A DNA stretch of 64,000 nucleotides, taken from assembly GCF_947581785.1 (NCBI RefSeq), contig NZ_CANPVO010000036.1, positions 15,490 to 79,489 on the forward strand, written 5' to 3'. The first letter of the stretch is position 1. Every line of letters begins with the position of its first letter. The notes beneath the pieces are model-generated. The model worked only from the letters and a program-made list of their open reading frames with translations, did no database searches and was not told where the DNA came from. Source of the stretch: Candidatus Palauibacter polyketidifaciens (GTDB lineage: Bacteria; Gemmatimonadota; Gemmatimonadetes; Palauibacterales; Palauibacteraceae). A program made the translations under genes and the position numbers. This document shows, piece by piece, positions 1 through 64,000 of this stretch.

Positions 1-1
1 C

Positions 2-138
2 CTGACGACGATCGAACTCTTTCAGTCACCCGACGTGATCGCCGCCGCGTGGGAGGAACTCCGGGCGCACCGCGGCGCGGACTTCGAGTATTCCGCACTG
101 CTGGGCGACCGCCCGCCGCCCCTCGACTACCGCCGGTA
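2..138 (+). CDS. 3' end of an upstream gene of unknown product, running off the window start. Frame 2 reads ...LTTIELFQSPDVIAAAWEELRAHRGADFEYSALLGDRPPPLDYRR then TAG.
   Basis: Open frame from window edge to stop at 136-138. The amino-acid composition looks protein-like. There is no domain call. Confidence 0.35.
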
Positions 139-149
139 GCGTTTCCGGC

Positions 150-845
150 CTAGTCCTTTCGCGGCGAGAGGCGGTCGACGAGGTCGTTCATCCAGCGGCC
201 CGCCAGTTCCTTGCATCCGAGCCCGAAGGCGAGGGCCAGGCCGAAGCCGATGGACGCGAGGATGATCAGGAAGGCATCGCCCACGAACTGGACCTGAACC
301 TGCTGCAGGGCCACCACCACGGCGAAGATGACCACGACGACCTGTGCGAACTGCCCCAGCACCTGCGCTTGCACGACACCCGCGTTGCTGGCCACGGCGC
401 GGACGGTCGCCCCCAGAAAGCCGGCAGCCAGAATCCCCAGGATCAACACGACGATGGCCGTCACGATCGTGGGCAGGAATCCGACGAGCCGCTGGAGCAA
501 CTCGGCCGTGGCGGTGAGCTGTAAGGCGTTCAGCGCCGCCACCAGCACGACGAGCATGACGATCCAGTAGGCCAGGGCTGCAACCAACTGGGAGAACGTG
601 CGTTCGATGCCTCCCTTGGCCAGCATCTCCGCCAACTGGATCCTCTCGGCCAGGCTGTCCGCCTTCACGGCCCGGAGCAGCCGGATGAGCGCCGTCTTGA
701 TCAGCCTGGCGACGATCCAGCCACCGACCAGGATCGCCACCACAGCCACGAGGTTGGGCAGAAACCCGACCAATTGATCGAGGAAGGCGCGGATCGGCTC
801 AAGCAATATCGCGTCCCAATCCATGTCCATCGTGATTCCCTCCAT
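150..845 (-). CDS. Membrane protein with repeated conserved TM helices (TM_helix / MscS-like N-terminal repeat family).
   Basis: 231-aa ORF. It has four or five hydrophobic helices with a recurring motif: LVGFLPNLVAVVAILVGGWIVARL, LVGFLPTIVTAIVVLILGILAAGFLGA. It is not Arg/Pro-rich junk. Confidence 0.6.
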   Translation of the reverse strand: MEGITMDMDWDAILLEPIRAFLDQLVGFLPNLVAVVAILVGGWIVARLIKTALIRLLRAVKADSLAERIQLAEMLAKGGIERTFSQLVAALAYWIVMLVVLVAALNALQLTATAELLQRLVGFLPTIVTAIVVLILGILAAGFLGATVRAVASNAGVVQAQVLGQFAQVVVVIFAVVVALQQVQVQFVGDAFLIILASIGFGLALAFGLGCKELAGRWMNDLVDRLSPRKD

Positions 846-1033
846 CGCGAAAAACGGTTGCTGGTCAGCGCCGCGTCGCTACCCGCGGCTCCATTTATTC
901 ACGACGACTCGGGGGGCGGCCTCCGCCCGGGCCGATAGAAGACTTAGAATGATGAGCAGGAGCGCAGGTCACCAGCCCGACACCGTATCCGGCCGCGGTC
1001 CGGAGCGACGGCGGGCGGGTTCCGGGGGGGTCG

Positions 1034-1477
1034 TCAGCGGACCCGCACCGTACCCGCGGGCTCGACCCGGGCGCGGGACATCCGGCGCAGGATCTCGAAG
1101 TCCTCCGCGGCGAGAGCGATGACGGGCGGAGCGCGGTCGTAGAGCTGAGCGGCGACGATGGCGGCGAGCGCGAGGAAGGTGTCGGGCCCGCGGGTCAGGA
1201 GCGCCGACGGGGCCGTGCCGCGCCGGATGGCCTCGAGGAGGACGGCGGTCGTCGTGCTGGAGCCGCGGGTCGCCGGGATGGCGAGGATGCGGCCGGCGCC
1301 GACCTCGCCGGCCAGCGGATGGCGCCGGTCGATGATCTCTCCGGTCTCCGCGTCGTAGCCGCCCCAGAAGCTGAGCGGTTCGGAGGAGTACAGGACGGCG
1401 CCTTCCGCGGCGCCCGCGACGAGCGCTCTGCCGGTCAGCGGACCGAAGCCCGACGGGGCGGCGGGTCGATCGCTCAC
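1034..1477 (-). CDS. Aconitase X swivel-domain small subunit (DUF126, AcnX small subunit).
   Basis: The motif AEGAVLYSSEPLSFWGGYDAETGEIIDRRHPLAGE is the DUF126 signature. A GTG at 1477 overlaps the stop of the large-subunit gene as GTGA. An alternative GTG start lies at 1492. Confidence 0.8.
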   Translation of the reverse strand: MSDRPAAPSGFGPLTGRALVAGAAEGAVLYSSEPLSFWGGYDAETGEIIDRRHPLAGEVGAGRILAIPATRGSSTTTAVLLEAIRRGTAPSALLTRGPDTFLALAAIVAAQLYDRAPPVIALAAEDFEILRRMSRARVEPAGTVRVR

Positions 1478-2754
1478 GGCTCGGCGGTCCACGCGCCGTC
1501 GTCGCGCGTGACGCGGCCGGCGACGGCCGACTCCACGCAGTCGGCCAGGCTCCCGAAGGCGACGGCGCGCTCGAGCAGGCCCGGCGTATACCAGGCGTAC
1601 TTGGCGGAGTTGGTCATGAGCCGCCGGATGCTCGCCGGCAGCATGGGCGTCGTCAGGATGCAGGTGTCGACGGTCAGCTCCCCTCCAAACGATTCGATCG
1701 CGTCGAGGTATCCGGCCTCCCGCGCGAGCGCGCGCACGGCGCGGCCCGTGGTGATCAGCAGGCGCACCCCGGGGTGGAGCCGCCGGTCGTCGACGAGCCG
1801 CGCCAGGGCCGCGAACTCCGACAGCGAGAAGTGCGGGCTCCCCAGCACGACGAGGTCAAGGCCGTCGGCGTCGGACAGCCCCGAGCCGAGTTCGTCCCGC
1901 GCCTCCCGCAACTCGGTCGGGCCCGGACGCAGCCGAGTCGCCGGTTCCCTCGCCTGAAACGCCGCGCCCCGATCGGGCGCCTCGGGCGTGAGGCCGACCC
2001 AGTGGAACAGGCCCACGGCGCCCGAGGAAGCCATGGCGGCCCCGAGCGCCTTGAGGTCGTCCTCCCCCGGCCGTGCCCGGAGCCCGTCGAGCACCGGGAT
2101 CCGCCCCTCCACGCGCAGCCCGACCCAGTGTCCCAGCACCGGATACAGGGAGGGTTCATCCGCGAGCCGCCGCGGGACGCGGGAGAGATCGACGAGCACC
2201 TGCCCCGCGCGATTCCCGGTCAGATGAAGCCCGGCGGCGGGGGCCCGTCCCGTGACCGCGCAGCAGATGTCCAGCAGGTCAGGATAGCGCTCGGTGCGCG
2301 CGCCCAGCACCGAGTTCGCGAACACGATCGCGCTCGACTCGCCCCACGCGACCTGCTCTCCGATCCCCGGACGCGCCTGCGTCTGGTACGGCGCGCACGT
2401 CCAGGTGGGCTCGCAACCCATCGCCTCGTACGCCTCCATCTGGCGCCGCGCCGGTTCCGCCCATGATTCGTCCACGTCCCACTCGCGCCAGCCGTGTTCG
2501 TCCACGCCCGACACGTTGAGCGTCGTCCGCACCCGCACCCGCGCACCGCCATCGGCCAGCCGTTCCGCGAACTCGAGCGTCGCGGGTCCCTGATAGAGCG
2601 ACGAGTCGATATGCGCCGCCGTGATGTCGAGCAGTTCCCGCGCCCCGATCACGTCGGCCATGCGCGCGAGGATCGACATCGCGAGCCGGGCCCCCTCCCC
2701 CTCATCTCCCGCCAGGAACGCAAGATCCCGCTCGTCCAGACGAACGCTCGTCAC
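1474..2754 (-). CDS. Aconitase X catalytic large subunit (DUF521). The family includes cis-3-hydroxy-L-proline dehydratase and mevalonate-5-phosphate dehydratase.
   Basis: 426 aa. The N-terminus ...AMSILARMADVIGARELLDITAAHIDSSLYQGPATLEFAERLADGGARVRVRTTLN is typical of AcnX. It is translationally coupled to the DUF126 gene. Start codon is GTG. Confidence 0.8.
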   Translation of the reverse strand: MTSVRLDERDLAFLAGDEGEGARLAMSILARMADVIGARELLDITAAHIDSSLYQGPATLEFAERLADGGARVRVRTTLNVSGVDEHGWREWDVDESWAEPARRQMEAYEAMGCEPTWTCAPYQTQARPGIGEQVAWGESSAIVFANSVLGARTERYPDLLDICCAVTGRAPAAGLHLTGNRAGQVLVDLSRVPRRLADEPSLYPVLGHWVGLRVEGRIPVLDGLRARPGEDDLKALGAAMASSGAVGLFHWVGLTPEAPDRGAAFQAREPATRLRPGPTELREARDELGSGLSDADGLDLVVLGSPHFSLSEFAALARLVDDRRLHPGVRLLITTGRAVRALAREAGYLDAIESFGGELTVDTCILTTPMLPASIRRLMTNSAKYAWYTPGLLERAVAFGSLADCVESAVAGRVTRDDGAWTAEP

Positions 2755-2822
2755 GCTGCTATATTCCGGGCGCGAGCGAGACGATCATGATCGAGAACCG
2801 GCTCCAGACGGCAGGCGAGACC

Positions 2823-3557
2823 ATGCGCATAGTCTATTTCCTTCCCGGTCCCATGTCCCGCGGTCCCCTCGGGCCGCCGGAACTCGTCCGGCGCGAAGCC
2901 TTTCTCAACGCCGCAGCCTTCGGGGGCACCGAGGTCGAGGTTCGGGAGACGGACGACGGCCCTGCATCGGTCGAGTCTTCCGCAGAAGAATATCTCTCCG
3001 TCCCCGGCATTCTGCACGCCGCGCCGCGTCTCGAGGCGGAGGGGTTCGACGCCATGATCATCGGGTGTTTCGGCGACCCCGGCCTCGCGCCGGCCCGTGA
3101 ACTCGTAGGCTTCCCCGTCATCGGCCCGGGCCAGGCTGGAGCGCTCGCCGCGGCGCAGATGGGGCAACGCTTCGCGATCATCACGGTCGTGGACGAAGTC
3201 GTGCCCGCGATTCGCCGCCAGATGCGGGGGTACGGGCTCGAAGGACTGGTGGCGGACATCCGGGCGGTCGACGTACCGGTGCTCGAACTTCGGCAGCGTG
3301 CGGATCAGGTGCTCGAGACGCTCGAGACGGAGGCCCACGCGGCGCTGCGCGCCGGCGCGGACACGCTCGTGCTGGGCTGCATGACGATGGGATTCCTCGA
3401 CGTGGCCCGGAAGCTTTCCGAGCGCCTCGGCGTGCCCGTCATCAACCCCGTCCTCGCGGCGCTAAAGGCGGCGGAGTCGTTCGCCGCCACCGGCCTCCGG
3501 CCGTCCCCGCGCGCCTATCCCCCGCCCCGCAAGGAGATCTCGCCCGCCCCCGTCTAG
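2823..3557 (+). CDS. Asp/Glu/hydantoin racemase family protein (PF01177), like hydantoin racemase or arylmalonate decarboxylase.
   Basis: MRIVYFLPGPMS..., GFDAMIIGCFGDPGL, LVLGCMTMG: two conserved Cys-containing half-site motifs. An alternative ATG lies at 2787. It is divergent from the AcnX operon. Confidence 0.75.
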   Translation: MRIVYFLPGPMSRGPLGPPELVRREAFLNAAAFGGTEVEVRETDDGPASVESSAEEYLSVPGILHAAPRLEAEGFDAMIIGCFGDPGLAPARELVGFPVIGPGQAGALAAAQMGQRFAIITVVDEVVPAIRRQMRGYGLEGLVADIRAVDVPVLELRQRADQVLETLETEAHAALRAGADTLVLGCMTMGFLDVARKLSERLGVPVINPVLAALKAAESFAATGLRPSPRAYPPPRKEISPAPV

Positions 3558-3585
3558 CCTGCGCCCGTCCGGTCGACAGCCGGCG

Positions 3586-4986
3586 TCAGGGTCGGATGAC
3601 GCCGACGCCGTTCTCGATCGTCATCGTCGTCCCGAACTCGGCGGAGAGCTTCGCGAGACCCTCGAGGATCTCCTGCCCGTGCGCGTCGTCGGCCATCATC
3701 GGCCGCCCCCGCACCGGCCGCGGCAACTGCCAGCCCATGGTGATCGGGTGGAGCTGGACCTCCTTCAGCTTCCCGCCCTCGTACTCCACGACGGGGACGA
3801 CGCTCTCCCAGAACCCCTTCCCCGCCGGGAAGGATGAGGCGCCGGCCCGCTCGATCCGCACATCCTGGAACCGGCCCGGAAGGTCCTGGTACCCCAGCCC
3901 CTGGGCCTCGTAGTTGTCCTGCGGCTGGAACTCGATCGTCTCGTTCTGCATGGCGAAGTTCGCCAGCGAGTAGAAGATCGGCTTTCCCCGGTACATCTCG
4001 ACCGCCCGCAGGATGTGGGGGCCGTGGCCCACGAACATGTCCGCGCCGGCGTCGACGGTCGCCCGGGCGACGTCGACGAGGAAGTCCGCCGGCACCTCGC
4101 GGCGGTCCGCGCCTTCGTGCGAGTGGCTCGTGACGATGACCCACTCGGCCTGACGCTGCGCCTCCTTCACGACTTCGATGATCTCCGCCAGGTCCCCGGT
4201 GTGCGGCACCGTCTTCACGTCCGGCTTGTCGCCCACCACAAACGTCATGCCGCCGAAGTTCAGCGTCGAGCCGGAACCGCCGTTCCGTCCCGCCACAGAG
4301 AGCGCGTCGCGGAGGCCCGCCATTTGATCGGCGCTCACGGTCACGTGCCGCTCGTACCGGATCGGGCTCAGCCCCGGCCGCCCCCGCACGTCCGGCCGCT
4401 GGTGGCCGGCCCGCATCGCGTCGGCGAAGGTCGAGGCGATCGAAATCAGCGCGACCCGGCCGCCGGGCGTGTCCACGTAGGCCGGGGCCCTCGCCCGCGC
4501 GAGGTTCTCGCCGAAGCCGGCGACGGCGAGTCCCGCCGCCTCGGCCGCCGCCACGGTGCGCCTCGCCCCGCCGGCGCCGAAGTCCATCGTGTGGTTGTTC
4601 GCGAGGCTCACCATGTCGAACCCGAACCAGGCGAGTTCGTGCGCGATTTCCGGCTCCGCCCGCATGTAGGTGCCGCCGCTCGCCGCCGCCGGGATCACGT
4701 CGTCCTCGTAGTCGTGGAACAGGATCTCGAGGTTCACGAACGCGGTGGTCGCACTCTGGATGATGTCGCGCAGCGCGAGAAACTCGGGCTCCCGGTACGG
4801 AGACATCTTCCGGGAGATGATCGCGTCGCCCGCGAGGGCGATGGACATGTCCCCGCGCGCGTCCTCGAACGCCTGCGCTTCGAGTGCGACGGGTTTCGCG
4901 AGGGAGACTCCGGCCGCGAAGAAGACGGCGGCCGCGAACCCGGCCAGCGGGAGGGAGAGCGAGAGCGGAAAACGATACCGGCGCAT
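3586..4986 (-). CDS. CapA/PgsA-family metallophosphoesterase-like protein (poly-gamma-glutamate synthesis CapA family).
   Basis: Signal peptide MRRYRFPLSLSLPLAGFAAAVFFAAG. Motifs HSHEGADRREVPADFLVDVARATVDAGADMFVGHGPH and IFYSLANF. ATG at 4986; the upstream 57 codons of the listed ORF are read-through. Confidence 0.8.
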   Translation of the reverse strand: MRRYRFPLSLSLPLAGFAAAVFFAAGVSLAKPVALEAQAFEDARGDMSIALAGDAIISRKMSPYREPEFLALRDIIQSATTAFVNLEILFHDYEDDVIPAAASGGTYMRAEPEIAHELAWFGFDMVSLANNHTMDFGAGGARRTVAAAEAAGLAVAGFGENLARARAPAYVDTPGGRVALISIASTFADAMRAGHQRPDVRGRPGLSPIRYERHVTVSADQMAGLRDALSVAGRNGGSGSTLNFGGMTFVVGDKPDVKTVPHTGDLAEIIEVVKEAQRQAEWVIVTSHSHEGADRREVPADFLVDVARATVDAGADMFVGHGPHILRAVEMYRGKPIFYSLANFAMQNETIEFQPQDNYEAQGLGYQDLPGRFQDVRIERAGASSFPAGKGFWESVVPVVEYEGGKLKEVQLHPITMGWQLPRPVRGRPMMADDAHGQEILEGLAKLSAEFGTTMTIENGVGVIRP

Positions 4987-5089
4987 GAGTGCCTCCGATG
5001 AGGGTGCCTGCGGGAACCTTCTCCGTGCGGGCCCGCTTCGGGCACCGCTTTCTTGTGCGGGTCGCGTGCGATCCGACAGATTCGAGCGC

Positions 5090-6718
5090 ATGGACGACAA
5101 CATGCTTTCCCCAACCCCGCGCCGCCACGCCGGACGGGCGCTCCCGGCCGTCCTCACCGCGGCGGGCCTGCTTGCGGGGACGGCCGCCGCCCGGCCCGCC
5201 GCAGCCCAGAGTTACGACCTCGTCATCCGCGGCGGCACCCTCGTGGACGGTTCGGGTGGGCCGCCGCGCGCCGGCGACGTCGCGATCGACGGGGACCGGA
5301 TCGCGGCCGTGGGCGACTTGGGCGCGGCCACCGCCGGCCGGGTCATTGACGCGAACGGCCTGCACATCTTCCCCGGCTTCATCGACACGCATTCCCACGC
5401 CATGCCGGCGCTGCTGCGCGACGAACTGCGGACGGCGCGCCCCCTCCTCGCGCAGGGGATCACGACGATCTTCGCGAACCCCGATGGCGGCGGCACCGTC
5501 GACCTCGCCGACCAGCGGGCGCGGATTCGGGCCCCCGGCGTCGGGGTGAACGTGGGGCAACTCATCGGGCACGGGAGCGTCCGCCGCGCGGTGCTCGGGA
5601 TGCAGGCGCGCGAGGCCACGCCCGAGGAACTCGACCGCATGCGGACTTTCGTGCGCGACGGGATGGACGGGGGCGCCTTCGGGCTCTCCTCCGGCCTCTA
5701 CTATTCGCCGGGGTCGTACGCCCCCACCGGCGAGGTCGTCGAACTCGCGAAGATCGCGGCCGGGTACGGAGCCGTGTACCAGAGCCACATCCGCGACGAG
5801 TCGGACTATTCGATCGGCCTGCTCGGGGCCGTCGACGAGGTCATCGAGATCTCGCGGGGCTCCGGCATCACCGGCGTCGTCACTCACGTCAAGGCGCTCG
5901 GTCCCCGGGTATGGGGCGAGTCCGCCGAGGTCGTCCGCCGCATCGAGGCCGCCCGGGCGGAAGGTCTCCCGGTCTACGCGGACCAGTATCCCTACGGGGC
6001 CTCCGGCACGAGCATTATCGGAGCCCTGGTCCCCCGCTGGGCGCTCGCCGGCGAGGGCGGCGACCTGTACGAGCGCATCGAGGATCCCGGTGAACGCGCC
6101 CGGCTCGTGCCGGAGATGTGGGAGAACCTCGACCGCCGGGGCGGCGCCGACCGGCTCATGCTCCAGGGCGGCCCCCACGGGGGCCGGACGTTGGCCGATG
6201 TCGCGGAGGAGCGCGGGGTGGACGCGATCGAGACCGCGCTCGCCCTGCTCGTGGAGGCGCGCGGAGGCGGCGGAGGCACCGGCCTGACCTCCTTCAACAT
6301 GAACGACGAGGACATCGAGCGCTTCATGGCGCAGCCCTGGATGATGACCGCGTCCGACGGTTCGCTCTGGGTGCCGGGCGAAGGACACCCTCACCCGCGC
6401 GGCTTCGGCGCCTTCCCGCGGCGGATCCGCAAGTACGTGATGGAGGAAGGCGTCACCACGCTCGAACAGGCGATTCACGCCATGACTGCGCTCCCGGCCC
6501 GCGTGTACGGGATCGAAGGTCGCGGCGTGCTCCGAACAGGCGCGGTCGCCGATGTCATCGTCGTGGACCTCGAGCGGTTCCGCGACACCGCCGAATACGA
6601 CGACCCGCACGGTCTCGCCGAGGGGGTCGAGTACTCCCTCGTCAATGGTACGCTCGCGATCGACGGGGGCCGCTTCACGGACGCCCTCGCAGGCGAAGCG
6701 CTCGTCAAGGCACGATAA
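5090..6718 (+). CDS. N-acyl-D-amino-acid deacylase (D-aminoacylase) family amidohydrolase.
   Basis: TAT-like signal RRHAGRALPAVLTAAGLLAGTAAARPAAAQ. SYDLVIRGGTLVDG...DGDRIAAVG...FPGFIDTHSH. ATG at 5090. It is divergent from the CapA gene across a 103-bp intergenic region. Confidence 0.8.
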   Translation: MDDNMLSPTPRRHAGRALPAVLTAAGLLAGTAAARPAAAQSYDLVIRGGTLVDGSGGPPRAGDVAIDGDRIAAVGDLGAATAGRVIDANGLHIFPGFIDTHSHAMPALLRDELRTARPLLAQGITTIFANPDGGGTVDLADQRARIRAPGVGVNVGQLIGHGSVRRAVLGMQAREATPEELDRMRTFVRDGMDGGAFGLSSGLYYSPGSYAPTGEVVELAKIAAGYGAVYQSHIRDESDYSIGLLGAVDEVIEISRGSGITGVVTHVKALGPRVWGESAEVVRRIEAARAEGLPVYADQYPYGASGTSIIGALVPRWALAGEGGDLYERIEDPGERARLVPEMWENLDRRGGADRLMLQGGPHGGRTLADVAEERGVDAIETALALLVEARGGGGGTGLTSFNMNDEDIERFMAQPWMMTASDGSLWVPGEGHPHPRGFGAFPRRIRKYVMEEGVTTLEQAIHAMTALPARVYGIEGRGVLRTGAVADVIVVDLERFRDTAEYDDPHGLAEGVEYSLVNGTLAIDGGRFTDALAGEALVKAR

Positions 6719-6731
6719 CTCAGGAGCAGGC

Positions 6732-9700
6732 ATGCGATTCTCCGCCGCGATTCCCGGAACACGAACCGTTCTCGCACCTCTGGTTGCCGTCGCCGCCCTC
6801 GCGGGGCCTCTCGTCGCACAGGATGGCGCGAGCGCGGGTGAACTTCCCGCCGGCGTCCGAAACCCGGCCCCGTCTGCGGACACGGTCGATCCAAGTCTCT
6901 TCGGCGGCCTCTCCTTCCGCTTCGTCGGCCCGTCGCGCGGCGGCCGCGTCACGGCGGTCGAGGGGCACCGGTCCCATCCCCACACCTTCTACCAGGGGGC
7001 GACCGGCGGCGGCGTGTGGAAGACGACGAACTACGGGATGACGTGGGAGAATATCTCCGACGGATATTTCCGGTCTCCCTCCATCGGCCATATCGAAGCG
7101 GCCGACTCGGACCCGAATATCATCTATGTGGGCACGGGCTCGGACGGCATCCGCTCGAATATCATCATCGGGAAGGGCATCCATAAGTCGACGGACGCGG
7201 GAGAAACGTGGACCCACGTCGGGCTCGAGGACGGCGGCCAGATCGCTTCCGTGAAGGCCCACCCCGACAATCCCGACCTCGTCTATGCGGCCGCGATGGG
7301 TAACCCGTTCATCAACAACGAGACGCGGGGCGTCTATCGCTCGTCGAACGGCGGCCTCGACTGGGAGCGCATCCTCTTCACCTCGGACTCCGTCGGGGCG
7401 GTGGATCTCGAGTTTCATCCGGCGGACCCCAATGTCATTTACGCCGGGATGTGGCGGGCGCAGCGGCGTCCGTGGTCGATCATCTCCGGGGCGAGCGACG
7501 AAGACGGGATCTGGAAGACGACGGATGGGGGCGACACGTGGCGGCGGATCACGGCCGGGCTCCCGGACGGCCTCATCGGCAAGGTCGACTTTTCCGTCTC
7601 GGCGGACATGCCCGACCGGGTCTACGCGCTCGTGGAGGCGCCCGAACCGATCGAGGGCCTGTACCGCTCGGACGACGCGGGCGAGACGTGGGAGCTGGTC
7701 AACGACGACCCGCGGAACCAGCTCATGCACCGGCCCTTCTACTTCGCCAACGTGATTGCGGACCCGATGGATGGGAATGTCGTCTATGTCCTCAATCTGT
7801 CCACCTGGAAGTCGACGGACGGCGGAGAGACTTTCAGCACGATCCCGAACGTCCATGGGGATGACCACGATCTGTGGATCAACCCCGACGACTCGCGGAT
7901 CATGGTGCACGGGAGCGACGGCGGCGGAGTCGTGACGCTGGATGGCGGTCAGACGTGGTCGCCGGTCAACAACCAGCCCACCGCTGAACTCTACCAGGTC
8001 GATGTGGACGACCGCTTCCCGTACTGGCTTTACGCCGGACAGCAGGATGATGCCTATACGGTCGCGGTGCCGAGCCGGCAGCCCTCCCTCTCCGCGCCGG
8101 GCGGTCCCGACGCGTACTGGCGCTCGCCGGGCGGGTGCGAGACGGGTCCCGCCGTGCCGAAGCCGGGCGATCCCGACGTCGTGTACGCGAACTGCAAGGG
8201 GCGTTTCGGGGTCTACAACCAGCGTACCGGGCAGGAACAGCAGTACTACGTCGGCGCGGTGAACATGTACGGGACGAACCCCGCCAACCTCCCCTACCGC
8301 TTCCAGCGCGTCGTGCCCATCGAGGTGTCGCCGCACGACCCGAACCTTGTCTATCACGGCTCGCAGTACGTGCATCGCACGCGCGACGGGGGTCGCACGT
8401 GGGAGCGGATCTCGCCGGACCTCACGGCGTTCCCTCCCGAGCGGCAGATGGTGTCGGGCGGGCCGATCACGCGCGACGCGACGGGCGAGGAGCACTACTC
8501 CACGCTCTACGTGATCGAGGCCTCGCCGCACGACCCCGAAGTGATCTGGACGGGTGCGAACGATGGCCCGGTGTACGTGACGCTGGATGGCGCGGCGTCC
8601 TGGGAGAATGTGACGCCGGCGGACATGCCGCCCGAGGGCCGCATCAACTCGATCGACATCTCCCGGCACGATCCGGACAAGGTGTACGTGGCCGGGTACC
8701 GCTTCCTGCTCGGCGACTTCCGGCCGTACGTCTACCGGACGGAGGACGCGGGCGAGACGTGGACGCTTCTCACCGACGGGACGAACGGGATCCCGGCGGA
8801 CGTGCCCGTGCGGGTCGTGCGCGAGGATCCGGACCGCGCGGGCCTCCTGTACGCGGGGACGGAGTTCGGGCTCTTCATCTCCTTCGACGACGGGGCGACG
8901 TGGCAGTCCTTCCAGCTCGACCTCCCGCTGACGCCGGTGACGGACATCGAGGTGTACCGGCAGGACCTCGCGCTCTCGACGATGGGCCGGGGGTTCTGGG
9001 TGCTGGACGATGTCACGCCGCTGCACGAGATCGGCGCGGACGGGTCGGTCGCGGCGGGAGGCGGGGCCCACCTGTTCGAGGGACGGCCGCAGTACCGCAC
9101 GCGGCCCGGACGGAACTCGGGCTTCGAATGGGCCTCGAATACGGCGCGGCCGGACTACCGCGGCGGGGGTGCGGACATCAACTACTGGATCTCGCCCGAG
9201 CTGGGACCCGACGAGACGGTGCGGGTCGAGATCCTCGACGCGGACGGCGAGGTCATCCGGACCTACGCCAGCGGCGGGGGCGGCAGCGCGGGCCGGGCGG
9301 GGGGACCGGCGATGCAGCGCATGGCGCCGCGCGGCGGGACCATGCGAGGCGTCTCGTCGGCGCCGGGCGTGCACCGGCTGCGCTGGGATCTGCGTTCGCA
9401 GGGCGAGGGCCGCGGCGGGCCGATGGTGCCGCCGGGCGAGTACACCGTCCGCCTTTCGGCGGGCAACATGACGGTCGAGGCAGGGCTCGAACTGCGGATC
9501 GACCCGCGGGTGGCGGCGGAGGGGGTGACCGTCGCCGACCTCGAGGAGCAGTACCGGTTCAACCTCGCCGTGCGGGAGACGATGGCGGACGCCCGTGAGG
9601 TCGCGGACGGCATCGACGGCCTGCGCGATCAGATCGAGGAGGCGCGCGCGGACGCCGGTGGCGGTCGCAACGAGACGCTCGACGAACTCGCCGCGGAACT

Positions 9701-9911
9701 CGCCGAACTCGACGCTCGCGTGAACGACGCGGCGGGCAGCTATCCGCGCCCCATGCTCCTGAGCCAGCTCAACTATCTCGCCGGCATGACCGGGCGGGCC
9801 GACCAGGCGCCGGGGGCCGACGCATACGAGCGCCACGAGGAGCTCCAGGAGGAGGTCAGCGAGGTCGGCGACTGGTTGCAGACGCTGGTCAGGAGGCTGA
9901 CCGCAACCTGA
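6732..9911 (+). CDS. Large secreted BNR/Asp-box and sortilin-VPS10-type beta-propeller repeat protein (glycoside-hydrolase-like, 1059 aa).
   Basis: RBS AGGAGCAGG followed by ATG. Signal peptide MRFSAAIPGTRTVLAPLVAVAALAGPLVAQ. Repeated S-x-D-x-G-x-T-W Asp-box motifs (STDAGETW, TTDGGDTW, SDDAGETW, STDGGETF, TRDGGRTW, TEDAGETW, FDDGATW). Confidence 0.8.
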   Translation: MRFSAAIPGTRTVLAPLVAVAALAGPLVAQDGASAGELPAGVRNPAPSADTVDPSLFGGLSFRFVGPSRGGRVTAVEGHRSHPHTFYQGATGGGVWKTTNYGMTWENISDGYFRSPSIGHIEAADSDPNIIYVGTGSDGIRSNIIIGKGIHKSTDAGETWTHVGLEDGGQIASVKAHPDNPDLVYAAAMGNPFINNETRGVYRSSNGGLDWERILFTSDSVGAVDLEFHPADPNVIYAGMWRAQRRPWSIISGASDEDGIWKTTDGGDTWRRITAGLPDGLIGKVDFSVSADMPDRVYALVEAPEPIEGLYRSDDAGETWELVNDDPRNQLMHRPFYFANVIADPMDGNVVYVLNLSTWKSTDGGETFSTIPNVHGDDHDLWINPDDSRIMVHGSDGGGVVTLDGGQTWSPVNNQPTAELYQVDVDDRFPYWLYAGQQDDAYTVAVPSRQPSLSAPGGPDAYWRSPGGCETGPAVPKPGDPDVVYANCKGRFGVYNQRTGQEQQYYVGAVNMYGTNPANLPYRFQRVVPIEVSPHDPNLVYHGSQYVHRTRDGGRTWERISPDLTAFPPERQMVSGGPITRDATGEEHYSTLYVIEASPHDPEVIWTGANDGPVYVTLDGAASWENVTPADMPPEGRINSIDISRHDPDKVYVAGYRFLLGDFRPYVYRTEDAGETWTLLTDGTNGIPADVPVRVVREDPDRAGLLYAGTEFGLFISFDDGATWQSFQLDLPLTPVTDIEVYRQDLALSTMGRGFWVLDDVTPLHEIGADGSVAAGGGAHLFEGRPQYRTRPGRNSGFEWASNTARPDYRGGGADINYWISPELGPDETVRVEILDADGEVIRTYASGGGGSAGRAGGPAMQRMAPRGGTMRGVSSAPGVHRLRWDLRSQGEGRGGPMVPPGEYTVRLSAGNMTVEAGLELRIDPRVAAEGVTVADLEEQYRFNLAVRETMADAREVADGIDGLRDQIEEARADAGGGRNETLDELAAELAELDARVNDAAGSYPRPMLLSQLNYLAGMTGRADQAPGADAYERHEELQEEVSEVGDWLQTLVRRLTAT

Positions 9912-9919
9912 GATAGCGC

Positions 9920-10762
9920 ATGCCCGACATCAATCTCATCGCTCACCCGCTGAGGGGTACGGCCTTCGGCACGGCGCTCGACCTGTGCCTGATCCTCGCC
10001 GCGCTGGTCTGGCTCCTGGGCGTCGTCACCCGCGAGTTCTCGTGGATCGACCGCCTGTGGTCGATATGCCCGGGCGCGTACTGCCTCATCGTGGCCTTCG
10101 GGACGAACTTCGCGTCGCCCCGCGTGAACCTCATGACGTTCCTCGTCGTGCTCTGGGGCGCGCGTCTGACCTTCAACTTCGCGCGCAAGGGCGGATACCA
10201 GCCGGGCGGCGAGGACTACCGCTGGGCCATCGTCCGGGAGAAGGCGGGGCCGGTGGGCATACAGGTCCTCAACCTCACGTTCATCAGCTTCGGGCAGATG
10301 CTGCTGATCTGGTGGTTCACCTCCCCGGTGCACCAGGCTGCGGTGTGGAGCGAGACGCCGCTCGGATGGCTGGATCTCCTGACCGCCGCGGTGTTCCTCG
10401 TGCTCTTCGTCGGCGAGGCCGTGGCCGACGAGCAGATGTGGCGCTTTCAGCAGGACAAGAAGCGGCGGATCGCGGCCAGAGAAGATGTGGCGCAGCCGTT
10501 CATGACTTCCGGATTGTTCCGCTATTGCCGCCATCCCAACTTCTTCTGCGAATTGGGCATGTGGTGGGTGTTCTACCTGTTCGCCGTCTCCGCCTCGGGT
10601 CAATGGCTCCACTGGACGGGCCTCGGCTTCATCCTGCTCACCGCGCTGTTAATTCCGTCGATGCGCCTCACCGAAACGATCTCCGCGTCGAAATACCCCG
10701 GATACCGCGACTACCAGGCCACCACGCCGGCGCTGATCCCCCGACCTGTGTCCAAGGCCTGA
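9920..10762 (+). CDS. DUF1295 / steroid 5-alpha-reductase-like membrane protein.
   Basis: 280 aa, multi-pass. GLFRYCRHPNFFCELGMWW is the NAD(P)H-binding signature of this family. ATG at 9920. Confidence 0.75.
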   Translation: MPDINLIAHPLRGTAFGTALDLCLILAALVWLLGVVTREFSWIDRLWSICPGAYCLIVAFGTNFASPRVNLMTFLVVLWGARLTFNFARKGGYQPGGEDYRWAIVREKAGPVGIQVLNLTFISFGQMLLIWWFTSPVHQAAVWSETPLGWLDLLTAAVFLVLFVGEAVADEQMWRFQQDKKRRIAAREDVAQPFMTSGLFRYCRHPNFFCELGMWWVFYLFAVSASGQWLHWTGLGFILLTALLIPSMRLTETISASKYPGYRDYQATTPALIPRPVSKA

Positions 10763-10802
10763 TGGCCCCAGGGCCCCGATTGCCACGCTTCCCGTTCTAC
10801 TA

Positions 10803-11821
10803 ACTTGATAGTGGAATTACCAGGCGATCCGGCACGTGCGGACGATCTCGAGGAAAGGCGAGGGCCCCGGCGAGCTGGACCGGCCCGAAGGGTTGGCGGT
10901 GTTCTCCGACGGGCGCATCGGCGTCATGGACTTCGCGAAGGTCGGGCTTCAGATGTTCGCCCGCGACGGCACGTTCCTGGAAGGGATCCGGTTCGCGACC
11001 GAGGCGGGGATCCCGGGGATTCCGTTTCATGCGATGCCCGACCACAGTGTTGTGACGGCGAGTGCGCTTCCGTCCCGACGGGAGTGGCGCGTTGTTCCAC
11101 GCGGTGTGGCGGGGCCCTCCGCCTGACGACACGCGACTGGAAGACGTGGAGTCCGGAGGAATCTTCATGCAACTGCGCCCGATCCAGGCCTTCCCCCCTC
11201 CGCTGGAACTGGGTGTATTCAGGGATGGCCGGGTCGCCATCGTCGACTCGGTCGGCAACCGGATCAAGATCGTCGGCCCGGAGGGAGAGGAAGGGAAGCA
11301 AGTCACCACGCTCGAGCGCCCGGTAGCTCCCGTCCGGGTAACGGGGCGGGTCCGCGACGCCAAACGTCCGCGGCGGCTGGCGCTGCAGGACTCCGAAGGG
11401 CGCTGCAGGACGTGCTCACGGAGGGCATTGCGATGGTGGTCATCCGCCCACCGAGCGGGGCTTCCGGCCCCCCCCCGATCCGGCCGCCATGGAAGCGGCC
11501 CTGCGCGGAACCTATCGGCGACAGATCGAACGCCTGGTCTTCCCTGAGGAGATGCCGGTCATCGAAAGGATCGCCGTGGATTGGAGCGGCCGGATCCGGG
11601 TCCAGCGCGCGGCGGTGCCGGGCGAGAGCGGTCCCAGGGATGTCCTCACCGCGGACGGCCGGTACCTGGGAACGCATGCCCCCGACGGACTGCGCCTCCC
11701 GGCCCCCTTCGGGCCGGACGGACTGCTGGCGTACATCGAGACCGATCCCCTCGGCATCCAGCGCATCCGTGTCATCCGCCTCGCCGGAGATCAGCCGCTG
11801 GAGACTCCCGGCACGGAATGA
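10803..11821 (+). pseudogene. Decayed, 5'-truncated, twice-frameshifted copy of the NHL-like lipoprotein family that follows it.
   Basis: Three consecutive ORF pieces in frames 0/1/2 (10836-11126, 11062-11547, 11489-11821) align in order to residues ~105-436 of the 11908 and 13317 paralogs ([13 protein letters not shown]..., [16 protein letters not shown]..., EEMPVIERIAVDWSGRIRVQRAAVPGESGP...LLAYIETDPLGIQRIRVIRL). No signal peptide is present and no N-terminal ~100 aa. Confidence 0.6.
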
Positions 11822-11907
11822 CCGAGGACGTTCCCACGGGGACGCGCCTCAACTATCTTCATAGTCGGAACCCCGTCAACTCCCCCCCGCGCAAGGAGAA
11901 ACAACCG

Positions 11908-13218
11908 ATGCGCCGCTCGCACAGCCATACCGTCCACGCCGTACTCGCCCCGGTTCTTCTGTCGGCCGCAGCCTGCGGTGGAGACGGGGGATCCGCGGCC
12001 CGCGGGCTCGACAGTCCCGACGTCACGATCTCTCCCGCGACGGACACGCTCTTCGCCGTCGGCGTACTGGACGGGGCGGAATGGGAAATGTTCGGCCGGG
12101 TCGCGGATGTCGCGTTCGACGCGGATGGCACTCTCTTCATCCTCGACAGCGACGCCGGACACGTGGTCGTGATCGATCCCGCGGGAGCATTCGTCCGCAC
12201 CATCGCCAACAAGGGAGAAGGACCCGGCGAGCTCCGCTTCCCAGCCAGCCTCATCGTGTTTGGCAACGGACGGATCGGTGTGCGCGACATGGGAAACCGG
12301 GGCATCGCGCTCTTCGACCGCGAGGGAGAGTTTCTCGAGGACGTCGGGATCGATCCGGAGGGTGCCGTCCCCTCTGGACGACTCCGCGCCCTGCCCGATC
12401 ACAGCCTCATCGCGCCGGCCCGCCGGATGAGCTTCTCGCCGGAGGGGATCATGGACCGGGAAGAGGGCCGTCCGATCACGCGCTTCCGGCTCGACGGAAG
12501 CACGGACCCGTTTCATGAGGCCTGGGCGCCTCCGCCGCGCGAAACCCGAACCGACGAAGCGGAGGCGGGGAACATCCGTATACAGATGGAGGCCGGAGAG
12601 GCCTTTCCGCTGCCGCTGGCGCTGGGCGTGCTCAGTGACGGCCGCGTCGCGATCGCCGACTCGGTCGGCTACCGCATCAAGCTGCTCGATGCGGCGGGGG
12701 GCCGCCTGTCGACCCTTGAGCGCCCGGTGCCGCCGGTGGCCGTGACGCCCGCGATCGAGGCGGCCGAACGCGAACGTCGTCTCGCAAGCCTCGAGTCCGG
12801 TGGAAGCGGTGGAGGCGGCGGCATCATGACCTTGAGCATCACCGCAGCGGCCGGATCGAGCGGCGGTGGGAACCCCATGGATTCGGAGGGTATGCAGGAG
12901 GCCTTGCGCCGGATCCGCGAGGATCAGATCCGGGATCTGAGGTTCCCGGAGGAGATGCCGGTGATCACGAATCTTGCCGTGGACTGGAGCGACCGCATCT
13001 GGGTGCAGCGCTCCGCCCTCCCCGGCGAGACCGGTACGATCGACATCCTGAGCGCCGACGGGCGGTACTTCGGCTCGCTCCCCACCGACGGCCTGAGAAT
13101 CCCCAGAGCCTTCGGCCCGGGTGGCCTGCTCGCCTACGTGGAGCGCGACGACCTCGACATCCAGCGCGTCCTGGTGGTCCGGCTCATGGCGGACGAACAA
13201 CTGGAGGGCGCTCGATAG
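11908..13218 (+). CDS. NHL-repeat-like beta-propeller lipoprotein, paralog family member.
   Basis: RBS AAGGAGAA then ATG. Lipobox LLSAAAC. NHL-like units such as [42 protein letters not shown]. Gly-rich linker [10 protein letters not shown]-terminus ...[20 protein letters not shown]. Confidence 0.75.
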
Positions 13219-13316
13219 ACATGGGCACGAACGCGCGCGGCGGGCAACCGTGGTCCGGTCTCCACTGTCACAGCCGGTGTCCGGCCGGTCGCCCGCGTCA
13301 ACCTGGGGAAAACCTC

Positions 13317-14642
13317 ATGCGCAAGATCCCTTGCCGTACGTACCGCACGCGTCATCTCGCCCTGCTCGCCCTCCCGATTGTGGCCATCGGCTGCGGGGGC
13401 GACGCCGGACCGGGCGACGCGGGGCTCGACAGCCCCGACGTCTCTCTCGCGCCCAGCGTGGAGGAGGTGTACACCGTCGGCGTGATGGACGGGGCCGCGT
13501 GGGAGATGTTCGGCAGCGTGATGGGCGTCGCCTTCGACGAGGACGGCTCGCTCTTCATCCTCGACAATGACGCCGGCCACATCGTCGTCGTCGGCCCGGG
13601 CGGCGAGTTCGAGCGGACGATTTCGAACAAAGGCGAGGGGCCCGGAGAACTCAACCAGCCGCTGGGACTCGCCGTGCTCGGTGATCGGCGGATCGCCGTC
13701 AACGACATGGGTCGCGGCATAAAGGTCTTCAACCGCGATGGCGAATCGCTCCAGGAGGCCGGGTTCACCTTCGAGACCGGGATGCCCGGTGCCGAGATGC
13801 ACGCCATGCCGGACCACAGCCTCCTCTCCGCGGGACTCGCCGGCCGATCGCTCACCGCGCTCATGCGAGGGGAGGAAGAAGAGGAGCCCGAAGGCCGGCC
13901 CATCGGCCGGTTCCGGCTCGACGGCACACAGGAGGAGTTCCACCTGGCCTGGGCGGGACCGCCCGTGGAAGACGCCGAGACGCAGACCGGAAACATGCGG
14001 ATCATCATGTCGCGGATGGAGGCGTTTCCCCTTCCCCTGAGCTTCGGCGTGCTTCGGGATGGCCGCGTCGCCCTCGCCGATTCCGTCGGCTACACGGTCA
14101 AGATCCTCGATGCCTCGGGGCAGGTGACGGGCACGCTCGAGCGGCCGATCTCGCCCGTCGCGGTCACCGACGAGATCCGGGACTCGGAGCGCGAGCGCCG
14201 GCTCGCCGCTGTGGCGGAAGGCGGGAGCGGAGGCGGTGGAGGCACCGTCTTCATGACCCGGACGATTTCGGTCAGCGGAAGCACCGGCTCCGGAAGGCCG
14301 AGCGGTCCCGATCCGGAGGCGATGCGCCGCATGAGGGAAGACCGGATCGCGGACATGGTGTTTCCAGATGAGGTGCCGGTCATCTCGAGGCTGGCCGTGG
14401 ACCGGAGCGACCGCATCTGGGTCGAGCGCTCGGCCCTGCGGGGAGAACCCGGTCCCACGGACATCCTCACCGCGGACGGGCAGTACTTCGGCACCATCGC
14501 TCCGGACGGGGTTCGCATCCCGGCCGCGTTCGGGCCGGACGGCCTCCTGGCCTACATCGAGCCCGACGAACTCGGCATCCAGCGCGTCCGCGTCGTCCGC
14601 CTCGTCGGCGACCAGCCACTGGAAGCGGCGGAGGGCGGCTGA
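13317..14642 (+). CDS. NHL-repeat-like beta-propeller lipoprotein, tandem paralog of the 11908 gene.
   Basis: Lipobox IVAIGC. Collinear with the upstream copy ([42 protein letters not shown]; EGGSGGGGG; [20 protein letters not shown]). Confidence 0.75.
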
Positions 14643-14654
14643 CCGAGCGCCGGG

Positions 14655-14996
14655 CTAGCGCGACTTCTTCGCCACGAAGAGCGCGAGCAGCAGAGCCACG
14701 GTCGGAACCGCGGCCTGGGGCACCGTGCCCGCCCGCACGAGCGTGTAGATCGCGCCGGCCATGATCGGCACCACAACGACCGCCGCCATGAACCGCATCC
14801 TGCCGAGCAGGAAGCCGACTCCCGCCAGCGCCTCCACGACGCCGATCAGGTACTGGAACCACGCCGGGTAGCCCCACAGCGCAAACTGGTCGACCATCAT
14901 CCCGGCGACCTTCATCCCGCCGTTCAGAAGGAAGAGCAGCGCCAGCAGAATCGACGCCACCTTGACGGCCTTGCCTGCGTTTCCGTTGTTCGCCAC
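14655..14996 (-). CDS. DoxX family membrane protein.
   Basis: 113 aa with 3-4 TM helices. DoxX-like fold motifs LNGGMKVAG...FALWGYPAWFQYLIGVVEALAGVGFLLG. Confidence 0.75.
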   Translation of the reverse strand: MANNGNAGKAVKVASILLALLFLLNGGMKVAGMMVDQFALWGYPAWFQYLIGVVEALAGVGFLLGRMRFMAAVVVVPIMAGAIYTLVRAGTVPQAAVPTVALLLALFVAKKSR

Positions 14997-15059
14997 TGGA
15001 GGCTCCTCGCGTTGGAAGTACGTGGTCCGGCCCCGGGCCGATTCCTGAACCTTGGCCGC

Positions 15060-15887
15060 TCATCCGTCGATGGCCAGACCGCCTCCCTCGTCGCGAGGAT
15101 CGGCGAGTTTCCGCCCGAAGTGCTGCGCGCGCCACGTCGAGCGTTCGCACCGGAGGAAGCAGACCTCTTCCGACTCCGGGTCGGATGGTTGGTCACCCGG
15201 CCGCCGGGCGCCGCGGGAAGAGAGCGAGTCGGTCACCACGTCGGCGGCGGCGAGGCGGAGGCCCAACCAGCTGAAGAGAAGCTCCGGATCCTCCGGCGCC
15301 TCCGGCGCGTGGCGGGCCAGCCACTCGTCCCGGAGCGCCTCCCATTCCAGCCACAGGTTCTCCCCCCAGCCATCGCTCGTGGCGGCAATCACGGTGTCGT
15401 GGAGCTCTCCCGGCTCGTGCTCCCCGGGTCGCTCGTCCCAGTGCAGGAGGCCGGCCAGGAAACCCGCCATGATCCAGTATCGATGCGCGTCTCCGTCGTC
15501 CCGGGCACGCCGCGTTTCATTCAGGACGCCGAGGATCTGCAGGTAGCCCGCGTCCCAGTCGAACGCATCGCCCGCCGTCTCCTCGCCCCCGGTCCCGTCG
15601 TCTTCCGACCGCAGTCTCGACTCGACTAGGCTCCGGACCCGGCGCACCGCGTCCAGATCGTCCCTCTCCACCGCATCGGAGATGTCGTCGAACAGTGCCT
15701 CCGAGTCCATGCCCGGGAAGTGGGCGGAGAAGGCGATCCCGCCCGCCTCTCCGAGCCGAAACGTCCCCTGCCGCTCGGCGCCGGATTCATGGGGTTCGGC
15801 GGCGGGCACGCGCGCCAGCCAGAAGATCGCTTCGTCCAGCGCGGTCAGGAGTTCTCCATAGGCGGACCGCTGCCGCTCGGCGTCCAT
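15060..15887 (-). CDS. Acidic hypothetical protein (Asp/Glu/Trp-rich), no family recognised.
   Basis: 275-aa ORF starting 21 bp after the cyclase stop. Composition is not shadow-like (many D/E/W). No domain call. Confidence 0.5.
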   Translation of the reverse strand: MDAERQRSAYGELLTALDEAIFWLARVPAAEPHESGAERQGTFRLGEAGGIAFSAHFPGMDSEALFDDISDAVERDDLDAVRRVRSLVESRLRSEDDGTGGEETAGDAFDWDAGYLQILGVLNETRRARDDGDAHRYWIMAGFLAGLLHWDERPGEHEPGELHDTVIAATSDGWGENLWLEWEALRDEWLARHAPEAPEDPELLFSWLGLRLAAADVVTDSLSSRGARRPGDQPSDPESEEVCFLRCERSTWRAQHFGRKLADPRDEGGGLAIDG

Positions 15888-15908
15888 CGCGGATTCCTCC
15901 CCCGCCCG

Positions 15909-16688
15909 CTACGCCGGAGCCAGCGCGATCACGCGCAGCGGGCTCCCGCTTCCGCCCACGATCTTGAGCGGAGCGGCGATCGCGACGGCGCCCGTCGGGG
16001 GCAGCCGGTCGAGGTTGCACAGGCTCGCGAGGCCGAACCTCCCCGCCCCGTGCATGATCCCGTGGTTCGGGAACGGCGGATCGAACCCTCCCGCCTGACC
16101 CGCGTCGGTGCCGACCGTCTCCACTCCGACCCCGAGCACCGCGCGGTCGTGGGCCAGCACGGCCGAAGTCTCCTGGTGAAAGCCCGGCGAGTGCGGGCCA
16201 TCGTCCGACACGTTGAGAAACGCCTCCTTCCCCTCCCTCCGGCTCCACCCGGTGCGCAGGAAGACCCAGGCGCCCTCGGGCACGCGTCCGTGCTCCCCCT
16301 CCCACGCCTCGAGCCCGGCGGGCGTGAGCAGGAAGTCCGGATCCGCGTTCACCTCCGCCTCCACGTCGATGACGCACGCCGGCCCAACGAATTTGCGCGG
16401 CGGGATCGTGTCCGTCGTCCCGTCGGGCACGTCCTTCCCCGTCACCCAGTGGATCGGGGCGTCGAAGTGCGTCCCGGTGTGCTCGCCGAGCGTGAGGTTG
16501 TTCCAGTACCAGGCCGGCCCGTCGTCGTCATACCTCGAGATCTGCTCGATCGTCACTCCCTTCGACGGCGCGAACATCGGAGGAAGATCGATGACGACCG
16601 TATCGGGGCCGAGAGGGATCGTGAGGTCCACCACCCGGACGGTGCCCGCGTTCAACTCCTCCACGAGGCGGTTCAGTACGTCCGACAT
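15909..16688 (-). CDS. Cyclase-family protein (kynurenine formamidase-like, PF04199).
   Basis: EHTGTHFDAPIHW...GVGVETVGTD...HGAGRFG: typical metal-binding His cluster of this family. Confidence 0.8.
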   Translation of the reverse strand: MSDVLNRLVEELNAGTVRVVDLTIPLGPDTVVIDLPPMFAPSKGVTIEQISRYDDDGPAWYWNNLTLGEHTGTHFDAPIHWVTGKDVPDGTTDTIPPRKFVGPACVIDVEAEVNADPDFLLTPAGLEAWEGEHGRVPEGAWVFLRTGWSRREGKEAFLNVSDDGPHSPGFHQETSAVLAHDRAVLGVGVETVGTDAGQAGGFDPPFPNHGIMHGAGRFGLASLCNLDRLPPTGAVAIAAPLKIVGGSGSPLRVIALAPA

Positions 16689-16740
16689 TCGAAATCTCCC
16701 TGTGGTTGGTCGACCCGCGGGCGAGGCTGCGGTCCGCGGA

Positions 16741-18189
16741 TCACTTGTCCCCGAAGAACGGCTCCAGCGTCTGCCCCGGATTCGGCTTCGTCATCAGCGA
16801 AACCATGATGAAGAGGATGAGGCTCGCACCGACGCCCAGCTCGACGGAATCTATCCCGTAGAGAGGGAAGTAGTGTTCCTGGAACCAGAGCGTCCACACC
16901 AGGCAGGCGAGGAAACCCCCGATCATGGAGGCGACTGCGCCCTTCGCCGTCCCCCGTCGCCAGTTGAGGCCGATGACGATGGGGACGAAGAAGAAGGAGG
17001 CGATGAACTTCGCCTGCTCGAGGACGATGCCCTGCACATCCCCCAGCTTCTGCAGCGCGAAGAAGAGGGGGATGAGAGAGAGGACGACGATCGCCACCCG
17101 GTTCGCGTTCACGAGGTGCTTCTGGCTCGCGTCGGGCCGGATGAACTTCCCGTAGAGGTCGTGGGCGACGCCCGCACCGGTGACGAGGAGGATCGAGTTC
17201 ACGGTCGACATGATCGCCGACAGCATGGCGACGAGCAGCAGCGCGCCGACCACGGGCGGCAGGACGTGCAGCGCCATGGTGGCGGTGGCCTGATCCTGTG
17301 AGGGAAGGTTCGGGAACAGCACCCGCATGAGCATGCCGATGGACATGATGCTCGTAGCGATCACGACCTGGAAGCCGATCGCCACGAAGATCGCCTTCCG
17401 CACCGTGCGCTCGTCCCGCATCGAGTAGAAGCGGGTGAGTTCGTACGGCGCCGCCGCGATGGAGAGTCCGAACGCGATCGCGAAGGCAAGGAGTTCACGC
17501 GGCGAGTAGTACCAGCCCACAAGACGGTCGTCGAGCGTGTCGAGGAAGTCGAGCGACCGCTCGACCGCCGCCACCGGACTGCCGCCGCCCACCTGGTTGA
17601 GGAGGACGGGAACCGCGACGATCAGCGCCGCGACCATGATCAGCGTCTGCAGGAAATCGATGTAGGAACTGGACCGGACGCCGCCGAGAAGCGTGTAGAG
17701 CGCGGTCGAGGCGACGATGATGAGCATCGCCGTGAGCGGACGGATCCCGAACACGACCTCCGCAATCTCGCCGCCCGCCTGGAACTGGGCCACGAGATAG
17801 ATCGTGTAGGCGACGACGATGAGGATGCCCGCGAGGGCGCCGGCCTTCGGGCTGCCGTAGCGGGCGGAGATGTAGTCGGGGACGGTGAGCGCGCCGAGCC
17901 GCCGCAGTTTCGGGGCGACGAAGAAGGCGCAGACGAGCCACCCCGTCCACAGGCCGAGCCACGGGAAGACCCAGGAGACGCCGGCCAGATAGTGGCGGCC
18001 CGCGGTGCCGACGAAGGTGCCGGCGGAGATCTGCGTGGCCGCAAGGACGGCGCCGCCGACGATGGGGCCGATCGAGCGGCCGGCGGCGAGGAAGTCGACC
18101 TCGGTCTCGGTCCGGAAGTAGCTCCAGATCGCGATGCCCATGATGATGGCCACGTAGACGCCGAGGACGACGAAGAAGACGTCGCTCAT
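16741..18189 (-). CDS. Sodium:solute symporter family (SSS) transporter.
   Basis: 482 aa, ~13 TM. The N-terminus MSDVFFVVLGVYVAIIMGIAIWSY...DFLAAGRSIGPIVGG is the SSS signature. ATG at 18189 overlaps the stop of the small upstream ORF. Confidence 0.85.
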   Translation of the reverse strand: MSDVFFVVLGVYVAIIMGIAIWSYFRTETEVDFLAAGRSIGPIVGGAVLAATQISAGTFVGTAGRHYLAGVSWVFPWLGLWTGWLVCAFFVAPKLRRLGALTVPDYISARYGSPKAGALAGILIVVAYTIYLVAQFQAGGEIAEVVFGIRPLTAMLIIVASTALYTLLGGVRSSSYIDFLQTLIMVAALIVAVPVLLNQVGGGSPVAAVERSLDFLDTLDDRLVGWYYSPRELLAFAIAFGLSIAAAPYELTRFYSMRDERTVRKAIFVAIGFQVVIATSIMSIGMLMRVLFPNLPSQDQATATMALHVLPPVVGALLLVAMLSAIMSTVNSILLVTGAGVAHDLYGKFIRPDASQKHLVNANRVAIVVLSLIPLFFALQKLGDVQGIVLEQAKFIASFFFVPIVIGLNWRRGTAKGAVASMIGGFLACLVWTLWFQEHYFPLYGIDSVELGVGASLILFIMVSLMTKPNPGQTLEPFFGDK

Positions 18190-18410
18190 GTCCGCGCACC
18201 GGGTGGTTCGGCGCCGTCGGGTTCCTCGGTCTCCGCGCGCGCGGAGGGCGCAGAGGGTGAGGCGCCGCGCCGGGAGCGCGGTGCGACGACCTCGGCCCAG
18301 CGGCGGTCCAGTTCGTCGTCGGCGCTGATAGTCTTCCGGAAGAGAAGGACCATGGTGATGCCGAGGGCGAAGAAGCCCGCCGCGATCAGGAGGATCGCCA
18401 CCGGTGTCAT
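18186..18410 (-). CDS. Small single-TM membrane protein, probably a symporter-associated small subunit.
   Basis: MTPVAILLIAAGFFALGITMVLLFRK... It is wedged exactly between the stop of the upstream gene and the ATG of the SSS gene, with a 4-bp overlap. This context fits the small subunits that accompany SSS transporters. Product assignment is tentative. Confidence 0.5.
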   Translation of the reverse strand: MTPVAILLIAAGFFALGITMVLLFRKTISADDELDRRWAEVVAPRSRRGASPSAPSARAETEEPDGAEPPGART

Positions 18411-19114
18411 GGGGCGGCCCTCCCGCCCTCGCGGCGGACCCGCGCGTTCCGCCACGTCCAGATCGCGCCGGCCAGCAGGAGTGCGAGGACGGCGAAGTCG
18501 GCGATGCGCGCGAACGAGAGCGCACCCCCGCGGGATAGCCGGAGCATCCCCGGCACGCTCGACAGCGTGGCCGTCACGACATCATCGCCGGCCCGGACGA
18601 AGCGCGGCAGGCTGGTCGACAGATCCAGCGCATCGAGCACGTCGGGATCCCCTTCCAGCCGGATCAGCCACGGCGCCGTGACGTCCTGTACCACGGTCTC
18701 CTCGGCCTCCCGGCCGGCCACGAAAAAGGGGACCCGGTCCAGCCGCCCGCGCACCGTGTTCCGGACGGTGTAGGACACGACGACCGGCGCGTCGGAGGCG
18801 ACATCGATGCGGTACGCCCCGTCGACCGGGGTCAGCGCGGCATCGGCGACGGGCAGCGGCGCGCCGCCCCTTTCCATCTCCGCCAGCGACAGCGTCTGGT
18901 GCTCGATCCGGATGGCGAAGGCCCGAACCGCGCCGTCCTCCGGCTGGAGACTCTGTCGAACGTGGGCCGCGCCATCGGCGTCCAGCCGGACGAACACCGT
19001 GTCCGTCGTCTGCGCCTGCACCGGCGCCGCGACGGACAGGCCGGCCAGCGCCGCCAACAGCGCCGGTGCCCCCGGCGCGGACGCACGCCCCGGCTCTCGC
19101 CTCGCGCGTCGCAC
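18407..19114 (-). CDS. Hypothetical secreted protein with a C-terminal membrane anchor.
   Basis: GTG start 6 bp after the M28 stop. Signal peptide VRRARREPGRASAPGAPALLAALAGLSVAAPVQAQ. C-terminal helix IADFAVLALLLAGAIWTW. It shares a frame with a long shadow ORF but not with the M28 gene. Confidence 0.5.
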   Translation of the reverse strand: MRRARREPGRASAPGAPALLAALAGLSVAAPVQAQTTDTVFVRLDADGAAHVRQSLQPEDGAVRAFAIRIEHQTLSLAEMERGGAPLPVADAALTPVDGAYRIDVASDAPVVVSYTVRNTVRGRLDRVPFFVAGREAEETVVQDVTAPWLIRLEGDPDVLDALDLSTSLPRFVRAGDDVVTATLSSVPGMLRLSRGGALSFARIADFAVLALLLAGAIWTWRNARVRREGGRAAP

Positions 19115-19119
19115 GGCCG

Positions 19120-20913
19120 TCAGCCCGCCGGTGCCGAAGCCGTCAACTGCGCCAGCACGCGTCGCACCGCCCGGGCCGCCTCGTGGAACCCGTTCGCCAC
19201 GTGGTTCGCCTCGCGACGCACTTCGTTCACGAGGAAGGGCAGCATGTCGGCGCCGGCTTCCGCGAGGCCCGGCAACTCGGCCACCCGGGCCAGCCGCGGG
19301 ATCGGTGTCCTGGGCAACGCCGGGTCGTGGTCGAACGGCCCTCCCTCCGCGTAGCCGATCGGCACCAGGATCCGCGACAACTCGAGGAACAACTCGTTCA
19401 CGGCTCCGACCGCCGCCGCATCCGGCAGACTCCGCCCGAGCACGGCGTACAGGTCGTTCAGCGCGGCTCCCAGCGCTTCGAGTTCGGCACGGAGCGCGCC
19501 GAGGTCGAGCAGGCCCCCGGCCGCCTCCACGTAACCGTCGATGAATCCCGCGAGTTCCGAGACGGTCTCGCGGAAGTCGTACGGCAGGATGCGCGAGTTG
19601 AGCACCCGCGCGATCGAGGCGACGTAGACGCCCAGGTCGCGCTCGAGGTTCTCCCGTTCGGCGACGGCCATGACGTCGTCCTCGGTGTGCCACGCGATGT
19701 TGCCTCCGCAGCCGCCCGTGGCGTAGAAGCCGAGCGCCGCGCGCTCGTCCGCCGGGATGTTCGAGAGCAGCATGTAGAACGAGGTGAGCCCGATCTGGTT
19801 GAAGGAATAGTCGCCGGCCCGCAGCGGCCGCAGCCGTTTCGCGGTCTTCCCCGTGACGTCCGCGATCGCACGCGCGCAGAGCGGCCCCGCCTCCGCCATC
19901 CACATCACGTCGTCGTACTCCGTCGCATGCCAGCAGCCCGGCGAGTCGATGTTGATCGCGCCCACGCAACGCCGGCGGAGTTCCAGCGCGTGCGTGTCGG
20001 CATACCAGGTGGAGCCGCCGTAGCGCCCGGTGGAGTGCGCCGGCCACCAGGCGATCCGTAGCGAGCGCTGCAGCCGCCCCGCCTCTGCATGGAAGATCCG
20101 GGCGAGTTCCAGCAGCGTCGCATCGCCGACCGCGTTGTCGCCGATCCCTACATCCCACGAGTCGTAGTGTCCGTGCACGAGCATGAACTTCTCCGACGCG
20201 CCGGCGATGTGCGCGACGGGCAGCTTGCACGGGTACCAGCCTTCCTCCAGTCGAACTTCCAGCCGGACGGACTCGCCCACCGCCTCCTTCAGTCGCTCTC
20301 CGTCGGGGTTGTTGACCGCGACCACGGGTGTCCGGGGCTTCGTGGCAAGGTTCGCGGTCGTCGGTGTGCCCCAGATCGACGTGCAGATCCCCCAGTGGAT
20401 GTTCCCTCCCGGGTTGATGAAGACCTGCCCCGCCGCCCCCGCCGCCTCGAAGGCGGAAACCATGCCCGGCATCGCGAATCCCTCGCTGAGCACGATCTTG
20501 CCGGCCATGTCCGGCAGGTCGTCGCCGAGCCGCCTCGCGAACAGGTCTCGCTGCCCCGTCGCCGCCGCGGCCGGAACGAAGACGAGTTCTCCTTCGAGCC
20601 CGCCCTCCGCCGTCGGCACCGCGAAGGACGGCGGTTTGGCCCGTATCGACCCGCCGTTCCACTCCACCGAGGACTCGCGGGGCAGCGAGAGGTAGAGATC
20701 GGGCTCGTGCATCTCGAACGGCACGCCCATCCGGCTCAGTTCGGCGGCGATGTACTCGGCCGCGACGTGTTCGTCGTCGCTCCCGGACTCGCGCACGAGC
20801 GTCGAGAAGCGTTCGAGGAGGGACCACCCGGCATCGAAGGAAACGGCGCGCAGGAGGTCGGGTTCAAGGGCGTCGGGGCCCGTGGCGAGCCCCGCCGGAA
20901 TCATATTGTTCAA
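19120..20913 (-). CDS. M28-family aminopeptidase with PA domain.
   Basis: 597 aa. HGHYDSWDVGIGDNAVGDATLLELARIF is the M28 zinc-site signature. PA-domain insert present. Confidence 0.85.
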   Translation of the reverse strand: MNNMIPAGLATGPDALEPDLLRAVSFDAGWSLLERFSTLVRESGSDDEHVAAEYIAAELSRMGVPFEMHEPDLYLSLPRESSVEWNGGSIRAKPPSFAVPTAEGGLEGELVFVPAAAATGQRDLFARRLGDDLPDMAGKIVLSEGFAMPGMVSAFEAAGAAGQVFINPGGNIHWGICTSIWGTPTTANLATKPRTPVVAVNNPDGERLKEAVGESVRLEVRLEEGWYPCKLPVAHIAGASEKFMLVHGHYDSWDVGIGDNAVGDATLLELARIFHAEAGRLQRSLRIAWWPAHSTGRYGGSTWYADTHALELRRRCVGAINIDSPGCWHATEYDDVMWMAEAGPLCARAIADVTGKTAKRLRPLRAGDYSFNQIGLTSFYMLLSNIPADERAALGFYATGGCGGNIAWHTEDDVMAVAERENLERDLGVYVASIARVLNSRILPYDFRETVSELAGFIDGYVEAAGGLLDLGALRAELEALGAALNDLYAVLGRSLPDAAAVGAVNELFLELSRILVPIGYAEGGPFDHDPALPRTPIPRLARVAELPGLAEAGADMLPFLVNEVRREANHVANGFHEAARAVRRVLAQLTASAPAG

Positions 20914-20919
20914 TGGTCG

Positions 20920-21399
20920 CTAGCTCCGGGGAAGGACGGTGAGGGTGGCCTCGATGGCGTGAGGCTCCACCGTGGTGAGTGTGGCAATGACGCGGTAGAC
21001 GCCGGCCGGCAGCCCGGCTTCGATCCTCCCGGTCCAGCGCAGCGAGGCGCCGGGTTCGAGCGTCTCGCGTCCCAGCACCTGGGCGAAGAACCTGCCCTCC
21101 GCCCAGTGCCAGACGACGGCCCCATCCTCCGAGATCACCTCGAAGTCGTAGCGCTGGCCGTCGGGGAAATCGAGGATGAGCGTGGCCGGTCCGTCGTTCG
21201 TGCCCGTCAGTTCGAGGACGACGGGCGTGGCGGCCTCCGGCGACGCTTCGCCGGTCGACAGCGACAGTCGCAACTCCCGGCCGGACTCCCCTGCCGCGGG
21301 TCCCTCCGCCGATCCGGAAGCGCACGCGAAGGCCGCCAGCGCGAGCGGCAATACCGCTGGAGCCACCGCGCGCACCGACGCGTTCACGCGGGGGCTCAC
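20920..21399 (-). CDS. BsuPI-like intracellular proteinase inhibitor domain lipoprotein (PF12690).
   Basis: GTG start. Lipobox LAAFAC. Domain LELTGTNDGPATLILDFPDGQRYDFEVISEDGAVVWHWAEGRFFAQVLGRETLEPGASLRW matches the BsuPI pattern (T-N-x-S/D...YDF.V...G..VWRWSDGRMFTQ). The stop is 6 bp from the M28 start. Confidence 0.65.
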   Translation of the reverse strand: MSPRVNASVRAVAPAVLPLALAAFACASGSAEGPAAGESGRELRLSLSTGEASPEAATPVVLELTGTNDGPATLILDFPDGQRYDFEVISEDGAVVWHWAEGRFFAQVLGRETLEPGASLRWTGRIEAGLPAGVYRVIATLTTVEPHAIEATLTVLPRS

Positions 21400-21851
21400 A
21401 CGAGCAACTCGTAGTGGTCGGTACCGTCGAGCGCCCAGCCCAGCTCTTCGTACAGTCTCTTGGCGGGCGCGTTGTGGGTCTCGGTCTCCAGGATGAGGCC
21501 CTTGGCGCCGGTCTCGATCGCGAGTGCCCGCGCGCGGTCCATGAGGGCGCGCGCGACCCCGGACCGACGGGCGTCCGGCGCGACGAAGAGGTCGTTGAGG
21601 ATCCAGAGCCGTCTCAGCGATACGGAGGAGAAGGACGGGAAGAGTTGCACGAACCCCAGGGGCCATCCGTCCTCGGTCTCCGCCACGAAGACGCGCGATT
21701 CGCCGGCTCCGAGACGTGCGGCCAGGAACCGGCGGGCCCCCTCCGGATCCGCCGACTGGCGGTAGAACTGCCGGTACCCGTCGAACAGGGGCGCGAGGCG
21801 GTCGACATCTTCGAGACCCGCTTCCCTGACGACCACGGTCACTTCGGACAC
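21396..21851 (-). CDS. GNAT-family N-acetyltransferase.
   Basis: 151 aa. ...RLWILNDLFVAPDARRSGVARALMDRARALAIETGAKGLILETETHN is the acetyl-CoA-binding motif. It overlaps the inhibitor start by 4 bp. Confidence 0.8.
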   Translation of the reverse strand: MSEVTVVVREAGLEDVDRLAPLFDGYRQFYRQSADPEGARRFLAARLGAGESRVFVAETEDGWPLGFVQLFPSFSSVSLRRLWILNDLFVAPDARRSGVARALMDRARALAIETGAKGLILETETHNAPAKRLYEELGWALDGTDHYELLV

Positions 21852-21882
21852 GGCGGACGCGAAGTCCGGGTCGGGCGCGCCG

Positions 21883-23094
21883 TCAGTCGGCGACGCTCAC
21901 CCCCTCGTACGTGTGGATCCCGTCCGCGTTCGCCACCGTCATGCGCGGCGGGGTATCGCGGAAGGGCATCCAGGCGCAGCCATGGTCCCCGTCCTTGTTG
22001 ATCGCGACGAACTTCTCAGACGGGATGAACTCCGGATTCACGTTCCGGTACTTGTGGCGGATCATCGCCACGGCGTCCTCGCAGGCCTCCTGCGGCGTGC
22101 GCCCCGCGCCCATCCGCGAGACGATGAAATACCCCGCGCACGACTTGATCACGTCCTCGCCCCGTCCGGTCACCGCGGCGGCGCCGATGTCGTTGTCCAC
22201 GTACAGGCCCGCGCCGATGATCGGCGAGTCGCCCACGCGGCCGGGAACCTTCCAGGCGAGTCCGCTCGTCGTCGTGATGCCCGAGACGTTCCCCTGCGCG
22301 TCGACCGCGAGCACGTTCGTCGTTCCGTAGCGGTGGATGAGGGCCTCGGCCAGCACGTAGTCGCGGTCGGGGCCGTCCCGGCCGGGCAGGTCGAGCAGTT
22401 CGGCCCACTCCTCGGCCTCGCGCCTCACGGCGTCCTCGCCGGATCCGGCGCGGGAGAGTCCGCCGCCGTCGGAGCCGCCGTCGGAGCCGCCGCGCGGGCG
22501 CCGCAGGTGGTCCGGGGGACCCCAATCGTCCGTGTCGGACAGACCCTCGCGCCAGCGGAGCCAGATCTCCCGCGACTTCGGCGTCATCAGATCCTGAACC
22601 TCGAAGCCGAAGCCGATCGCAAATTCCTGCGCGTACTTGCCGACGAGCATCACGTGATCCGTGCGCTCCATCACGAGCCTGGCCACCGAGGCGGGAGTGC
22701 GGATGCCCTCGATCCCGGCGACCGAGCCAGCGTTGTAGGTGGCTCCGTCCATCACGGACGCGTCGAGCTGCACGACGCCGTCGGCGTTGGGCAGGCCGCC
22801 CCAGCCGACGCTCGTCCCGTCCGGGTCGAGTTCGATGATGTTCGCGCCGCGCTCGACGGCGTCCATCGCCGCGCCGCCGCCCGACAGGATCTGCCACGCC
22901 GCGGTGGCGGCCCGGCGTCCCGTGTCGTTCGTATGGCTCGTGATCATCATCGGCGTCATCGCTCGCCCGCTCGACGCCAGCGCCGGCCGTCCCTCGCGGA
23001 CCGAAGCGCGCGCGGGCACGGCACCTGCAACCGCCGCCGCGGCACCCAGGCTCAATCCCCGACCGATGAAACCACGACGATTCATCTCCGACAT
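21883..23094 (-). CDS. N4-(beta-N-acetylglucosaminyl)-L-asparaginase / isoaspartyl peptidase family Ntn-hydrolase (PF01112), TAT-secreted.
   Basis: TAT signal MSEMNRRGFIGRGLSLGAAAAVAGAVPARA. DTGRRAATAAW..., autoproteolysis/nucleophile region NVSGITTTSGLAWKVPGRVGDSPIIGAGLYVD. Confidence 0.85.
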   Translation of the reverse strand: MSEMNRRGFIGRGLSLGAAAAVAGAVPARASVREGRPALASSGRAMTPMMITSHTNDTGRRAATAAWQILSGGGAAMDAVERGANIIELDPDGTSVGWGGLPNADGVVQLDASVMDGATYNAGSVAGIEGIRTPASVARLVMERTDHVMLVGKYAQEFAIGFGFEVQDLMTPKSREIWLRWREGLSDTDDWGPPDHLRRPRGGSDGGSDGGGLSRAGSGEDAVRREAEEWAELLDLPGRDGPDRDYVLAEALIHRYGTTNVLAVDAQGNVSGITTTSGLAWKVPGRVGDSPIIGAGLYVDNDIGAAAVTGRGEDVIKSCAGYFIVSRMGAGRTPQEACEDAVAMIRHKYRNVNPEFIPSEKFVAINKDGDHGCAWMPFRDTPPRMTVANADGIHTYEGVSVAD

Positions 23095-23474
23095 CTCGAC
23101 CCCCGTAGGCTGGTGTGAGTCTTCCTGGCACTCAAACTGTCGCGACAGCGGTGCCTCCCGCCAGCGTTCGAGCGGGTGCCCGGCACACGTCCGCGCCGAG
23201 GGAGCGGAGGCTCTCGTCTACGGGTCGTCGCCGACACGGGAGAGCGGCTCCCCGTCGAGTCCCGCGCCGGGGCCGGCCGGGACGCCCAGGTGGTCGTGTC
23301 CGGGGATGGCGAGCACGCCCCTCCGCCCCAGCGCGATCGAGCAGACCAGCGGCAGCAGCAGGGCGGCCGGGACCTCGCGTGACCGCGCCCGCATTCGAGT
23401 CGTCATGAGGTCGGCCATGGGAACGAAGGGTCAATAACTGGCGGCAGACCCGCAAGCGTCGAAGATTGGATGCC

Positions 23475-23942
23475 ATGAACAGAATCGCACCGGTCGTCCT
23501 CACCGTACTGCTCGCCGGGTGCTCCACGGCCCCCGTCTCCTTCCAGGGCGTCGCGCCGTCCGAGCTGGAAACGGCCTACCAATGCGCGGTCGCGCAGCTG
23601 AACCTGATGGATTATACGATCGAGGACGGCAACCTCGAGGCCGGGTTCGTGCGCGGTCGCCGGCAGACTTCCGGCGTCGTACAGGAACTCATCACCGGGG
23701 CCGCCCATCACGACGTGCTCACGGCGAGCGTGTTCGACAATCCCGCGACGGGCAACACGCACATCAGGGTCGTCGCCTCGAGGGTCGCGGACCACGACAT
23801 CGGCCTGATCGCCGGGCTCGACGACGACGAGGAGCAGGGCCAGAACCAGCTCGGCCCCTCCGACTCCGGCAAGGCGGACGCGCAGCGTCTGCTCACCAAC
23901 TGCGGCGTGGTCGCGTCGACCGGAGGATCGGCGCCTCGGTGA
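23475..23942 (+). CDS. Hypothetical lipoprotein.
   Basis: ATG at 23475. MNRIAPVVLTVLLAGCS lipobox. 155 aa with an acidic, low-complexity tail. Confidence 0.6.
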   Translation: MNRIAPVVLTVLLAGCSTAPVSFQGVAPSELETAYQCAVAQLNLMDYTIEDGNLEAGFVRGRRQTSGVVQELITGAAHHDVLTASVFDNPATGNTHIRVVASRVADHDIGLIAGLDDDEEQGQNQLGPSDSGKADAQRLLTNCGVVASTGGSAPR

Positions 23943-24643
23943 TCCGCTTCGCCGTACGCACAACCCTCTTCGTCTGCCTCTCCCTACCGGCCACGCCGCC
24001 GGCCCGCGCCCAGTCCGAGTTAACCCTTCGGCTGGCGCCCGAGGCGAGCTGGCTCTCGGCGGAACACTCCAAGCGTGTGACGGCGGGCGGCGGGTCGAGC
24101 GAGAGCGCCACGACGGCCTCGGGTCCGACGTTCGCGGTCAACCCTTCTCTAGGGCTCCGCACACACGTCCTCGGCGGCGTGCTCGCGGGGGTGGAGTTCG
24201 AGGGGGTTCTCGCCAATCGGGGGATGATCGAGGGCACGATCGAGCCCACGCCGAACGGCGAACCACACGACGTGTGGCCCGGCGAGTGGGACCTCCGCGA
24301 CCGGTTCGGAGTCGGCGTCAACCTGCTCCTCGGCCTCGGTTCCGCAGACCGATCGACACAGGGCTATGTGTTCGGCGGGATCCGTCGGATGTGGAGCGAA
24401 TTCGCGACGAGCGGCGTCAACCCGGCAGACGGCGAACGCGGAGAGCGGCGAGAGCAACGCAGCCGACGCCCGGCGACGGTCGGCGTCGGGTTGCTGCTCG
24501 ACCGCGGCTGGAGCGTAGATGTGCGCATCGGCTACTCGCGTTCCCTCACGGAGTGGACGGTAGAGATACCCGGCGTCCTCCTCGACTACGGGTACTCCGC
24601 CAGCGCCGTCACGCTCTCCGTCGGGGTGGCCCCGCCCCACTGA
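23939..24643 (+). CDS. Putative outer-membrane beta-barrel protein.
   Basis: GTG overlapping the upstream stop (GTGA). Signal IRFAVRTTLFVCLSLPATPPARAQS. Alternating amphipathic strands (GVGVNLLLGLG, GYVFGGIRRMW, VDVRIGYSRSL, VTLSVGV). The upstream 140 codons of the listed ORF are shadow. Confidence 0.55.
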   Translation: MIRFAVRTTLFVCLSLPATPPARAQSELTLRLAPEASWLSAEHSKRVTAGGGSSESATTASGPTFAVNPSLGLRTHVLGGVLAGVEFEGVLANRGMIEGTIEPTPNGEPHDVWPGEWDLRDRFGVGVNLLLGLGSADRSTQGYVFGGIRRMWSEFATSGVNPADGERGERREQRSRRPATVGVGLLLDRGWSVDVRIGYSRSLTEWTVEIPGVLLDYGYSASAVTLSVGVAPPH

Positions 24644-24683
24644 CCCGGCCCGCGTCCCGCCTCACCGAACTTCGACATCCCGA

Positions 24684-26300
24684 TCAGTCTTTCAGGAGGT
24701 CCAGCGCGACTTCTCTCGCCTGATCCATGGTCTCGACGACATGCTCCGCGGGCAGCCTGGCGAGGATGTCGAGCGTGAGCAGCGTCTTCTCGACGGAGCC
24801 GGACACCGCCATCACGATGACGTGCGTGCGGCTCTTTGCGGCGACATCCAGGAGTTGCCGAATGAGCATGGCGGCGCTGTCGTCCAGGTACGTGGCGTCG
24901 GAGAAGTCGAAGATGACGATTTCGTGGTCCTTGATATCCTTCCCGATCACGTTCACCAGCTTGTGGGACGACGCGACGGTGAACGCCCCGCGGAGCGCGA
25001 CGAGGCCTACGCGCGCCGAATAGTCGTCCATCGTGGCCGTATCCTCGACACCCTCGAAGAACACCCGGTCCAGCAGCGGCACCGAGAGCACGTTGTCGAG
25101 TTCGAGGCTCTCGATCTGCCGCGCGTGCGCCATGCCCGCGACGATGAGCCCGATGGCCACGGCCGTCACGAGGTCGACGAACACCGTGAGGGCGAGCGTC
25201 AGCACCAGCACGAAGAGGTGGTCGCGCCGAATGCGGTGAAGGTGGGCCAGGAGGGGCCAGTCGATGATGTCCCACCCGACCTTGATCAGGATGCCGGCGA
25301 GCACGGCATGGGGGATCGGTTCCAGGAACCGGCCCAGGCCCAGCAGGACGCCCAGCAGCAGGATCGCACGGAGGGCGCCGGACATCCGCGTGAGACCGCC
25401 GGCGCGGATGTTGACGACCGTCCCCATCGTGGCCCCCGCCCCGGGCAATCCCCCGAACAGGCCCGCAATCGTGTTGCCGAGGCCCTGGCCGACGAGTTCG
25501 CGGTTCGAGTCGTGCTGCGTACCGGTCAGCGAATCCGCCACGAGCGACGTGAGCAGGCTGTCGACGGAGCCGAGGAGGGCGAGAACGAGCGCCGGATGGA
25601 AGGCGCGGGCGAGGAAGCTGGCGGAGGGCAGACTCAGCTGCAGTTCCGGCAGACCGGCGGGGATCGCGCCGATGATCGGCGCGTCGGTCAGCCAGAACAC
25701 GCCCAGCGCGGTTCCCGCGATCAGGGCGACGAGAGGACCGGGGAGCAGCCGGGAAAGCCGCTGCGGCCAGAAGATGCTCACCGCGAGTGTCGCCGCGCCG
25801 ATGGCGAACGCACTGCCGTTCAGGTTCGCCAGCGCTTCCGGGACCGCCCGCACCGCGGCCATGGGGCCGCCCTCCGCCGCGGGCGCGCCGAGGAAGGGCA
25901 GGATCTGGATCAGCATGACGATGACGCCGATCCCCGACATGAACCCGGAGATCACGGCGTAAGGCGTGTACACGACGAACCGGCCCGTCCTCAACAGGCC
26001 CAGCGCGATCTGCAGAAGCCCGGCCAGCACGACCACCGTGAAAGCTTCGCCCAGCGTCGAAGCGTGCGTCGTGACGATGACCGACATGGCGACGGTCATG
26101 GCCGGCGTGGGACCCGATATCTGGAACCGGTTGCCGCCGAATACGGAGGCGAAGAAGCCGACCGCGATCGCGCCGTACAGGCCAGCCTCGGCTCCGAGGC
26201 CCGAGGCCACGCCGAAGGCCAGCGAGACCGGGAGCGCGATGACGGCCGACGTGACGCCGCCGAAAACGTCGCCGCGGAAGGTCTTCAGATCGTAGTTCAC
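24684..26300 (-). CDS. SulP-family sulfate/anion permease with C-terminal STAS domain.
   Basis: 538 aa. FRGDVFGGVTSAVIALPVSLAFGVASG, QISGPTPAM, and a STAS-like C-terminus. Confidence 0.9.
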   Translation of the reverse strand: MNYDLKTFRGDVFGGVTSAVIALPVSLAFGVASGLGAEAGLYGAIAVGFFASVFGGNRFQISGPTPAMTVAMSVIVTTHASTLGEAFTVVVLAGLLQIALGLLRTGRFVVYTPYAVISGFMSGIGVIVMLIQILPFLGAPAAEGGPMAAVRAVPEALANLNGSAFAIGAATLAVSIFWPQRLSRLLPGPLVALIAGTALGVFWLTDAPIIGAIPAGLPELQLSLPSASFLARAFHPALVLALLGSVDSLLTSLVADSLTGTQHDSNRELVGQGLGNTIAGLFGGLPGAGATMGTVVNIRAGGLTRMSGALRAILLLGVLLGLGRFLEPIPHAVLAGILIKVGWDIIDWPLLAHLHRIRRDHLFVLVLTLALTVFVDLVTAVAIGLIVAGMAHARQIESLELDNVLSVPLLDRVFFEGVEDTATMDDYSARVGLVALRGAFTVASSHKLVNVIGKDIKDHEIVIFDFSDATYLDDSAAMLIRQLLDVAAKSRTHVIVMAVSGSVEKTLLTLDILARLPAEHVVETMDQAREVALDLLKD

Positions 26301-26383
26301 TGACTGAGCCGTTCCGGCATCCTCACCTCCCTCCTCGGTGCCCTACTCTGGACGGCGCTGCGTCCCCCGGCAACTCTTGGAGG

Positions 26384-27733
26384 ATGAGCACGCCGCGCGA
26401 ACGCTGGGGGAGCCCGCTGGGCTTCATCCTCGCCACCACCGGGTTTTCGGTGGGGCTCGGCAACATCTGGAGGTTCCCCTACCTAGCGGGCGAGAACGGG
26501 GGAGGCGCGTTCCTCCTCATCTACATCCTGCTTGCGGTCCTGATCGGAATCCCGCTCTTCACCGCCGAGATCAGCCTCGGGCGGAGGGCGCAGGCGACGC
26601 CGCTGGCCGGGATGCGAAAGCTCGCGGGACCAAGCCCCTTCCGCGCGATCGGCTGGCTCGGCGCGGGCGCCGCATTCCTCATCATGTCCTACTACCAACT
26701 CATCATGGGCTGGATCGCCGCCTATTTCGTCCGCGCGTTCCGTGGAGGCTACGATGCCGGAAGCGTGCAGGCCGCGGCGGAGTCGTTCGCGGCCTTCACC
26801 GCGCGCCCCGGGGAGGTTCTCGCATACACGATTCCCGTAATGCTGTTGGCGGGACTCATCATCACCCGCGGGTTGCGGCGGGGGATCGAGCGCGCGGCAC
26901 GACTCCTGATTCCCATCCTCTTCTTCTTCCTCATCGGACTCGGAATAGTCTCGCTCCAGTTGGACGGGGCGTGGGAGGGCGTTCGCTGGTATCTGGCGCC
27001 CGACTTCTCGGCCATCGGTCCCGAGACGTGGCTCGCGGCGCTCGGGCAGGCCTTCTATTCCATCGGGGTCGGGATGATGGGGGCCTTCGTGTTCGGGAGC
27101 TTTCTGCATCCGCGCCGGAGCGACGTCCCCGGGAGCGCCGCCTCCATCGTGGCCTGCGACACGCTCGCCGCCGTCCTTGCCGGGTTCGTCATGTTCCCCG
27201 CCCTCTTCGCCTTCGGCATGGAGCCCGACCAGGGCGCGGGCCTCCTCTTCATCACGATGGCGGGGCTCTTCGGCCGTTTGCCGGCGGGCGAGGTGGCCGC
27301 CGCGTTCTTCTTCTTCTTCGTGTTCATTGCGGGACTCACGTCGTGCCTCGCGCTGCTCGAAGCTCTCACGGCGAGCGCCATGGACTCGCTGGGCTGGAGC
27401 CGCCGGCGATCGCTCTGGGTCGTGCTCGGCGTCACCATCCTCGCGGGGGTCCCGCTCGCGCTCGGCGGCGGGCCATGGGCCGCGGTACAGGTTGGAGGCC
27501 GCGGGCTGTTCGAACTCGCCGACTACGTATCGGGGAACATCTTCCTCACGGTGAGCGGGCTCACGATCTCCCTCTACGTCGCGACCGTCTGGGGGTTCGA
27601 ACGCTTCCGCACGGAAACGAACGCCGGCGCGGGCCGCTTCCGCGTGACGGCGGCCTGGGGCCCGGTCATGCGCTTCCTCGTCCCGGTCGCCGTGGGTCTC
27701 GTCGTCCTCGCGGGACTCGGCCTTCTGAGCTAG
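26384..27733 (+). CDS. Sodium-dependent transporter of the SNF/NSS (neurotransmitter:sodium symporter) family.
   Basis: RWGSPLGFILATTGFSVGLGNIWRFPYLAGENGGGAFLLIY is the canonical NSS N-terminal motif. 449 aa, 11-12 TM. Confidence 0.9.
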   Translation: MSTPRERWGSPLGFILATTGFSVGLGNIWRFPYLAGENGGGAFLLIYILLAVLIGIPLFTAEISLGRRAQATPLAGMRKLAGPSPFRAIGWLGAGAAFLIMSYYQLIMGWIAAYFVRAFRGGYDAGSVQAAAESFAAFTARPGEVLAYTIPVMLLAGLIITRGLRRGIERAARLLIPILFFFLIGLGIVSLQLDGAWEGVRWYLAPDFSAIGPETWLAALGQAFYSIGVGMMGAFVFGSFLHPRRSDVPGSAASIVACDTLAAVLAGFVMFPALFAFGMEPDQGAGLLFITMAGLFGRLPAGEVAAAFFFFFVFIAGLTSCLALLEALTASAMDSLGWSRRRSLWVVLGVTILAGVPLALGGGPWAAVQVGGRGLFELADYVSGNIFLTVSGLTISLYVATVWGFERFRTETNAGAGRFRVTAAWGPVMRFLVPVAVGLVVLAGLGLLS

Positions 27734-27780
27734 CGGCAAACCTCCAGCTGCGTGCGGGCGGCGATCGCGAGACCGCTCGA

Positions 27781-28476
27781 TCAGGGCTGGAGGCGGGTGA
27801 CCTCCCAATGGTCGTCGGCTTCGCGGCCCCCGTCGAGGCTCCGGGCGCGCGGCGTGTATTCGAGGCGGTCGTGCAGCCGGTTGGCGCGGCCCTGCCAGAA
27901 CTCGAAGCGATCCGGAACCAGGCGATAACCGCCCCAGAAGTCGGGGAGCGGGACATCCCTCCCCCTGAAACGGGACTCCGCCTCCACCACCTGGGCTTCG
28001 AGCGCCGCGCGATCGGCGATCGGCCGGCTCTGCGCCGACGCCCACGCGCCGATCCGGCTCCCGCGGTCGCGCGTCGCGAAGTACGCCGTCGAGTCTTCCG
28101 CGGAGAGACGCTCGACACGTCCTTCAACGCGTACCTGCCGCTCGAGCACCGACCAGTGGAAGCAGAGCGACGCCCGCGGATTGTCGTCCAGTTCCGCGGC
28201 TTTGCGGCTGCCGAAGTTGGTGAAGAAACGGAAGCCGGCGGGGCCGACTCCCTTCAGGAGGACCATCCGCACCGAAGGCCGGCCGTCAGCGGTCGCCGTG
28301 GCGAGCGCCATCGATTCAGGCAGGAGCAATCCCGAGGCCTCGGCATCCCGGAACCAGTCGCTGAACAAATCATAGGGGTCCTCCGCCGCCTCGAGTACCG
28401 GTAGGCCGTGCGTCACGCCCTTGGTGAGCGTGCGGATCGCCCGCAGGTGGGCGCGAAGATCGTCGAGTTTGCTCAT
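27781..28476 (-). CDS. pdxH: Pyridoxamine 5'-phosphate oxidase.
   Basis: MSKLDDLRAHLRAIRTL...RMVLLKG...FRFFTNFGSRKAAEL...SLCFHW...RVEG. The C-terminal WEVTRLQP is typical of PdxH. ATG at 28476 overlaps the upstream stop (ATGA). Confidence 0.85.
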   Translation of the reverse strand: MSKLDDLRAHLRAIRTLTKGVTHGLPVLEAAEDPYDLFSDWFRDAEASGLLLPESMALATATADGRPSVRMVLLKGVGPAGFRFFTNFGSRKAAELDDNPRASLCFHWSVLERQVRVEGRVERLSAEDSTAYFATRDRGSRIGAWASAQSRPIADRAALEAQVVEAESRFRGRDVPLPDFWGGYRLVPDRFEFWQGRANRLHDRLEYTPRARSLDGGREADDHWEVTRLQP

Positions 28477-30182
28477 TCCGAACACACGCCTCCGCCGTCG
28501 TAGCGCGGAATGCTCCGGAGCCAATTCTGAAATCCGGCGTTGGGCGGAGAACACAGGCCGGTGAGGATCCAGTTGAACGTGGTGAGTCGCAAATTCACGA
28601 GTTCCTGCGGAAGCGGCCCGCGCAGATCCGCATTGGTAAAAAGGTACAGGTGCCGGAGCGCGGAAAGCCTTCCAAGCTCGGAAGGCACGGACCCGGAGAG
28701 TTCGTTTACCTGAAGTCCGAGAAACTCAACGGACGAAAGGTTGCCCAACTCGGGCGGAATCGGACCCGTAAATGCATTACAGCACAGGGACAACCGGGCC
28801 AGCCTGCCCAGTCTCCCCAGACTGGGCGGGATCGGCCCGGACAGCTGATTCATGTGGAGCTTCAGGTCGCGGAGATTGGAAAGGTCTCCGACTCCCGAAG
28901 GAATGGCGCCGGTGATTCGATTACCGGCGAGCGAGAGAACTTCAAGACCCGAGAGGTTGACCAGACCCGGTGGAATAGTGCCGCTCAGGTCATTCTGCTC
29001 AATGTCGAGAACGGTGAGGCTGCGCAGGCTTGCGAGCTCAGCCGGAATCGGTCCCGTCAAGCTGTTGAAGGCGAGGTTCAGCACCTCGAGATGGCCCAGT
29101 TGGACGAGTTCGGGCGGAATCTGCCCGGTGAGCCGGTTCCGACCCGCGAACAGATCGTTGGAGAGGTCCAGTACTTTCAGCTGGGTGAGACCGGACAGCT
29201 CGACCGGGATCGGGCCCGCGAGCGCATTCACGGCGAGGCTGAGTTCTTCAAGCTCCGTGAACTCCGCCAGATATGCCGGAATGTCACCGGTCAACTGGTT
29301 GTATGACAGGTTGAGACGCCGAAGATTCGTGAGGTGCGCAAACTCCTGCGGCAAGCGGCCCTCAAGCCCGACGCCTGGGAGCTCCAGTCCGGTTACCCGG
29401 CCCTCCGCGTCGGTCGTCACTCCGTGCCATTGGCCGGTCGGCGCGTCCGTCAGCCAGTTGTCGCTCATCGTCCAGCGCGGGCCGCCGGTCGCGTTGTAGA
29501 GCGTCACCAAGGCAAACCTTTCGGACACGTTCACTACGATCCGCGCGGTCGCGTTGAGGCCGGTTCCGGACGCCTGCACGGATATCACTACCGATCCCGG
29601 TGCCACCGCGGTCACCAGGCCAGCGGTGCTTACCGTAGCCACCGACTCGTTATGCGAGAGCCACGAGAAGTCCACGCCGGCGACCGGGTTTTCGTTCGCG
29701 TCCAGAGCCTGTGCGGTCAGTTGAAGCGTTTCCAGCGCGTCAATCGCGGCCTGATCGGGCGACACCGTCAGCGCGGTGACCGTCTGGGAAACAGTGATGG
29801 CCGCGCCTCCAGAGGCGCCGCCGCCCTGGACGGTGGCCGTGACGTTCGTGGCTCCGTTGCCTACCGCCGTAACCAGCCCGGCGGGATCGACCGTCACGAT
29901 TCCGCCGTCGCTGCTCGCCCAGTTCACACCGACGCCGGACATGACCGTGCCGGTCTGATCGCGAACGGTCGCCGTCAGTTGTACGGTCTGTCCCAATGCG
30001 GCCAAGACCGCGGACGAGGGGGTGATGGCGAGTGTGGTGGGTACGGGCGCGCCCGGCGGTGCGGTTCCGGGGTCGCCATCTCCGCACCCCAGAACCAGCA
30101 GCGGAGCGACGAGCAGGACCCGACAACGGCGAGGATGCGGCGCTCGCGGCCCGGGTTGTGTGCGGAGTCGAAAAGGTGCCAT
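28473..30182 (-). CDS. Lipoprotein with two Big_2 (bacterial Ig-like) domains followed by ~10 plant-specific-type leucine-rich repeats.
   Basis: Lipobox LVLGCG. Big_2 regions (LTATVRDQTGTVMSGVGVNWASSDGGIVTVDPAGLVTAVGNGATNVTAT; LTAQALDANENPVAGVDFSWLSHNESVATVS). Then 24-residue LRRs L-x-x-L-x-x-L-x-L-x-x-N-x-L-T/S-G-x-I-P (e.g. LRRLNLSYNQLTGDIPAYLAEF, LEVLNLAFNSLTGPIPAELASL). Confidence 0.8.
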   Translation of the reverse strand: MAPFRLRTQPGPRAPHPRRCRVLLVAPLLVLGCGDGDPGTAPPGAPVPTTLAITPSSAVLAALGQTVQLTATVRDQTGTVMSGVGVNWASSDGGIVTVDPAGLVTAVGNGATNVTATVQGGGASGGAAITVSQTVTALTVSPDQAAIDALETLQLTAQALDANENPVAGVDFSWLSHNESVATVSTAGLVTAVAPGSVVISVQASGTGLNATARIVVNVSERFALVTLYNATGGPRWTMSDNWLTDAPTGQWHGVTTDAEGRVTGLELPGVGLEGRLPQEFAHLTNLRRLNLSYNQLTGDIPAYLAEFTELEELSLAVNALAGPIPVELSGLTQLKVLDLSNDLFAGRNRLTGQIPPELVQLGHLEVLNLAFNSLTGPIPAELASLRSLTVLDIEQNDLSGTIPPGLVNLSGLEVLSLAGNRITGAIPSGVGDLSNLRDLKLHMNQLSGPIPPSLGRLGRLARLSLCCNAFTGPIPPELGNLSSVEFLGLQVNELSGSVPSELGRLSALRHLYLFTNADLRGPLPQELVNLRLTTFNWILTGLCSPPNAGFQNWLRSIPRYDGGGVCSE

Positions 30183-30287
30183 CGCTCATCCAGCCCCGTA
30201 TCGTCGACCACCATGGGCGACGCGCCCCAGGATGCGCCCGCCGGTTCCCGGCCGCAACGAATCCGGACACCCCGGAGGCCCGAGGCG

Positions 30288-31556
30288 TCAGGTGAAGCGC
30301 GCGGGATCGAAGGGCGCGAGATCGATGTCCGAGCGACCGTCGAGCACGAGTTGCGCGAGCGCGTGGCCGGTCGAGGGGGCCAGCGTGACGCCGAGCATCT
30401 GGTGTCCCGTGGCGACGCACACGTTGGGGAGACCGGGCAGCCAGCCAACGGCGGGGAGGCCGTCCGGCGTCACGGGCCGCATGCCCACCCAGTCGACGCG
30501 CTCCGCTCCCTCCAGCGCCCCGGGCAGGTAACGCCGCGCGGCCCGCTCAAGGATCGCTATGCGGCGGCGGTCAAGGCGCAGGTTGACGCCGGAGAACTCC
30601 ATCGTGCCGATCGTGCGCACCGCCCCGCGAAACGGGGTGAAGCCGATTCTCGCGGGAGTCACGTGCAGGGGCTGCGAGAGCCGGACCCGCGCGTTCCTGA
30701 CGGTGATGCTGTAGCCCTTCCCCGCCTCCACGGGAAGCTTCCGCCCGAGCGTCGCCGCAAGGGCAGCGGTCTCGGCCCCGGCGGCAAGCACGAAAGCATC
30801 CGCGCCCACCCTCGCCGGTTCCCCGTTCGCTGCGGCGTCGTTCCCCGCCGTCGACGTGAGCGCCATCTGGACGCGGCCGTGCGCGGGCGTGAAGCCGACG
30901 ACACGCTCTCCGGTCCTGATTTCGACGCCGCGTGCCTCCAGGCTCGCCGCAATCTCGGCGCACAGGGACTCGGGGCGCACATGCGTGTCCCCGCGCACCC
31001 GCAGGCCGATCAGGCTGCCACCGAGATCCGGCTCCGCCTCCGCGAGGGCCTCGCGGTCGAGAACGTCCACCGGCCCCACCCGGTCCTCTCCCAGCCGTGC
31101 CAGCAACTCCTCGGTCTGTCGGAGTTCGCTCTCATCGTCGTAGGCAAGGATGGTCCCGCTCGCCGCGCGCTCGAATGCCATGCCCTCGTTCGCGAGACCG
31201 CGGTAGAGCCGGTTCGTCGCCGCGTTGAGCGCCGCCAGCGCGGCGACCCCCGCCCGGTAGTTCTCGGCGTTGCAGTGACGGCGGAAGGCCCACAGCCAGC
31301 CCATGAGCCTGGGCATGGCCGACGGCTTGATGTAGAGGGGGCTGTCGGAGCGGAGCATCCAGCAGAGCGAGGTCAGCGTCAGCCCGGGGGCCGGGAGGGG
31401 GCGGGAGATCGAGGGACATACCCAACCGCCGTTTCCTCTTGAACACCCGCCGCCGATCTCGTCTCGTTCCACGAGCACGACCTCGGCTCCACGACGCTCG
31501 AGATAGTGCGCGACGCACAACCCGATGACGCCACCGCCGATGACCGCGACTCTCAC
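30288..31556 (-). CDS. FAD-dependent oxidoreductase, D-amino-acid dehydrogenase (DadA)-like.
   Basis: MRVAVIGGGVIGLCVAHYLERRGAEVVLVER (GxGxxG Rossmann motif). 422 aa. GTG start overlaps the sigma-factor stop (GTGA). Confidence 0.8.
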   Translation of the reverse strand: MRVAVIGGGVIGLCVAHYLERRGAEVVLVERDEIGGGCSRGNGGWVCPSISRPLPAPGLTLTSLCWMLRSDSPLYIKPSAMPRLMGWLWAFRRHCNAENYRAGVAALAALNAATNRLYRGLANEGMAFERAASGTILAYDDESELRQTEELLARLGEDRVGPVDVLDREALAEAEPDLGGSLIGLRVRGDTHVRPESLCAEIAASLEARGVEIRTGERVVGFTPAHGRVQMALTSTAGNDAAANGEPARVGADAFVLAAGAETAALAATLGRKLPVEAGKGYSITVRNARVRLSQPLHVTPARIGFTPFRGAVRTIGTMEFSGVNLRLDRRRIAILERAARRYLPGALEGAERVDWVGMRPVTPDGLPAVGWLPGLPNVCVATGHQMLGVTLAPSTGHALAQLVLDGRSDIDLAPFDPARFT

Positions 31557-32158
31557 CCGGCGGCTCTCCCGCGGGCAGCGTTTCCGTCGCGGCCCGCTTC
31601 GCGGGGCCGCATGTCGATCACCCCGCCCCGCCGGTCCATCTCGAAGTCGCAGCAGTCCATGAGCTGTCGCCTAAGCATCGCTCGCGCCCGCTGCACCCGC
31701 GATTTCATGCCGGAGACGCTCAGTCCCAGCCGCTGCGCCGCCTCGACCTGGCTCAATCCCCGGAAGTACGTCAGCAGCAGCGCCTCGGCGTACTTCGGCG
31801 GCAGGTCGAGCGCGAACGGCAGCAGACAGGCCTCCAGATCCCGGCGCAGCGCTTCATGGTCGCTGCCGTTCAGGCCCGGATCCGGCGCCTGGGCTTCGGC
31901 ACCCAGCTGCTCCAGGGTCCGCCGTTCGACAGACCGGCGCCGGTGATGGTCGGCGATCACGTTGGCCGCGACCCGGTAGGTCCACGCGAGCGGATCCCGC
32001 GCCTCGGCGAGACTGTCCTGACGTTGCAGCAGCCGCAGGAAGATGTCGCCGGTCACGTCATCGGCCCACGCCGATTCGACGCGCCCGCTCACGTAGCGCC
32101 GCATGCGTCGTTGAAACTCGGACCATGCCGGCATGGCCCGCGCCGAGCGATCAGGCAC
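31553..32158 (-). CDS. ECF (sigma-70 family) RNA polymerase sigma factor with a short Cys-containing C-terminal extension.
   Basis: Region 2 (DDVTGDIFLRLLQ...AWTYRVAANVIADHHRRR). Region 4 HTH (LPPKYAEALLLTYFRGLSQVEAAQRLGLSVSGMKSRVQRARAMLRRQL). Tail MDCCDFEMDRRGGVIDM. Confidence 0.8.
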   Translation of the reverse strand: MPDRSARAMPAWSEFQRRMRRYVSGRVESAWADDVTGDIFLRLLQRQDSLAEARDPLAWTYRVAANVIADHHRRRSVERRTLEQLGAEAQAPDPGLNGSDHEALRRDLEACLLPFALDLPPKYAEALLLTYFRGLSQVEAAQRLGLSVSGMKSRVQRARAMLRRQLMDCCDFEMDRRGGVIDMRPREAGRDGNAARGRAAG

Positions 32159-32597
32159 AGCAGGTCTCGGACTCGTCGAGACACGCGGCCGCCGACGGCG
32201 CGGTCGCGGACGGTGCGATCAGCTTCTCGCCGTCCGGCGTATCGTCGGTGACGCGGTACCACTCCCAACGCAGACCCTGCGGCTCGTCGGACCAGACCTT
32301 CGTCTGGGTCGCGTGACAGCACACCGTCTCTTCTTCCACCTCGCTGAGGATTCCGGCGGCCTCCAGCCGGTGGCCGGCCTCGCGGACCCGCGCGTCGTCG
32401 AACACTTCCACGCCCAGGTGGTTCACGCGTTCCGCCGCGTCCGGGTTCTCGAACAGCACGAGTTTCAGAGGCGGCTCGTCGATGGCGAAGTTGGCGTAGC
32501 CCGCGCGGCGCTTGTGGGGCGCCGCGTTGAAGAGCTTGCGGTAGTAGTCCACCGCTTCGTCGATGTCCCTCACGTTCAGGGCAAGTTGTAGTCGCAT
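32151..32597 (-). CDS. ArsI/CadI-family VOC (glyoxalase-fold) heavy-metal/organoarsenical resistance metalloenzyme.
   Basis: LQLALNVRDIDEAVDYYRKLF...GYANFAIDEPPLKLVLFENP...NHLGVEVFD...TVCCHATQTKVWSDEPQG: a vicinal Cys pair as in ArsI/CadI. Cys-rich C-terminus ACLDESETCCA. Confidence 0.8.
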   Translation of the reverse strand: MRLQLALNVRDIDEAVDYYRKLFNAAPHKRRAGYANFAIDEPPLKLVLFENPDAAERVNHLGVEVFDDARVREAGHRLEAAGILSEVEEETVCCHATQTKVWSDEPQGLRWEWYRVTDDTPDGEKLIAPSATAPSAAACLDESETCCA

Positions 32598-32840
32598 GGA
32601 TCCTTCTCTCCGGTTTCGTGGCTCGTCGTTCCTCCACTTCTTCTTCTCATCCTGTTAGACGAACGAGACGGCGAAAGGACGCAACGAGTCGAAGTCTCGC
32701 CTCAACCGGCCGCCGCCGCCAGCCGCTATCGCCGGCCCCAGCACCGTTGCCTGCACGGACCCCGGCGGCCCACGTTTCGTGCCCAGTCGAGACCGTTCGC
32801 CGCAACGGTCCCTCGTGTGAATCCGCGACCAGGAAGAAGC

Positions 32841-34145
32841 ATGCGTACTCGACGAACTCCGTTTGCCCTCGCATGGCTCGCCGGAACGCTCGTCACGCCG
32901 CTGGCGGGGCAGGATCCCGCCGTGGATGCCGCGGTAGACCGCGTGATCGACCGGATCGTCGACATGCGCCATCGGATCCACCAGTTCCCCGAACTCGGCA
33001 ACCGCGAGTTCGAGACCGCCGCGATGGTGGCGGCGCACCTTCGGGAACTGGGGTTCGACGAAGTCACCGAGGGCGTCGCGCACACCGGCGTGATCGGGAT
33101 CCTCAAGGGCGGATTGCCCGGCGATGTCGTCGCCGTGCGGGCGGACATGGACGCGCTCCCCGTCACCGAGAACACGGGGTATTCCTTCGCCTCCACGGTC
33201 CGCACCGAGTACGGCGGACAGGAAGTCGGCGTGTCGCACGCGTGCGGCCACGACGTGCACACCGCCGTGCAACTCGGCGTGGCCTCGGTCCTCGCCGCGA
33301 TGCGCGACCAGATCCCGGGCACGATCAAGTTCATCTTCCAGCCGGCGGAGGAAGGACCGCCTCCGGGCGAGGAGGGCGGCGCGGATCTCATGGTTCGCGA
33401 AGGCGCGCTGGAAGGCGTCGTGCCCTCCGCCATCTTCGGACTCCACACCTTCTCCTCGATGGACGTCGGGACGCTCGGCTACACGCCCGGCCCCGCCTTC
33501 GCGGCGGTCGACCACTTCAAGATCCGGATCATCGGGCAACAGGCGCACGGCGCGCAGCCGCACAGCGGCATCGACCCGGTCGTGATGGCGTCGCAGGCGG
33601 TGACGGCCTTCCAGACCATCCGCTCGCGGAACCTGTCGCCCCTCGAACCCAGCGTGATCACGGTCGGCGTGATGAGGGGCGGCGAGCGCTTCAACATCAT
33701 CCCGCAGGAGATGTGGCTCGAAGGCACGGTCCGCACGTACAACCCCGATGTCCGGGACGCGGTCGAACGGCGGATGGATGAGATCCTCGAGGGCATCACC
33801 CGCGCGGGCGGCGGGAGCTACGTGCTCGACTACGACCGCGGCACGCCGGCCACGATCAACGACCGCGGTCTCACCGCCGAGATGGCGCCGACGCTGGCGA
33901 AGATCGTGGGCGAGGCGAACGTGCACGTCATCGATCCCACGATGGGCGGCGAGGACTTCGCCTACTTCGCGAACGAGGTGCCGGGCTTCTACTACCGGCT
34001 CGGCTCGGTGAACCCCGAACTCGGCTCGGGCGGCCACCACACGCCGGACTTCCGCGCCGACGACGCCTCGATTTCAATCGGGATGCGCGCGATGTCGAAC
34101 CTGCTCCTCGACTACCTGAAGTCGCGACGCCCGTCCACCGACTGA
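32841..34145 (+). CDS. M20D-family amidohydrolase (N-acyl-L-amino-acid amidohydrolase / hippurate hydrolase-like), secreted.
   Basis: RBS AGGAAGAAG then ATG. Signal MRTRRTPFALAWLAGTLVTPLAGQ. SHACGHDVHT, FIFQPAEEG, GGEDFAYF. Confidence 0.85.
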   Translation: MRTRRTPFALAWLAGTLVTPLAGQDPAVDAAVDRVIDRIVDMRHRIHQFPELGNREFETAAMVAAHLRELGFDEVTEGVAHTGVIGILKGGLPGDVVAVRADMDALPVTENTGYSFASTVRTEYGGQEVGVSHACGHDVHTAVQLGVASVLAAMRDQIPGTIKFIFQPAEEGPPPGEEGGADLMVREGALEGVVPSAIFGLHTFSSMDVGTLGYTPGPAFAAVDHFKIRIIGQQAHGAQPHSGIDPVVMASQAVTAFQTIRSRNLSPLEPSVITVGVMRGGERFNIIPQEMWLEGTVRTYNPDVRDAVERRMDEILEGITRAGGGSYVLDYDRGTPATINDRGLTAEMAPTLAKIVGEANVHVIDPTMGGEDFAYFANEVPGFYYRLGSVNPELGSGGHHTPDFRADDASISIGMRAMSNLLLDYLKSRRPSTD

Positions 34146-34153
34146 CCGTCGGA

Positions 34154-34170
34154 GCCGCGGGAGCCGCGGC
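34154..34170. terminator. GC hairpin between convergent genes; possible bidirectional terminator.
   Basis: GCCGCGG-GAG-CCGCGGC (7-bp perfect stem) located 9 bp after the M20 stop and 7 bp before the stop of the minus-strand gene. No T-tract, as expected at this GC. Confidence 0.3.
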
Positions 34171-34176
34171 CAGGGG

Positions 34177-35904
34177 CTACGGCTCTACGAACACGTCGCG
34201 CCACGCGAGGCGCGTCGCAAGTTCGAGTTCCACGCCCTCGTCCACGCCCCGCGGCCGCAGGAGGACCGGTTCGCCGAGAGGGACGCCGCAGATCGCGAAT
34301 CGGCCTCGCTCGTCGGACGCCCCGCCGGCGTATTCCGACTGCTCGGACACCGAGGCGGTCCGCGCCGCGCCCTGAAGCCGGCGCACCCGCCACACGACCT
34401 CGATCTCGATATCCGGCACCGGGAGCCCGGTGTCCGCATCGCGTGCGATCCCGACCACGGCACCCGTACTCCCCCGGGGCGACGAACGGGGACAGATGCG
34501 CGCGAAGAGGGCGTCGGCGGACGGCGTCCACAGCTCGAGGGGCTCGCTGACCCGGTCGTCGACCACGACGCGGATCTCGTTCATCCGCACGCCGGCGGCA
34601 CGCAGTCTCGGATGGTCCACGCCCAGCGCGTATGCGCCGTCCGGGAGCCCGCCCACCTGGAACCGGCCGGCGTGATCGGTGACGGCGCTGAACGGGGCGT
34701 CGGCCGCATTGGGCCGGGGCACGAACGCTGCCGCGTCATCCCAGTCCCGAAGCACGACGTCCGCGCCGCCGAGCGGCTCGCCGCTCGCGCTGTCTCCGAG
34801 GACGCCCGCCACGACGCCTTCTCCCACCTCGAACGAGACGCCTCCGACGAACGCGTCGGACACCGTTCCGCCGGTCTGCCGGTACGCCACGAGCACGGCC
34901 CGCCGACGAGTCGAGAGGCCCGCGGTCCCGATGCGCCGGGAGTAGCCCCCGACCGGGAAGCGCAGCCACCAGTCGCGGACGTAGAAGGGGCCTTCCGGCA
35001 GACGGTCGAAAGTGAGGTCCGCGCCGACGAGTTGACGCCGCGCACCCTGCGGCAGGGGGACGTTGCGGTACCGGATCTGCACGCGACGGAGTTCCGCGCT
35101 CTCCTCGTCGAGCCAGAGCGTACCCTCGATATCGATGACGTCCCGATCATCCCTCGGGCGAAACGTGACGCCGAGCATCGGTTCGTCATCCACCTCATCG
35201 CGGCGGAGCCCGAAGCAGTGCGTGTTCCTGAACTCCCGGGACAGCAGCACGTTCGCGTCCGGCGCGTAGAAGACCGAGGAATCCGGGTCCACGAGCGCGT
35301 AGCCCGACGTCGTCAGCCGGCGCGCCGGCAGGCTCCGAAACGGCGGCAGACGCACATGTCGGCGGACGCGGCTCTCGGACTCCAGCGTCGAGAGATATTC
35401 GGGATCCAGCGTGCGCTCGTATTCCGTGACCGTGAACGTCACCTCGCCCCGGTCTTCGGCCCACACCGCAGTCTCGAGCGCCTTGCGAGCCTCTTCCCAG
35501 ACGGTGGCGAGCGCCGCTCCCTCGCTCGGATCGTCGAGGCAGGCCGCGGTGACTTCGACGCGGAGGTCCACGAGCCGCACCGGTCGCGGCGGGACTTCGA
35601 CAGTGACCGTCAGCGTCTGCCCCGCCGTCACTTCGTAGGCCTCGGTGACCCAGTTCGCGTATCCGATGCGCTGCACGCGGATGCGGTACTGCCCAGGGCC
35701 GGGCGCCGTCAGCGAAAAGAGGCCGTCCGCAGCCGTGAAATCGGCCTGCCCGGCCTCGCCGGCCGCGTCCAGAAGGCTGACGAAACCGCCCGAAATGAGC
35801 GGTCCGCCCTCGGCTTCGCGTACCGTGCCGTTGATCCGCTGGGCGGCAGCGGGCGAAGCGACCGCCGGGGCGATGATGGCCATCGCGAGCAGTAGCAGCC
35901 TCAT
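34177..35904 (-). CDS. Secreted protein with two carboxypeptidase-regulatory-like (CarbopepD_reg) beta-sandwich domains.
   Basis: Signal MRLLLLAMAIIAPAVASPAAAQ. RINGTVREAEGGPLISGGFVSLLDAAG...YRIRVQRIGY, and a second copy GVVAGVLGDSASGEPLGGADVVL...GAYALGVDHP. Confidence 0.6.
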   Translation of the reverse strand: MRLLLLAMAIIAPAVASPAAAQRINGTVREAEGGPLISGGFVSLLDAAGEAGQADFTAADGLFSLTAPGPGQYRIRVQRIGYANWVTEAYEVTAGQTLTVTVEVPPRPVRLVDLRVEVTAACLDDPSEGAALATVWEEARKALETAVWAEDRGEVTFTVTEYERTLDPEYLSTLESESRVRRHVRLPPFRSLPARRLTTSGYALVDPDSSVFYAPDANVLLSREFRNTHCFGLRRDEVDDEPMLGVTFRPRDDRDVIDIEGTLWLDEESAELRRVQIRYRNVPLPQGARRQLVGADLTFDRLPEGPFYVRDWWLRFPVGGYSRRIGTAGLSTRRRAVLVAYRQTGGTVSDAFVGGVSFEVGEGVVAGVLGDSASGEPLGGADVVLRDWDDAAAFVPRPNAADAPFSAVTDHAGRFQVGGLPDGAYALGVDHPRLRAAGVRMNEIRVVVDDRVSEPLELWTPSADALFARICPRSSPRGSTGAVVGIARDADTGLPVPDIEIEVVWRVRRLQGAARTASVSEQSEYAGGASDERGRFAICGVPLGEPVLLRPRGVDEGVELELATRLAWRDVFVEP

Positions 35905-35962
35905 GCCAAAATGTCGCGAGGCGCCGCCATCGGCGCCAATCCGGACCGCCGGAGGCCGGCGG

Positions 35963-37978
35963 TCAATCGGCGAGGCGCAGCGCGATCAGCGTGTTCGGCG
36001 CCTGGATGACGACGTGCTGACGTCCCTCGTGCATGTACGTCATCATCCCGTACCGCGGCAGCGCCGGCAGCTCCACCTGTCCGAGCCGCTCGCCCGTCGC
36101 CTTGTCCACGGCGAAGAGGTAGGAGGTCCCGTCACTTCCCTCCCCCGTGTACATGAGCAGGGTGCTCGTGACGATCTGCGCGGCTTGCCGTCCCGTGCCC
36201 GTGTTCGGGATGTCCATGCCCTGGAGCGCGTCATGCTCGAGCACGCTGTTCGGCGTGTCTCCCACCGGAATCCACCACAGGTGCTCGCCCGTGTTCATGT
36301 CGATCGCCGTGATCCGGCTGTACGGGGGCTTGAAGAGCGGCAGCCCCTGCACCCGCCGAACCCCCGCGAACCCGCCGACCGCGAACTTCGTGATCGTCGT
36401 CCCCGTCTGCGCGGGCTCCCGGGCGTCACGCTCCTCGCCCGGCACCATGATCCGCGACCCGCACCCCTTCTGCGACGTCACGTAGAGGATGCCCGTCTCC
36501 GGATCCGCCGCCGGCGTCCCGTCGATGTTCGTGCCGCCCACGTCTCCCGGACACCACATCGACGCCATCTTGCCGAGATCGTTGTCCCGGTGCAGCGGCG
36601 GCGTGAACAGCGGCCCGATCACATAGTCGTCGAGCGCCTCGATCGCGGCTTCCCGCAGTTCCGGCGTGAAGTCGATCAGGTCGTCGTGCGTCAGCCCCTG
36701 CATGTCGTACGGCGCCGGCCAGGTCGGGAACGGCTGCGTCGGCGAGAGCGCCTCGCCCGGCATGAGACCCTCCGGCACCGGCCGCTCCTCGATGGGCCAG
36801 ATCGGCTCGCCCGTCTCCCGGTTGAACGTGTACGCGAAGGCCTGCTTCGTGACCTGCACGACCGCTGGGATGTCCTTGCCATCGACGGTCACGTCCATCA
36901 GCACGGGGATCTGCGGCGTGTCGTAATTCCATATGTCGTGGTGCACGAGCTGATAGTGCCAAACCCGTTCTCCCGTCTGCACATCGAGCGCGATCAAGCT
37001 TGTGGAGAACAGGTTGTCTCCCGGCCGGAAGCCCCCCCAGAAGTCCATCGTGGCCCCGTTGGTAGGGATGTAGACGATGCCCCGCTCCTCGTCCGCCGAG
37101 AGCGGCGCCCACGACGAGATGTCGCCCGTCCATTCCCAGGCGTCGTTTTCCCAGGTCTCGTGTCCGAACTCGCCCGGGCCGGGGAGGACGTTGAACTTCC
37201 ACATGAAGTCGCCCGTGCGGGCGTCGTAGCCGAGGATGTCGCCCGGCACGTTCTCGCGCCGTGACTGGTTGTAGCCCTGCTCGGCGGAGTTCCCGACCAC
37301 GATCACGCCGTTGACGACGATCGGGGGGGACGAACTCGTGATGTAGCCGGTCTCGAGCGGGATGCCGTGGTACGGGTCGAACTCGTGCCCCAGCCCCGCG
37401 AGCAGGTCGACGACCCCCGACTCGGGGAAGCCCGGGACGCTGACGGGCCCGCCGAAGCCCTCCACATGCTCGCCCGTGTCGGCCCACAGCGCGTGCAGGA
37501 AGAAGGCCGGACTCACCATGTAGACGACCGCGCGACCGTCGATCTCCCCGTACGCGACGCCCTTCCCGTGGTTCTTCCGCATCGAGTATTCCCAGCGGAA
37601 GGTTTCGGGCTCGACGTACTCCCAGATCTTCTCCCCGGTGCCCGCGTCGATCGCGTACGTGTGCCGCTTCTCGCCCGCCACGGAGATCAGCATCCCGTCG
37701 ACGTAGATCGGCGTGGCGCGCGCGTTAACGGCCGGGTAGTCCGACCCGTCCCAGACCCACGCGATCTCGAGATCCCCGAAGTTCTCCGCGTCGATCTGGT
37801 CGAGGGACGAGTAGCGCTGGCCCATGTCGTTGCCCGCGATGTTCCTCCACTCGGCGCCGTCGGCCGCGCCCCCGCCACCTTCGGCGCAGCCCGCGGCGGC
37901 GACGCCGAACGCGAGCAGGACGGAGATGCGGCGCCACATGGATGGCGGCGCATGGGATGTAGAGCGCACTCTGCTCAT
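35963..37978 (-). CDS. PQQ-dependent dehydrogenase (8-bladed propeller, methanol/ethanol/glucose dehydrogenase family) lipoprotein.
   Basis: ATG at 37978 (alternative at 37939 giving MWRRISVLLAFGVAAAGC lipobox). AWVWDGSDYPAVNARATPIYVDGMLISVAGEKRHTYAIDAGTGEKIWEY, with W-rich PQQ repeats throughout. 671 aa. Confidence 0.8.
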   Translation of the reverse strand: MSRVRSTSHAPPSMWRRISVLLAFGVAAAGCAEGGGGAADGAEWRNIAGNDMGQRYSSLDQIDAENFGDLEIAWVWDGSDYPAVNARATPIYVDGMLISVAGEKRHTYAIDAGTGEKIWEYVEPETFRWEYSMRKNHGKGVAYGEIDGRAVVYMVSPAFFLHALWADTGEHVEGFGGPVSVPGFPESGVVDLLAGLGHEFDPYHGIPLETGYITSSSPPIVVNGVIVVGNSAEQGYNQSRRENVPGDILGYDARTGDFMWKFNVLPGPGEFGHETWENDAWEWTGDISSWAPLSADEERGIVYIPTNGATMDFWGGFRPGDNLFSTSLIALDVQTGERVWHYQLVHHDIWNYDTPQIPVLMDVTVDGKDIPAVVQVTKQAFAYTFNRETGEPIWPIEERPVPEGLMPGEALSPTQPFPTWPAPYDMQGLTHDDLIDFTPELREAAIEALDDYVIGPLFTPPLHRDNDLGKMASMWCPGDVGGTNIDGTPAADPETGILYVTSQKGCGSRIMVPGEERDAREPAQTGTTITKFAVGGFAGVRRVQGLPLFKPPYSRITAIDMNTGEHLWWIPVGDTPNSVLEHDALQGMDIPNTGTGRQAAQIVTSTLLMYTGEGSDGTSYLFAVDKATGERLGQVELPALPRYGMMTYMHEGRQHVVIQAPNTLIALRLAD

Positions 37979-38223
37979 CGAGACCTCTTGAACGGGGGAG
38001 ATGATCGACGCGGCCGCCGACGGGCGGCGGCTGGCGGGCGCTGAACATGAGCCGCCCCCAATTCGGTGGTCAAGCTCCGATCCCCTCCTGCGACGCTGCG
38101 GCCGCACGGAGATTCCTGCGTTGGAGCCGCCCGCCTTGCGGGCAAAGGCAAGCCCTCCCCGAGAAATCGATCCGGGGAGGGCTTGCGGGACTGCTGCGAA
38201 CGACCGAGCCCGGCTAGCCGTCG

Positions 38224-38712
38224 TTAGTGCTCGTGGACGTGAACGTGGAGCGGCGCGGTCACGAAGTCCGCGTGCCCCGACCCGACCGCACCGTGCATCA
38301 GGCTGAAGGTCACGTCCGTATCGCCCTCCGCCACTCCGTGCAGGTGTCCTCCGAACTCGCCGGGGGTGTCCTGCTCGAACTCCGCGACGGATTCGTCCTC
38401 GACCTCGACCATCAGGTAGAAGTCGCTGCCGAGCGTGACCGCCTGCGCGTTGTGATCTACGAACATGACCTGGATATGGGCGGTTTCCTCGCCGGGCTCG
38501 ACCTCGAGTTCTCCCGTCCACTGTCCGGTGTCTCCGTTGTAGGCGGCGATGTTCTGGCCGCTCAGCGACAGGATCACGCCCTCGACTTCTTCGGCATGAT
38601 CTTCCTCATCGTCATGATCGTGGGGTTCCATGGCGCTGTCGCCGCAGGCGGCAAGGACGAGCAGTCCCGCGGTCAGCAGGGCGAATGGCCGTTTCGGCTG
38701 AAAATGTCTCAT
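38224..38712 (-). CDS. His-rich metal-binding lipoprotein.
   Basis: Lipobox LVLAAC. N-terminal EPHDHDDEEDH, C-terminal GHLHGVAEG...HGAVGSGHADFVTAPLHVHVHEH. It lies 80 bp downstream of the TonB-dependent receptor on the same strand. Confidence 0.65.
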   Translation of the reverse strand: MRHFQPKRPFALLTAGLLVLAACGDSAMEPHDHDDEEDHAEEVEGVILSLSGQNIAAYNGDTGQWTGELEVEPGEETAHIQVMFVDHNAQAVTLGSDFYLMVEVEDESVAEFEQDTPGEFGGHLHGVAEGDTDVTFSLMHGAVGSGHADFVTAPLHVHVHEH

Positions 38713-38791
38713 CTTTCTTCACCTCGTTGTGTTGATGTTCCGGTCGCTCCCGTCACGAAGCATCTCCGCTTGCGGCTTCGTATGGCTCGCT

Positions 38792-41008
38792 CTAGAAGAC
38801 GACGCGATAAGCCACGCTAACAGATCTCCCGGCCTCGGGCATGATCTCCTTCACGCGCGACAAGTGGTTTCTGTACACTGCGTTGCCAAGGTTCTCCCCC
38901 CGTACGGTGATCACGTTCAGCCGCCCAAGAACCGTGATCCGGATGCCGGCGGAGAGATCGAACACTGTATATCCGTCAGTTGCGCTCTCAAAGGGACCCG
39001 TCCGGTCCTGGCCAGCCGCAACCCGCGTTTCCGCTTCGACGAACCAGTTGCGAGGCGCGTAGCCGACGGCGAAGTGCCCCTGCAGCGGCGGGATCAGCGG
39101 AAGCGGTTCGTCTGTCTCCACGATCCTGCCCCGGGTGTACGAAGCCACGGCCTCTACGGTCAGGTCCCCGACCAGCGCCCACTCGAGCGCGCTCTCGAAT
39201 CCCGTGAGCACCGCGTCTTCTCCCTGGAACTGGAAGATCGGCAACCGCACGCGGCTCAACTCTCCCGTCTCGAGCGGGAACACGTAGTCCGCGATGGCGT
39301 TATGGAACCACGTCACCTCGGCGTTCAGCCGGTCACCCACAAGACGCATGAACACGTCGATCCCTGTCCCGCGCTCCACCTCGAGCGACGGGTTCCCGAC
39401 CTCGAAGGCGTAGGCCGCCAGATGGGGACCCTCCGAGAAGAGTTCGTTGACGCTGGGGGTGCGGAACGCCCTGGCGACGGAAGCACCCACCGTGAAGCTC
39501 GGCGTGAGCTGCGCCAGGGCCCCAAGGGACCCGGATGCCGCACCGAACGATCTCTCGCGGATGTGGCCGATGTCGGAGGAGGGATCCTCCCGGTCGGGCC
39601 GCACGCGCACCCAGTCGTAGCGGAGGCCCGCCTCCACGCGTATCGGATTCAGATCGACCTCCTCCAGCACGAACACGGCAAAGGAGGTCTGCGTCGAGTT
39701 CGGCGTGAAGAGGGCGCCTCCGAATCCGAAGTCTTCCCGGGAACCCCGCGTTCCCACCCCTCCCGAGGAGAAGGGGCCCCAGCCGCTGTGGCGGGCGAGG
39801 ACCTCGCCGCTCACCGTCTGGCGCTCGAAGAGCGTTCCCAGGATGTCCGGGGGTTCGATCTCCCGGTGCTCGTACCACGTGTGTCCCGCGTCGACCTCGA
39901 TGCTCTCGAAAACCTCGGCGGGCCGGAGTACGCTGCGCAGCCTGGTCGCGGTCCGCTCCATCTCGACGCGCACCCCGGCGTCGTGACCCCCGACGAATCC
40001 TCCGGGGATGCCGTAGTCGTTGCCGTAGTAGCGGAAGGTCGCGCCGGCATGTCCCCAGTCGTCCACCCACGAGGTTCCGCCGGAAATCTCCCGGATATCC
40101 GTACTCGTATTCTGCAGGGGTCCGACCGGGGTCTCCAGATCGCCGCTGCTGCGACGGGAGAGCTCCAACCGCACCGGGATATGGTCCGTCACGCCATACG
40201 TGAGATTCAGGCTTCCGCTCGCCGCGTTGCTGACGCTCTGTCCCTGGAGGGTGAAGGCGCCCGTAAGGTGGTGCGGCACGGATGAGGGCACATCGTCGCG
40301 AACCACGTTGATGACGCCCCCCAGCGCGTTGCTTCCGTACAGAATCGCACCCGGTCCGCGGATCACCTCGACGCGGCGCGCCGACGATGGATCGATCGCC
40401 GTGGCGTGGTCGGGGCCGCTCGCAAACTCGTCGCCGACCCGTTCCCCATCCTCGAGCATCAGGATGCGGTCACCGCTGAGCCCCCGGATCACCGGGTGCG
40501 CAGAGGCCGGCCCCATGGTGCTCACCGCCAGCCCCGGCTCGGAGGACAACGTCTCCGCCAGGGTTCCGGCCAGACGACGCTGCAGATCCTCTCCCGCGAA
40601 TACGCTGGTCGGGCGCAGCACTTCGTTCGCCGCGCGGGCCACGACCGACCCCGTGACCACGAGGTCCGGCAGCGGGATGGGATTGGCCTCCATCGTCACC
40701 AGTACGATCTCTTCCGCCGATGCATCGACTTCCAGCGCGACCGTGCGGTAGCCCAGCCGTTCGACCCGCACCGTGTAGGTTCGCGGGCCCGGCACCGGGA
40801 GGTGGAACGTGCCGTCACCGTGCGAGACCGCCCGGCCACCCGAAGCAGCGATGGAGACCATGGCGCCGGCGAGAGGCTCGTTGGAGTCGGCATCGCGCAC
40901 GATGCCCTCGATCTCACCCGCGTGTTCCACCTGCGCGGACGAGTCGGTGGCTCCAACAGCCATTGCCAATGCGGCCGGGATCAGACCGGCCAGACGCCTT
41001 GTCACCAT
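38792..41008 (-). CDS. TonB-dependent outer-membrane receptor with N-terminal CarbopepD_reg domain.
   Basis: Signal MVTRRLAGLIPAALAMAVGATDSSAQ. CarbopepD_reg (EGIVRDADSNEPLAGAMVSIAA...YTVRVERLGY). Plug (PVIRGLSGDRILMLEDGERVGDE). 22-strand barrel ending ...SVAYRVVF (C-terminal aromatic). Confidence 0.85.
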   Translation of the reverse strand: MVTRRLAGLIPAALAMAVGATDSSAQVEHAGEIEGIVRDADSNEPLAGAMVSIAASGGRAVSHGDGTFHLPVPGPRTYTVRVERLGYRTVALEVDASAEEIVLVTMEANPIPLPDLVVTGSVVARAANEVLRPTSVFAGEDLQRRLAGTLAETLSSEPGLAVSTMGPASAHPVIRGLSGDRILMLEDGERVGDEFASGPDHATAIDPSSARRVEVIRGPGAILYGSNALGGVINVVRDDVPSSVPHHLTGAFTLQGQSVSNAASGSLNLTYGVTDHIPVRLELSRRSSGDLETPVGPLQNTSTDIREISGGTSWVDDWGHAGATFRYYGNDYGIPGGFVGGHDAGVRVEMERTATRLRSVLRPAEVFESIEVDAGHTWYEHREIEPPDILGTLFERQTVSGEVLARHSGWGPFSSGGVGTRGSREDFGFGGALFTPNSTQTSFAVFVLEEVDLNPIRVEAGLRYDWVRVRPDREDPSSDIGHIRERSFGAASGSLGALAQLTPSFTVGASVARAFRTPSVNELFSEGPHLAAYAFEVGNPSLEVERGTGIDVFMRLVGDRLNAEVTWFHNAIADYVFPLETGELSRVRLPIFQFQGEDAVLTGFESALEWALVGDLTVEAVASYTRGRIVETDEPLPLIPPLQGHFAVGYAPRNWFVEAETRVAAGQDRTGPFESATDGYTVFDLSAGIRITVLGRLNVITVRGENLGNAVYRNHLSRVKEIMPEAGRSVSVAYRVVF

Positions 41009-41168
41009 GGACAGCCTTCTTCGAGACGCAACGGCAACCGCTTCTGCTGGAGCGGCGCGGTGCATCTCGCTGAAAACGCTTCTGCGGGTAACGGGTGTTT
41101 CGGGAGACTTGCGATCCGCCTCCCACGGGACGATCGGGGGGCTTCCGGGACGACGGCCCGGAAGCGGG

Positions 41169-41663
41169 TCAGGCTCGAGGAGGGGCTCGGGGACCGCTCC
41201 CGCCGGGCGGTGTCGGGCGGCGTTGCCAGACGTTCGCGGTCGGGGTGTCGGGGCTGGTCTCGGATACCGCCGACAGCTCGATCGGTATCAGGGGAGGAAA
41301 CCCCGGCGACACGGTACGGGCCAACTGGCACAGCAGGTGGTTGTGCCCGGAGTCGCCCTCTTCGTGCTCCCCTTCAACGTGCACGACGGCGCTCGGCGCT
41401 TCGGCTTCAAGCACCGCATCCACCGCTGGCAGAATGGCGAACACCAAGGCCTGAAGGAGGACGATGGCGTGAACGCCGAGCCGGCGAAGATCCCGCGGCT
41501 GTTGAGGAGGAATCCGCTTCACAGCTATGCCGTCAGAGTATTCCGGGTGCCGCCAAAGGGCACTCCGGATCAAGTGCTGGAAGCTGCGTTCGGTGGCGGA
41601 ACGAGTCAAGTTGGCGGCCCGTCCGCATCGGGCGGTTGCCGCGGATCGCGGAACGGGTAGCAT
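41169..41663 (-). CDS. Possible small His/Cys-containing membrane protein upstream of the TonB receptor. Weak call.
   Basis: ATG at 41663. One TM (VHAIVLLQALVFAILPAVDAVL) followed by HVEGEHEEGDSGHNHLLCQ. It lies between the receptor and the divergently transcribed copC. Composition is partly shadow-like. Confidence 0.3.
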   Translation of the reverse strand: MLPVPRSAATARCGRAANLTRSATERSFQHLIRSALWRHPEYSDGIAVKRIPPQQPRDLRRLGVHAIVLLQALVFAILPAVDAVLEAEAPSAVVHVEGEHEEGDSGHNHLLCQLARTVSPGFPPLIPIELSAVSETSPDTPTANVWQRRPTPPGGSGPRAPPRA

Positions 41664-41773
41664 CCTGAAGGTGTACCCGGGACTTTTGAAGTCTCGGGAG
41701 GCTCGGGGGCAAGCGGCGGATGCGCCGTCGTTCGACCCCGGATGACTCAGCGTATCAGGATCGGGACGAGTCG

Positions 41774-42157
41774 ATGTCCAGATGGATTCGAAGAGGGGCA
41801 GCCGTCGTGGCGGCCGCCGCGTTCTCGACGGCGGGCGTCTTCGTCGGCGCGCACCTCGCCCTCGAGGCGTCGTCTCCGAAGAAGGACGCGCTGGTGACGA
41901 CCAGCCCCGAGACGGTCACGCTGTGGTTCACGGAGGCCCCGCAGATGGCCGGGACGTCCGTTCGGCTCCTGCCGAAGGGGGGCGAACCCCTCGACCTCGA
42001 GCCGGCGACCGCGGATCGGGACGACCCCAGCGTCGTCGTGCTGGAGGTCAGCGAGACGCTCGCGGACGGCGACTACGAGGTGATGTGGCGCGCCATGTCG
42101 CAGGACGGCCACACGATCCGCGGCGACTTCGGCTTCACGGTGCAAACCGCCCGCTGA
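41774..42157 (+). CDS. copC: CopC-family periplasmic copper-binding protein.
   Basis: Signal MSRWIRRGAAVVAAAAFSTAGVFVGA. The mature N-terminal HLALEASSPKKDALVTTSPETVTLWFTE is the CopC H-x-x-L-x-x-S-x-P signature. WRAMSQDGHTIRGDFGFTV. Confidence 0.8.
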   Translation: MSRWIRRGAAVVAAAAFSTAGVFVGAHLALEASSPKKDALVTTSPETVTLWFTEAPQMAGTSVRLLPKGGEPLDLEPATADRDDPSVVVLEVSETLADGDYEVMWRAMSQDGHTIRGDFGFTVQTAR

Positions 42158-42160
42158 ATC

Positions 42161-42188
42161 CCGGCCGGATCCCGGCCCCGGCCGGGAG
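42161..42188. terminator. Perfect 9-bp GC hairpin between convergent copC and the ArsC-like gene.
   Basis: CCCGGCCGG-ATCCCGGCC-CCGGCCGGG; stem 9 bp. Confidence 0.35.
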
Positions 42189-42194
42189 GCGACG

Positions 42195-42518
42195 CTACAG
42201 TTCCGCGAGCGCTTCGGCGTTGAAGCCGACCAGGAGCGTGGTTCCCGCCAGCACGATCGGCGCGCGGTACTTCCCCGTGGGCCCCTTGAGCGCATCGAGT
42301 TCGGTCTCGGCCGGGTCCAGGTCGCGCCGGCTCCTTCCCTTCGCAATGACCACGCGCTCGGCGGCCGCCAGCAGCGCCCGCACGTCGTCATCCGTGAGCG
42401 GCGACTTCGTGGTGGATCGTTCCTCCGCGATCGTCGCGCCGGTCTCGTCGAACACCGCACGGGTGCGTTTGCAGCTCGTTCAGCCCGGGCGCTGGTAGTA
42501 GAGCGTAACCTCGGTCAT
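42195..42518 (-). CDS. ArsC/Spx/YffB-family thioredoxin-fold protein with an in-frame TGA at the catalytic Cys position. Candidate selenoprotein (alternatively a nonsense pseudogene).
   Basis: GGAGA 7 nt before ATG 42518. MTEVTLYYQRPG-TGA(42480-42482)-TSCKRTRAVFDETGATIAEERSTTKSPL...RAPIVLAGTTLLVGFNAEALAEL ends at TAG 42195; the reading frame stays open across the TGA to that stop. The family motif is LYxxxxC-x-x-C (YffB NCDTCKKA; Spx CTSCRKA). Here it reads U-T-S-C. Confidence 0.6.
42480..42482 (-). other. In-frame UGA, candidate selenocysteine codon.
   Basis: It replaces the first Cys of the C-x-x-C redox motif of the ArsC-family gene. Confidence 0.5.
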
Positions 42519-42528
42519 CTCGGTCTCC

Positions 42529-43059
42529 TCAGTCTTCGGCGCGGGCGGCCAGGTATCGCTCCCTGAGCGCGTCCCGGTGGTGAAGCTCGTGGCCGGCGAT
42601 GATATGGATGAGCGCCCGCACCGTGCACTCGGCGCCGCTCGCGACTCCCCGGCGCGAGAGCGCGTCTTCGTCGAGCGAGGCGAAGAAGGCCGCGTTCGCG
42701 GTGCGCAGCGCACGGAATTCATGCAGCAGTTCCGGGATGGGACGATCGGCCGCGTTGGAGGCCGCGGCCCATTCAACCTGATCCATCCCCGGCAGCTCCG
42801 CCGAATCCGCGCGGGCGATGTGGAGCGCGCGATAGGAGAAGATCCGCTCGGTGTCGATCACATGACCCAGCACTTCGCGGCACGTCCACTTCCCCGGCTC
42901 GTACGCGAAGTGCTCGCGTTCGCCGGGGAGGCCGGAGAGAAGCGCGTCGAGTTCGTCGGGCGCCTCGCTGAGGACATCGACCAAGGGCCGGTCGGCCGGT
43001 ACGCGGTCGATGTAGGTGGAGTAGTACTCGCCGTGTTCGTCGGGTCCAGGTCGGTTCAT
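42529..43059 (-). CDS. DinB/YfiT-like (DinB_2) metal-dependent protein; the superfamily includes thiol-dependent S-transferases.
   Basis: MNRPGPDEHGEYYSTYIDRVP...WTCREVLGHVIDTERIF...IIAGHELHHRDALRERY: the His triad of the DinB_2 fold. Stop is 10 bp before the ArsC-like ATG. Confidence 0.8.
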   Translation of the reverse strand: MNRPGPDEHGEYYSTYIDRVPADRPLVDVLSEAPDELDALLSGLPGEREHFAYEPGKWTCREVLGHVIDTERIFSYRALHIARADSAELPGMDQVEWAAASNAADRPIPELLHEFRALRTANAAFFASLDEDALSRRGVASGAECTVRALIHIIAGHELHHRDALRERYLAARAED

Positions 43060-43105
43060 GGCCGGCAAGCTATCGACCTCGCCGTCCCGGCGACATCTTG
43101 TCCCC

Positions 43106-44026
43106 ATGAACCACCGCTCGATTCCCATCGCGACGGTCGTCTGTGCCCTGCTCGGAACGGCTTCGGCCGCCCTCGCGCAGGGGGCTCCGGGGGCGTGCGT
43201 CGCCCCGGGATCCTCGCTGCGCCTCGACCACGTGCCCATCGCCGTCGAAGACCTCGAGGCCCTCTCGCAGCGACTCACCGACGAGTTCGGTTTCCGGGTC
43301 CGGAGTCCCGAGCGGGACGAGAACGGTCTCGCGACGGCATCGATTCCGTTCGGCGACGGGACCCGGCTCGAACTGAGGACGATGAAACCTGCCCCTGCCC
43401 CCGGCCCCGACGCGCCGGGCACCGTGGAAGCGCAGCGTTACGCGGACCTCATCGCCGATGGCGGAGGCGGGGCGTATCTCGCGTTCTCCGGTCCGACGCC
43501 GGCGGGCGTCCTGGAGATCGCGGGCGAACTTGAACCCGAGTTGGCCGCGGTTTCGGGCGGAGCGGGCCCCCGGGTCGTCTTCCCCCGAGGCCACCCGCTT
43601 CACCCCGTGTTCTTCGTGACCTCCGATCCCGGGAGGGCGACGTCGGCGGACCCGGCGCCGCACCCGAACGGCGCCCGCGGACTCGAGGCGGTGTGGGTGA
43701 TGGTGGAAGACCCGGAGCGCCTCACGCGGTTCCTGCTCGCCTTCGGGGCCCGCGACTGCGGCCCGTCGCGACACCCCGAGCACCTGCATGGGCGCGCCGT
43801 CGGCATCCGCGGCGGCACCGTCTACGTCGTCGACGCGCGCCTCTGGATGGCCGATCCGGAGTCCGCCCCGGTCGTGTCGCTGACCGTGCGCGGCGGACCC
43901 GGGTCCGTCTCCGACAACATCGTGCTCGGCAACGCCGGCGGGCTCTGGATCGAACTGCGACCCTCCGACGCCGGCTCCGATCCGACCAATCCGGCCGGCC
44001 CGGCCGACCCCGAGGAGGACGGATGA
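43106..44026 (+). CDS. Secreted glyoxalase/VOC-like hypothetical protein.
   Basis: Signal MNHRSIPIATVVCALLGTASAALAQ. LRLDHVPIAVEDLEALSQRLTDEFGFRV resembles the VOC beta-alpha-beta-beta-beta N-terminus. Confidence 0.6.
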   Translation: MNHRSIPIATVVCALLGTASAALAQGAPGACVAPGSSLRLDHVPIAVEDLEALSQRLTDEFGFRVRSPERDENGLATASIPFGDGTRLELRTMKPAPAPGPDAPGTVEAQRYADLIADGGGGAYLAFSGPTPAGVLEIAGELEPELAAVSGGAGPRVVFPRGHPLHPVFFVTSDPGRATSADPAPHPNGARGLEAVWVMVEDPERLTRFLLAFGARDCGPSRHPEHLHGRAVGIRGGTVYVVDARLWMADPESAPVVSLTVRGGPGSVSDNIVLGNAGGLWIELRPSDAGSDPTNPAGPADPEEDG

Positions 44027-44967
44027 CGATCCACACGCTCGACGCGCGGACCTCCATCGTCGATCTGAAGTTCCAGGGCTTCGACCTCGCCATCGGCACC
44101 GGAGTCCTGGAAACCGGGGATGGAATCGCGCTCGTCGACCCCGGGCCCACGACCTGCCTCCCCGCGCTGGAGGCCGGGCTCGGGGAGGCCGGATCCGGCC
44201 TCCCCGACGTGCGCGCGATCCTGCTCACGCACATCCACCTCGATCACGCCACGGCCGCCGGGACCATCGTGAGCCGGGTGCCCGAGGCGCGGGTCTACGT
44301 GCACCCCGTGGGGGCGACCCACATGATCCGGCCGGAGCGTCTCCTCGCCTCGGCCGGCCGCATCTACGGCGACCGGATGGAGACGCTGTGGGGAGAGTTC
44401 CTTCCGGTGCCCGCGGAGTCCGTCACTGCGGTGGACGAGGGGGATGCCCTGCAACTTGGCGATCGTGCGCTGCGCGTCGCCTACACGCCCGGCCATGCGA
44501 AGCACCATGTCGCCTATTTCGAGGACGACGGAGGGACGGCGTGGGTGGGCGATGTGGGCGGCATCCGCATCCCGCCGGGGGGCGTGATCCCGGTCACTCC
44601 CGTACCCGACATCGACGTCGAAGGCTGGAACGCGAGCATGGAGCGGGTCATGGCGTGGGGTCCCGACCGCATCATCCCGACCCACTTCGGGGCGGTCGAG
44701 GACCCGGCCGCCCACTTCGCGAAACTCCGCGACGAACTCGCGCGCTGGGCCCGCATCGTGCGCGAGTCGCTGGGCGAAGAGGACGCGGCGGAGCCGGACA
44801 CGTCCGCCGACCCCGCCCGGGCCCGGGCCTTCGCGGCGTGGGTGGAGCAAGACCTGCGCGGGCGCATGCCGGCGGAGCCCGTGGACACCTACATCAACGC
44901 TTTCGGCGCCGGCGACTCGTGGTGGGGCCTCGCCCGCTACTGGCGCAAGCGAACCTCGGCCGCATGA
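44023..44967 (+). CDS. MBL-fold metallo-hydrolase.
   Basis: ATG overlaps the upstream stop (ATGA). LLTHIHLDHATAAG (HxHxDH). Later GHAKHH. Confidence 0.8.
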   Translation: MTIHTLDARTSIVDLKFQGFDLAIGTGVLETGDGIALVDPGPTTCLPALEAGLGEAGSGLPDVRAILLTHIHLDHATAAGTIVSRVPEARVYVHPVGATHMIRPERLLASAGRIYGDRMETLWGEFLPVPAESVTAVDEGDALQLGDRALRVAYTPGHAKHHVAYFEDDGGTAWVGDVGGIRIPPGGVIPVTPVPDIDVEGWNASMERVMAWGPDRIIPTHFGAVEDPAAHFAKLRDELARWARIVRESLGEEDAAEPDTSADPARARAFAAWVEQDLRGRMPAEPVDTYINAFGAGDSWWGLARYWRKRTSAA

Positions 44968-45206
44968 AGCTGACGCCGCCGGTCGCGGGCTTCGCGAGCC
45001 TTCTCGTCCCGGGTCTCGGCCAACTCCTGCAGCGCCGAGTCCGAGCAACAGGCGTCTCGCTGGCCAACGCCGCCCTGCTGGTGTATTCGATCACCCATTG
45101 GCTCGCGGACGGCGAGCCGCTCGACTTGATGTGCTCCATCGCCTGCGCGGCCGTGCATGTATTCCAGGCCCTCGAAGCCGTGGAGCACGACCGCGCGGAG
45201 CTATGA
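44964..45206 (+). CDS. Small membrane protein, 80 aa, hypothetical.
   Basis: ATGA overlap with the MBL stop. Two hydrophobic segments (AGFASLLVPGLGQLL; ANAALLVYSITHWLA). Confidence 0.5.
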   Translation: MKLTPPVAGFASLLVPGLGQLLQRRVRATGVSLANAALLVYSITHWLADGEPLDLMCSIACAAVHVFQALEAVEHDRAEL

Positions 45207-45223
45207 ACCCACCCGTAGTGGCT

Positions 45224-45673
45224 TCAGGATTCCACGACTTTGAGCCGGATTGAGATTTCGGGCTCGCGAAGATCGTACCGCAGGTGAATCCATGTTTTTC
45301 CGACCGCCAACCCCGTGATCGTCCAGGAGGAGTACAGCGCGGCGGTTGCGCTGTACTCCTCGATCCGAGCCACACTCAGGTCATCGATCGTCCAGTTCGG
45401 TCGCGCGACGAACAGATAGGAACAGTTTGAGTGGAATTCACGGTCCCTGCCCCACCGGCGCCGGTTCAGGATATGTACGCGAACCCTCTTCGATCCACCC
45501 ACTGGAACTACGATCTCATCGCCTGGTTCGAGATCTGGCTGGAGATCGATCACGGTCGAACAAGGAAACGGCAAATGCCCGGATACGACCTCGGCCCCGC
45601 CGCACGCCACCAGGAAGAGAAGCGCTACCGCGGACGGCTGCCGGACTCGCCACAAGCCCCTCACCCCGGGCAT
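45224..45673 (-). CDS. Small Ig-like (Big_2-like) lipoprotein A, tandem paralog.
   Basis: MPGVRGLWRVRQPSAVALLFLVACGG lipobox. Two Cys in the mature part. NWTIDDLSVARIEEYS...WTITGLAVGKTWI. Lower GC than genome background. Confidence 0.6.
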   Translation of the reverse strand: MPGVRGLWRVRQPSAVALLFLVACGGAEVVSGHLPFPCSTVIDLQPDLEPGDEIVVPVGGSKRVRVHILNRRRWGRDREFHSNCSYLFVARPNWTIDDLSVARIEEYSATAALYSSWTITGLAVGKTWIHLRYDLREPEISIRLKVVES

Positions 45674-45729
45674 ACGGTCTCGCCGCAGCCGGTGTCGACG
45701 GGGATCGTCCATGTGACCGAGGGTTGCTC
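45652..45729. repeat. Copy 2 of a ~77-bp direct repeat (about 95% identical to 46110-46187). It spans the stop of the upstream ORF and the start/signal-peptide codons of the lipoprotein gene.
   Basis: TCACCCCGGGCATACGGTCTCGCCGCAGCCGGTGTCGACGGGGATCGTCCATGTGACCGAGGGTTGCTC versus TCACCCAGGGCATACCGTCTCGCCGCAGCCGGTGTCGACCGGGATCGTCCATGTGACCGAGGGTTGTTC. There are 4 mismatches. Confidence 0.6.
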
Positions 45730-46131
45730 CACGACTTTGAGTCGCTTAGAGATTTCGGTGAACGGACTATGATGCCGCAAGCGGATCGATGTTTCGCCGA
45801 CTGCCAACCCTGTGATGGTCCAAACGCCTGTGCTGTATTCGACGATCCGAGCTACGTTGGGATCGTCGATCGTCCAGGTCAGTCGCGCGACTGACCACTC
45901 GGGGCAACCGCGGTAGTAGTTCGGCTCCCGGTCCGGAAGCTGCCGGATTTGCACGTGAACCCGCCGCACTTCAGCCACCCGAACTACGATGTCAAAGCGT
46001 GGTTCGACTTCGATCAGAGCCGAGCAAGGAGCCGGACTGCCCTCTAGCACCGCCTCGTCGCATGCCGCCAGTAGCGAGAGCGCTACCAGTGGTAGCAGCC
46101 GGAACCTCCGCAGCCCACTCACCCAGGGCAT
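45661..46131 (-). CDS. Small Ig-like lipoprotein B, paralog of A, carrying the same 22-aa C-terminal tail as the S8 protease.
   Basis: MPWVSGLRRFRLLPLVALSLLAACDE. TWTIDDPNVARIVEYS...WTITGLAVGETSI. C-terminus EQPSVTWTIPVDTGCGETVCPG. Confidence 0.6.
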   Translation of the reverse strand: MPWVSGLRRFRLLPLVALSLLAACDEAVLEGSPAPCSALIEVEPRFDIVVRVAEVRRVHVQIRQLPDREPNYYRGCPEWSVARLTWTIDDPNVARIVEYSTGVWTITGLAVGETSIRLRHHSPFTEISKRLKVVEQPSVTWTIPVDTGCGETVCPG

Positions 46132-46187
46132 ACCGTCTCGCCGCAGCCGGTGTCGACCGGGATCGTCCATGTGACCGAGGGTTGTTC
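46110..46187. repeat. Copy 1 of the ~77-bp junction repeat.
   Basis: See copy 2. The two copies are 458 bp apart. Confidence 0.6.
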
Positions 46188-47702
46188 GTCAAAGTCGTTC
46201 GTCACGGTCAATCGCAATGTCAGTGTATAGTTCTCTCTGCTGTTGAACGAGCGTGTGTATCGATCACCAGTACCGGCGGCGGTCCAGGTTGTTCCACCGT
46301 CGGTGCTGGTTTCCCACAGGTACGTCAGCGAGTAGCCGCCCCACCCTCTTCCGCTCCACGTTTGACTTCCGCTCGACGTGACCGAGGACGGTCCGCTGAT
46401 CCACGCGACAGAGCGCGGCGCGTAGAGGAACCTGTTCGGCCCGTTTACGTTCAACCTGCCCTCCGTCGCGCTCGACAGGATCACATCCTTGATGTGAGCG
46501 GGAGACGCCCGATTGTTTTCTTCGCGGAGTATCAGCCACGCTACGGCCGTTACATGTGGCGCTGCCACGGACGTGCCAGACCAAAGATGAATCTCATGCG
46601 TTTGGCTGTATACGGCGCGAACGTCGTTGCCGGGTGCCCAGATATCAACACATGCCCCGTAAGTTGCCGCGGGGTGCTCTTCCGAGTTGAACACGGAGCG
46701 GTTTCCGTTGGAATCTACGGCCGACACAGTGATGACTTCAGTCAGTCGAGCGGGTGACACTTTGCATGCGTCTTTATCGTAATTTCCCGCCCCCACCACG
46801 GTTGTAACCCCGTCAGCCACGAGTCGTTGTACAATCTCATCCACATCGGCGTCAACGGTGTCTGGAGTTGCGAAGCTTATGTTTGCCACCCCGAAGCCCA
46901 TATTGCGGGCGATCACCCATTCGATACCTGCGATGAACGTGCTTTCATCAGCTTCGCGATTATGTGTTATTCTGACGGGGACCAGCTGTACCGTCTTCGC
47001 CACACCGGTGGTGTTGCCTCCGATAACACTTGCAACCGCCGTACCATGGCCGCTGTAGTCGCCTCGACCGTCGCTTAATCCTACAAGATCCACGCCAGGA
47101 AGGACGCGTCCGCCGAACTCGCCGTGGGATATCGTTCCGCTGTCGATTACATATACGGGTACCGATGACGCTGTCTCTTCGTAACGATACGTGCCGTTCG
47201 TAGCGAATTCACGAGAATCCAGCTTATCCAGATTCCATCCTACCCCCGCCGTCTGCGTGTCCAGGCTCGTCTCCTCGGATGGCCGGGATGGAAACAGACC
47301 GGTCGCTTGCAGGATGCGCTCTTCGGACACTCGGACGATTCGCCGGTCCTCCAGCAGCTTGCTCAGGTCGGTGGGCTTGGGCAGATCGTCGGGGTTCGGC
47401 AGCGTGACCGCGAGCCCCGGCAGGCTCGGGTAGACGTACTTCACGGTGGCCGTATGCTCCGCCGCAAGCTGCGCGGCGACTGCGCGGGCATCCTTGTCCG
47501 TGTGAGTCTTCAGGATGTAGGAGTTCGGCACCTTCTCGCCCGGAGCGGGCACAAGCTTGGATGAGTCCGCGCGGGCGTCGAGGCTCGCGCGGGGTGCGTT
47601 CGCCGGAGCTCTGCTGGCCGCCGGATCAACCGTGTCGTTCTGGCAAGCGCTCAACGCGATGGCCAGGGGGATCAGGCGGGACCACTTGGGAGTTTTTGTC
47701 AT
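46119..47702 (-). CDS. S8-family subtilisin-like serine protease lipoprotein with N-terminal I9 propeptide.
   Basis: Lipobox IALSAC. Catalytic triad contexts VYVIDSGT (Asp), HGTAVASVIGG (His), GTSVAAPHVTAV (Ser). C-terminal beta-domain ending EQPSVTWTIPVDTGCGETVCPG. Confidence 0.85.
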   Translation of the reverse strand: MTKTPKWSRLIPLAIALSACQNDTVDPAASRAPANAPRASLDARADSSKLVPAPGEKVPNSYILKTHTDKDARAVAAQLAAEHTATVKYVYPSLPGLAVTLPNPDDLPKPTDLSKLLEDRRIVRVSEERILQATGLFPSRPSEETSLDTQTAGVGWNLDKLDSREFATNGTYRYEETASSVPVYVIDSGTISHGEFGGRVLPGVDLVGLSDGRGDYSGHGTAVASVIGGNTTGVAKTVQLVPVRITHNREADESTFIAGIEWVIARNMGFGVANISFATPDTVDADVDEIVQRLVADGVTTVVGAGNYDKDACKVSPARLTEVITVSAVDSNGNRSVFNSEEHPAATYGACVDIWAPGNDVRAVYSQTHEIHLWSGTSVAAPHVTAVAWLILREENNRASPAHIKDVILSSATEGRLNVNGPNRFLYAPRSVAWISGPSSVTSSGSQTWSGRGWGGYSLTYLWETSTDGGTTWTAAGTGDRYTRSFNSRENYTLTLRLTVTNDFDEQPSVTWTIPVDTGCGETVCPG

Positions 47703-47945
47703 TCCGGTTTTCTCTTCTCGGATCGACGTTCATCGGCGGACCTGAATCGGCGTGAAACAGGTCCAGGGCCGGGTCGGCACGCCCACGTCCAGGGCGAGGT
47801 CGAGTCGTGGCGAGCAGGACTCCGGCGTTTTCGGACCTGATGCTGGCCATGTGTCGGCATCGAAGGAAGAGACAGGATCGATGAATCAGGGGCGAAAGTG
47901 ATGGGAAGGAAACAACAACGATGGTAAGGCTTTACGGCAGCGCGG

Positions 47946-48743
47946 TCAGTCCGTCGGCGGCCGCTTCGCCACGGCCTCCGAGACGGTCTCTTCCAGCAGC
48001 GGCCGCAGGTACTTCGACACGAACGACGCGAGCAGGTGCTCCGGTGCGATCCGTTCGAGTTCGGTGAGCGTGCATCCGAGCCAGGCGCGGGATCTGCGAT
48101 TCAGGGTCGCGCGGGCAAGCCCGAGATGCTCGCTCACCTTCGTCCATGTGGAACCTGCAAGACGAAGCTGGAGCGCCCGGAGCAGCACGAGCCCGCCGAT
48201 GAACGAACTCAACGTCGTCACGCCTCCCGCGTGTATCCTGAACTGCTGCGAGATCGTGATCGGAGAGCGGCGTACGGCCTGCGCCAGCTCGGCGACGTTC
48301 CGCACAGGCATGCTCCTGGCCCTCTGAAAGCTATGGACGAGGCCCGCGCGGAGGGCCGGCGGCAGCCCGGATCGCCGGACCGTCTCGGACAGGCGTGACA
48401 GCGCGACGGTGTGGCGAGCCTCCTCGACCTGGGATTGGAGTTGGGTCTGAACATCATCGAACCAGACGAGAGAGAAGATATTCACACCGCGCAACAAACG
48501 AGGGACGCTGATATCGCGATCCGTCACCAGGATGACCGGAATCAACGGGAGTCTCCGCCCGATGTCCTTGATCAGTACGATTCTGTCCTCGATGAACCGG
48601 CTCCGGCAGCCGATAATCATACAGTCGGTCCGGCTGTCGGCTGAAGTGAGTTCGCTCGCGTCGCCGACTATGATGGCGGCGTCATCAACGGTTTGCCGTA
48701 TGCGCTCGGCATCGGCGCACGTATCCGCCAGGAGCAGGATCAT
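47946..48743 (-). CDS. Transcriptional regulator: AraC-type HTH C-terminal domain with a degenerate receiver-like N-terminal domain.
   Basis: C-terminus VAELAQAVRRSPITISQQFRIHAGGVTTLSSFIGGLVLLRALQLRLAGSTWTKVSEHLGLARATLNRRSRAW fits the two-HTH AraC pattern. N-terminal MILLLADTCAD...IPVILVTD is receiver-like but lacks a clear phospho-acceptor Asp. Confidence 0.65.
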   Translation of the reverse strand: MILLLADTCADAERIRQTVDDAAIIVGDASELTSADSRTDCMIIGCRSRFIEDRIVLIKDIGRRLPLIPVILVTDRDISVPRLLRGVNIFSLVWFDDVQTQLQSQVEEARHTVALSRLSETVRRSGLPPALRAGLVHSFQRARSMPVRNVAELAQAVRRSPITISQQFRIHAGGVTTLSSFIGGLVLLRALQLRLAGSTWTKVSEHLGLARATLNRRSRAWLGCTLTELERIAPEHLLASFVSKYLRPLLEETVSEAVAKRPPTD

Positions 48744-48895
48744 TGCGATGCATACTTTTCAGGAAAGAAGGCGAGACGGCCCGGCGGCTCAATCCGCCGG
48801 ACCCAGTTCGCCGGAAACCTGAGAACGACTCGGGAGCGGGAATCGTGACACCGGCCGCCCGCACGGCGCCCGCGTCAGCCGCACCCCGGTGGCCG

Positions 48896-49882
48896 TCAGC
48901 TGGCGGCGGGGCGCACCACGATGGTGATTTCCTCATCGGCGAACAGACCGCCGTCGTCGGCGCGGCCACGGAGGATATAGGTCCCCGGCTGCTGGAAGGT
49001 CGCGGTCACCGTCCAGCGGTCATCCTCCGGCAGGTCCGGGGGGCGCCAGAGCGGCGCCCACGGCGAGTTCGCGCCGGTGCGCGTGTCCTCCCAGACCTTC
49101 ACCTGCGGCGGATCGAACGCCACCTCCCCCTCTCCGCGGTAGACGAACCACGACATGAAGAGGCCGTTCACCTTCTGCACCGTCACGCGCGAGGGGGGCC
49201 GGAGCTGGCGGCCGCTGAAGCTGGGGAACGCGTTCGCGATCGAGTCGACGCGCGCGGAGTCCTCCGCGGTCTCCGGCGGGTCGGGCGGACCCTGCCGGAA
49301 CGCCCGCAGCAGGCCGTCGTCCTCCACGGTGACGCTCACCGTGACCGGCTGGCCGACGATCGCCTCGCGCGTCCGCTCGCCCTCGAGCGTGATCTTCGGC
49401 GGTTCGTTGGACCGCATCTCGGCGTTGCTGGAACCCGCGCCGAGCGCGCCGGTCTCCGACATGATCACCGTGTTGTCGACGATGTAGTCGGGCCGCAGCG
49501 TGGCGTACGCCTTCTCGGTGACTCCGTGGCTCGTGAGCGTCCACACGAGTTCCCTGTCGCCCCAGTCGGCGGGCACGCGAACCTTGAACACGAAGCGGTT
49601 GCGGCGCGGGAGGAAGTGGGTCGGCTGCCCCCGGTCGGCGGGGCCCGGCGAGAACACGTTGTCATCCCCCACGGGGACGTCGATCTCCTCGACCCAGTTC
49701 CGGTTCATGTAGCCGAAGAGAAAGTTGAACGACCCGTCCTCGTTCTGCTCCCATCCCTCGTACGCCGGCGCGACGTTCTGTCCCCGAGCGTAGGTCTGGG
49801 CGGCGGCGGGAAGCGCGGACACGGCGAGGATCAGCCCCAGAAGCGGCACGGCCAGCGCCCCGGGCCGCGCGACCCGGGGCAT
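48896..49882 (-). CDS. Secreted hypothetical protein.
   Basis: Signal MPRVARPGALAVPLLGLILAVSALPAAAQ. 328 aa, no family recognised. Starts 20 bp after the stop of the c-type cytochrome gene. Confidence 0.6.
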   Translation of the reverse strand: MPRVARPGALAVPLLGLILAVSALPAAAQTYARGQNVAPAYEGWEQNEDGSFNFLFGYMNRNWVEEIDVPVGDDNVFSPGPADRGQPTHFLPRRNRFVFKVRVPADWGDRELVWTLTSHGVTEKAYATLRPDYIVDNTVIMSETGALGAGSSNAEMRSNEPPKITLEGERTREAIVGQPVTVSVTVEDDGLLRAFRQGPPDPPETAEDSARVDSIANAFPSFSGRQLRPPSRVTVQKVNGLFMSWFVYRGEGEVAFDPPQVKVWEDTRTGANSPWAPLWRPPDLPEDDRWTVTATFQQPGTYILRGRADDGGLFADEEITIVVRPAAS

Positions 49883-49902
49883 GGAAACCGGTTCGGCCAC
49901 GA

Positions 49903-51507
49903 TCACCGTTCCCGGTGGTCGCCGGGATCGCGGCCATCCCCGGACCCCGATTCGCCTTCGCCGGAAGACTCGGCCTCGGTGGCGGCATCGGACTGCCACC
50001 ACTCGGCGTCGGCGAAGTAGCTCATGTCGCCGTTGGCCGGGATGACCATGCAGAGCGGGCAGCCGACGACGTGGTCGTTGGGGCCGAGCGCGAGCCGGTG
50101 CCGGCGCATCGCCATCTCCTCCACGAACTGTTCATCCGACATCTCCACGCGCATGCCGAGGTCGATGAACATGTTCGCCACGGAACGGTTCCCCGAACCC
50201 TGCCAGTTGCGCGTGTCCGGGACGTTCCGGTTCGCCTCCGAGGTGTCCATGTAGCCGATGATGTGGAGGACGGTCCCCTTCGGAAGGAGCGGCTGGTGGT
50301 CCTGCGCGTAGGTGTAGCCGCGCACCCAGTTGTGGTCGTAGCCGACGCAGTTCAGCGTCTCGACGTTGAAGCCCCAGATCGCCTCGAGGCACATGCGCAT
50401 GCCGGGCGCATGCAGGTGCGGCTCGAAGGTCACGAGCTTGGTGTGCTGGTTCAGCACCTTGTAGGCGTGAAGTTCCTGCCCCGCCACCCCGGGCCGGATG
50501 TCGATGTCGCTTCCGTTGCCGAGCCCGAAGACGCTCCGCCGGTATTTCGGCTCGTAGTCCTCCGGATGGAAGCGGAACCCGATCTCCAGGTGGGCGCGCG
50601 TGTCGCGGCCGTTGGAGTGGAGGTGGACGGAGTTCGACACCACCGAGGAGCCCGCCCTGAGCAGGCGGCCCGCGTCGTCGTCGAAGAGGTCGGGTTCGCG
50701 GCCGACCTCGTGCACCGGCCAGCCGGTGTCCGTGGAGGCGCGCCGCGAGCCGGGCCCCGTCTCCTGGCCCTCGAGGACGCGCGTGCTCCAGATCATGTGG
50801 TGGACGACGAACCGTCCGCCGACCGTATGGCGCCCGCCGTGTTCCCCGTCGCGCCGCTGCGGCACGTCGTTCACCTCGCGGATCTCGACGGACTTCACGT
50901 AGCGGTCCTCGGTGAGGCCCGTGGGCACGCTCTCGATGTCCCCCCACCAGTCGGGCGCGTCGCCCTTCACGAGCACTTCGGGGAGCCTGACGATCAGGTC
51001 CGGCTCGCCCGCGGCCCAGACCACGTCGTCGTCGAACTCGAGCGCGGGCGGCAGGTTCGCCGGGTCGCCCTCGGGGGTGCCGGCGCGCCGCCAGGCGTCG
51101 AGCGCCTCGATCTCCCACTCGTCGAGCGACATGTCATCCTTGAAGTGCTGGATGCCGATGTCCTTCTCCACGTACCACGGCGGCATCGCGCCGGCCCGGT
51201 CCCGGATCTGGGTGCGGCGGGCGATCATGCTCGCGTACGGCTGGACGTCGTCGTAGGTGACGAGCGGCATCGGGGCGACGCCGTTGTCGCGGTGGCAGCG
51301 AACGCAGGCCCGCTGCAGGATCGGCGCGATGTCGCGGCTGAAGGTCACGTCGTCCGCCTCGACGCCCGGCGTCCCTGTCGCGGCATGGCGTGCGGTCGCG
51401 GCGGGCCCGCCGTCCTGCGCCGCCATCCCGCCGGCGGAGAGCAACATGAGGACGGGCAGGACGGAAGATCTCCGGGCGAGAGACAAGATCCGCGTGGTGT
51501 GCGGCAT
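49903..51507 (-). CDS. Cytochrome c domain-containing secreted protein (single CxxCH).
   Basis: AAGGAG 5 nt before ATG 51507. Signal MPHTTRILSLARRSSVLPVLMLLSAGGMAAQ. Heme site DIAPILQRACVRCHRDNGVAPMPL. 534 aa. Confidence 0.6.
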   Translation of the reverse strand: MPHTTRILSLARRSSVLPVLMLLSAGGMAAQDGGPAATARHAATGTPGVEADDVTFSRDIAPILQRACVRCHRDNGVAPMPLVTYDDVQPYASMIARRTQIRDRAGAMPPWYVEKDIGIQHFKDDMSLDEWEIEALDAWRRAGTPEGDPANLPPALEFDDDVVWAAGEPDLIVRLPEVLVKGDAPDWWGDIESVPTGLTEDRYVKSVEIREVNDVPQRRDGEHGGRHTVGGRFVVHHMIWSTRVLEGQETGPGSRRASTDTGWPVHEVGREPDLFDDDAGRLLRAGSSVVSNSVHLHSNGRDTRAHLEIGFRFHPEDYEPKYRRSVFGLGNGSDIDIRPGVAGQELHAYKVLNQHTKLVTFEPHLHAPGMRMCLEAIWGFNVETLNCVGYDHNWVRGYTYAQDHQPLLPKGTVLHIIGYMDTSEANRNVPDTRNWQGSGNRSVANMFIDLGMRVEMSDEQFVEEMAMRRHRLALGPNDHVVGCPLCMVIPANGDMSYFADAEWWQSDAATEAESSGEGESGSGDGRDPGDHRER

Positions 51508-51591
51508 CACATCGCTCCTTGCGGGAGGACTCGTTCGCAAAAGGGTACGCAACGGGCGAAGCCCCGGTCAAACGCCGCGCTAACCACTACG

Positions 51592-53004
51592 CTAGCCACC
51601 GTCGTCGCCTGAGCCACCCGGGGCGGGCGACCCCAGCGCCATTGGGGTGGTCGGCGGCAGCCGCTTCAGGATGATCGTCGGGACATCGAACTCGTCCGTC
51701 TCCACGAAGGCGACGAGGCCGCCGGGCCCGAACGCGTCGGGCATGGGCGTCTCCTCCAGCGCCAGAGTGCCTATGTACTCGCCCTCCGGCGAGAGAACAT
51801 CGATCCAACCGGCCGCTGCCTCCTCCCTTTCCGGCCCTCCGGCCACGACTGGGGCCTCAGCATCGATCTGCGCCAGGGGGTCGCTCCCCCAGCGCTGAAC
51901 CCAGATCGCCCCCTCCCACGTCGTCCGCAGGTCCCGCACGATGGGCACTTCCGGCATGAAGTCCGCGTTCGCCATTGCGTCGCGCATCCCGGCCATCATC
52001 TCCTCCAGCATCGCCGCCACCTGCGCGCGAACCTCCGGCGGGAGATCGTCGAACGACTGGCCGTTGAACTGTCCGGTAGCCGAGGCTTCCAGAGCTTCCA
52101 GCATCCGGGCCCGGGCGCGCTCCCGCAGCGATTCCGTGACGGGCTCGGGCTGGAGGGGGCGGCCGATGACACGGACCGGAGCCCCGGGGGTCGGCTGGAT
52201 CTTGATCGCGTAGGCGGAGGAATCCGAGTACGCCACGCCGCCGCCTGGGAGGACATCGAACACGAGGTCCGGCACGAACCCCATGAACGCGTCGCCGAAA
52301 GCGTCGAACATGTCCGACGGATCCGCCGCCTCCATCGTGACCTCCTGCTCCGGCTGCGCCTCCCACCCTTCCGCGAAGGGCACCGCGGTGGCCTCGTCCG
52401 CGGTGGCCTCGGCCGCGTCGGCGAGCGACGTGCGGTAGATGGTGCGGTCGCCGGCCTCGATGGACGCTTCCCCGTTGCTGAAGCGCGCGTTCGGGCTTCG
52501 AGTCAGGAACAGGGTTTCCCCCTCCCGGGCGGCGCGCACGGTCTCCGCCGAGGCGGTCTCCGAGGCGCCCTCGATCGCGAACCGGACCGTGCGCTCGAAC
52601 GACCCATCGGGGCCGAACAGGAGGTAGGCGCGGTGACCGTTGTCGACGATCACAACCCCTCCCCCGGGCCGGGCCACCATGTGCCCCACGTCGCGAAGCT
52701 CGCCCGGACCGTCGCCCCTGCGCCCGAACTCGGCCACCAGGCCTCCGACGCCATCCACGACCACGATGCGGGTGGAGGACGCGGCTTCGTCGCGGACGTA
52801 GAGCCGCCCGCCCGCATCGAAGGCCAGGTCCGCGATCTCCGTGAACGCGTCCCACCCCTCGGCGGCGATCCCCCCGATCCGGTACACCTCCTCGAAATCG
52901 GCCTGGAGCGGACGGTCCTCTGCGGGCGACGGGGCGGACGTACCCCCGGTCTCGCCCCCGCAACCCGCCAGCAGGGTGATCCACACCGCGCGGCTGAATC
53001 TCAT
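51592..53004 (-). CDS. NHL-like beta-propeller lipoprotein, distant fourth member of the family at 10.8-14.6 kb.
   Basis: Lipobox MRFSRAVWITLLAGCGG. GRRGDGPGELRDVGHMVARPGGGVVIVDNGHRAYLLFGPDG. C-terminus WIDVLSPEGEYIGTLALEETPMPDAFGPGGLVAFVETDEFDVPTIILKRL is collinear with ...[26 protein letters not shown]. Confidence 0.7.
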   Translation of the reverse strand: MRFSRAVWITLLAGCGGETGGTSAPSPAEDRPLQADFEEVYRIGGIAAEGWDAFTEIADLAFDAGGRLYVRDEAASSTRIVVVDGVGGLVAEFGRRGDGPGELRDVGHMVARPGGGVVIVDNGHRAYLLFGPDGSFERTVRFAIEGASETASAETVRAAREGETLFLTRSPNARFSNGEASIEAGDRTIYRTSLADAAEATADEATAVPFAEGWEAQPEQEVTMEAADPSDMFDAFGDAFMGFVPDLVFDVLPGGGVAYSDSSAYAIKIQPTPGAPVRVIGRPLQPEPVTESLRERARARMLEALEASATGQFNGQSFDDLPPEVRAQVAAMLEEMMAGMRDAMANADFMPEVPIVRDLRTTWEGAIWVQRWGSDPLAQIDAEAPVVAGGPEREEAAAGWIDVLSPEGEYIGTLALEETPMPDAFGPGGLVAFVETDEFDVPTIILKRLPPTTPMALGSPAPGGSGDDGG

Positions 53005-53047
53005 CTAATCTCCTCTGAGTTCGCGCTTGATTTCACGCTGGTTGAAG

Positions 53048-54430
53048 TCAGTTGGCGAGGTTCGTGATGCTCAGATTGCGCCAGCGGACCCTGATGCCGC
53101 CGCCGTCATGAATCTGGAGCGCGACGGAACCCCCGGCGTCGCCGATCCGCTCGTCCTCGAAGTCCACCATCTTCGTGCCGTTCAGCCACGTGGCGACGCG
53201 GTCGCCGTCGGCCCGGATCCGCATCGTGTTCCAGTCGCCCATGCGGAGCGCGGCGTCGAGTTCCGGGTCGGGCTGCACGAGCCAGCCTCGGCCGTACGAT
53301 TCGTAGATGCCTCCGGTGAACAGGCCCGGGGGCGCGACCTCCGCCTGCCAGCCGCTGACGGTCGTGCCCTCCACGCTCGAGCGCAGGAAGACGCCGCTGT
53401 TCCCGTCCGCCTCCTGTTTGAACTCGACGGTGAGGTCAAAGTCGCGGTACGTCGCCTCGGTCGCGAGGTAGCCGTACTCGGCGTCGGGGCCGCTCTCGCA
53501 CACGATTTCCCCACCCTGCTCGCCGTCCTCCACGTACCAGAGTTCGGTCCCGTGCACGCGCCAGCCCTCAAGGTTCTCGCCGTTGAAGAGGGAGACGGGT
53601 TCGAGGGGACGGATCCGGATGTTGCGGTACCAGACGTTGCGCCCGTGATCCTGGAGGCCGATCGGCCCGGAGGCGGCACGGCCATAGCGGGGATAGGGGG
53701 CGAACTTGCTCGCGGCGACGAGCGCCTCCCATTCGGTGGACCCCAGTTCGTACTCGACGGTCTTTGCCCCGTTCAGCCAGTGTTCGACGAGGTGGTTCTG
53801 GACGCGGATCCGGCCTTCGTTCCACTCACCCGGCCCCCGCAGCGTCTTCTCGCCCGAGGCGTGGAGGTCGTAGTTGTCGCCGGTCAGGTGCGTGTGCATG
53901 TCCATCGTGCCCATCTCGATGTAGGCCGCGTCGTCGAGCACCTGGTACTCGGGCGCGTTGTGCCAGATCGCGGCGCCCTCCTCCTCAATCACCCGGTAGA
54001 GGACGCCGCTGTTGGCCACCTCCGAGAGCATGAACTCGAACCTGAGATCGAAGTCCGTGAAGGCTTCCGTGGTGACGATGTCTCCGCCGATGGCCACGTC
54101 GGGATCTGTGGCCGTCGCGCCCACGACGAGGGCGCCGTCGATCACCGCCCAGCCGGTGTCCGGGAAGGTCTCCTGGCCGTAGCCGCGCCAGCCCGCGGTC
54201 GTCTCTCCATCGAAGAGCAGCCGCCAGCCCGCCTCGCGCTCGGCGTCCGTGAGGGTGTTCGGCGTCGTCTCCGCCGCGTCCGTAGCCCCCGTGTCCGGCG
54301 AGGCCTCGGGAGCCTGGGCGCAGCCGAGCGCCAGCCCCGCCGCCAGCGCGGTCGGGAGGGGGACGCGGAGCGGGCGGGAGGCGCGGAAGGGGAGCCGTGC
54401 GCGGATCCGGGATCGTCGTGGGGCGGGCAT
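53048..54430 (-). CDS. Lipoprotein with two DUF1080 (3-keto-disaccharide hydrolase-like, concanavalin-like) domains.
   Basis: Lipobox LALGCAQ. Two repeats of the WR-x-Y/G...NSGV(L/F)(Y/L)R...IRVRN / IRIRP pattern. ATG overlaps the stop of the Gfo/Idh/MocA gene (ATGA). Confidence 0.8.
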   Translation of the reverse strand: MPAPRRSRIRARLPFRASRPLRVPLPTALAAGLALGCAQAPEASPDTGATDAAETTPNTLTDAEREAGWRLLFDGETTAGWRGYGQETFPDTGWAVIDGALVVGATATDPDVAIGGDIVTTEAFTDFDLRFEFMLSEVANSGVLYRVIEEEGAAIWHNAPEYQVLDDAAYIEMGTMDMHTHLTGDNYDLHASGEKTLRGPGEWNEGRIRVQNHLVEHWLNGAKTVEYELGSTEWEALVAASKFAPYPRYGRAASGPIGLQDHGRNVWYRNIRIRPLEPVSLFNGENLEGWRVHGTELWYVEDGEQGGEIVCESGPDAEYGYLATEATYRDFDLTVEFKQEADGNSGVFLRSSVEGTTVSGWQAEVAPPGLFTGGIYESYGRGWLVQPDPELDAALRMGDWNTMRIRADGDRVATWLNGTKMVDFEDERIGDAGGSVALQIHDGGGIRVRWRNLSITNLAN

Positions 54431-55851
54431 CAGACCAGCCTCATGGCGTCGGGGTCCCAGCGCACGATGCGGTCCTCGAAGTAGGAGAGGTTGCAGGCAA
54501 GCGCGGGGGCGGCCGCGCGCAGCCCGAAGGTCGCGTCCTCGCGCACGGCCGGACCGCCGCGAACCGCCTCGAACCAGTTGAAGAAGTGGTCGACGTGGGC
54601 GCCGCGATACCCGCGCTCGACCTCGTACCGAACCTCGGCCGGGGGAAGCATGCGGACCCGCGGGGGGAGCCCGTCCGCCGACGCCGCCGCCTCGGCCATC
54701 TTCTCCTGGGAGAAGGCGTCCATCGGGTCCACGGCGACGTTCTTGCGGAGGATGACCTCGGTCCACGTCACGTCCATCGCTCCCTCGCTCCCCACGAGGC
54801 GGAGGAAAGTGCTGCCGGAAGTCCCGTCCACGAAGTTCACGCGCAGCGAGAGGTTGAAGCCCGGATGCGTTTCCGTCTCCGGGTAGTCGAACACGCCCAG
54901 GAGCACGTCCGGCACCTCGCGGCCGTCCTTCCAGTACCGGAGCCCTCCGGCGGCCTGGATCCGGGTCGGGCCGCGCGAACTCACGACGAAGTGGAGGCTG
55001 GAGAAGAGGTGGACGAAGAGGTCGCCCGCCACCCCGGTGCCGTAGTCCCGGTAGTTGCGCCAGCGGAAGATGCGGAGCGGGTCGTACGGCCGGGCCGGCG
55101 CCGGGCCGAGGAAGCCCTTCCAGTCGACCGTCTCCTCGGAGGCGCCGGCCGGGATCGGGTACTGCCACGCGCCAATGGGATCGTTGCGCGCCCAGAAACC
55201 CTCGGCGTAGTTGAGTTCGCCGATGGCTCCGTCCTCGTACAGTTCCTTCGCCTTCTCGTTGCCGAGAGAACTCATCCCCTGGCTACCCACCTGAAAGGCG
55301 GCACCGGATTCCTGCTCGGCCCGGATCAGGTCGTGCCCCTCCTCGATCCGGTGGACCATCGGCTTCTCGCAGTAGACGGCCTTGCCGGCGCGCAGCGCGT
55401 CGACCGAGATCGGCTGGTGCCAGTGGTCGGGGGTGCCGACGATGACCGCATCCACATCGTCGCGCGCTAGGACCTCGCGGTAGTCGCGGGTGGTGAAGAT
55501 GTCCCCGTGACGCTCGCGGGCGGCTTCGAGCCGTCCATCGAACACATCGCTGGCGGCGACCAGGTTCACGCCCGGGATACGGAGGGCCGTCGCGACGTCC
55601 GCCATGCCCATCCCGCCCGCGCCGATCACCGCCAGGCCGATGTCGTCGGACAGCGCCGCACGACGGGCGGCGGGCCCTCGGGCAAGCGTCCGGCGCACGG
55701 CGGGACCACTCTGACGGCCGGGATCGGCTCCGGCCAGCAGCGAGGGCGCGCCCGCGGCGAGCACGGAGCCGGCGGCCAGGGATTTGACGAAGCTCCGGCG
55801 GTCGCGTTCGGGGGGCGGCCGGGAATCGGGTGCTCTCTTTTCTTCGCTCAT
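54430..55851 (-). CDS. Gfo/Idh/MocA-family NAD(P)-dependent oxidoreductase, TAT-secreted (glycoside 3-dehydrogenase-like).
   Basis: TAT signal RRSFVKSLAAGSVLAAGA. Rossmann motif GLAVIGAGGMG. AVYCEKP, EKP motif. Confidence 0.85.
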   Translation of the reverse strand: MSEEKRAPDSRPPPERDRRSFVKSLAAGSVLAAGAPSLLAGADPGRQSGPAVRRTLARGPAARRAALSDDIGLAVIGAGGMGMADVATALRIPGVNLVAASDVFDGRLEAARERHGDIFTTRDYREVLARDDVDAVIVGTPDHWHQPISVDALRAGKAVYCEKPMVHRIEEGHDLIRAEQESGAAFQVGSQGMSSLGNEKAKELYEDGAIGELNYAEGFWARNDPIGAWQYPIPAGASEETVDWKGFLGPAPARPYDPLRIFRWRNYRDYGTGVAGDLFVHLFSSLHFVVSSRGPTRIQAAGGLRYWKDGREVPDVLLGVFDYPETETHPGFNLSLRVNFVDGTSGSTFLRLVGSEGAMDVTWTEVILRKNVAVDPMDAFSQEKMAEAAASADGLPPRVRMLPPAEVRYEVERGYRGAHVDHFFNWFEAVRGGPAVREDATFGLRAAAPALACNLSYFEDRIVRWDPDAMRLV

Positions 55852-55954
55852 GTCGGATACACATTCATCCCATGGTTTCGAGGGCGAGGTTCGCCCGGGG
55901 CTGGCTCGAAAACGTAAGGTTGTGTCGATCCCGTCAGCAAAAGGAGGGACAGCC

Positions 55955-56569
55955 GTGCGAACACGTTGGGCTCGGTGGATGATTGCGGCCACCGCGGCGC
56001 CGCTCGGTGCGGGAGTCGCGAGCGTCGCCGCCGCCCCAGCCGCGTCCGGGGACCCCGTCATCGTCGTCGTCGAGACGGAGCTGGGCGCCTTCGAACTCGA
56101 AGTGGACGTCGACCGGGCACCCGTCACCGCGGCCAACTTCCTCCGCTACGTGGACGGCGGGTTCTACGACGGCGGCACGTTCTTCCGAACGGTGCACGCG
56201 GACAACCAGCCCGACGACTCCGTCCGGATTGCCGTCGTCCAGGGCGGCCGGAACCCCGAGATGGACGCCGAGTCCTTCCCGCCCATCCCACTGGAACGCA
56301 CCTCCGAGACCGGGCTCCGGCACGAGGACGGGACGGTCTCGATGGCGCGCGGCGGCCCCGACACCGCAACGCAGAGCTTCTTCATCTGTATCGGCGACCA
56401 GCCGTCGCTCGACTTCGGCGGTATGCGCAACCCCGACGGCCAGGGCTTCGCCGCCTTCGGACGCGTCGTGGCCGGCATGGACGTGGTGCGCGCGATCCAC
56501 CGCGCCCCCCACGACGCGCAACAACTCACCCCACCCGTCCGGATCACGAGAGCATACCGGAAGGAGTGA
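55955..56569 (+). CDS. Cyclophilin-type peptidyl-prolyl cis-trans isomerase, secreted.
   Basis: AAGGAGGG 6 nt before GTG 55955. FFRTVHADN...VSMARGGPDTATQSFFICIGDQPSLDF...FGRVVAGMDVV. An alternative ATG lies at 55979. Confidence 0.85.
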   Translation: MRTRWARWMIAATAAPLGAGVASVAAAPAASGDPVIVVVETELGAFELEVDVDRAPVTAANFLRYVDGGFYDGGTFFRTVHADNQPDDSVRIAVVQGGRNPEMDAESFPPIPLERTSETGLRHEDGTVSMARGGPDTATQSFFICIGDQPSLDFGGMRNPDGQGFAAFGRVVAGMDVVRAIHRAPHDAQQLTPPVRITRAYRKE

Positions 56570-56607
56570 GGAGCTTCCGGGCAACCATTTGTGAAGGGAG
56601 GACCGCC

Positions 56608-57726
56608 ATGCCGATCATTCGCCACGACGGAATCCGTTCATCGGCCCGTGTGAGCCGGGGGCGGAGGGGCCGCCGGGTTCTCGCCGCCGCGACGGCCGTG
56701 GCCGCCGCGACCGTCCTTGCGGTCGCCGGTCCCGTCTCGGCGCAAACGGAGCCGCCCGCCGAGCCGCCGGCCGACTGGGAGGTGACCGCGATCGACTACA
56801 GCAACGTCCCGTATCCGCACCCGGTGTCGTACCTCGACGTCGAGGTCTACGGGAACGGCTATCGGCTCGCGTACATGGATGTGGCGCCGGCCGGCCCCGC
56901 GAATGGCCAGACGGTCGTCCTCTTCCACGGGATGAACTTCTTCGCGGCGGGGTTCCGGCCCACCATCGAGGCGCTCCGGAACGCGGGATTCCGGGTGATC
57001 GCGATCGACCGGCTGGGCTTCGGCCGCTCCTCGAAACCCATCATCCACTACAACCTCCACATCCCGGCCCGGAACGCGAAGCGGCTACTCGACGCGCTGG
57101 GGATCGAGCGCGCCGCGATCGTCGGACACTCGATGGGCGGGATGGTGGCGACCCGGTTCGCCTCGACCTATCCGGAGACGACGACGCACGTCGCCATGGT
57201 GAACCAGATCGGGCTCACCGACTCCCGTCCCGGCCGGGGGTGGACGGACGCGGATGAAAATTATGCTTCGGTGCTCAACGGGACGACGTATCAGTCGGTC
57301 CTGCGCGGGCACATGCGCTATTACCCGAACGGCTGGCGCCCGGAATACCTCGAGTGGGTGAAGGTCCAGTACGGCCTCACGCTGAGCGGCGACTGGCCGC
57401 GCATGGCGCGGGTGCGGGCGGCGCAGCGCGCGATCCTCTACGAGGACCCCGTCGTTTACGAGTGGCAGCACATCGCGACGAAAGCGCTCGTCATCGGCGG
57501 CGCCGACGACCGCCTCGTGGCCAACTACCCGGTCCTCGCCCGAAACGTCGCCGAGGAACTTCAGAACGCGGAACTCTTCCTCTTCCCGGAGGTCGGACAT
57601 TCTCCGCAGTTCGAGATCCCGGAGCGTTTTCACGCGGAGCTGATCCGGTTCCTGCGGTCCGATCCCAACGAGCCCGCCGATCAATCGTGGCGGGCAACGG
57701 ACGTCGGCCGCCCGCCGGGCTCGTAG
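56608..57726 (+). CDS. Alpha/beta-hydrolase fold protein, secreted.
   Basis: GAAGGGAGG before ATG. VVLFHGMNFF, nucleophile elbow GHSMGG, C-terminal His in EVGHSPQFE. Confidence 0.8.
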   Translation: MPIIRHDGIRSSARVSRGRRGRRVLAAATAVAAATVLAVAGPVSAQTEPPAEPPADWEVTAIDYSNVPYPHPVSYLDVEVYGNGYRLAYMDVAPAGPANGQTVVLFHGMNFFAAGFRPTIEALRNAGFRVIAIDRLGFGRSSKPIIHYNLHIPARNAKRLLDALGIERAAIVGHSMGGMVATRFASTYPETTTHVAMVNQIGLTDSRPGRGWTDADENYASVLNGTTYQSVLRGHMRYYPNGWRPEYLEWVKVQYGLTLSGDWPRMARVRAAQRAILYEDPVVYEWQHIATKALVIGGADDRLVANYPVLARNVAEELQNAELFLFPEVGHSPQFEIPERFHAELIRFLRSDPNEPADQSWRATDVGRPPGS

Positions 57727-57761
57727 CGCGGGCGCCGACGGCGCGAATAGGTTGCCCCGCC

Positions 57762-58313
57762 ATGAACTCCAAGCTGCCGCTCTTCGCGCTGCCGCTCCTC
57801 GCCCTCTCGGTCTCCGCCGGCTGCACCGGGGAAGCGCCGGAACGGCCGGTCCCCGTCGCGGACATGCAGGAATTGATGGTCTCCGTAATGGAACCGGCGG
57901 CGGAGGCCTACTGGGACGGCGTCGGAGAGGTTCTCACCGAGGAGGGCGTGCACCAGTTCCGGCCCCTGACCGAGGAGGACTGGACCTCACTCCGCAACGC
58001 CGCCTTCGTCCTCGCCGAATCCGGCAACTTGATGATGATGGACGGCCGTGCGCGCGACCGCGGTGACTGGATGGACCACTCGCGAACGATGGTCGAGGCC
58101 GGGCGCGGGGCGCTGGAGGCCGTCGACCGCCGCAACCCGGACGCCGTGTTCGACGCCGGCGCGGAGGTCTACTACGCGTGCCGCGACTGCCACGCCCGGT
58201 ACGCGGCGGAAACCCTCAGGCCGAGCGATCCGCATAGCGCTCCCGGACCTGGAGAAGCTCCGGATGCCGGCGCGCCCGCGACGGACGGGACGGCCAGCCG
58301 GGACGGACGCTAG
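57762..58313 (+). CDS. Class II cytochrome c (cytochrome c'-like four-helix bundle) lipoprotein.
   Basis: Lipobox LSVSAGC. CxxCH close to the C-terminus (VYYACRDCHARYAAE) as in cytochrome c'/c556. About 160 aa mature. Confidence 0.65.
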   Translation: MNSKLPLFALPLLALSVSAGCTGEAPERPVPVADMQELMVSVMEPAAEAYWDGVGEVLTEEGVHQFRPLTEEDWTSLRNAAFVLAESGNLMMMDGRARDRGDWMDHSRTMVEAGRGALEAVDRRNPDAVFDAGAEVYYACRDCHARYAAETLRPSDPHSAPGPGEAPDAGAPATDGTASRDGR

Positions 58314-58322
58314 CTCCGGCGC

Positions 58323-58877
58323 ATGGAACGATTCCTGGAGTGGTTGGGGAGCACCCCGTGGAGCATCGCGCTGCTGGAGTCCACGCTCGCATGGCCGCTC
58401 ATCGAATCCTCCCACGTCCTGGCCGTGGCCCTCTTCTTCGGCACCGTGATGATGAACGATCTCCGGCTGCTGGGTTGGACGATGCGGCGCGTGCCCGTGT
58501 CCGAGGTCACCGGTCGCCTTCTCCCCTGGACCCGGATCGGTTTCGCGGTCATGGTCGTCACGGGGCTTCTCATCTTCTATTCCAACCCGGTCCGCTACTA
58601 TCACAACATCTTCTTTCGGGTGAAGGTGCTGCTGTTCGTGGTGGCGGGACTCAACGCCTTCCTGTTTCATCGGGGAATCCACCGGCGGGTGCTGGAGTGG
58701 GAGCGACTCCCCGTTCTGCCGGGCCGCGCGAAGGCGGCGGGCGCGATCTCGCTCGCGGCGTGGGCGCTCATCATCGTGGCGGGCCGACTCATCGCCTACA
58801 ACTGGTTCGACTGTGACATCCCCGGCCAGCCGGGCTGGGTGAACTGGGCGGCGGGCTGCCCCGTGGCGGGGGACTGA
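58323..58877 (+). CDS. 4-TM membrane protein with a conserved His in TM1; first of two tandem paralogs.
   Basis: ESTLAWPLIESSHVLAVALFFGTVMMNDLRLLG aligns with EAVHLLGLGLLGGAVLLADLRLLG of the next gene. It starts 10 bp after the cytochrome c' stop. Confidence 0.6.
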   Translation: MERFLEWLGSTPWSIALLESTLAWPLIESSHVLAVALFFGTVMMNDLRLLGWTMRRVPVSEVTGRLLPWTRIGFAVMVVTGLLIFYSNPVRYYHNIFFRVKVLLFVVAGLNAFLFHRGIHRRVLEWERLPVLPGRAKAAGAISLAAWALIIVAGRLIAYNWFDCDIPGQPGWVNWAAGCPVAGD

Positions 58878-59377
58878 TGGGCGGGCGTCAGTTCGCGCCG
58901 GAAGCGTGGCTCCCCTTCTTCGAGCGGCTGGAGAACACGGCCATCGGGACGGCCGTGCGAGAATCAATCTGGGCCTTCCCCATCATCGAGGCGGTCCACC
59001 TGCTGGGACTCGGGCTCCTGGGGGGCGCGGTGCTGCTCGCCGATCTCCGGCTCCTGGGGACGGGGCTCAAGCGGCAGCCGATCGCGAGCGTCGTGCGGTA
59101 CGCTCGCCCGTGGCTCGTGGCGGGGGTGGCGCTGATGTTCCTGACCGGGATCCCGCTGTTCCTGTCGGAAGCCGTGAAGTGCTACTACAACACGTCCTTC
59201 TGGGTGAAGATGATCTCGCTTCCCGTCGCGCTCGCGTTCACCTTCGGGGCCCGGAGGTGGGTGGTCGCCGCAGCGCCGGCGCGAGCGAACGGGCGGACGC
59301 GGCTCATCGCCGCGATCTCGCTCGGCCTCTGGTTCACTGTCGCCGCGGCGGGACGCTGGATCGGCTTCTCCGCCTGA
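58877..59377 (+). CDS. 4-TM membrane protein, tandem paralog of the 58323 gene.
   Basis: The start overlaps the upstream stop (TGATG). The YYH/YYN motif and TM pattern are shared with the upstream copy. Confidence 0.6.
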   Translation: MGGRQFAPEAWLPFFERLENTAIGTAVRESIWAFPIIEAVHLLGLGLLGGAVLLADLRLLGTGLKRQPIASVVRYARPWLVAGVALMFLTGIPLFLSEAVKCYYNTSFWVKMISLPVALAFTFGARRWVVAAAPARANGRTRLIAAISLGLWFTVAAAGRWIGFSA

Positions 59378-59385
59378 CCCGCGCC

Positions 59386-61038
59386 TCAGCGCCTGTCCGG
59401 AGGCTCCACTCGCATCAACACATCGTTATAACCGCCTGCCGTATCGACCCGAACCGACGCAGCCATGTCCCTGGAGGGCAGCATGTAGTCCTCGGCCACG
59501 GACATGTCCACGACCCACCCCAAATCGGCGAGCGCGCCCAGCGTGATGGCGGAAACGACGGTCAGTTCCTCGCCCGGGCAGTTGCCGCGGGTCATGATCT
59601 CGCCGCACAACACGCTTCGCCAATGCCCCCCTGCGTCGGCATCCTCGGCGGGATCGTTCGTCACCGGCACTTTGGCACCGGTGTAACCGCTCCCGCCCGC
59701 CGCATCGAACGCGACAACGGCGTTCGCCCCGGGGAAATGGGTATCCACTCTTCGCGTACTGCTCGGGAGGTTCACGAGCCGCACGTCGCCCTGGTACCAG
59801 TACGTCCCGATGCCGAACACATGGCCCAGTTCGTGCAGCATCACCTCGTACGTGAAGTTGTCCGGGACGCGGCCGAACGGCGCGACGTATGGACGGTCCC
59901 GGGTCCAGTAGATCCCGCCGGCGGAGAAGTAGAACCCGGCACCTGCCCGTCGGTTCACGCGTAGTCCGCGCGGTCCGCCGCACGCGAGACCCCCGCAGTC
60001 TTCCTCCCCGTCGAACACGAAGATCGGGAAGTCCTGCGGCTCGGCGTTGTCCTTCAATGCGGCTTCGTAGAATCCCGCCGCGTGATCGAACATCACTCTG
60101 GCGCAGCGCGACCAATCATCCGGTTCGTCGTACACCAGCTCAACCTGAAACCCCGTCGAGGCGCGGTCGTAGAGGGGGCGGTTCTCCAGCTCCGGAGCGT
60201 AGCAGTCATCGACCGCGGTCAGCATGCGCCCCGTGCTCAACTCGAAGGCGGACGACAGCGCCCGGTAGTGCAGATACCGCCGCCCGCGCCCAACCGCGGT
60301 GATCTCCAGCTCACCGCTATCGTTCTGCCTGAGGTCGAGGTTGGGGGGACCATCGACGGGGGTCTCCCCTATATGGAACTCGTCGACCGGGAAGGCGCCC
60401 ACGTGGAACTCGTAGGAGATGTCGGCGCCCGCGCGCGAGGCAAACCAGTCGAGCGGCGTGGACGCGCGATCCCCGATGTTGTCCAGGGTGACGCCTTCAG
60501 GCAGCGTCCCCGGCGCCCCGGCGGTGTCCAGGGCGGTGGGGAGAATCACCACGAGGCTGTCGGCCGCCCTCCCCACCCTTGCGGTCACCGTGAGAATCTG
60601 GGCCTCGGCGGGAGTCCCCAGGTCGAAGATGGTCCAGAACCGGGAGCCCTCCCGCTGCAGCCATATCTGTCTCAGACTGTCACCGACGAGCGTGCGATAC
60701 GTCACGTCATCCGTACCCGTAGTGAACCTCACGGTCGGCTCCACACCGGACACGACGTTCCCGTCCTCCTGCCTGGCCGTGACGCGGATGACCGGGGACG
60801 TGAGGCCGGGACGGATGATCAGGGTGTCCGTGCTCGCCCACTCGTTGAAGTCGAGTTCGACACCGCTGAGATAGTCCTGAACGATCTTCCGCGTCTCGAT
60901 GACCACGCTTGCCGCGATGGGCGCGGGCGGAGGTGCCGCGGGAGGGGTTGGCTGCGGCTCGGGGTCCAGCGTGTCGTCCCCGCCGCAGCCGGCGAGAAAG
61001 ACGACGAGCCAGGCACTGATCCGATATGGTCCCTTCAT
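59386..61038 (-). CDS. Zinc metalloprotease (HEXXH) lipoprotein, family unassigned.
   Basis: Lipobox MKGPYRISAWLVVFLAGCGG. TYEVMLHELGHVFGIGTYW. About 550 aa. Confidence 0.7.
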   Translation of the reverse strand: MKGPYRISAWLVVFLAGCGGDDTLDPEPQPTPPAAPPPAPIAASVVIETRKIVQDYLSGVELDFNEWASTDTLIIRPGLTSPVIRVTARQEDGNVVSGVEPTVRFTTGTDDVTYRTLVGDSLRQIWLQREGSRFWTIFDLGTPAEAQILTVTARVGRAADSLVVILPTALDTAGAPGTLPEGVTLDNIGDRASTPLDWFASRAGADISYEFHVGAFPVDEFHIGETPVDGPPNLDLRQNDSGELEITAVGRGRRYLHYRALSSAFELSTGRMLTAVDDCYAPELENRPLYDRASTGFQVELVYDEPDDWSRCARVMFDHAAGFYEAALKDNAEPQDFPIFVFDGEEDCGGLACGGPRGLRVNRRAGAGFYFSAGGIYWTRDRPYVAPFGRVPDNFTYEVMLHELGHVFGIGTYWYQGDVRLVNLPSSTRRVDTHFPGANAVVAFDAAGGSGYTGAKVPVTNDPAEDADAGGHWRSVLCGEIMTRGNCPGEELTVVSAITLGALADLGWVVDMSVAEDYMLPSRDMAASVRVDTAGGYNDVLMRVEPPDRR

Positions 61039-61057
61039 GGCGCGCCGGGCTCGTGGG

Positions 61058-61573
61058 TTAGTGCTCCTCGAGGATGCTGCGGCTCGTGACCTCCACGACC
61101 TCGCCTTCCCAGCCCGGCGGCGGCTGGCAGGGGTTGGCGTCGTAGGCGGGATCGTTGGGCCATGGCGCGCCGCCGGGAGGGGCGCCGGCGCCGGATGAGC
61201 CCATGAAAAACTTGCTGCCGTCGGTGAACGTGACGTCACGTCCGTTGGCGCGCTTGAGGGAGTGGTCCTTGGCCTGATAACCGTCCACGATGAGTTCGGT
61301 GCCGGGCGCGAGGCAGTCCCGCTGGAGGCCGCGGCGCAGGAGCGTGTTCGGCGTCCCGCCCTCGACCATCCAGACCTCGGATCCCGCGTCGGTCTCGACC
61401 TCGAGGTGAATCCATGTATGCGGGTTCACCCATTCGAGCCGCACGACGGCGCCTCGGAGCCGGATGGGGGCGTTCCGATCGAATTCCGCGCCGAAGGCGT
61501 GGTGCGCGATCAGCGGCGCGGCGGCGGCCAGCGCGACCCCGCCCGCGAGGAGGTACAGAGGCAGCTTCCGCAT
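61058..61573 (-). CDS. Secreted hypothetical protein whose mature N-terminus starts with a His-His motif.
   Basis: Signal MRKLPLYLLAGGVALAAAAPLIA followed by HHAFGAEFDRNAPIRLRGAVVRLEWVNPHTWIHLEV. No family assigned with confidence. Confidence 0.55.
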   Translation of the reverse strand: MRKLPLYLLAGGVALAAAAPLIAHHAFGAEFDRNAPIRLRGAVVRLEWVNPHTWIHLEVETDAGSEVWMVEGGTPNTLLRRGLQRDCLAPGTELIVDGYQAKDHSLKRANGRDVTFTDGSKFFMGSSGAGAPPGGAPWPNDPAYDANPCQPPPGWEGEVVEVTSRSILEEH

Positions 61574-61712
61574 AGATCTCACCCATGTCTCAACCAACGA
61601 TCCGGCGCCCCAACGCCGGTCTTTCACGATTCCATTCAGAGTAACAGGATCGCTCGACTCTGCGCGACCGGACTCCGTTACGTGGGATGCGCACCAACTA
61701 CCCGCCAGGAGA

Positions 61713-62783
61713 CTAGCGCTCCTGGGCGCGGGCGCCGCTGAGGACGTTGGAGAGGGCGTAGTTGCCCTCGTGGCAGGCGTACTCGTACAAGTCGCCGTCG
61801 AGGCGCGTGAAGGGCACTTCCCCGCCCCAGCTCTCGACGAACGTATCCGGATCCTCGACGGTGAACTCGTAGTGGATCGCGTGCTCGGCTGCGCGCGTGA
61901 AACGCTCCGTCACGGTCATGTTCTCCGAGCCGGGGCCGAACAGGTAGACGTACGCCGCCATCTGGTCCGGGTTCAGGTTGGTTGTCCGCACGACGAGCGT
62001 GTCGCCCGCCCAGCGGCCCCACGATTCGCCGAACCATGGGCGCACGCCCTCGGCGGCCGGCTTCGGCTCGCCCATGCGGATGATGCGCACATCGTGCACC
62101 ATCTCGGTCAGGATCATGATGTGTTCGGGCGTCTGCACGATCCTGTAATTATTGTTGTAGAAGTAGTTCGGGAGCATCGGAGGTCCGGCGTTGGAGCCGA
62201 AGGAGAGGATGCAGCGCTCGCCGATGGGCCGGTTCTCGGGGTTGTCGAACGCTCCCCCCAGCCGCGCGAACGCCTGCAGCCGGCGCCGCCGGCCCTCGGG
62301 AGTGAGGTCCGGGATGCGGCCGTCTTCCGGGTACGTGAGGAGAGAGCTTCGGGGCTCGCCGTCGAACACCGCGACCCGGTCGCCCGCGTCGATCCAGAAG
62401 TAGTTGTAGCCGCCAACGCCGCCGGCCGCGCCCGTGGAGCCGTCCCCTCCCACCGGCGGGGCCTCGCGATCCGGGTCGCTGGGCGCGTTCCGCTCGTCGA
62501 TGTATTCCTGGCGCCGCCCCTCGCGGACGGCCACCTCTTCCGCCGTGAGCACGAGCGCCTCGCCCTCGGGGCGCTGCAGCGGCGTCATGGTCCCGTTCGT
62601 CCAATCGCCCTGCAGGTCGGGATGCCCCTCCGCGGTCCGCGGAACGACCCACTCATTCCCCTCTCCCCGCGGCACGCCGCCTGTCCCGTCGCAGGCGGCA
62701 AGAGAGACGGCGCCGAGCAGCGCTCCGAGCAACGGAACGGCGCAGAATCCGCCCGGGCGTCGGCGGCGAATCGGGCGTCGCAT
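61713..62783 (-). CDS. Hypothetical lipoprotein, tandem paralog pair member 1.
   Basis: LGALLGAVSLAACDG lipobox. Post-lipobox motif TAEGHPDLQGDW. TVTERFTRAAEHAIHYEFTVEDPDTFVESW. YACHEGNY near the C-terminus. Confidence 0.6.
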   Translation of the reverse strand: MRRPIRRRRPGGFCAVPLLGALLGAVSLAACDGTGGVPRGEGNEWVVPRTAEGHPDLQGDWTNGTMTPLQRPEGEALVLTAEEVAVREGRRQEYIDERNAPSDPDREAPPVGGDGSTGAAGGVGGYNYFWIDAGDRVAVFDGEPRSSLLTYPEDGRIPDLTPEGRRRRLQAFARLGGAFDNPENRPIGERCILSFGSNAGPPMLPNYFYNNNYRIVQTPEHIMILTEMVHDVRIIRMGEPKPAAEGVRPWFGESWGRWAGDTLVVRTTNLNPDQMAAYVYLFGPGSENMTVTERFTRAAEHAIHYEFTVEDPDTFVESWGGEVPFTRLDGDLYEYACHEGNYALSNVLSGARAQER

Positions 62784-62811
62784 CAGTGCAGGCAAGCTTG
62801 GCTGCCCGCGG

Positions 62812-63699
62812 CTACCGGATCGGGTTCTTGCGGAGGTGTCCGTACATCAACTCCTCCACGAACGGGACGCACTTGAACTGCCCAAGCCGCGCGTCCGGAT
62901 CCACGTTTCGGTAGAGCGGCAGGCGGATCGTCCACGGCTCCGAGAACGTGTCGGGGTCCTCCATCGTCGCCTCGTACATGAGGTGGTCGGGCCCAAGCAT
63001 CGTCCACCGTTCCGTGACCACCAGCCGGTAGCTGTGGTGGTTCCCCGCGCGGTCGAACCAGGTCTGGCCGTTGAACCCGTTCACCGTGACGACGAAGGTG
63101 TCCTCCTCCCAGTGCCCCACCGACTGGCCCATCCAGGAATCCACCTGAGGCGGACCGGGATCTTCGAGATAGATGTCGCGCACCGCCCCGGCGTACTCGT
63201 AGGCGATGAAGAATTTCGACTCGCTCTGGAAGATCTGGAACGGGAGATGCATGTAGTTCGCGCGCGGGACGCCGGGCAGGTAGCAGCGGATCTCCGGGTC
63301 GCGCTCGAGCCAGCGCTCGCGGTTCTCGTCGCGCCGTTCCAGCGCTTCCGGGAGGTAGGGGATGCTCCCCCCGACGACGATGCCCTGCCCCGACGGCACG
63401 GACCCCACGGCGCCGAGGGCGACGACCTCGTTGGCGGGGACCGGCACGACGGGACCTTCCTGCATGGCGAGCGCCGGCCGCGCCATGTGCGGCTCGATGT
63501 CCCAGTACGCGTTTCCGAGGGCGGACCAGATGCCGTTGAAGTCGGGATGTCCCGAGGCGGTTCGCGGGATACCGTCGTTCGGCGCGCAGGCGGCGACCGT
63601 CCCCAGTCCCAGGGCGAGAAGGGCGGTCAGCACACGACTCCGACGACGGGCATTTCGCTCCGCGCGACGAAGCGCGCGCCTCCCCGGGAAGTTCGCCAT
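62812..63699 (-). CDS. Hypothetical lipoprotein, tandem paralog pair member 2.
   Basis: Lipobox LALGLGTVAAC. TASGHPDFNGIW. VVTERWTMLGPDHLMYEATMEDPDTFSEPW. Collinear with the 61713 gene. Confidence 0.6.
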   Translation of the reverse strand: MANFPGRRALRRAERNARRRSRVLTALLALGLGTVAACAPNDGIPRTASGHPDFNGIWSALGNAYWDIEPHMARPALAMQEGPVVPVPANEVVALGAVGSVPSGQGIVVGGSIPYLPEALERRDENRERWLERDPEIRCYLPGVPRANYMHLPFQIFQSESKFFIAYEYAGAVRDIYLEDPGPPQVDSWMGQSVGHWEEDTFVVTVNGFNGQTWFDRAGNHHSYRLVVTERWTMLGPDHLMYEATMEDPDTFSEPWTIRLPLYRNVDPDARLGQFKCVPFVEELMYGHLRKNPIR

Positions 63700-63856
63700 C
63701 GGTTCCGACCTCCTGGTTGATCTTTCCGCGTGCGTCGGGTCGAAACTGCGACCCGGCCTATTCTCTGGCCAGATCGACAGCTCCGAGACAGATTTCAAGC
63801 CAGGGGCGACGCAGGGCGGGGTACGGGTTGCGCAACACTGAACCGTCGGAGGAAAC

Positions 63857-64000
63857 ATGAAGAACCTGCGCGTAACCGGACTGGCACACCTCACCGCACT
63901 GGGGGCCGCGTTCCTCGGCATCGGGGCCTGCGGCGCGGAGGACGCCGCGGAAGGCGACGTGATGGCCTCGGCCGAGGTCACGGATCCGGCGGCGGAGGGT
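63857..64000 (+). CDS. 5' end of a lipoprotein gene running off the window.
   Basis: GGAGGAAAC then ATG. MKNLRVTGLAHLTALGAAFLGIGACG lipobox. Confidence 0.4.
   Translation, partial: MKNLRVTGLAHLTALGAAFLGIGACGAEDAAEGDVMASAEVTDPAAEG

Follow-up and report, generated by a model that had tools for sequence, protein, structure and literature searches.

How should a group of β-propeller lipoprotein genes be read when intact copies stand beside a broken one: as a family expanding under pressure to diversify, or as one that is being lost, and what might its proteins do? The question is posed by a 64-kb stretch of DNA from Candidatus Palauibacter polyketidifaciens (the window), in which two full-length genes, A and B, follow a broken copy and a fourth member, D, lies apart on the opposite strand (Table 1). 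The region is the remnant of an old tandem array, of which A and B survive in this genome while a copy of another clade, R, is being lost. A fuller reading, in which the propellers of this remnant array are inferred to be binding or sensor modules of a BlaI/M56 circuit, seems to us evenly balanced between holding and failing.

Table 1. Coordinates of the propeller genes, of the flanking genes and of the signals and lesions discussed in the text
Feature	Position	Strand	Description
DUF1295 membrane protein gene	9920-10762	+	Left anchor of the array; Pfam PF06966, E 5e-47
Retained intergenic DNA upstream of the dead clade-R gene	10763-10833	+	Aligns with L004 up to 3564
Palindrome ACTAACTTGATAGT (ACTA-N6-TAGT)	10799-10812	+	Putative repressor operator of the dead gene
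Relic pseudogene, clade-R propeller lipoprotein	10834-11821	+	95.3% nucleotide and 92.9% amino acid identity to the intact ortholog
53-bp deletion junction (frameshift)	11060-11061	+	In window-type assemblies only; absent from VXMR01000081.1
4-bp deletion junction (GGCG; frameshift)	11397-11398	+	Common to VXMR01000081.1
Poly-C tract, 9 bases (frameshift)	11468-11476	+	7 bases in the intact ortholog, 10 in VXMR01000081.1
Palindrome ACTATCTTCATAGT (ACTA-N6-TAGT)	11852-11865	+	Putative operator, 43 nt 5' of the A start codon
AAGGAG ribosome-binding site	11893-11898	+	9 nt 5' of the ATG at 11908; read from sequence
Gene A	11908-13218	+	436-aa lipoprotein, lipobox SAAAC, Cys23; six-bladed NHL propeller (predicted), clade A
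Insertion late in the A propeller	12748-12933	+	Residues 281-342; from secondary structure and pLDDT of the model
Gene B	13317-14642	+	441-aa lipoprotein, lipobox AIGC, Cys26; clade B
DoxX-family membrane protein gene	14655-14996	-	Right anchor of the array; Pfam PF13564, E 2e-14; synteny
Gene D	51592-53004	-	470-aa lipoprotein, lipobox LAGC, Cys15; diverged member; weak DUF5128 match

Layout of the array

Pairwise identities were taken from tblastn searches of the window with A, B and D. A and B are the collinear lipoprotein paralogs that the earlier note on this DNA had described, with 55-56% identity over 433 aligned residues and highly significant similarity (E 1e-128 to 1e-138). D, which had been put forward as a fourth, diverged member, does belong to the family, with about 28% identity to A and B along its full length (447-468 aa; E 1e-24 to 1e-37). 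The lipoboxes, NHL-unit motif, Gly-rich run and C-terminal module noted earlier are likewise found on reading the sequences, and tblastn detected no further family copy in the window beyond A, B, D and the relic.

In the syntenic Palauibacter loci whose left flank was recovered, the DUF1295 gene lies directly 5' of the propeller array. The AAGGAG site before gene A is kept in its orthologs and supports the 436-aa start over the 466-aa GenBank call. Gene B begins 98 bp past gene A with no terminator-like site on the + strand between them, and B may be co-transcribed with A; a promoter and terminator scan of the array gave no useful + strand signal.

The relic copy and its lesions

The broken copy matches A and B in three frames over 10836-11809 (tblastn), and its intact ortholog opens the array of Ca. 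P. rhopaloidicola as a 432-aa gene at positions 3602-4900 of L004 (L numbers designate the loci compared). Against this gene the broken copy carries four lesions: three deletions, of 308 bp (at the 5' end), 53 bp and 4 bp, and a +2 slip in a poly-C tract. The 308-bp deletion, with its junction at 10833|10834, removed the equivalent of L004 3565-3872, that is, 37 bp of leader and 90.3 codons, and with them the start codon and lipoprotein signal. These lesions bear out the claim that the upstream copy is a decayed, 5'-truncated relic, and the absence of a signal peptide had been read correctly. The start, previously placed at 10803 and about residue 105, must be moved: coding homology begins at 10834, a point equivalent to codon 91 in the intact ortholog and to about residue 96 in A. 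Similarly, the frameshifts are real but their count needs correction, for there are three frame-changing indels in addition to the 5' deletion rather than two frameshifts, and the frames run not 0-1-2 but 0 (10836-11060), 1 (11062-11397), 0 (11400-11476) and 2 (11477-11821, stop included). The middle lesion had been considered as a 20-nt tandem duplication; the repeat is native in L004, and the lesion is the 4-bp deletion. Orthology of the relic to the intact 429-aa first gene of L001 was ruled out by the tree and by the identities, which place the relic in clade R.

The window form recurs base for base in L084 (100% identity over 12.8 kb), which is possibly the window's own source; L086 carries the complete window form of the relic base for base, and L085 carries all four lesions. 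Because these three ENA assemblies are labelled with three different samples, the lesions are not assembly errors. A GenBank MAG contig, VXMR01000081.1, is 99.2% identical and shares the 308-bp and 4-bp deletions. The dN/dS of the relic is 0.44-0.51, compared with 0.17-0.22 for A and B (Fisher p 0.007). That the gene is intact and its frameshifts come from assembly or sequencing, the outcome that the earlier note had named as fatal to its reading, is scarcely credible: a C9 homopolymer is a typical site of sequencing error, and the length of this tract does vary between assemblies (9 vs 10), but by assembly comparison the lesions recur, the 308-bp and 4-bp deletions in every examined assembly of the lineage and the full window form in the three of different sample label; the former deletion takes the start codon and signal peptide, the latter shifts the frame, and the nonsynonymous share of the changes is raised. 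With its start and signal lost, its frames broken and an intact ortholog elsewhere, 10834-11821 is, on sequence grounds, a genuine pseudogene, and its lesions are read in the order in which the clade-R gene is disabled first by the 308-bp deletion and gathers more indels after.

An array of paralogs with a young pseudogene is routine, an instance of ordinary gene loss, and the family has already been labelled by NCBI. What the locus offers is a cleanly dated loss in progress in an uncultured marine lineage, in which the ortholog, the lesion order and the differences between strains are all visible.

Array history and selection

In a neighbour-joining tree computed without bootstrap, at least four clades (0, R, A and B) can be told apart among the array members, and each is common to several Palauibacter species. 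Between the DUF1295 and DoxX genes there are 1-3 copies per Palauibacter genome; clade B is found in most of the arrays compared, and gene A has orthologs in eight species at 75-94% amino acid identity. Since each clade is common to several species, the duplications appear old, and the differences of 1-3 copies between genomes are best read as differential loss. The array had been described as locally expanding, and this tree, with a copy number of only 1-3, speaks against that description. Nor did the proposed diversifying pressure find support: when compared with the Ca. P. rhopaloidicola orthologs, A has a gene-wide dN/dS of 0.17 and B one of 0.22, on a level with the 0.23 of the neighbouring DUF1295 gene. 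By this measure, intact A and B are under gene-wide purifying selection.

Protein family and predicted fold

The NHL profile of Pfam (PF01436, cutoff 20) matches A at 24.7 bits and B at 23.3 bits; D has no direct match to it in the Pfam search. For DUF5128 (PF17170, gathering cutoff 22.9) the scores are 31.5 bits for A, 19.1 for B and 14.9 for D, in an alignment that spans only profile positions 52-127 of 321, and precomputed PF17170 hits exist on many orthologs. The NCBI name for A is already "6-bladed beta-propeller". A family profile matches the NHL domains of TRIM71, TRIM2 and Thin with E values of 1e-39 to 1e-34. The AlphaFold model of A (mean pLDDT 83.8, pTM 0.83) has about 27 strands, and its top Foldseek matches are again NHL domains (E 1e-15 to 1e-11, about 390-410 aligned columns). 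The assignment to NHL-type β-propeller lipoproteins thus holds up in Pfam, in the family profile, in AlphaFold and in Foldseek.

Taken at the level of the model, each array protein is a single six-bladed NHL propeller with an insert made of a helical hairpin and a Gly-rich loop. In A, the insertion is modelled as two helices linked by a disordered Gly-rich loop, and the first of these helices bears a nearly invariant ERERR motif, in which E287, R288, R290 and R291 (A numbering) are the nearly invariant residues.

By inspection, the N-termini have a charged segment, a hydrophobic stretch and a lipobox ending in Cys (MRRSHSH...LLSAAAC in A, ...PIVAIGC in B, ...TLLAGC in D and ...FGVAGC in intact R), and across 69 relatives the conservation of Cys23 and Gly24 is 90% or higher. 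A, B, D and intact R are thereby predicted to be lipoproteins and signal peptidase II substrates. From the lipobox, they would be tethered to the membrane and face the periplasm or the surface.

A palindrome shared with BlaI genes

The palindrome ACTA-N6-TAGT occurs twice in the window, against 0.03 occurrences expected, once 5' of the relic and once 5' of A. The palindrome of the relic is also present 5' of intact clade-R genes in L004, L012, L014, L018 and L019, and that of A is kept 5' of clade-A genes in L001, L002, L004-L006 and L008-L010, where the flanks differ. The 977 kb of non-redundant loci contain 27 sites. These precede clade-A genes, clade-R genes and one other family gene (L034), and the rest precede 11 BlaI (PF03965) genes and one MBL-fold lipoprotein gene (L060). 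At the BlaI promoters the palindrome adjoins a TTGACA hexamer. B, D and the clade 0 genes are without ACTA-N6-TAGT, and a second BlaI paralog, located beside an M56-propeller fusion, has its own, different palindrome. A factor other than BlaI could bind ACTA-N6-TAGT.

Two further arrangements join propellers to BlaI and M56. In about 12 loci there is an operon with the order BlaI, M56-TonB_C, a propeller paralog and CarboxypepD_reg proteins. In addition, M56-propeller fusion proteins about 730 aa long make up about 50 clusters at 90% identity that span the whole query. Their hydrophobic segments are arranged in a BlaR1-like manner, and the propeller follows the last of them. Identity to A is only 23% for the fused propeller and only 43-45% for the operon paralog, so that any transfer of function to the array proteins is an extrapolation. 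No BlaI or M56 gene is present in the 64-kb window; the close relative Ca. P. rhopaloidicola has such genes (L037), and in the best 80 of 356 genome matches, BlaI/M56 genes and the array occur in the same genome in at least 10 relatives (e.g. L004 with L037, L008 with L041).

Proposed role and its alternatives

In view of the putative operator, of the operon with BlaI and M56 and of the fusion between M56 and propeller, a receptor or binding role fits the array proteins best, by analogy. The propellers would be binding or sensor modules rather than enzymes and would belong to a BlaI/BlaR1(M56)-type signalling circuit. In such a circuit, a BlaI-family repressor would bind ACTA-N6-TAGT both in its own promoter and in those of A and R; upon an envelope signal, the M56 membrane protease would inactivate the repressor, and the propeller lipoproteins would be induced. 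Many relatives have propeller and M56 in a single polypeptide, so the free propellers probably cooperate physically with M56 proteins, either as sensor partners or as induced effectors. The putative small regulon would consist of the BlaI-M56 operon, the clade A and R propellers and the MBL-fold lipoprotein. Generalized, the proposal is that DUF5128-like propeller lipoproteins are periplasmic sensor partners or induced effectors of a widespread Gemmatimonadota BlaI/M56 envelope-signalling system with ACTA-N6-TAGT as its operator and a small regulon; drawn as it is from analogy, this version is possible but tentative, and we would not be surprised to see it fail.

The alternative that survives best, though an unlikely one, holds that the propellers are periplasmic enzymes of the NHL/SGL type (a lactonase or lyase like Drp35, Vgb or PAL) that destroy the compound triggering BlaI/M56, as BlaZ does in staphylococci. 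Drp35, virginiamycin B lyase and PAL are also among the Foldseek matches, with E of about 1e-9, and the presence of the palindrome before the L060 gene means that the putative regulon holds a likely hydrolase. The best structural matches, however, are binding NHL domains, and the use of the fold as a C-terminal domain of M56 proteins points to sensing. Among 69 relatives there is no invariant His or Cys outside the lipobox, and the invariant residues are largely those of the repeated NHL structural motif, which weakens the earlier suggestion of an enzyme family. SGL, TolB/PD40, arylesterase and other enzyme families gave no Pfam match at E ≤ 1, and ScyF (NF035926) scored 38 bits against a cutoff of 350. 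As for PAL, its signature is missing in that no His is invariant or nearly invariant in the 69 relatives, and the PAL structure 3FVZ gives a profile match of only E 9e-4, across two blades.

We also doubt that there is no regulatory link at all. In that case the palindrome would serve as a promoter element or be bound by an unrelated factor, and the lipoproteins would form a general envelope scaffold. The palindrome does overlap likely promoter elements, it is restricted, within the array, to clades A and R, and its tie to BlaI is drawn from sequence. Nevertheless, it stands at BlaI gene promoters in 11 loci, the different palindrome of the second BlaI paralog is the pattern expected of autoregulated repressors, and the operon and the fusion tie the family to M56 independently of the palindrome.

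Improbable, finally, is a role as host-interaction, "eukaryotic-like" NHL factors of a sponge symbiont, the turnover of copies reflecting diversifying or host-driven selection. Names of the closest genomes suggest sponge or coral hosts (a host reading inferred for the best 80 of 356), papers on sponge symbionts class NHL repeat proteins as eukaryotic-like, and copy number varies. Against this, gene-wide dN/dS is about 0.2, as in neighbouring genes, the paralog clades seem to be old, Gemmatimonadota MAGs with host-free titles commonly contain relatives (best 80 of 356 matches), and the family forms 3218 50%-identity clusters at E ≤ 1e-30, a count that includes giant multi-NHL proteins.

Relation to known systems

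The signalling reading takes its model from BlaR1/BlaI (MecR1/MecI), with which the Gemmatimonadota loci share a PF03965 repressor gene beside a PF05569 M56 membrane protease gene, a palindrome found both in the repressor promoter and near distal target genes, and an M56 C-terminal domain after the last hydrophobic segment. They differ in that the sensor is a propeller, TonB_C or SUMF1-type domain, not a penicillin-binding domain. The staphylococcal BlaI/MecI operator is a TACA/TGTA-type palindrome, whereas the putative Gemmatimonadota operator would be ACTA-N6-TAGT.

Like the array proteins, NHL domains (PF01436; TRIM71/LIN-41, TRIM2/3, Brat, Thin) are six-bladed, and the family profile matches TRIM71 at E 1.7e-39. 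Canonical NHL repeats occupy blades 1-2 of the array proteins, and blades 3-6 have strongly diverged; the Foldseek TM-scores reach only 0.6-0.69 for the target and 0.42-0.46 for the query. Known NHL members are binding domains, and RNA binding is nowhere suggested for the array proteins, which in contrast to them are bacterial lipoproteins with an inserted helical hairpin and Gly-rich loop. DUF5128 (4RAA, BF0058 of Bacteroides fragilis) is also a secreted bacterial six-bladed propeller without an assigned function, and 4RAA is recovered in the sequence-profile search (E 2e-6) as well as in the fold comparison (E 6e-9). However, the alignment covers only about 75 of the 321 profile positions, neither B nor D reaches the cutoff, and the array proteins are a Gemmatimonadota lineage marked by an insertion and a C-terminal motif of their own. 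Within the set of papers searched, none mentions DUF5128, and the Palauibacterales paper makes no mention of NHL, propeller or BlaR. PAL (3FVZ) and the Drp35/SGL lactonases are six-bladed and of the same broad fold class. PAL has a conserved Zn-binding His triad and a catalytic Tyr/Arg; the array proteins, with no conserved metal-binding His or acidic set and about 10% identity, are not members of these families.

A candidate operator, a conserved operon and a recurrent fusion together give a testable functional lead for DUF5128-like propellers, and the lead extends to the many Gemmatimonadota BlaR1-like M56 proteins without a penicillin-binding sensor. If true, the BlaI/M56 partner reading would be the first functional handle on a large propeller family that has no assigned function.

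Gene D and its neighbour

The idea that D and the adjacent 549-aa protein (49903-51552) form a split PHM/PAL-like amidating system was dropped; Pfam and PDB sequence searches returned a weak haem-c motif only and no copper monooxygenase. The pairing of D with this neighbour is kept in the Palauibacter locus L092 and not in L093 or L094. D itself has orthologs in other Gemmatimonadota, with 715 database proteins at E ≤ 1e-10 and 50-99% identity among the matches listed.

Intact members of the propeller family

The window (G+C ~69%) holds three intact members of the family, A, B and D (Table), whose reading frames and translations, together with tblastn matches, confirm the features listed in the earlier note as real and well outside what chance would give. 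Aligned end to end, A and B share 55-56% identity, and D shares ~28% with each, again over the full length; tblastn of A, B and D against the window also matched the family in several frames at 10836-11809 and revealed no further copies in the 64 kb. A GenBank protein of a Gemmatimonadales MAG, named "6-bladed beta-propeller", matches A with 100% identity. (It should be noted that in GenBank and some ENA gene calls the A product has 466 aa (window 11818-13218) and starts within the end of the relic, the broken copy upstream of A; the 436-aa start is favoured by a conserved AAGGAG 9 nt before ATG 11908 and by the lipoprotein signal.) Among the best 80 of 356 genome matches, all 80 are Gemmatimonadota or unclassified MAGs, and the closest species representatives are Candidatus Palauibacter denitrificans, rhopaloidicola and ramosifaciens.

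Features of the propeller family in the window and in compared loci
Feature	Position	Strand	Length	Description	Basis
Relic	10834-11821	+		broken copy
Lesion 1	10833|10834		308 bp	deletion; 37 bp of leader and first 90 codons lost, start codon and signal peptide included	alignment to L004
Lesion 2	11060|11061		53 bp	deletion	alignment to L004
Lesion 3	11397|11398		4 bp	deletion	alignment to L004
Lesion 4	11468-11476			poly-C of 9; 7 in intact gene	alignment to L004
A	11908-13218		436 aa	lipoprotein-type signal at N-terminus	ORF listing, translation
B	13317-14642		441 aa	lipoprotein-type signal at N-terminus	ORF listing, translation
D	51592-53004	minus	470 aa	lipoprotein-type signal at N-terminus	ORF listing, translation
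Intact clade-R ortholog	L004 3602-4900		432 aa	lipoprotein
M56-propeller fusion	L064 6211-8801
M56-propeller fusion	L079 6193-8918

Pfam gives NHL matches, with DUF5128 above the cutoff for A; in NCBIfam nothing exceeds threshold, and the only matches, all sub-threshold, are ScyF-type. A profile built from 69 relatives matches the NHL domains of TRIM71, TRIM2/3 and Thin (E 1e-39 to 1e-31, via residues 57-150) and BF0058 (4RAA; 2e-6). The confident AlphaFold model of A is a single propeller (pLDDT 83.8, pTM 0.83), in which only the signal peptide and a Gly-rich loop between helices 281-296 and 327-342 are of low confidence. Foldseek aligns nearly all of this model to six-bladed NHL domains, with Drp35, Vgb lyase, PAL and 4RAA at lower ranks. 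Across the 69 relatives, the invariant residues largely form the repeated NHL structural motif, together with an ERERR helix and a C-terminal FGP.GL motif; no His or Cys is invariant besides the lipobox Cys. At E <= 1e-30 the family comprises 3218 50%-identity clusters, giant multi-NHL proteins counted in.

Orthologs of D are found among many database proteins. Downstream of D (48896-51552, minus strand) are encoded a 549-aa protein, which has a CxxCH haem motif and a weak Cytochrome_CBB3 match but fits no other family, and a 368-aa protein for which there is no match. In the Palauibacter locus L092 the two likewise adjoin the D ortholog (89% and 81% aa identity); the CxxCH neighbour is absent from that position in L093 and L094.

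A young pseudogene

The relic belongs to clade R, one of the paralog groups of the array, and its protein sequence is 92.9% identical to that of the intact gene at the head of the Ca. P. rhopaloidicola array (L004). Alignment with this ortholog, at 95.3% nt identity, defines four lesions, which place the homologous frames in the order 0, 1, 0, 2. Thus, the decay and 5' truncation described in the earlier note stand, but there are three frameshifts rather than two. The dN/dS of the relic against the intact ortholog is 0.44-0.51, with nonsynonymous changes in significant excess (Fisher p 0.007); the relic is a young pseudogene. Gene-wide values of 0.17 for A and 0.22 for B versus 0.23 for the DUF1295 gene leave the proposed diversifying pressure unsupported.

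The possibility that the lesions are assembly errors is very unlikely, since the full window form of the relic is seen again in three ENA assemblies with different sample labels. A 299-kb ENA contig (L084) contains a segment 100% identical to the window. GenBank contig VXMR01000081.1, which is 99.2% identical to the window, has the 308-bp and 4-bp deletions in common with it, but retains the 53 bp and carries C10. This argues that the 308-bp and 4-bp deletions came first, and that the 53-bp deletion and the poly-C change arose later. Every one of the 54 gap columns that separate these two sequences over 12.2 kb lies inside the relic.

The array across Palauibacter species

Between the conserved DUF1295 (9920-10762) and DoxX (14655-14996) genes, Palauibacter genomes have one to three family genes, in make-ups such as R-A-B, 0-A-B, 0-R-B, A-B, R-B and B alone; clade R is missing altogether from the closest species representative (L005). 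A neighbor-joining tree, built without bootstrap from all array copies of 19 syntenic loci, separates at least four clades, 0, R, A and B. Because every clade in this tree covers several species, the duplications appear to be older than those species, and the variation most likely reflects differential loss. A decaying family of NHL-propeller lipoproteins was a correct reading, but recent local expansion does not fit.

Synonymous divergence from Ca. P. rhopaloidicola (window 9920-14642 versus L004) has a roughly six-fold range along the locus: 0.46 for DUF1295, 0.23 for A, 0.15 for B and 0.075 for the relic. In addition, B has 93% aa identity to a Ca. P. irciniicola copy (L018) whose neighbour is of another clade. 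Taken together, these observations suggest recombination between species. In a JGI 3300012932 contig (L002 7921-11213), the segment with A, B and DoxX (window 11827-15090) lies between DUF1295/clade 0 and the cyclase side in the opposite orientation to that in the window. One breakpoint falls shortly before the A palindrome, and the inversion may be either real or a misassembly. The gene for a 275-aa protein without a Pfam match (15060-15887, minus strand) has only 74-76% nt identity to its orthologs in five relatives, against 93-94% for the flanking cyclase gene, and is either fast-evolving or replaced. Elsewhere in the window (58323-59377, +) lie two adjacent tandem DUF6644 paralogs of 184 and 166 aa.

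A shared palindrome and the BlaI/M56 proteins

The intergenic DNA upstream of both A and the relic contains the palindrome ACTA-N6-TAGT; these are its only matches in the window, versus 0.03 expected, and none is present at B, D or clade 0. Across non-redundant loci totalling 977 kb there are 27 sites, which precede clade-A and clade-R genes, a single additional family gene (L034), eleven BlaI-type repressor genes (PF03965) and one gene for an MBL-superfamily lipoprotein. At the BlaI promoters, a TTGACA hexamer directly adjoins the palindrome. These BlaI genes are first in operons that also encode one or two M56/BlaR1-type proteases with TonB_C domains, followed by a member of the family with 43-45% identity to A and then by CarboxypepD_reg proteins. 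Elsewhere, M56 and a propeller of the A/B/D family form one fused protein (~730 aa, PF05569 + PF17170; ~50 90%-identity clusters covering the whole query). The propeller in this fusion is placed like the sensor domain of BlaR1, after the last hydrophobic segment. As expected of separate autoregulated pairs, the BlaI gene beside the fusions in L064 and L079 has a different upstream palindrome, TCAAC-N5-GTTGA.

From the palindrome distribution, the operons and the fusion, we infer that a BlaI-type repressor would control A and, formerly, R, and that the propeller may be a periplasmic binding or sensor module working with M56 proteins. The 64-kb window has no BlaI/M56 pair, and the interest of the feature is modest, resting mainly on this lead.

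Other M56 relatives (e.g. P0445) have a SUMF1/FGE-type domain (PF03781) in place of the propeller. In the window, consecutive genes (34177-41065, minus strand) encode a CarboxypepD_reg protein, a PQQ-dependent dehydrogenase propeller and a TonB-dependent receptor; proteins of the first of these types are encoded downstream in the BlaI-M56-propeller operons of other loci as well. In Ca. P. poriticola (JAAXHJ010000083.1; L060 9693-11147), the palindrome lies at the start of a gene for a 483-aa lipoprotein-like protein of the metallo-beta-lactamase superfamily (PF00753, HNHADH motif), and the putative BlaI-type regulon may thus include a hydrolase.

Follow-up and report, generated by a model that had tools for sequence, protein, structure and literature searches.

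The minus-strand gene at positions 42195–42518 of the window (the whole stretch of 64 000 nucleotides that was analysed, from Candidatus Palauibacter polyketidifaciens) is very probably a functional selenoprotein gene, in which the UGA at 42480–42482 would be read as selenocysteine (Sec), a conserved hairpin 3′ of it would serve as the SECIS and the product would be a thiol/selenol oxidoreductase. The organism belongs to the Palauibacterales, which are widespread marine and sponge-associated Gemmatimonadota, and the gene implies UGA-to-Sec decoding in this order. The original prediction presented the gene as a candidate new selenoprotein; the analysis supports the selenoprotein, but the family is not new, being represented by the NCBIfam model NF041106 and by earlier surveys. 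What we describe is a mis-annotated member of an already catalogued selenoprotein family, and no new class of biology.

Reading frame and conservation of the UGA codon

Translation of the coding sequence (42195–42518, minus strand) gives 107 codons, made up of 12 amino acids, Sec13 and 94 further amino acids, and then the TAG stop at 42195–42197. From the ATG at 42518–42516 the frame reads MTEVTLYYQRPG up to the TGA at 42482–42480 and continues for 94 codons (TSCKRT...AEALAEL) to the TAG. The UGA codon (U13) opens a U-T-S-C redox motif, and the presumed resolving cysteine of this UxxC, Cys16, is encoded by the TGC at 42471–42473. A spacer of 10 nt (42519–42528) separates the gene from its upstream neighbour on the same strand and holds a GGAGA ribosome-binding site at 42524–42528, as read from the sequence. 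We re-derived identically the positions first proposed for this gene, namely the ATG at 42518, the GGAGA site, the TGA at 42480–42482, the 94 further codons and the TAG at 42195. A promoter and terminator scan of 41900–43500 gave zero matches.

The conservation of the codon was followed in a codon alignment of 83 sequences, consisting of the window, two metagenome loci and 80 species-representative genomes, the 80 homologous loci being aligned over query residues 1–107. The original prediction had left it to orthologues to show whether TGC or TGA stands at this codon: TGA is present in 82 of the 83 sequences (79 of the 80 species-level loci), and the single TGC belongs to a member of the Isosphaeraceae (Planctomycetota; locus L043). 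The taxa bearing TGA include Palauibacter and other Gemmatimonadota, Holophagales, Thermoanaerobaculia and other Acidobacteriota, and Zixibacteria, and the recurrence of TGA at the same codon in so many homologous sequences is far from what chance would give. A nonsense mutation in a decaying pseudogene of the genome studied, which a single sequence is unable to exclude and which had been kept as the simple alternative, is refuted by these data and has a negligible probability, because the same TGA recurs in several phyla, none of the 80 species loci has an extra stop or a frameshift, and the codons before the TGA as well as those after it are clearly under purifying selection.

The 12 codons 5′ of the TGA are conserved in frame. 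The residues that they encode hold the pattern h-x-h-[YF]-Y-x-R-P-[GS], while the synonymous sites vary; thus, Tyr-5 is encoded by TAC in 65 sequences and TAT in 15, and Arg-3 by CGC in 58, CGG in 11 and CGT in seven. Since the amino acids are kept and the synonymous sites are free to change, the short N-terminal piece must be translated in frame with the remainder. On the 3′ side, the residue at +3 from the UGA is Cys in all 80 distinct sequences, and the TGA itself aligns with Cys10 of the CTSC motif of Spx. Five full-length Cys forms of 110–111 amino acids (P0059–P0063) were found among the protein matches, the remaining 63 being truncated calls. The proposal that a Sec-encoding TGA takes the place of the redox-active Cys in a protein of ArsC/Spx fold is borne out by the conserved TGA, the Cys orthologues, the in-frame conservation upstream and the SECIS-like hairpin described below; on this comparative evidence, there is almost no doubt that the in-frame TGA encodes selenocysteine.

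The databases present a different picture, because gene callers cannot cross a TGA. Of approximately 120 homologues in the databases, approximately 115 are truncated, their annotated start lying 3′ of the TGA, and in this lineage the form stored in nearly every case is an 86-residue ‘hypothetical protein’ without the active site. If these models were correct, translation would stop at the TGA after a leader of at most 12 amino acids and a separate 86-residue protein, without Sec, would start from the GTG at 42455. Besides the number of homologues called in this way, such a reading has in its favour that a GTG at codon +9 is present in 77 of 80 sequences and can be read as a conserved start. 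However, the conservation of this GTG is explained by its place in the conserved hairpin, where it forms part of the 3′ arm; the 21 codons that precede it are conserved as protein, in frame, across three phyla; the Cys forms are continuous 110-residue proteins; and, judged from a structural model, the 86-residue product would lack strand β1, helix α1 and the entire redox motif. We consider it very improbable that the truncated models are right. Correcting the annotation restores the active site to a gene that is stored almost everywhere without it.

A conserved hairpin 3′ of the UGA codon

A 5-bp hairpin of consensus GCACC-CGUGM-GGUGY begins 13 nt 3′ of the UGA and is nearly invariant, synonymous sites included. 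It lies at 42452–42466 (minus strand) in the window, with a 5′ arm GCACC (42466–42462), a loop CGUGC (42461–42457) and a 3′ arm GGUGU (42456–42452), and was the sole structure predicted by RNAalifold from 67 sequences. Its stem positions are paired in 99.4% of cells, compared with 28–52% in slid-register controls. The changes seen in the stem are a compensatory CG-to-GC exchange in L062 and L072 and a GC-to-GU change in Palauibacter; with so little variation in the stem, covariation offers slender support, namely one compensatory pair in two related sequences. In the 5-nt loop, G is invariant at positions 2 and 4, and position 3 is U (85%) or G.

The constraint on this element is best seen at third codon positions, the entropy of which is 0.00–0.61 bits in the hairpin (0.17, 0.10, 0.61, 0.00 and 0.17 bits for codons +5 to +9) and 1.0–1.9 bits in its flanks; even the invariant Arg-3 and Arg+21 have third-position entropies of 1.25 and 1.88 bits. 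The Cys forms provide a further comparison: none of the four Cys-form loci (L043, L086, L087 and L088) has the hairpin intact, and L043, L087 and L088 are without it. L086 encodes the same C-T-S-C-E-R-T-R-A-V-L, but with ACT and GCC codons that break the loop-closing pair, and these two changes fall exactly on two synonymous sites that are invariant, or nearly so, in the 80 Sec forms.

The minimal bacterial SECIS is an apical hairpin of 5–6 bp that follows the UGA at a distance of a few nucleotides and has an invariant G in its loop (PMC4607533), and the hairpin found here resembles the upper stem-loop of Escherichia coli fdhF (PMC4607533) in size, position and loop G. It differs from SECIS elements of the fdhF type in having no conserved extended lower stem and no evident bulged U; as the candidate lower stem (columns 5–7 with 32–34) is just 76% paired over its outer 3 bp, we do not claim one. 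From the alignment, we propose that the hairpin at 42452–42466 is a bacterial SECIS. The opinion in the original prediction that no convincing SECIS was present holds for the single sequence, as folding of individual sequences 3′ of the TGA gave z values of −0.97 and −1.25 to −1.4 (+0.07 for the 38-nt stretch of the window), none of them significant, and the minimum free energy register varies between sequences; the element is identified by comparative analysis alone, and it is the alignment that reveals a conserved SECIS-like hairpin. Of the two hairpins named earlier, the weak CGCA-CCCG-UGCG (42456–42467) is present and overlaps the conserved element, but its register is one base off, and the CGCA/UGCG pairing is broken where half of the family has GAG instead of GCG. 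The second, GAUCG...CGAUC, has to be abandoned, since the region is not conserved outside Palauibacter. An Rfam scan of the whole window returned no matches.

No selA, selB, selD or tRNA-Sec gene was detected by tblastn and ARAGORN in the 64-kb window or in the 82 homologous loci (689 kb), the tblastn queries being E. coli SelA, SelB and SelD. A SelB match in L043 was discarded, as it falls within an EF-G-type GTPase gene. That the sel genes should be missing from these stretches is expected of unlinked genes, although it might also be taken to mean that the UGA is decoded as something other than Sec, through insertion of Trp, Cys or Arg in near-cognate read-through or through a lineage-specific reassignment. 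We regard such decoding as highly unlikely. UGA is the ordinary stop codon of the adjoining gene (42529–42531), and gene callers end open reading frames at UGA throughout these genomes; the position is that of a redox Cys, occupied by Cys in orthologues; simple read-through needs no structured element conserved at the position of a SECIS; and NF041106, the curated model of the family, bears the name (seleno)protein. A GC3-based screen of the window for other genes with in-frame TGA codons yielded one unconvincing candidate, at 9945 on the minus strand, and the screen is too insensitive to be informative, because it missed the true gene as well.

Family, fold and probable chemistry of the product

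For profile searches, the protein of the window was scored with U replaced by C (107 amino acids). It matches Pfam ArsC (PF03960) over residues 8–106 with 25.4 bits, above the gathering threshold of 24, in agreement with its original assignment as an ArsC/Spx/YffB thioredoxin-fold protein of approximately 107 residues. The best NCBIfam model is NF041106, ‘ArsC family (seleno)protein’ (ArsC_rel_Se_1), with which it shares a length of approximately 107 amino acids and an N-terminal U/CxxC after strand β1; the match covers residues 4–106 of 107 and scores 78.2 bits against a curated cutoff of 85, the next-best NCBIfam model reaching 29 bits. Ten orthologues were scored in the same way: five, from Acidobacteriota, Zixibacteria and the Isosphaeraceae Cys form, gave 88–94 bits and one gave 84.6, while the Gemmatimonadota members, including the protein of the window, gave 65–78 bits, below the cutoff. 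By these scores, the Gemmatimonadota members appear to form a slightly divergent, borderline branch of the NF041106 family, which differs from the rest in carrying the partner gene discussed below. A Palauibacter protein of 91% identity (MCZ0935629.1) is already named ArsC family (seleno)protein at NCBI.

An AlphaFold (AF2) model of the Cys orthologue P0059 (pLDDT 90) places the redox centre at the N-terminus of helix α1, facing an invariant R-A-P loop, and predicts an insert domain composed of an α-helix and a β-hairpin. The nearest folds in the PDB are those of Spx, Grx/NrdH and YffB, and the fold search also returned ArsC-related proteins. In the window, the R85-A86-P87 motif is encoded at 42258–42266 (minus strand); its alignment columns are invariant and align with ‘RRPI’ of Spx, the motif being the counterpart of the Spx RRP motif in the thioredoxin-fold loop opposite the active site. 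Identity with a glutaredoxin-coupled, R773-type arsenate reductase ArsC was considered and rejected: no arsenate-reductase model is among the NCBIfam matches at E ≤ 0.1, and of the catalytic Cys and Arg triad we can recognise only the counterpart of Cys12, which is U13, and a single Arg, R85 in the RAP motif. No ars genes were found near the locus.

The closest solved structure is Spx of Bacillus subtilis (PDB codes 1z3e, 3gfk and 6gho), which has in common with our protein the C-T-S-C motif, the R-P loop and the thioredoxin-like core, but the two are only approximately 22–27% identical, superimpose with a TM score of 0.56–0.60 and an rmsd above 6 Å, and differ in the predicted middle domain and in the C-terminal tail, which our protein lacks. 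One might suppose from the rank of Spx in both sequence (E = 6e-5) and fold searches, and from the exact CTSC, that the product is no enzyme but an RNA-polymerase-binding regulator, which would sense redox state through a switch containing Sec. This seems improbable: the Spx models TIGR01617 and NF002459 give 29 bits each, against cutoffs of 75 and 123; the predicted insert, an α-helix with a β-hairpin, is not the helical domain of Spx; the C-terminal 20 or so residues of Spx are absent; and Spx is a system of the Firmicutes. Selenoproteins, moreover, are nearly always catalytic redox proteins (PMC9312934).

The product is most likely a selenol/thiol-disulfide oxidoreductase acting on a presumed disulfide or thiol-adduct substrate. 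As we envisage it, the ribosome would read the UGA at 42480–42482 as selenocysteine, with the hairpin GCACC-CGUGC-GGUGU recruiting what would be SelB carrying Sec-tRNA(Sec), and a 107-residue protein of thioredoxin/glutaredoxin fold would result, belonging to the ArsC/Spx superfamily and to the NF041106 lineage. Its redox centre, U13-T-S-C16, would lie at the N-terminus of helix α1, as in the model; Sec would attack the disulfide or thiol adduct, and Cys16 would resolve the selenenylsulfide.

The upstream gene and the place of the family

Directly upstream, and on the same strand, lies a gene for a YfiT-like protein of 176 amino acids (42529–43059), a DinB_2-family member of the metal-dependent thiol-transferase superfamily. 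Its reading frame runs from an ATG at 43059 to a TGA stop at 42531–42529, ending 10 nt before the ATG of the selenoprotein gene. The protein matches Pfam DinB_2 (PF12867) with 77.1 bits (gathering threshold 24.8), MST with 32.1 bits and also MDMPI_N, matches that it has in common with YfiT and the thiol S-transferases of the DinB superfamily. It is not YfiT itself, as the YfiT model (NF009807) scores it at 44.3 bits against a cutoff of 160.

Among the 80 species loci, 23 have a DinB_2 gene in the same place and orientation, with 53–96% identity (26 sequences once the window and loci L001 and L002 are included). These are all 22 Gemmatimonadota species loci and one Thermoanaerobaculia locus; the other 55 or so loci, among them most of those from Acidobacteriota, have no such neighbour, and the association is therefore lineage-specific. 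The two-gene DinB–ArsC module that had been suggested thus stands for the Gemmatimonadota and does not extend to the remaining loci, and a search for clusters of conserved neighbours outside the Gemmatimonadota found only spurious clusters of high-GC open reading frames. Within the Gemmatimonadota, the DinB_2 and selenoprotein genes are probably co-transcribed, and the selenoprotein may serve the thiol chemistry of the DinB_2 enzyme in some functional coupling. A stronger form of this idea, in which the two proteins constitute a dedicated selenium-dependent module for thiol transfer and reduction in detoxification, the transferase depending on the selenoprotein as an obligate redox partner for the regeneration or delivery of its thiol, is conceivable, but we think it doubtful. 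We know of no description of such a selenoprotein pairing for DinB-superfamily enzymes.

Selenoproteins of this general kind, a UxxC ‘arsenate reductase 2’ (cd03032) and ArsC-like proteins, are listed in the bacterial and GOS selenoproteome surveys of Zhang et al. 2006 (PMC1794560) and Zhang & Gladyshev 2008 (PMC2398784) and in a review (PMC9312934), these proteins having been found through Cys/TGA pairs (PMC1794560, PMC2398784). They have, like the protein described here, an ArsC/Spx thioredoxin fold with Sec first in a UxxC; the likeness to the published ArsC-like UxxC proteins, such as MAM02162.1 and MBT3519430.1, is one of description, at the level of fold and motif. Deltaproteobacteria and marine metagenomes, rather than Gemmatimonadota, were the main sources of the surveys, and neither the Palauibacterales genome paper nor the Gemmatimonadota literature that we found mentions the Sec trait. 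The family is unusual in that it almost always has Sec rather than Cys and carries a near-identical SECIS across phyla, and it is therefore a convenient marker of the Sec trait in metagenome-assembled genomes.

Conservation of the in-frame TGA codon

On the minus strand of the window, a GGAGA ribosome-binding site (42528-42524) precedes an ATG (42518-42516), which is followed by 12 codons specifying MTEVTLYYQRPG, an in-frame TGA (42482-42480) and a further 94 codons ending in a TAG stop (42197-42195). This reading of the frame at 42195-42518 (-) bears out every coordinate of the original prediction. Translated with Cys at the TGA, the frame gives a product of 107 aa that passed the Pfam ArsC model (25.4 bits; cutoff 24), and pairwise alignment with Spx placed the TGA on Cys10 of the C-T-S-C switch, in keeping with the ArsC/Spx family first proposed.

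A protein search gave 58 homologues, nearly all of about 86 aa and aligned only to the final 80% of the query; gene callers throughout had begun 3' of the same stop codon. We retrieved 80 loci, one per species representative, and located the codon in each. The question raised earlier, whether orthologues carry TGC or TGA, was thereby answered: TGA is present in 79 of the 80, as well as in the window and in two metagenome loci, and TGC only in locus L043, from Isosphaeraceae (Planctomycetota). The TGA carriers, 44-95% identical to the window protein, comprise Candidatus Palauibacter and other Gemmatimonadota, several orders of Acidobacteriota (Holophagales, Thermoanaerobaculia, Multivoradales and Polarisedimenticolaceae) and one Zixibacteria genome; no second stop or frameshift was seen in any of them. 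The peptide pattern 5' of the TGA, h-x-h-[YF]-Y-x-R-P-[GS], is kept while its synonymous sites vary freely, and the short N-terminal piece is therefore translated in-frame with the rest. Searching again from the Cys form brought up five Cys proteins of full length (110-111 aa), along with 63 more truncated calls.

The simple nonsense mutation originally named as the alternative would make this a decaying copy, a reading that these comparisons exclude: the TGA is shared, extra stops and frameshifts are absent, conservation continues in-frame 5' of the TGA and full-length Cys proteins exist. It is also very unlikely that the database model is right, with a 12-aa peptide and a separate 86-aa protein; the same TGA conservation, upstream peptide and Cys proteins stand against it, and, judged from the AlphaFold model of the Cys orthologue, the 86-aa product would be without strand beta-1, helix alpha-1 and the whole redox motif.

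Almost all public models (P0001-P0058 and P0064-P0126; 42195-42455 (-) in the window) are truncated to 76-96 aa with a GTG or ATG start after the TGA. Their annotation is 'hypothetical' or, in some cases, an unrelated name; P0088, for example, is called 'ribosomal silencing factor RsfS' and P0112 '5-carboxymethyl-2-hydroxymuconate isomerase'. One Thermoanaerobaculia MAG has two near-identical gene copies about 18 kb apart on contig JASNYQ010000003.1 (L036 4001-4321 and L044 4001-4306); the second diverges 5' of 'LFYARPS-U', with no obvious start codon, and may mark the junction of a duplication or have arisen in assembly.

A SECIS-like hairpin and probable selenocysteine decoding

Codons +5 to +9 after the TGA, CGC ACC CGU G(C/A)G GUG, are near-frozen in 80 distinct TGA sequences, with third-position entropies of 0.17, 0.10, 0.61, 0.00 and 0.17 bits, compared with 1.25 and 1.88 bits at two equally invariant arginines elsewhere and 1.0-1.7 bits in flanking codons. 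RNAalifold (67 sequences) predicted a single structure, a 5-bp hairpin (GCACC, loop CGUGM, GGUGY) that lies at 42466-42452 (-) in the window and starts 13 nt after the UGA. By pair counting, 99.4% of its cells are paired, against 28-52% in slid registers. Covariation is thin because the stem barely varies: one compensatory change, C-G to G-C, is present (in L062 and L072), and G-C to G-U changes occur in the Palauibacter group, window included. Single-sequence folding energies of the region after the TGA were not significant, and the hairpin had no Rfam match.

The best control comes from the Cys forms. In L086 the peptide C-T-S-C-E-R-T-R-A-V-L is unchanged, but the codons ACT and GCC are used; these alter exactly the two synonymous positions at which Sec forms are (near-)invariant, and the loop-closing pair is destroyed; L043, L087 and L088 have no hairpin. 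The structure matches the minimal bacterial SECIS as described (PMC4607533), in which the apical hairpin has 5-6 bp and an invariant G in its loop and follows the UGA by a few nucleotides. The weak hairpin originally noted was correctly placed, but half of the family cannot pair in its register. In L027 (4037-4084; Gemmatimonadota) the TGA is kept and the downstream sequence, GCACGCGGGCGGCGC, differs, making the family hairpin impossible; an alternative stem, AGCGC / 9-nt loop / GCGCU, could form there and may be a variant SECIS.

Taken with the shared TGA, the Cys forms and the in-frame upstream conservation, a hairpin conserved in Sec forms and lost in Cys forms indicates that the gene, as first suggested, very probably encodes a selenoprotein. 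Bacterial Sec insertion, with SelB, Sec-tRNA(Sec), SelA and SelD, has been summarised (PMC9312934). Searches of the window and of homologous loci totalling 689 kb revealed no selA, selB, selD or tRNA-Sec, and the 64-kb window has no tRNA gene; nothing suggests that linkage of sel genes to this locus is to be expected. From the conservation pattern we infer that the Palauibacter genome would carry the Sec machinery. The conserved TGA implies a Sec trait in Palauibacterales, which is modestly new; the literature searched makes no mention of selenium in the Palauibacter lineage. In a crude screen, the only other in-frame TGA of the window with coding-like GC3 on both sides was at 9945 (-), between SSAVPKAVPLSG and AMRLMSGMRYLR; the genes at 6486-10759 (+) probably produce it as an antisense artefact.

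Family, fold and predicted activity

The best model was NCBIfam NF041106, 'ArsC family (seleno)protein', matched end to end at 78.2 bits (curated cutoff 85), the next model reaching 29 bits. Among ten orthologues, scores were 88-94 bits for five, from Acidobacteriota, Zixibacteria and Planctomycetota (the Cys form), 84.6 for one, and 65-78 bits for those of Gemmatimonadota and two of Thermoanaerobaculia; a truncated Palauibacter protein, MCZ0935629.1 (91% identical), already carries the family name at NCBI. The gene, first put forward as a candidate new selenoprotein, does not represent a new family. A 2006 study reported ArsC-like selenoproteins (PMC1794560); the entries 'Arsenate reductase 2, cd03032, UxxC' and 'Arsenate reductase-like protein, COG1393, UxxC' appear in the GOS survey (PMC2398784) and a 2022 review (PMC9312934), respectively. 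Because of these reports and the curated NCBI (seleno)protein model, the gene is a member of a known family, in a lineage where its own gene model is almost always wrong. An explicit SECIS consensus for the family, the near absence of Cys forms and the DinB_2 linkage are modestly new.

AlphaFold modelled the Cys orthologue with confidence (pLDDT 90), giving a thioredoxin/glutaredoxin-like core in which the CxxC opens helix alpha-1. The model's nearest Foldseek matches were Spx (TM 0.56-0.60), then glutaredoxin/NrdH, YffB and ArsC-related proteins; the predicted middle domain, a helix and beta-hairpin, is unlike that of Spx. We rejected identity with either Spx or arsenate reductase, because the protein did not match the models for those proteins. 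The activity is most likely that of a selenol/thiol-disulfide oxidoreductase, in which the nucleophile would be U13 and the resolving residue C16.

Gene neighbourhood

The gene order in the window is metallo-beta-lactamase-fold gene, Glyoxalase_3, DinB_2, selenoprotein, convergent CopC, TonB-dependent receptor and PQQ dehydrogenase. The DinB_2 ORF (77 bits, Pfam) runs from ATG 43059 to a TGA stop at 42531-42529 (-), 10 nt before the selenoprotein ATG. The pairing first proposed is present at every one of the 22 Gemmatimonadota species loci and at one Thermoanaerobaculia locus, where DinB_2 immediately precedes the selenoprotein gene on its strand, 0-85 nt away, with DinB identity down to 53%; it does not extend to the remaining loci, which have no conserved neighbour. 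Co-transcription is plausible, and functional coupling would be speculation.

The CopC copper-binding protein gene (41690-42154 (+)) adjoins the TonB-dependent receptor gene (38795-41287 (-); CarboxypepD_reg domain), an arrangement kept in about 20 Palauibacter-group loci, and a metal-related context is possible. All examined Cys forms (L083, L086, L087 and L088) adjoin an EF-G-type GTPase gene and a His_biosynth gene, a context kept in the Planctomycetota-like group and unlike that of every Sec form.

Elsewhere in the window, tandem paralogous ORFs at 45224-45712 (-) and 45661-46170 (-), of 162 and 169 aa, share the start MDDP-x-RHRLRRD-x-MP and a C-terminal '...WTITGLAVG.T.I.LR...RLKVVE' pattern, with no Pfam match at 1e-5. 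Four sizeable consecutive ORFs with coding-like GC3 at 47949-53004 (-), of 270, 411, 554 and 470 aa, likewise had no Pfam match at E<=1e-5. Adjacent genes at 58314-58874 (+) and 58817-59374 (+) form a DUF6644 tandem pair.

Follow-up and report, generated by a model that had tools for sequence, protein, structure and literature searches.

A strain-variable islet in Candidatus Palauibacter encodes an S8 protease and two Ig-like lipoproteins that are candidate partners of the enzyme

Candidatus Palauibacter, a marine member of the Gemmatimonadota, carries a lower-GC stretch at about 45.2 to 48.8 kb of the 64-kb stretch of DNA analyzed here (the window). It encodes a regulator, an S8 protease, and two small lipoproteins, which raises the questions of whether this stretch is an acquired unit and what the lipoproteins do for the protease. 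A preliminary description had reported a visible drop in base composition, and this was borne out by windowed GC, GC3, and tetranucleotide usage. GC was 0.6125 (61.3%) in 45224-48743 compared with 0.687 (68.7%) over the whole window. The lowest of all 3.5-kb sliding windows (mean GC, 0.687; sd, 0.018) starts exactly at 45201, and between 46.4 and 47.2 kb GC falls to 0.55-0.60 in 400-nt windows, with flanks at 0.70-0.75. GC3 was 0.68-0.79 in the four genes versus 0.82-0.89 in typical window genes. The tetranucleotide distance from the window average was 0.315 compared with 0.159 ± 0.030 for other 3.5-kb windows, making the stretch the largest outlier of the window (about 5 SD). The deviation is real, and the profile is not flat. 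It should be noted that the GC of the protease gene (0.60-0.65) was lower than that of its surroundings (0.68-0.70) in every genome examined, so the low GC may characterize the gene family itself instead of marking a donor.

Synteny was evaluated by requiring glyoxalase-MBL(-80-aa gene) on one side and p368-p549 on the other. The limits of the insertion and its two flanks are as follows:

45199..48883, no strand assigned: inserted islet of about 3,685 bp, delimited by blastn homology breaks against nine island-less relatives; GC 0.61; tetranucleotide outlier
44967..45206, plus strand: left flank, gene for an 80-aa membrane protein, its last codons replaced by the insertion (homology ends at 45189-45198)
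48896..50002, minus strand: right flank, conserved 368-aa gene p368, its stop facing the insertion site (homology restarts at 48883-48895)

Both flanks are kept in 17 related Palauibacter species genomes, with p368 at 66-96% identity and the 80-aa gene at 63-91% in the 15 relatives having a counterpart. The regulator, S8, and lipoprotein genes lie between the flanks in 0/17 of them. In most of these genomes, the 80-aa gene and p368 are about 30 bp apart, and the unaligned spacer in the nine aligned ones is 18-22 bp. Since the flanks abut with a short spacer in the 17 relatives, the 3,685-bp segment is an insertion/deletion polymorphism. Bordered by the final codons of the 80-aa gene and by the p368 stop, it sits at a short intergenic hairpin between convergent genes, with all four of its genes on the minus strand. 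Only the window, L002, L074, and the P0086 source carry the islet at this site; most relatives do not have the gene set there.

The protease has the following features:

46119..47702, minus strand: S8A subtilase, 527 aa (Pfam PF00082, E=9e-33)
N terminus: signal peptide with lipobox ALSA-C20, C20 conserved in the family
About residues 50-135: I9-like propeptide, from alignment to an I9-annotated homolog
About residues 149-430: catalytic domain with D187, H219, N307, and S378, all conserved in the family
C terminus: PKD-like domain ending in CGETVCPG, C520 and C525 conserved in the family
46578..46631, minus strand: hypervariable loop, residues 358-375, directly before catalytic Ser378

An S8 protease with an I9 propeptide and a lipobox had been described at this position. 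The S8 and lipobox assignments stand, but Pfam I9 gave no match even at E<=10, and the propeptide is recognized through end-to-end alignment of residues 50 to 526 with homolog P0017, which carries PF05922 and PF00082. The best PDB matches were aqualysin-1, keratinase, and proteinase K (E=4e-48 to 1e-45). With the aqualysin I/proteinase K S8A subfamily, the protein shares the catalytic domain (aqualysin, E=4e-48), triad, and oxyanion Asn, as well as an I9-pattern N-terminal propeptide and a C-terminal beta domain. It differs in having a lipoprotein signal where the subfamily has a plain signal peptide, an I9 domain that Pfam does not directly detect, a PKD-like C-terminal domain ending in a conserved CxxxxC(P/V)G, and the hypervariable loop. 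Between 46549 and 46645, DNA identity to L002 is 56%, compared with 81-99% in the rest of the gene, and this region is unalignable in the protease family alignment. From subtilisin BPN' residues 205-220, we take the loop to lie at the primed-side subsites. Residue 154 corresponds in the alignment to residue 6 of mature aqualysin, placing the mature N terminus near residue 149. The protease would be exported, lipidated at Cys20, and folded with the help of its I9-like propeptide, which it would then cut off. Because the lipid is on the propeptide side, the mature enzyme, consisting of the catalytic and PKD-like domains, would lose its own anchor upon this predicted cleavage.

Directly downstream, on the same strand, lie the lipoprotein genes and the segments that join them:

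45661..46131 (or ..46170), minus strand: lipoprotein 1, 156 aa counted from M14, with lipobox LLAA-C and a Big_2-like Ig domain that has two conserved Cys
45224..45673 (or ..45712), minus strand: lipoprotein 2, 149 aa counted from M14, with lipobox FLVA-C, paralog of lipoprotein 1
46118..46185, minus strand: junction segment copy 1, made up of the final 22 protease codons, with the stop overlapping the lipoprotein 1 start (ATGCCCTGGGTGA, 13 nt)
45660..45727, minus strand: junction segment copy 2, a duplicated protease 3' end that forms the lipoprotein 1 tail and overlaps the lipoprotein 2 start (ATGCCCGGGGTGA)

Their earlier designation as small, two-Cys, Ig-like lipoproteins holds in the alignment, AlphaFold2 (AF2), and Foldseek. 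The AF2 model of lipoprotein 2 (25-sequence alignment; pLDDT, 83.4; pTM, 0.74) is an all-beta Ig-like sandwich. In Foldseek, the top matches (E=1e-5 to 1e-4) were to filamin repeats and S-layer SbsC domains, and the profile matched PDB entries for Nup210 and for Big_2/LigB Ig domains. The Pfam Big_2 match of lipoprotein 1 was below the cut-off (E=0.069), and the conserved motifs of the family are those of the generic Big_2 core. The family is small (29 clusters) and apparently Palauibacter restricted. The window encodes further Big_2/LRR lipoproteins. Cognate inhibitors had been among the functions initially proposed, and comparison with protease-inhibitor families by Pfam, profile, and fold search matched the lipoproteins to no known inhibitor family. 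Chagasins (ICP; MEROPS I42) are single Ig-like beta-sandwiches of about 110 residues that act as tight protease inhibitors, some bacterial members being exported; they inhibit papain-type cysteine proteases via three conserved loops (NPTTG, GxGG, and RPW/F). The islet lipoproteins have a similar sandwich, but these motifs are absent. Chagasin-type inhibitors ranked 42nd or lower in the fold search, with EhICP2 at rank 42 and a TM of 0.45, no better than any Ig domain.

The two lipoproteins are 51% identical over their mature parts and are products of tandem duplication. The junction copies are identical at 65/68 nt (96%) compared with about 75% in the rest of the repeat unit, and this duplication left lipoprotein 1 with a copy of the protease tail as its last 21 residues (QPSVTWTIPVDTGCGETVCPG). 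A protease-tail fusion is also seen in P0090. The 13-nt stop/start overlaps occur at both junctions in the window and also in L002 and L001. Between the window and L002, dS was 0.57-0.82 for the lipoprotein genes and 0.14-0.35 for the protease, the regulator, and the flanks. The type of cassette found at one and the same position varies between the window, L002, and L074 as well as the P0140 and P0086 contexts. The lipoprotein genes thus look like swappable cassettes, each following a nearly identical duplicate of the 3' end of the protease gene that may provide both a coupled start site and a target for recombination. Variable cassettes after a main gene are also known from the orphan toxin/immunity arrays downstream of cdiA and rhs genes, where the conserved 3' segment of the main gene is copied before each cassette and permits exchange by homologous recombination, so that arrays vary between close strains. 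The likeness is an analogy only: in the islet, the 3' end of the protease gene is what recurs and a separate lipoprotein gene is what varies, whereas the cdiA/rhs arrays vary a toxin tip and immunity pair, and there is no indication of a toxin function in the islet.

The remaining gene and the intergenic region that separates it from the protease gene contain the following:

47946..48743, minus strand: regulator, 265 aa, with a CheY-like pseudo-receiver N-terminal domain and an AraC-type two-HTH C-terminal domain
47866..47891, minus strand: conserved element CCCTGATTCATCGATCCTGTCTCTTC, 55 nt past the regulator stop, a candidate operator/promoter of the downstream gene
47758..47795, minus strand: two exact GCCCTGGAC(C/G)TG repeats at a spacing of 26 nt, lying 56-93 nt upstream of the start of the protease gene

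The degenerate receiver-like N-terminal domain described previously was confirmed. The acceptor position reads DCMIIGCR, without Asp, a PVILVTDR motif is conserved in the alignment, and Pfam gave no receiver match. The AF2 model (pLDDT, 87.8) has a five-strand alpha/beta N-terminal domain followed by eight C-terminal, AraC-like helices, and Foldseek returned the receiver domains of HupR, TadZ, PorX, and StyR with weak E-values and a TM to target of 0.67-0.75. The AraC-type double HTH is upheld by homologs, many with precomputed PF12833, and by the predicted fold, but not by the regulator's own Pfam scores, both of which fall below the cut-off (HTH_23, E=3e-4; HTH_18, E=9e-3, 16.7 bits versus a cut-off of 33.6). 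The 29 homologs seem confined to Palauibacter-type genomes, all named ones being Palauibacter/Gemmatimonadales. Like AraC/XylS-family regulators with a pseudo-receiver, the protein combines a CheY-like fold with a double-HTH helical domain and adjoins the genes that it presumably controls; it differs in its replaced acceptor Asp (G/A/S-C-R) and in the conserved DNA element that follows the gene in several paralogs. This 26-mer pattern is found in L002 with one mismatch, and in L067 and L069 it lies 25-40 nt past the stops of paralogous regulator genes (52-57% identity), with zero matches expected by chance in the window. Paralogs sharing the element precede other lipoprotein genes, one lipoprotein having an HEYGH motif. 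Upstream of CCCTGATTCATCGATCCTGTCTCTTC lies a pair of TCG(T/C)CCC-like direct repeats with a spacing of about 21 nt. The GCCCTGGAC repeats belong to a cluster of three CAGGTCC heptamers (47738-47839); 3/12 of such sites in the 64-kb window fall within this 100-nt stretch. The regulator-protease intergenic region is 94% identical to that of L002, at least the conservation of coding DNA. No promoter or terminator consensus was found. The regulator, which would not be phosphorylatable at the usual Asp, may control this repeat-bearing region, from which the protease and both lipoprotein genes would be expressed as one translationally coupled operon.

The lipoproteins are connected to the protease by conserved linkage. 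The order regulator-protease-lipoprotein is kept in L002 (protease, 89%) and L003/L004 (protease, 49%; regulator, 41%), and protease-lipoprotein is kept in L005/L006 (protease, 50%). The hypervariable loop beside Ser378 was also counted in favor of a partnership. Counted against it were the lack of a match to any known inhibitor family, family members with no protease nearby, and the close protease homolog in L001, after which a beta-barrel-like protein takes the place of an Ig-like lipoprotein. We consider it somewhat probable that the lipoproteins are direct, membrane-anchored binding partners of the mature protease. Their most likely function would be that of cognate guards or inhibitors sparing the cell's own envelope, and they may alternatively or additionally tether the enzyme to the surface. 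Taken singly, inhibition remains tentative and anchoring or stabilization slightly more so. To the overall reading, that the islet is an accessory operon exchanged by recombination whose lipoproteins guard or tether the mature protease, we assign a probability of about 0.5. Guarding has a precedent in the KLIKK-peptidase/potempin pairs of Tannerella forsythia, notably mirolase (S8) and PotC, in which a secreted peptidase gene adjoins, as in the islet, a gene for a small lipoprotein (PMC9890683). Potempins are cognate outer-membrane lipoprotein inhibitors of 98-132 residues from an otherwise unknown family, co-transcribed with the peptidase and including the paralogs PotB1/B2; they shield the producer's outer membrane from its own protease, the logic proposed here (PMC9890683). 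However, they are OB-fold or eight-stranded beta-barrels encoded upstream in a Bacteroidota host, whereas the proposed islet partners are Ig-like (Big_2-type) two-Cys proteins encoded downstream in a gemmatimonadote, beside a protease that itself has a lipobox. The two groups are related neither in sequence nor in fold, and inhibition in the islet is only proposed.

Tethering without any inhibition is modeled by dentilisin (prcB-prcA-prtP) of Treponema denticola, whose acylated subtilisin-family protease sheds its lipidated N-terminal fragment from the complex upon activation; lipid is then kept only by the lineage-restricted accessory lipoproteins of the same operon, with PrcB and PrcA1 anchoring the protease on the membrane and PrcB being required for PrtP accumulation (PMC8167434). 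By this logic, the islet lipoproteins would anchor and stabilize the anchorless mature protease as an active outer-membrane surface complex. The lipid anchor lies N-terminal to the propeptide here as well, so that maturation would free the enzyme; translational coupling suggests matched amounts of protease and lipoproteins, and single Ig-like domains are typical protein-binding modules. However, the dentilisin accessory genes lie upstream and are unrelated in sequence to the islet lipoproteins, PrcA is a 70-kDa substrate of PrtP, and the aqualysin/proteinase K-like islet protease scored 29 bits against the PrtP model (cut-off, 300). Cassette turnover, not reported for dentilisin, together with paralog arrays fits specificity or defense better than a structural subunit, and members of the lipoprotein family exist without any protease nearby. 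A purely structural assembly of this kind is rather improbable.

Members without a nearby protease (in L007 and L018 beside p470, beside a Big_2+LRR protein, and as three copies in L073) would also fit surface proteins that are independent of the protease, of a Big_2-type adhesin-like or host-interaction kind, or its substrates, with linkage due to shared regulation or mobility. The family is a divergent form of the Big_2 Ig domain, of which the window has other examples in Big_2/LRR lipoproteins; the dN/dS of 0.39-0.51, above that of the neighbors, is expected for exposed proteins, and Palauibacterales are abundant in sponges (PMC10469786). Nevertheless, a lipoprotein gene remains next to the protease gene in varied contexts even where protease identity has dropped to about 50%, and lipoprotein expression is tied to the protease gene by the stop/start overlaps and by the protease 3'-end copy that precedes each cassette. 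We regard such independence as unlikely.

With regard to origin, the horizontal acquisition suggested initially was supported by the compositional break, the empty site in relatives, and the presence of the module at other loci. Relatives of the protease were found in four further genomic contexts; the one in L001 adjoins an IS481 transposase, and the L071 module comes from the same MAG as L007, whose MBL|p368 site is empty. Homologs were all from the same bacterial order, so exchange lies within the lineage, and no relatives were found in plasmids, phages, or viral contigs. An ancestral presence of the four genes at this site, followed by repeated deletion elsewhere and with low GC reflecting amino acid and codon preferences of the family, would agree with the protease GC being lower in every genome, with borders at which no integrase, transposase, tRNA, target-site duplication, or terminal repeat was found, and with flank trees that do not resolve, island-bearing and island-less genomes being interleaved by flank distance. 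Divergence of the islet genes between the window and L002 (dS, 0.14-0.35) also equals that of the flanks (0.15-0.25), so the islet is at least as old as their split. However, 17 species without the islet would require many independent clean deletions, and the nine aligned island-less genomes share a similar hairpin spacer that is partly lost in the window. Other lower-GC lipoprotein inserts, unrelated to the islet, occupy the same site in L009, L012, L014, L019, and L020, the module lies at other loci elsewhere, including one island-less genome, and the deviation is concentrated in third codon positions and tetranucleotide usage. Ancestry with loss is quite improbable, whereas an islet or recombination hotspot is very likely: a strain-variable accessory unit would be exchanged among relatives by recombination in the gap between two convergent core genes.

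An anti-phage or interbacterial defense module, to which the variable location and weak PADLOC protease matches (generic subtilase model, E=6e-16; IetS, E=2e-4) might point, is effectively ruled out by the architecture of the protease and islet, since the matches are explained by the S8 domain held in common, NCBIfam IteS gave 18.9 bits (cut-off, 900), an IetA-like ATPase partner is absent, the other three proteins have no PADLOC match, and, in contrast to defense proteases of the cytoplasm, this enzyme is exported as a lipoprotein and has a propeptide.

The Palauibacter islet, with its insertion polymorphism, gene anatomy, predicted folds, conserved linkage, and cassette turnover, would be a new variation on known protease-plus-partner operons rather than a new kind of system.

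When synteny was compared with relatives, as the preliminary description had proposed, the segment at about 45.2 to 48.8 kb proved to be an insertion polymorphism. One genome per species was scanned with the neighboring MBL-fold protein (gene at window 44023-44967), which returned about 19 Palauibacter and Gemmatimonadota loci. In all 17 species genomes that contain both flanks, the islet gene set is missing, with no regulator, protease, or these lipoprotein genes between the glyoxalase-MBL-80-aa gene side and the p368-p549-p470 side. The 80-aa gene and p368 are about 30 bp apart in most of these 17 genomes. DNA homology to nine of the island-less genomes stops at window 45189-45198 and restarts at 48883-48895, and these nine hold a spacer of 18 to 22 bp that includes a short hairpin. 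The mapped ends of homology define an insert of about 3,685 bp (45199-48883) with four genes, as follows.

45224-45673, minus strand: lipoprotein 2, alternative upstream ATG at 45712, lipobox ...LFLVA-C
45661-46131, minus strand: lipoprotein 1, alternative upstream ATG at 46170, lipobox ...SLLAA-C
46119-47702, minus strand: S8 protease, 527 aa
47946-48743, minus strand: regulator, 265 aa

With the insertion, the 80-aa gene received new final codons (window 45199-45206): its product ends in ...DRAEL before the stop, whereas that of the island-less relatives in the junction alignment ends in ...(Q/R)R.

The islet is found at the same site in two loci of relatives, L002 (protease 89% and regulator 91% identical) and L074, and, by read-through, in the source of the homologous protein P0086. 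Flank trees had bootstrap values below 50% throughout, and pairwise distances alone were used. The flanks of the island-less loci L010, L015, and L008 differ from those of the window by 6.7 to 7.3%, and those of the carriers L002 and L074 by 7.8% and 9.8%, respectively; carriers and non-carriers are thus interleaved by flank distance. Other lower-GC inserts occupy the same intergenic site in other species.

L012 11166-12787 and L014 11166-12763: insert of 1.6 kb, lower GC, with a p470-like beta-propeller lipoprotein and an 80-aa Cys-rich small protein
L019 and L020 10927-11608: insert of 0.68 kb, lower GC, with a 135-aa lipoprotein that replaces the 80-aa gene
L009 11175-11904: insert remnant

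The site between the convergent genes is an insertion hotspot, and it is one without mobility genes. The flanking p470 is itself a 470-aa lipoprotein (51592-53004, minus strand), with three tandem paralogs, 28 to 31% identical, at window 11483-14621 (plus strand).

Of the features that characterize genomic islands, the islet shows absence from the syntenic site, as seen in the 17 species genomes, and atypical composition. Its GC content is 61.25% in 45224-48743 versus 68.7% for the 64-kb window, and the lowest value among all 3.5-kb windows (mean, 68.7%; standard deviation, 1.8) falls at 45201. Windows of 400 nt drop to 55 to 60% GC at 46.4 to 47.2 kb, compared to 70 to 75% on either side. The GC3 of the four genes is 0.68 to 0.79 versus 0.82 to 0.89 for typical window genes, and in tetranucleotide usage the islet lies farther from the average than any other 3.5-kb stretch (0.315 versus 0.159 ± 0.030). 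Both the drop in GC and the A/T-richer third codon positions had been pointed out in the preliminary description and were confirmed by these values. The mobility hallmarks (an integrase or transposase, a tRNA target, and flanking direct repeats) are missing. No integrase or transposase gene is present among the islet genes, the islet borders show neither a duplication nor an inverted repeat and carry no tRNA or recombinase gene, and the whole window contains no tRNA genes. Candidate terminal repeats, an inverted pair (I11) matching at only 14 of 18 nt and the direct repeats D6 and D7, were judged to be due to chance. Neither the lipoprotein nor the regulator nor the island DNA had a match in vector searches of plasmid, phage, and IMG/VR sequences.

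Two further lower-GC patches occur in the window. One, at 28.3 to 29.4 kb (GC, 0.615), lies within the gene of a 570-aa lipoprotein (28476-30185, minus strand) with Big_2-like and leucine-rich repeats, a eukaryote-like surface protein type. Such proteins are common in sponge symbionts. The other (38227-38718, minus strand) encodes a 164-aa lipoprotein rich in His, Asp, and Glu (HDHDDEEDH..., ...HVHVHEH); its gene adjoins that of a TonB-dependent receptor (38795-41287), and it is probably metal related.

The protease is, as read from its sequence, an S8A subtilase of the proteinase K/aqualysin type in every feature that defines membership. It matches PF00082 with an E value of 9e-33 and 114.3 bits against a cutoff of 21.8, its closest solved relatives are aqualysin-1 (E = 3.8e-48), a keratinase, and proteinase K (to 1e-45), and the Asp-His-Ser triad and oxyanion Asn (D187, H219, S378, and N307) are invariant in the family alignment. 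A lipobox of the pattern [LVI][ASTVI][GAS]C (...IALSA-C20) can be read in the sequence, and its Cys is nearly invariant in the family. The S8 domain and lipobox of the preliminary description were therefore upheld. The I9 propeptide that it also named gave no Pfam match (PF05922) on residues 35 to 150 even at an E value of ≤10, and is suggested by alignment: residues 50 to 526 align with P0017, a Longimicrobiaceae protein annotated as I9 plus S8, in a single BLASTP alignment (520 columns; E = 2e-58), in which residues 50 to 133 are collinear with the I9-annotated N terminus. Since residue 6 of mature aqualysin aligns to residue 154 and the lipobox Cys is residue 20, the lipid anchor would be on the same side of the processing site as the propeptide. 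A PKD-like stretch makes up the last 98 residues (a weak K319L-like PKD match), and the protein ends in a conserved C-x4-C-(P/V)-G.

Directly before the catalytic Ser378 lies a hypervariable loop of 18 residues (window 46578-46631, minus strand). It shares 56% DNA identity with L002, while the rest of the protease gene is 81 to 99% identical. In L002 the loop is similar to that of the homolog P0003, which suggests a recombination patch. No pattern was observed between loop type and the first downstream cassette at the three informative loci. Other protease assignments were rejected as generic S8 similarity, namely, a RiPP/cyanobactin protease (PatA, 50 bits versus 421) and a mycosin (110 bits versus 279). 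The anti-phage system IetAS was rejected as well: a PADLOC IetS match (E = 2e-4) is confined to the S8 core, IetS/IteS scores 18.9 bits versus 900, and there is no ATPase gene.

As the preliminary description had claimed, two small Ig-like lipoproteins with two Cys each follow the protease on the same strand. Their lipoboxes were read from the sequence, and the lipobox Cys is nearly invariant in the family. The two are 51% identical over their mature parts, including two conserved Cys. An AlphaFold2 model based on 25 family sequences (pLDDT, 83.4; pTM, 0.74) is an Ig-like sandwich that a fold search placed closest to S-layer SbsC and filamin domains. The family profile matched Nup210 in the PDB (E = 2.7e-6) and, weakly, Big_2/LigB Ig domains. 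For Big_2 itself (PF02368), lipoprotein 1 scores 13.5 bits against a cutoff of 22.8 and lipoprotein 2 has no match. The suggested comparison with inhibitor families (SSI, I9, BsuPI, and ecotin), extended to chagasin and potempins, gave no sequence or fold match. Besides weak Big_2, no known protease inhibitor family was matched in Pfam or NCBIfam at an E value of ≤10, the PDB profile search returned Ig domains and no inhibitor family, and in the fold search the chagasin-type EhICP2 ranked 42 and lower, behind the S-layer and filamin Ig domains.

The sequence of the junctions indicates that the paralogs arose by tandem duplication across a gene junction. The repeat unit that spans them measures 458 to 497 bp. 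Within it, a 68-nt core (copies at 46118-46185 and 45660-45727) is 96% identical, compared to about 75% for the rest of the unit. This core codes for the last 22 residues of the protease and includes ATGCCCnGGGTGA, a 13-nt stretch shared by the stop end of one gene and the beginning of the gene that follows. Because the duplicated core encodes the 3' end of the protease gene, the C terminus of lipoprotein 1 is a copy of the protease tail (QPSVTWTIPVDTGCGETVCPG); an independent instance of a protease tail is seen in the homolog P0090. In the comparison of the window with L002, dS is 0.14 to 0.35 for the protease, regulator, and flanks and 0.57 to 0.82 for the lipoprotein pairs, whose dN/dS is 0.39 to 0.51. 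The first cassette position holds unrelated types in the two loci. The high dS and the unrelated types argue that cassettes are replaced from an older pool of paralogs rather than diverging in place.

The lipoprotein family has few members: among 1.84 billion cluster representatives, an exhaustive profile search yielded 29 matches (E ≤ 1e-3), a word-indexed search of 5.8 billion gave 20, and neither the lipoprotein alignment nor the protease matched anything in metagenome scans. Co-occurrence of protease and lipoprotein is based on 12 context look-ups. Members without a nearby protease lie beside p470 in the loci L007 (11663-12931, minus strand) and L018 (16258-16992, minus strand), and three clustered copies lie beside a 556-aa Big_2 plus leucine-rich-repeat protein in L073 (5001-6684), also with no nearby protease. 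A looser relation, with the lipoproteins being independent surface proteins or substrates of the protease, we consider unlikely.

Relatives of the protease (49 to 74% identical) occur in four other genomic contexts. They lie beside xanthine dehydrogenase genes (L001, where an IS481 transposase and a beta-barrel-like gene are found downstream), beside Nramp/MOSC genes (L003/L004, where the protease is preceded by a 41%-identical regulator and followed by a member of the lipoprotein family), beside lipoate and 2-oxoacid dehydrogenase genes (L005/L006, again followed by a lipoprotein-family member), and beside an SSF transporter (L070 and L071). In every context examined, GC is lower in the protease gene (0.60 to 0.65) than around it (0.68 to 0.70). 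In the metagenome-assembled genome GCA_022820995.1, the MBL-p368 site is empty (L007), yet a 74%-identical protease adjoins the SSF transporter at L071 6001-7008, on a different contig that terminates within the protease gene. Several assemblies, including L001, L070, L072, and L074, break at module or lipoprotein arrays. The beta-barrel-like protein (198 to 221 aa; signal peptide; C-terminal ...LVFQI or ...VVLQI) is encoded at L001 9548-10213, after the protease with the same 13-nt overlap, and at L072 309-905, before a lipoprotein-family gene; some versions of the module may include this protein as a third component.

The regulator is, according to its predicted fold and the residues of its homologs, a pseudo-receiver/AraC-like protein. 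In its AlphaFold2 model (pLDDT, 87.8), an alpha/beta domain of five strands makes up the N-terminal part, and eight helices come after it (residues 129 to 255). The N-terminal fold resembles the receivers HupR, PorX, StyR, and TadZ (TM to target, 0.67 to 0.75; weak E values of 1e-3 to 4e-2), but PF00072 gave no Pfam match. The phospho-acceptor position is never Asp, being G/A/S-C/Y/W-R in 18 of 18 aligned homologs, and no histidine kinase gene adjoins the regulator. Pfam scores for the C-terminal part are below threshold (HTH_23, E = 3e-4; AraC-type HTH_18, PF12833/PF00165, E = 9e-3 and 16.7 bits against a cutoff of 33.6), and a family profile found nothing significant in the PDB. Of the earlier reading as a degenerate receiver with an AraC-type double HTH, the receiver-like domain without Asp was sustained by the fold and the 18 homologs, while the double HTH is represented by sub-threshold Pfam scores and the eight modeled helices. 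The named proteins among the 29 homologs are from Candidatus Palauibacter or Gemmatimonadales, one of them being a 100%-identical fragment assigned to Ca. Palauibacter polyketidifaciens. The aligned homologs share a conserved PVILVTDR motif. A precomputed PF12833 match exists for 11 of the 29, those viewed in context being weak or faint. Elsewhere in Palauibacter, paralogs of the regulator lie directly upstream of genes for a lipoprotein of 602 aa that has a zinc-protease-like HEYGH motif (L067 8107-9915) and a 135-aa lipoprotein (L069 7998-8405). This regulator family may be specialized for exported lipoproteins and proteases.

The 243-nt spacer between regulator and protease is 94% identical to that of L002 and contains 3 of the 12 CAGGTCC heptamers of the window, along with two exact GCCCTGGAC(C/G)TG repeats 26 nt apart. 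The GCCCTGGACSTG repeats form part of a candidate regulatory region in this spacer with a 26-nt element, CCCWGATTCMTCGATnnnGTCTCTTC (window 47866-47891, minus strand; L067 7853-7878; L069 7853-7878; L002 about 1715-1740). This element lies 25 to 55 nt past the stop of regulator paralogs that are merely 52 to 57% identical, the chance expectation in the window is zero matches, and just ahead of it are two TCGTCCC-like direct repeats spaced by about 21 nt. It is a candidate for the operator of the regulator family or for a lineage-specific promoter. A riboswitch or small RNA was rejected, as Rfam gave chance-level matches only on 44.5 to 49.5 kb and the spacer RNA folds no better than shuffled sequences (z = 0.32). 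A promoter and terminator scan found nothing; it is sigma-70 centered and uninformative for the host phylum.

We propose that the regulator would drive a single transcript for the protease and lipoproteins. The pro-enzyme would be lipidated, fold on its propeptide, and then cleave it, freeing the mature enzyme from its own anchor, and the Ig-like lipoproteins made alongside would then bind the mature enzyme. They could do so as guards or as anchors. In potempins, lipoprotein inhibitors protect the outer membrane of the producer, and PotC targets an S8 enzyme (PMC9890683). The islet resembles such cognate inhibitors in linkage, translational coupling, and lipoprotein nature, but potempin folds (OB or eight-stranded barrel; PMC9890683) are unlike the Ig-like model. 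In dentilisin, accessory lipoproteins anchor and stabilize the anchor-less PrtP (PMC8167434). A guard or inhibitor role is slightly favored over an anchor role, because cassette turnover and the hypervariable loop by Ser378 suggest co-evolution of specificity, although either role would fit the evidence. A bolder version of the guard reading, which we regard as doubtful, is a protease/anti-protease arms race, in which the subtilase loop by the catalytic serine diversifies and the Ig-fold lipoproteins are new membrane-anchored subtilase inhibitors, immunity-like guards held in swappable arrays that include protease-less orphan clusters and recombine via the 68-nt junction. If true, S8 enzymes would gain a class of inhibitors with an Ig fold, and a mechanism of cassette exchange that parallels orphan immunity arrays would be added for an uncultured lineage of sponge and sediment symbionts.

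The Palauibacterales, an uncultured group of marine Gemmatimonadota, are abundant in sponges, corals, and sediments (PMC10469786). Next to nothing has been described of the differences among their strains, and this locus offers a clear-cut instance of a small hotspot for insertions that has no mobility genes, where different lipoprotein genes are swapped between close species and one insert is a complete, putatively regulated envelope-protease module. An accessory islet with a protease and dedicated lipoproteins is a kind of system already known; the new variants are the partner family, its fold, a regulator family with a conserved downstream element, and junction-mediated cassette turnover. 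If the lipoproteins neither bind nor inhibit the protease, this would be an ordinary accessory islet with a protease and surface proteins. If they do bind or inhibit it, they would constitute a new subtilase partner family and, with potempins and dentilisin as the earlier two, a third independent case in which bacteria combine a surface protease with lipoproteins dedicated to it.
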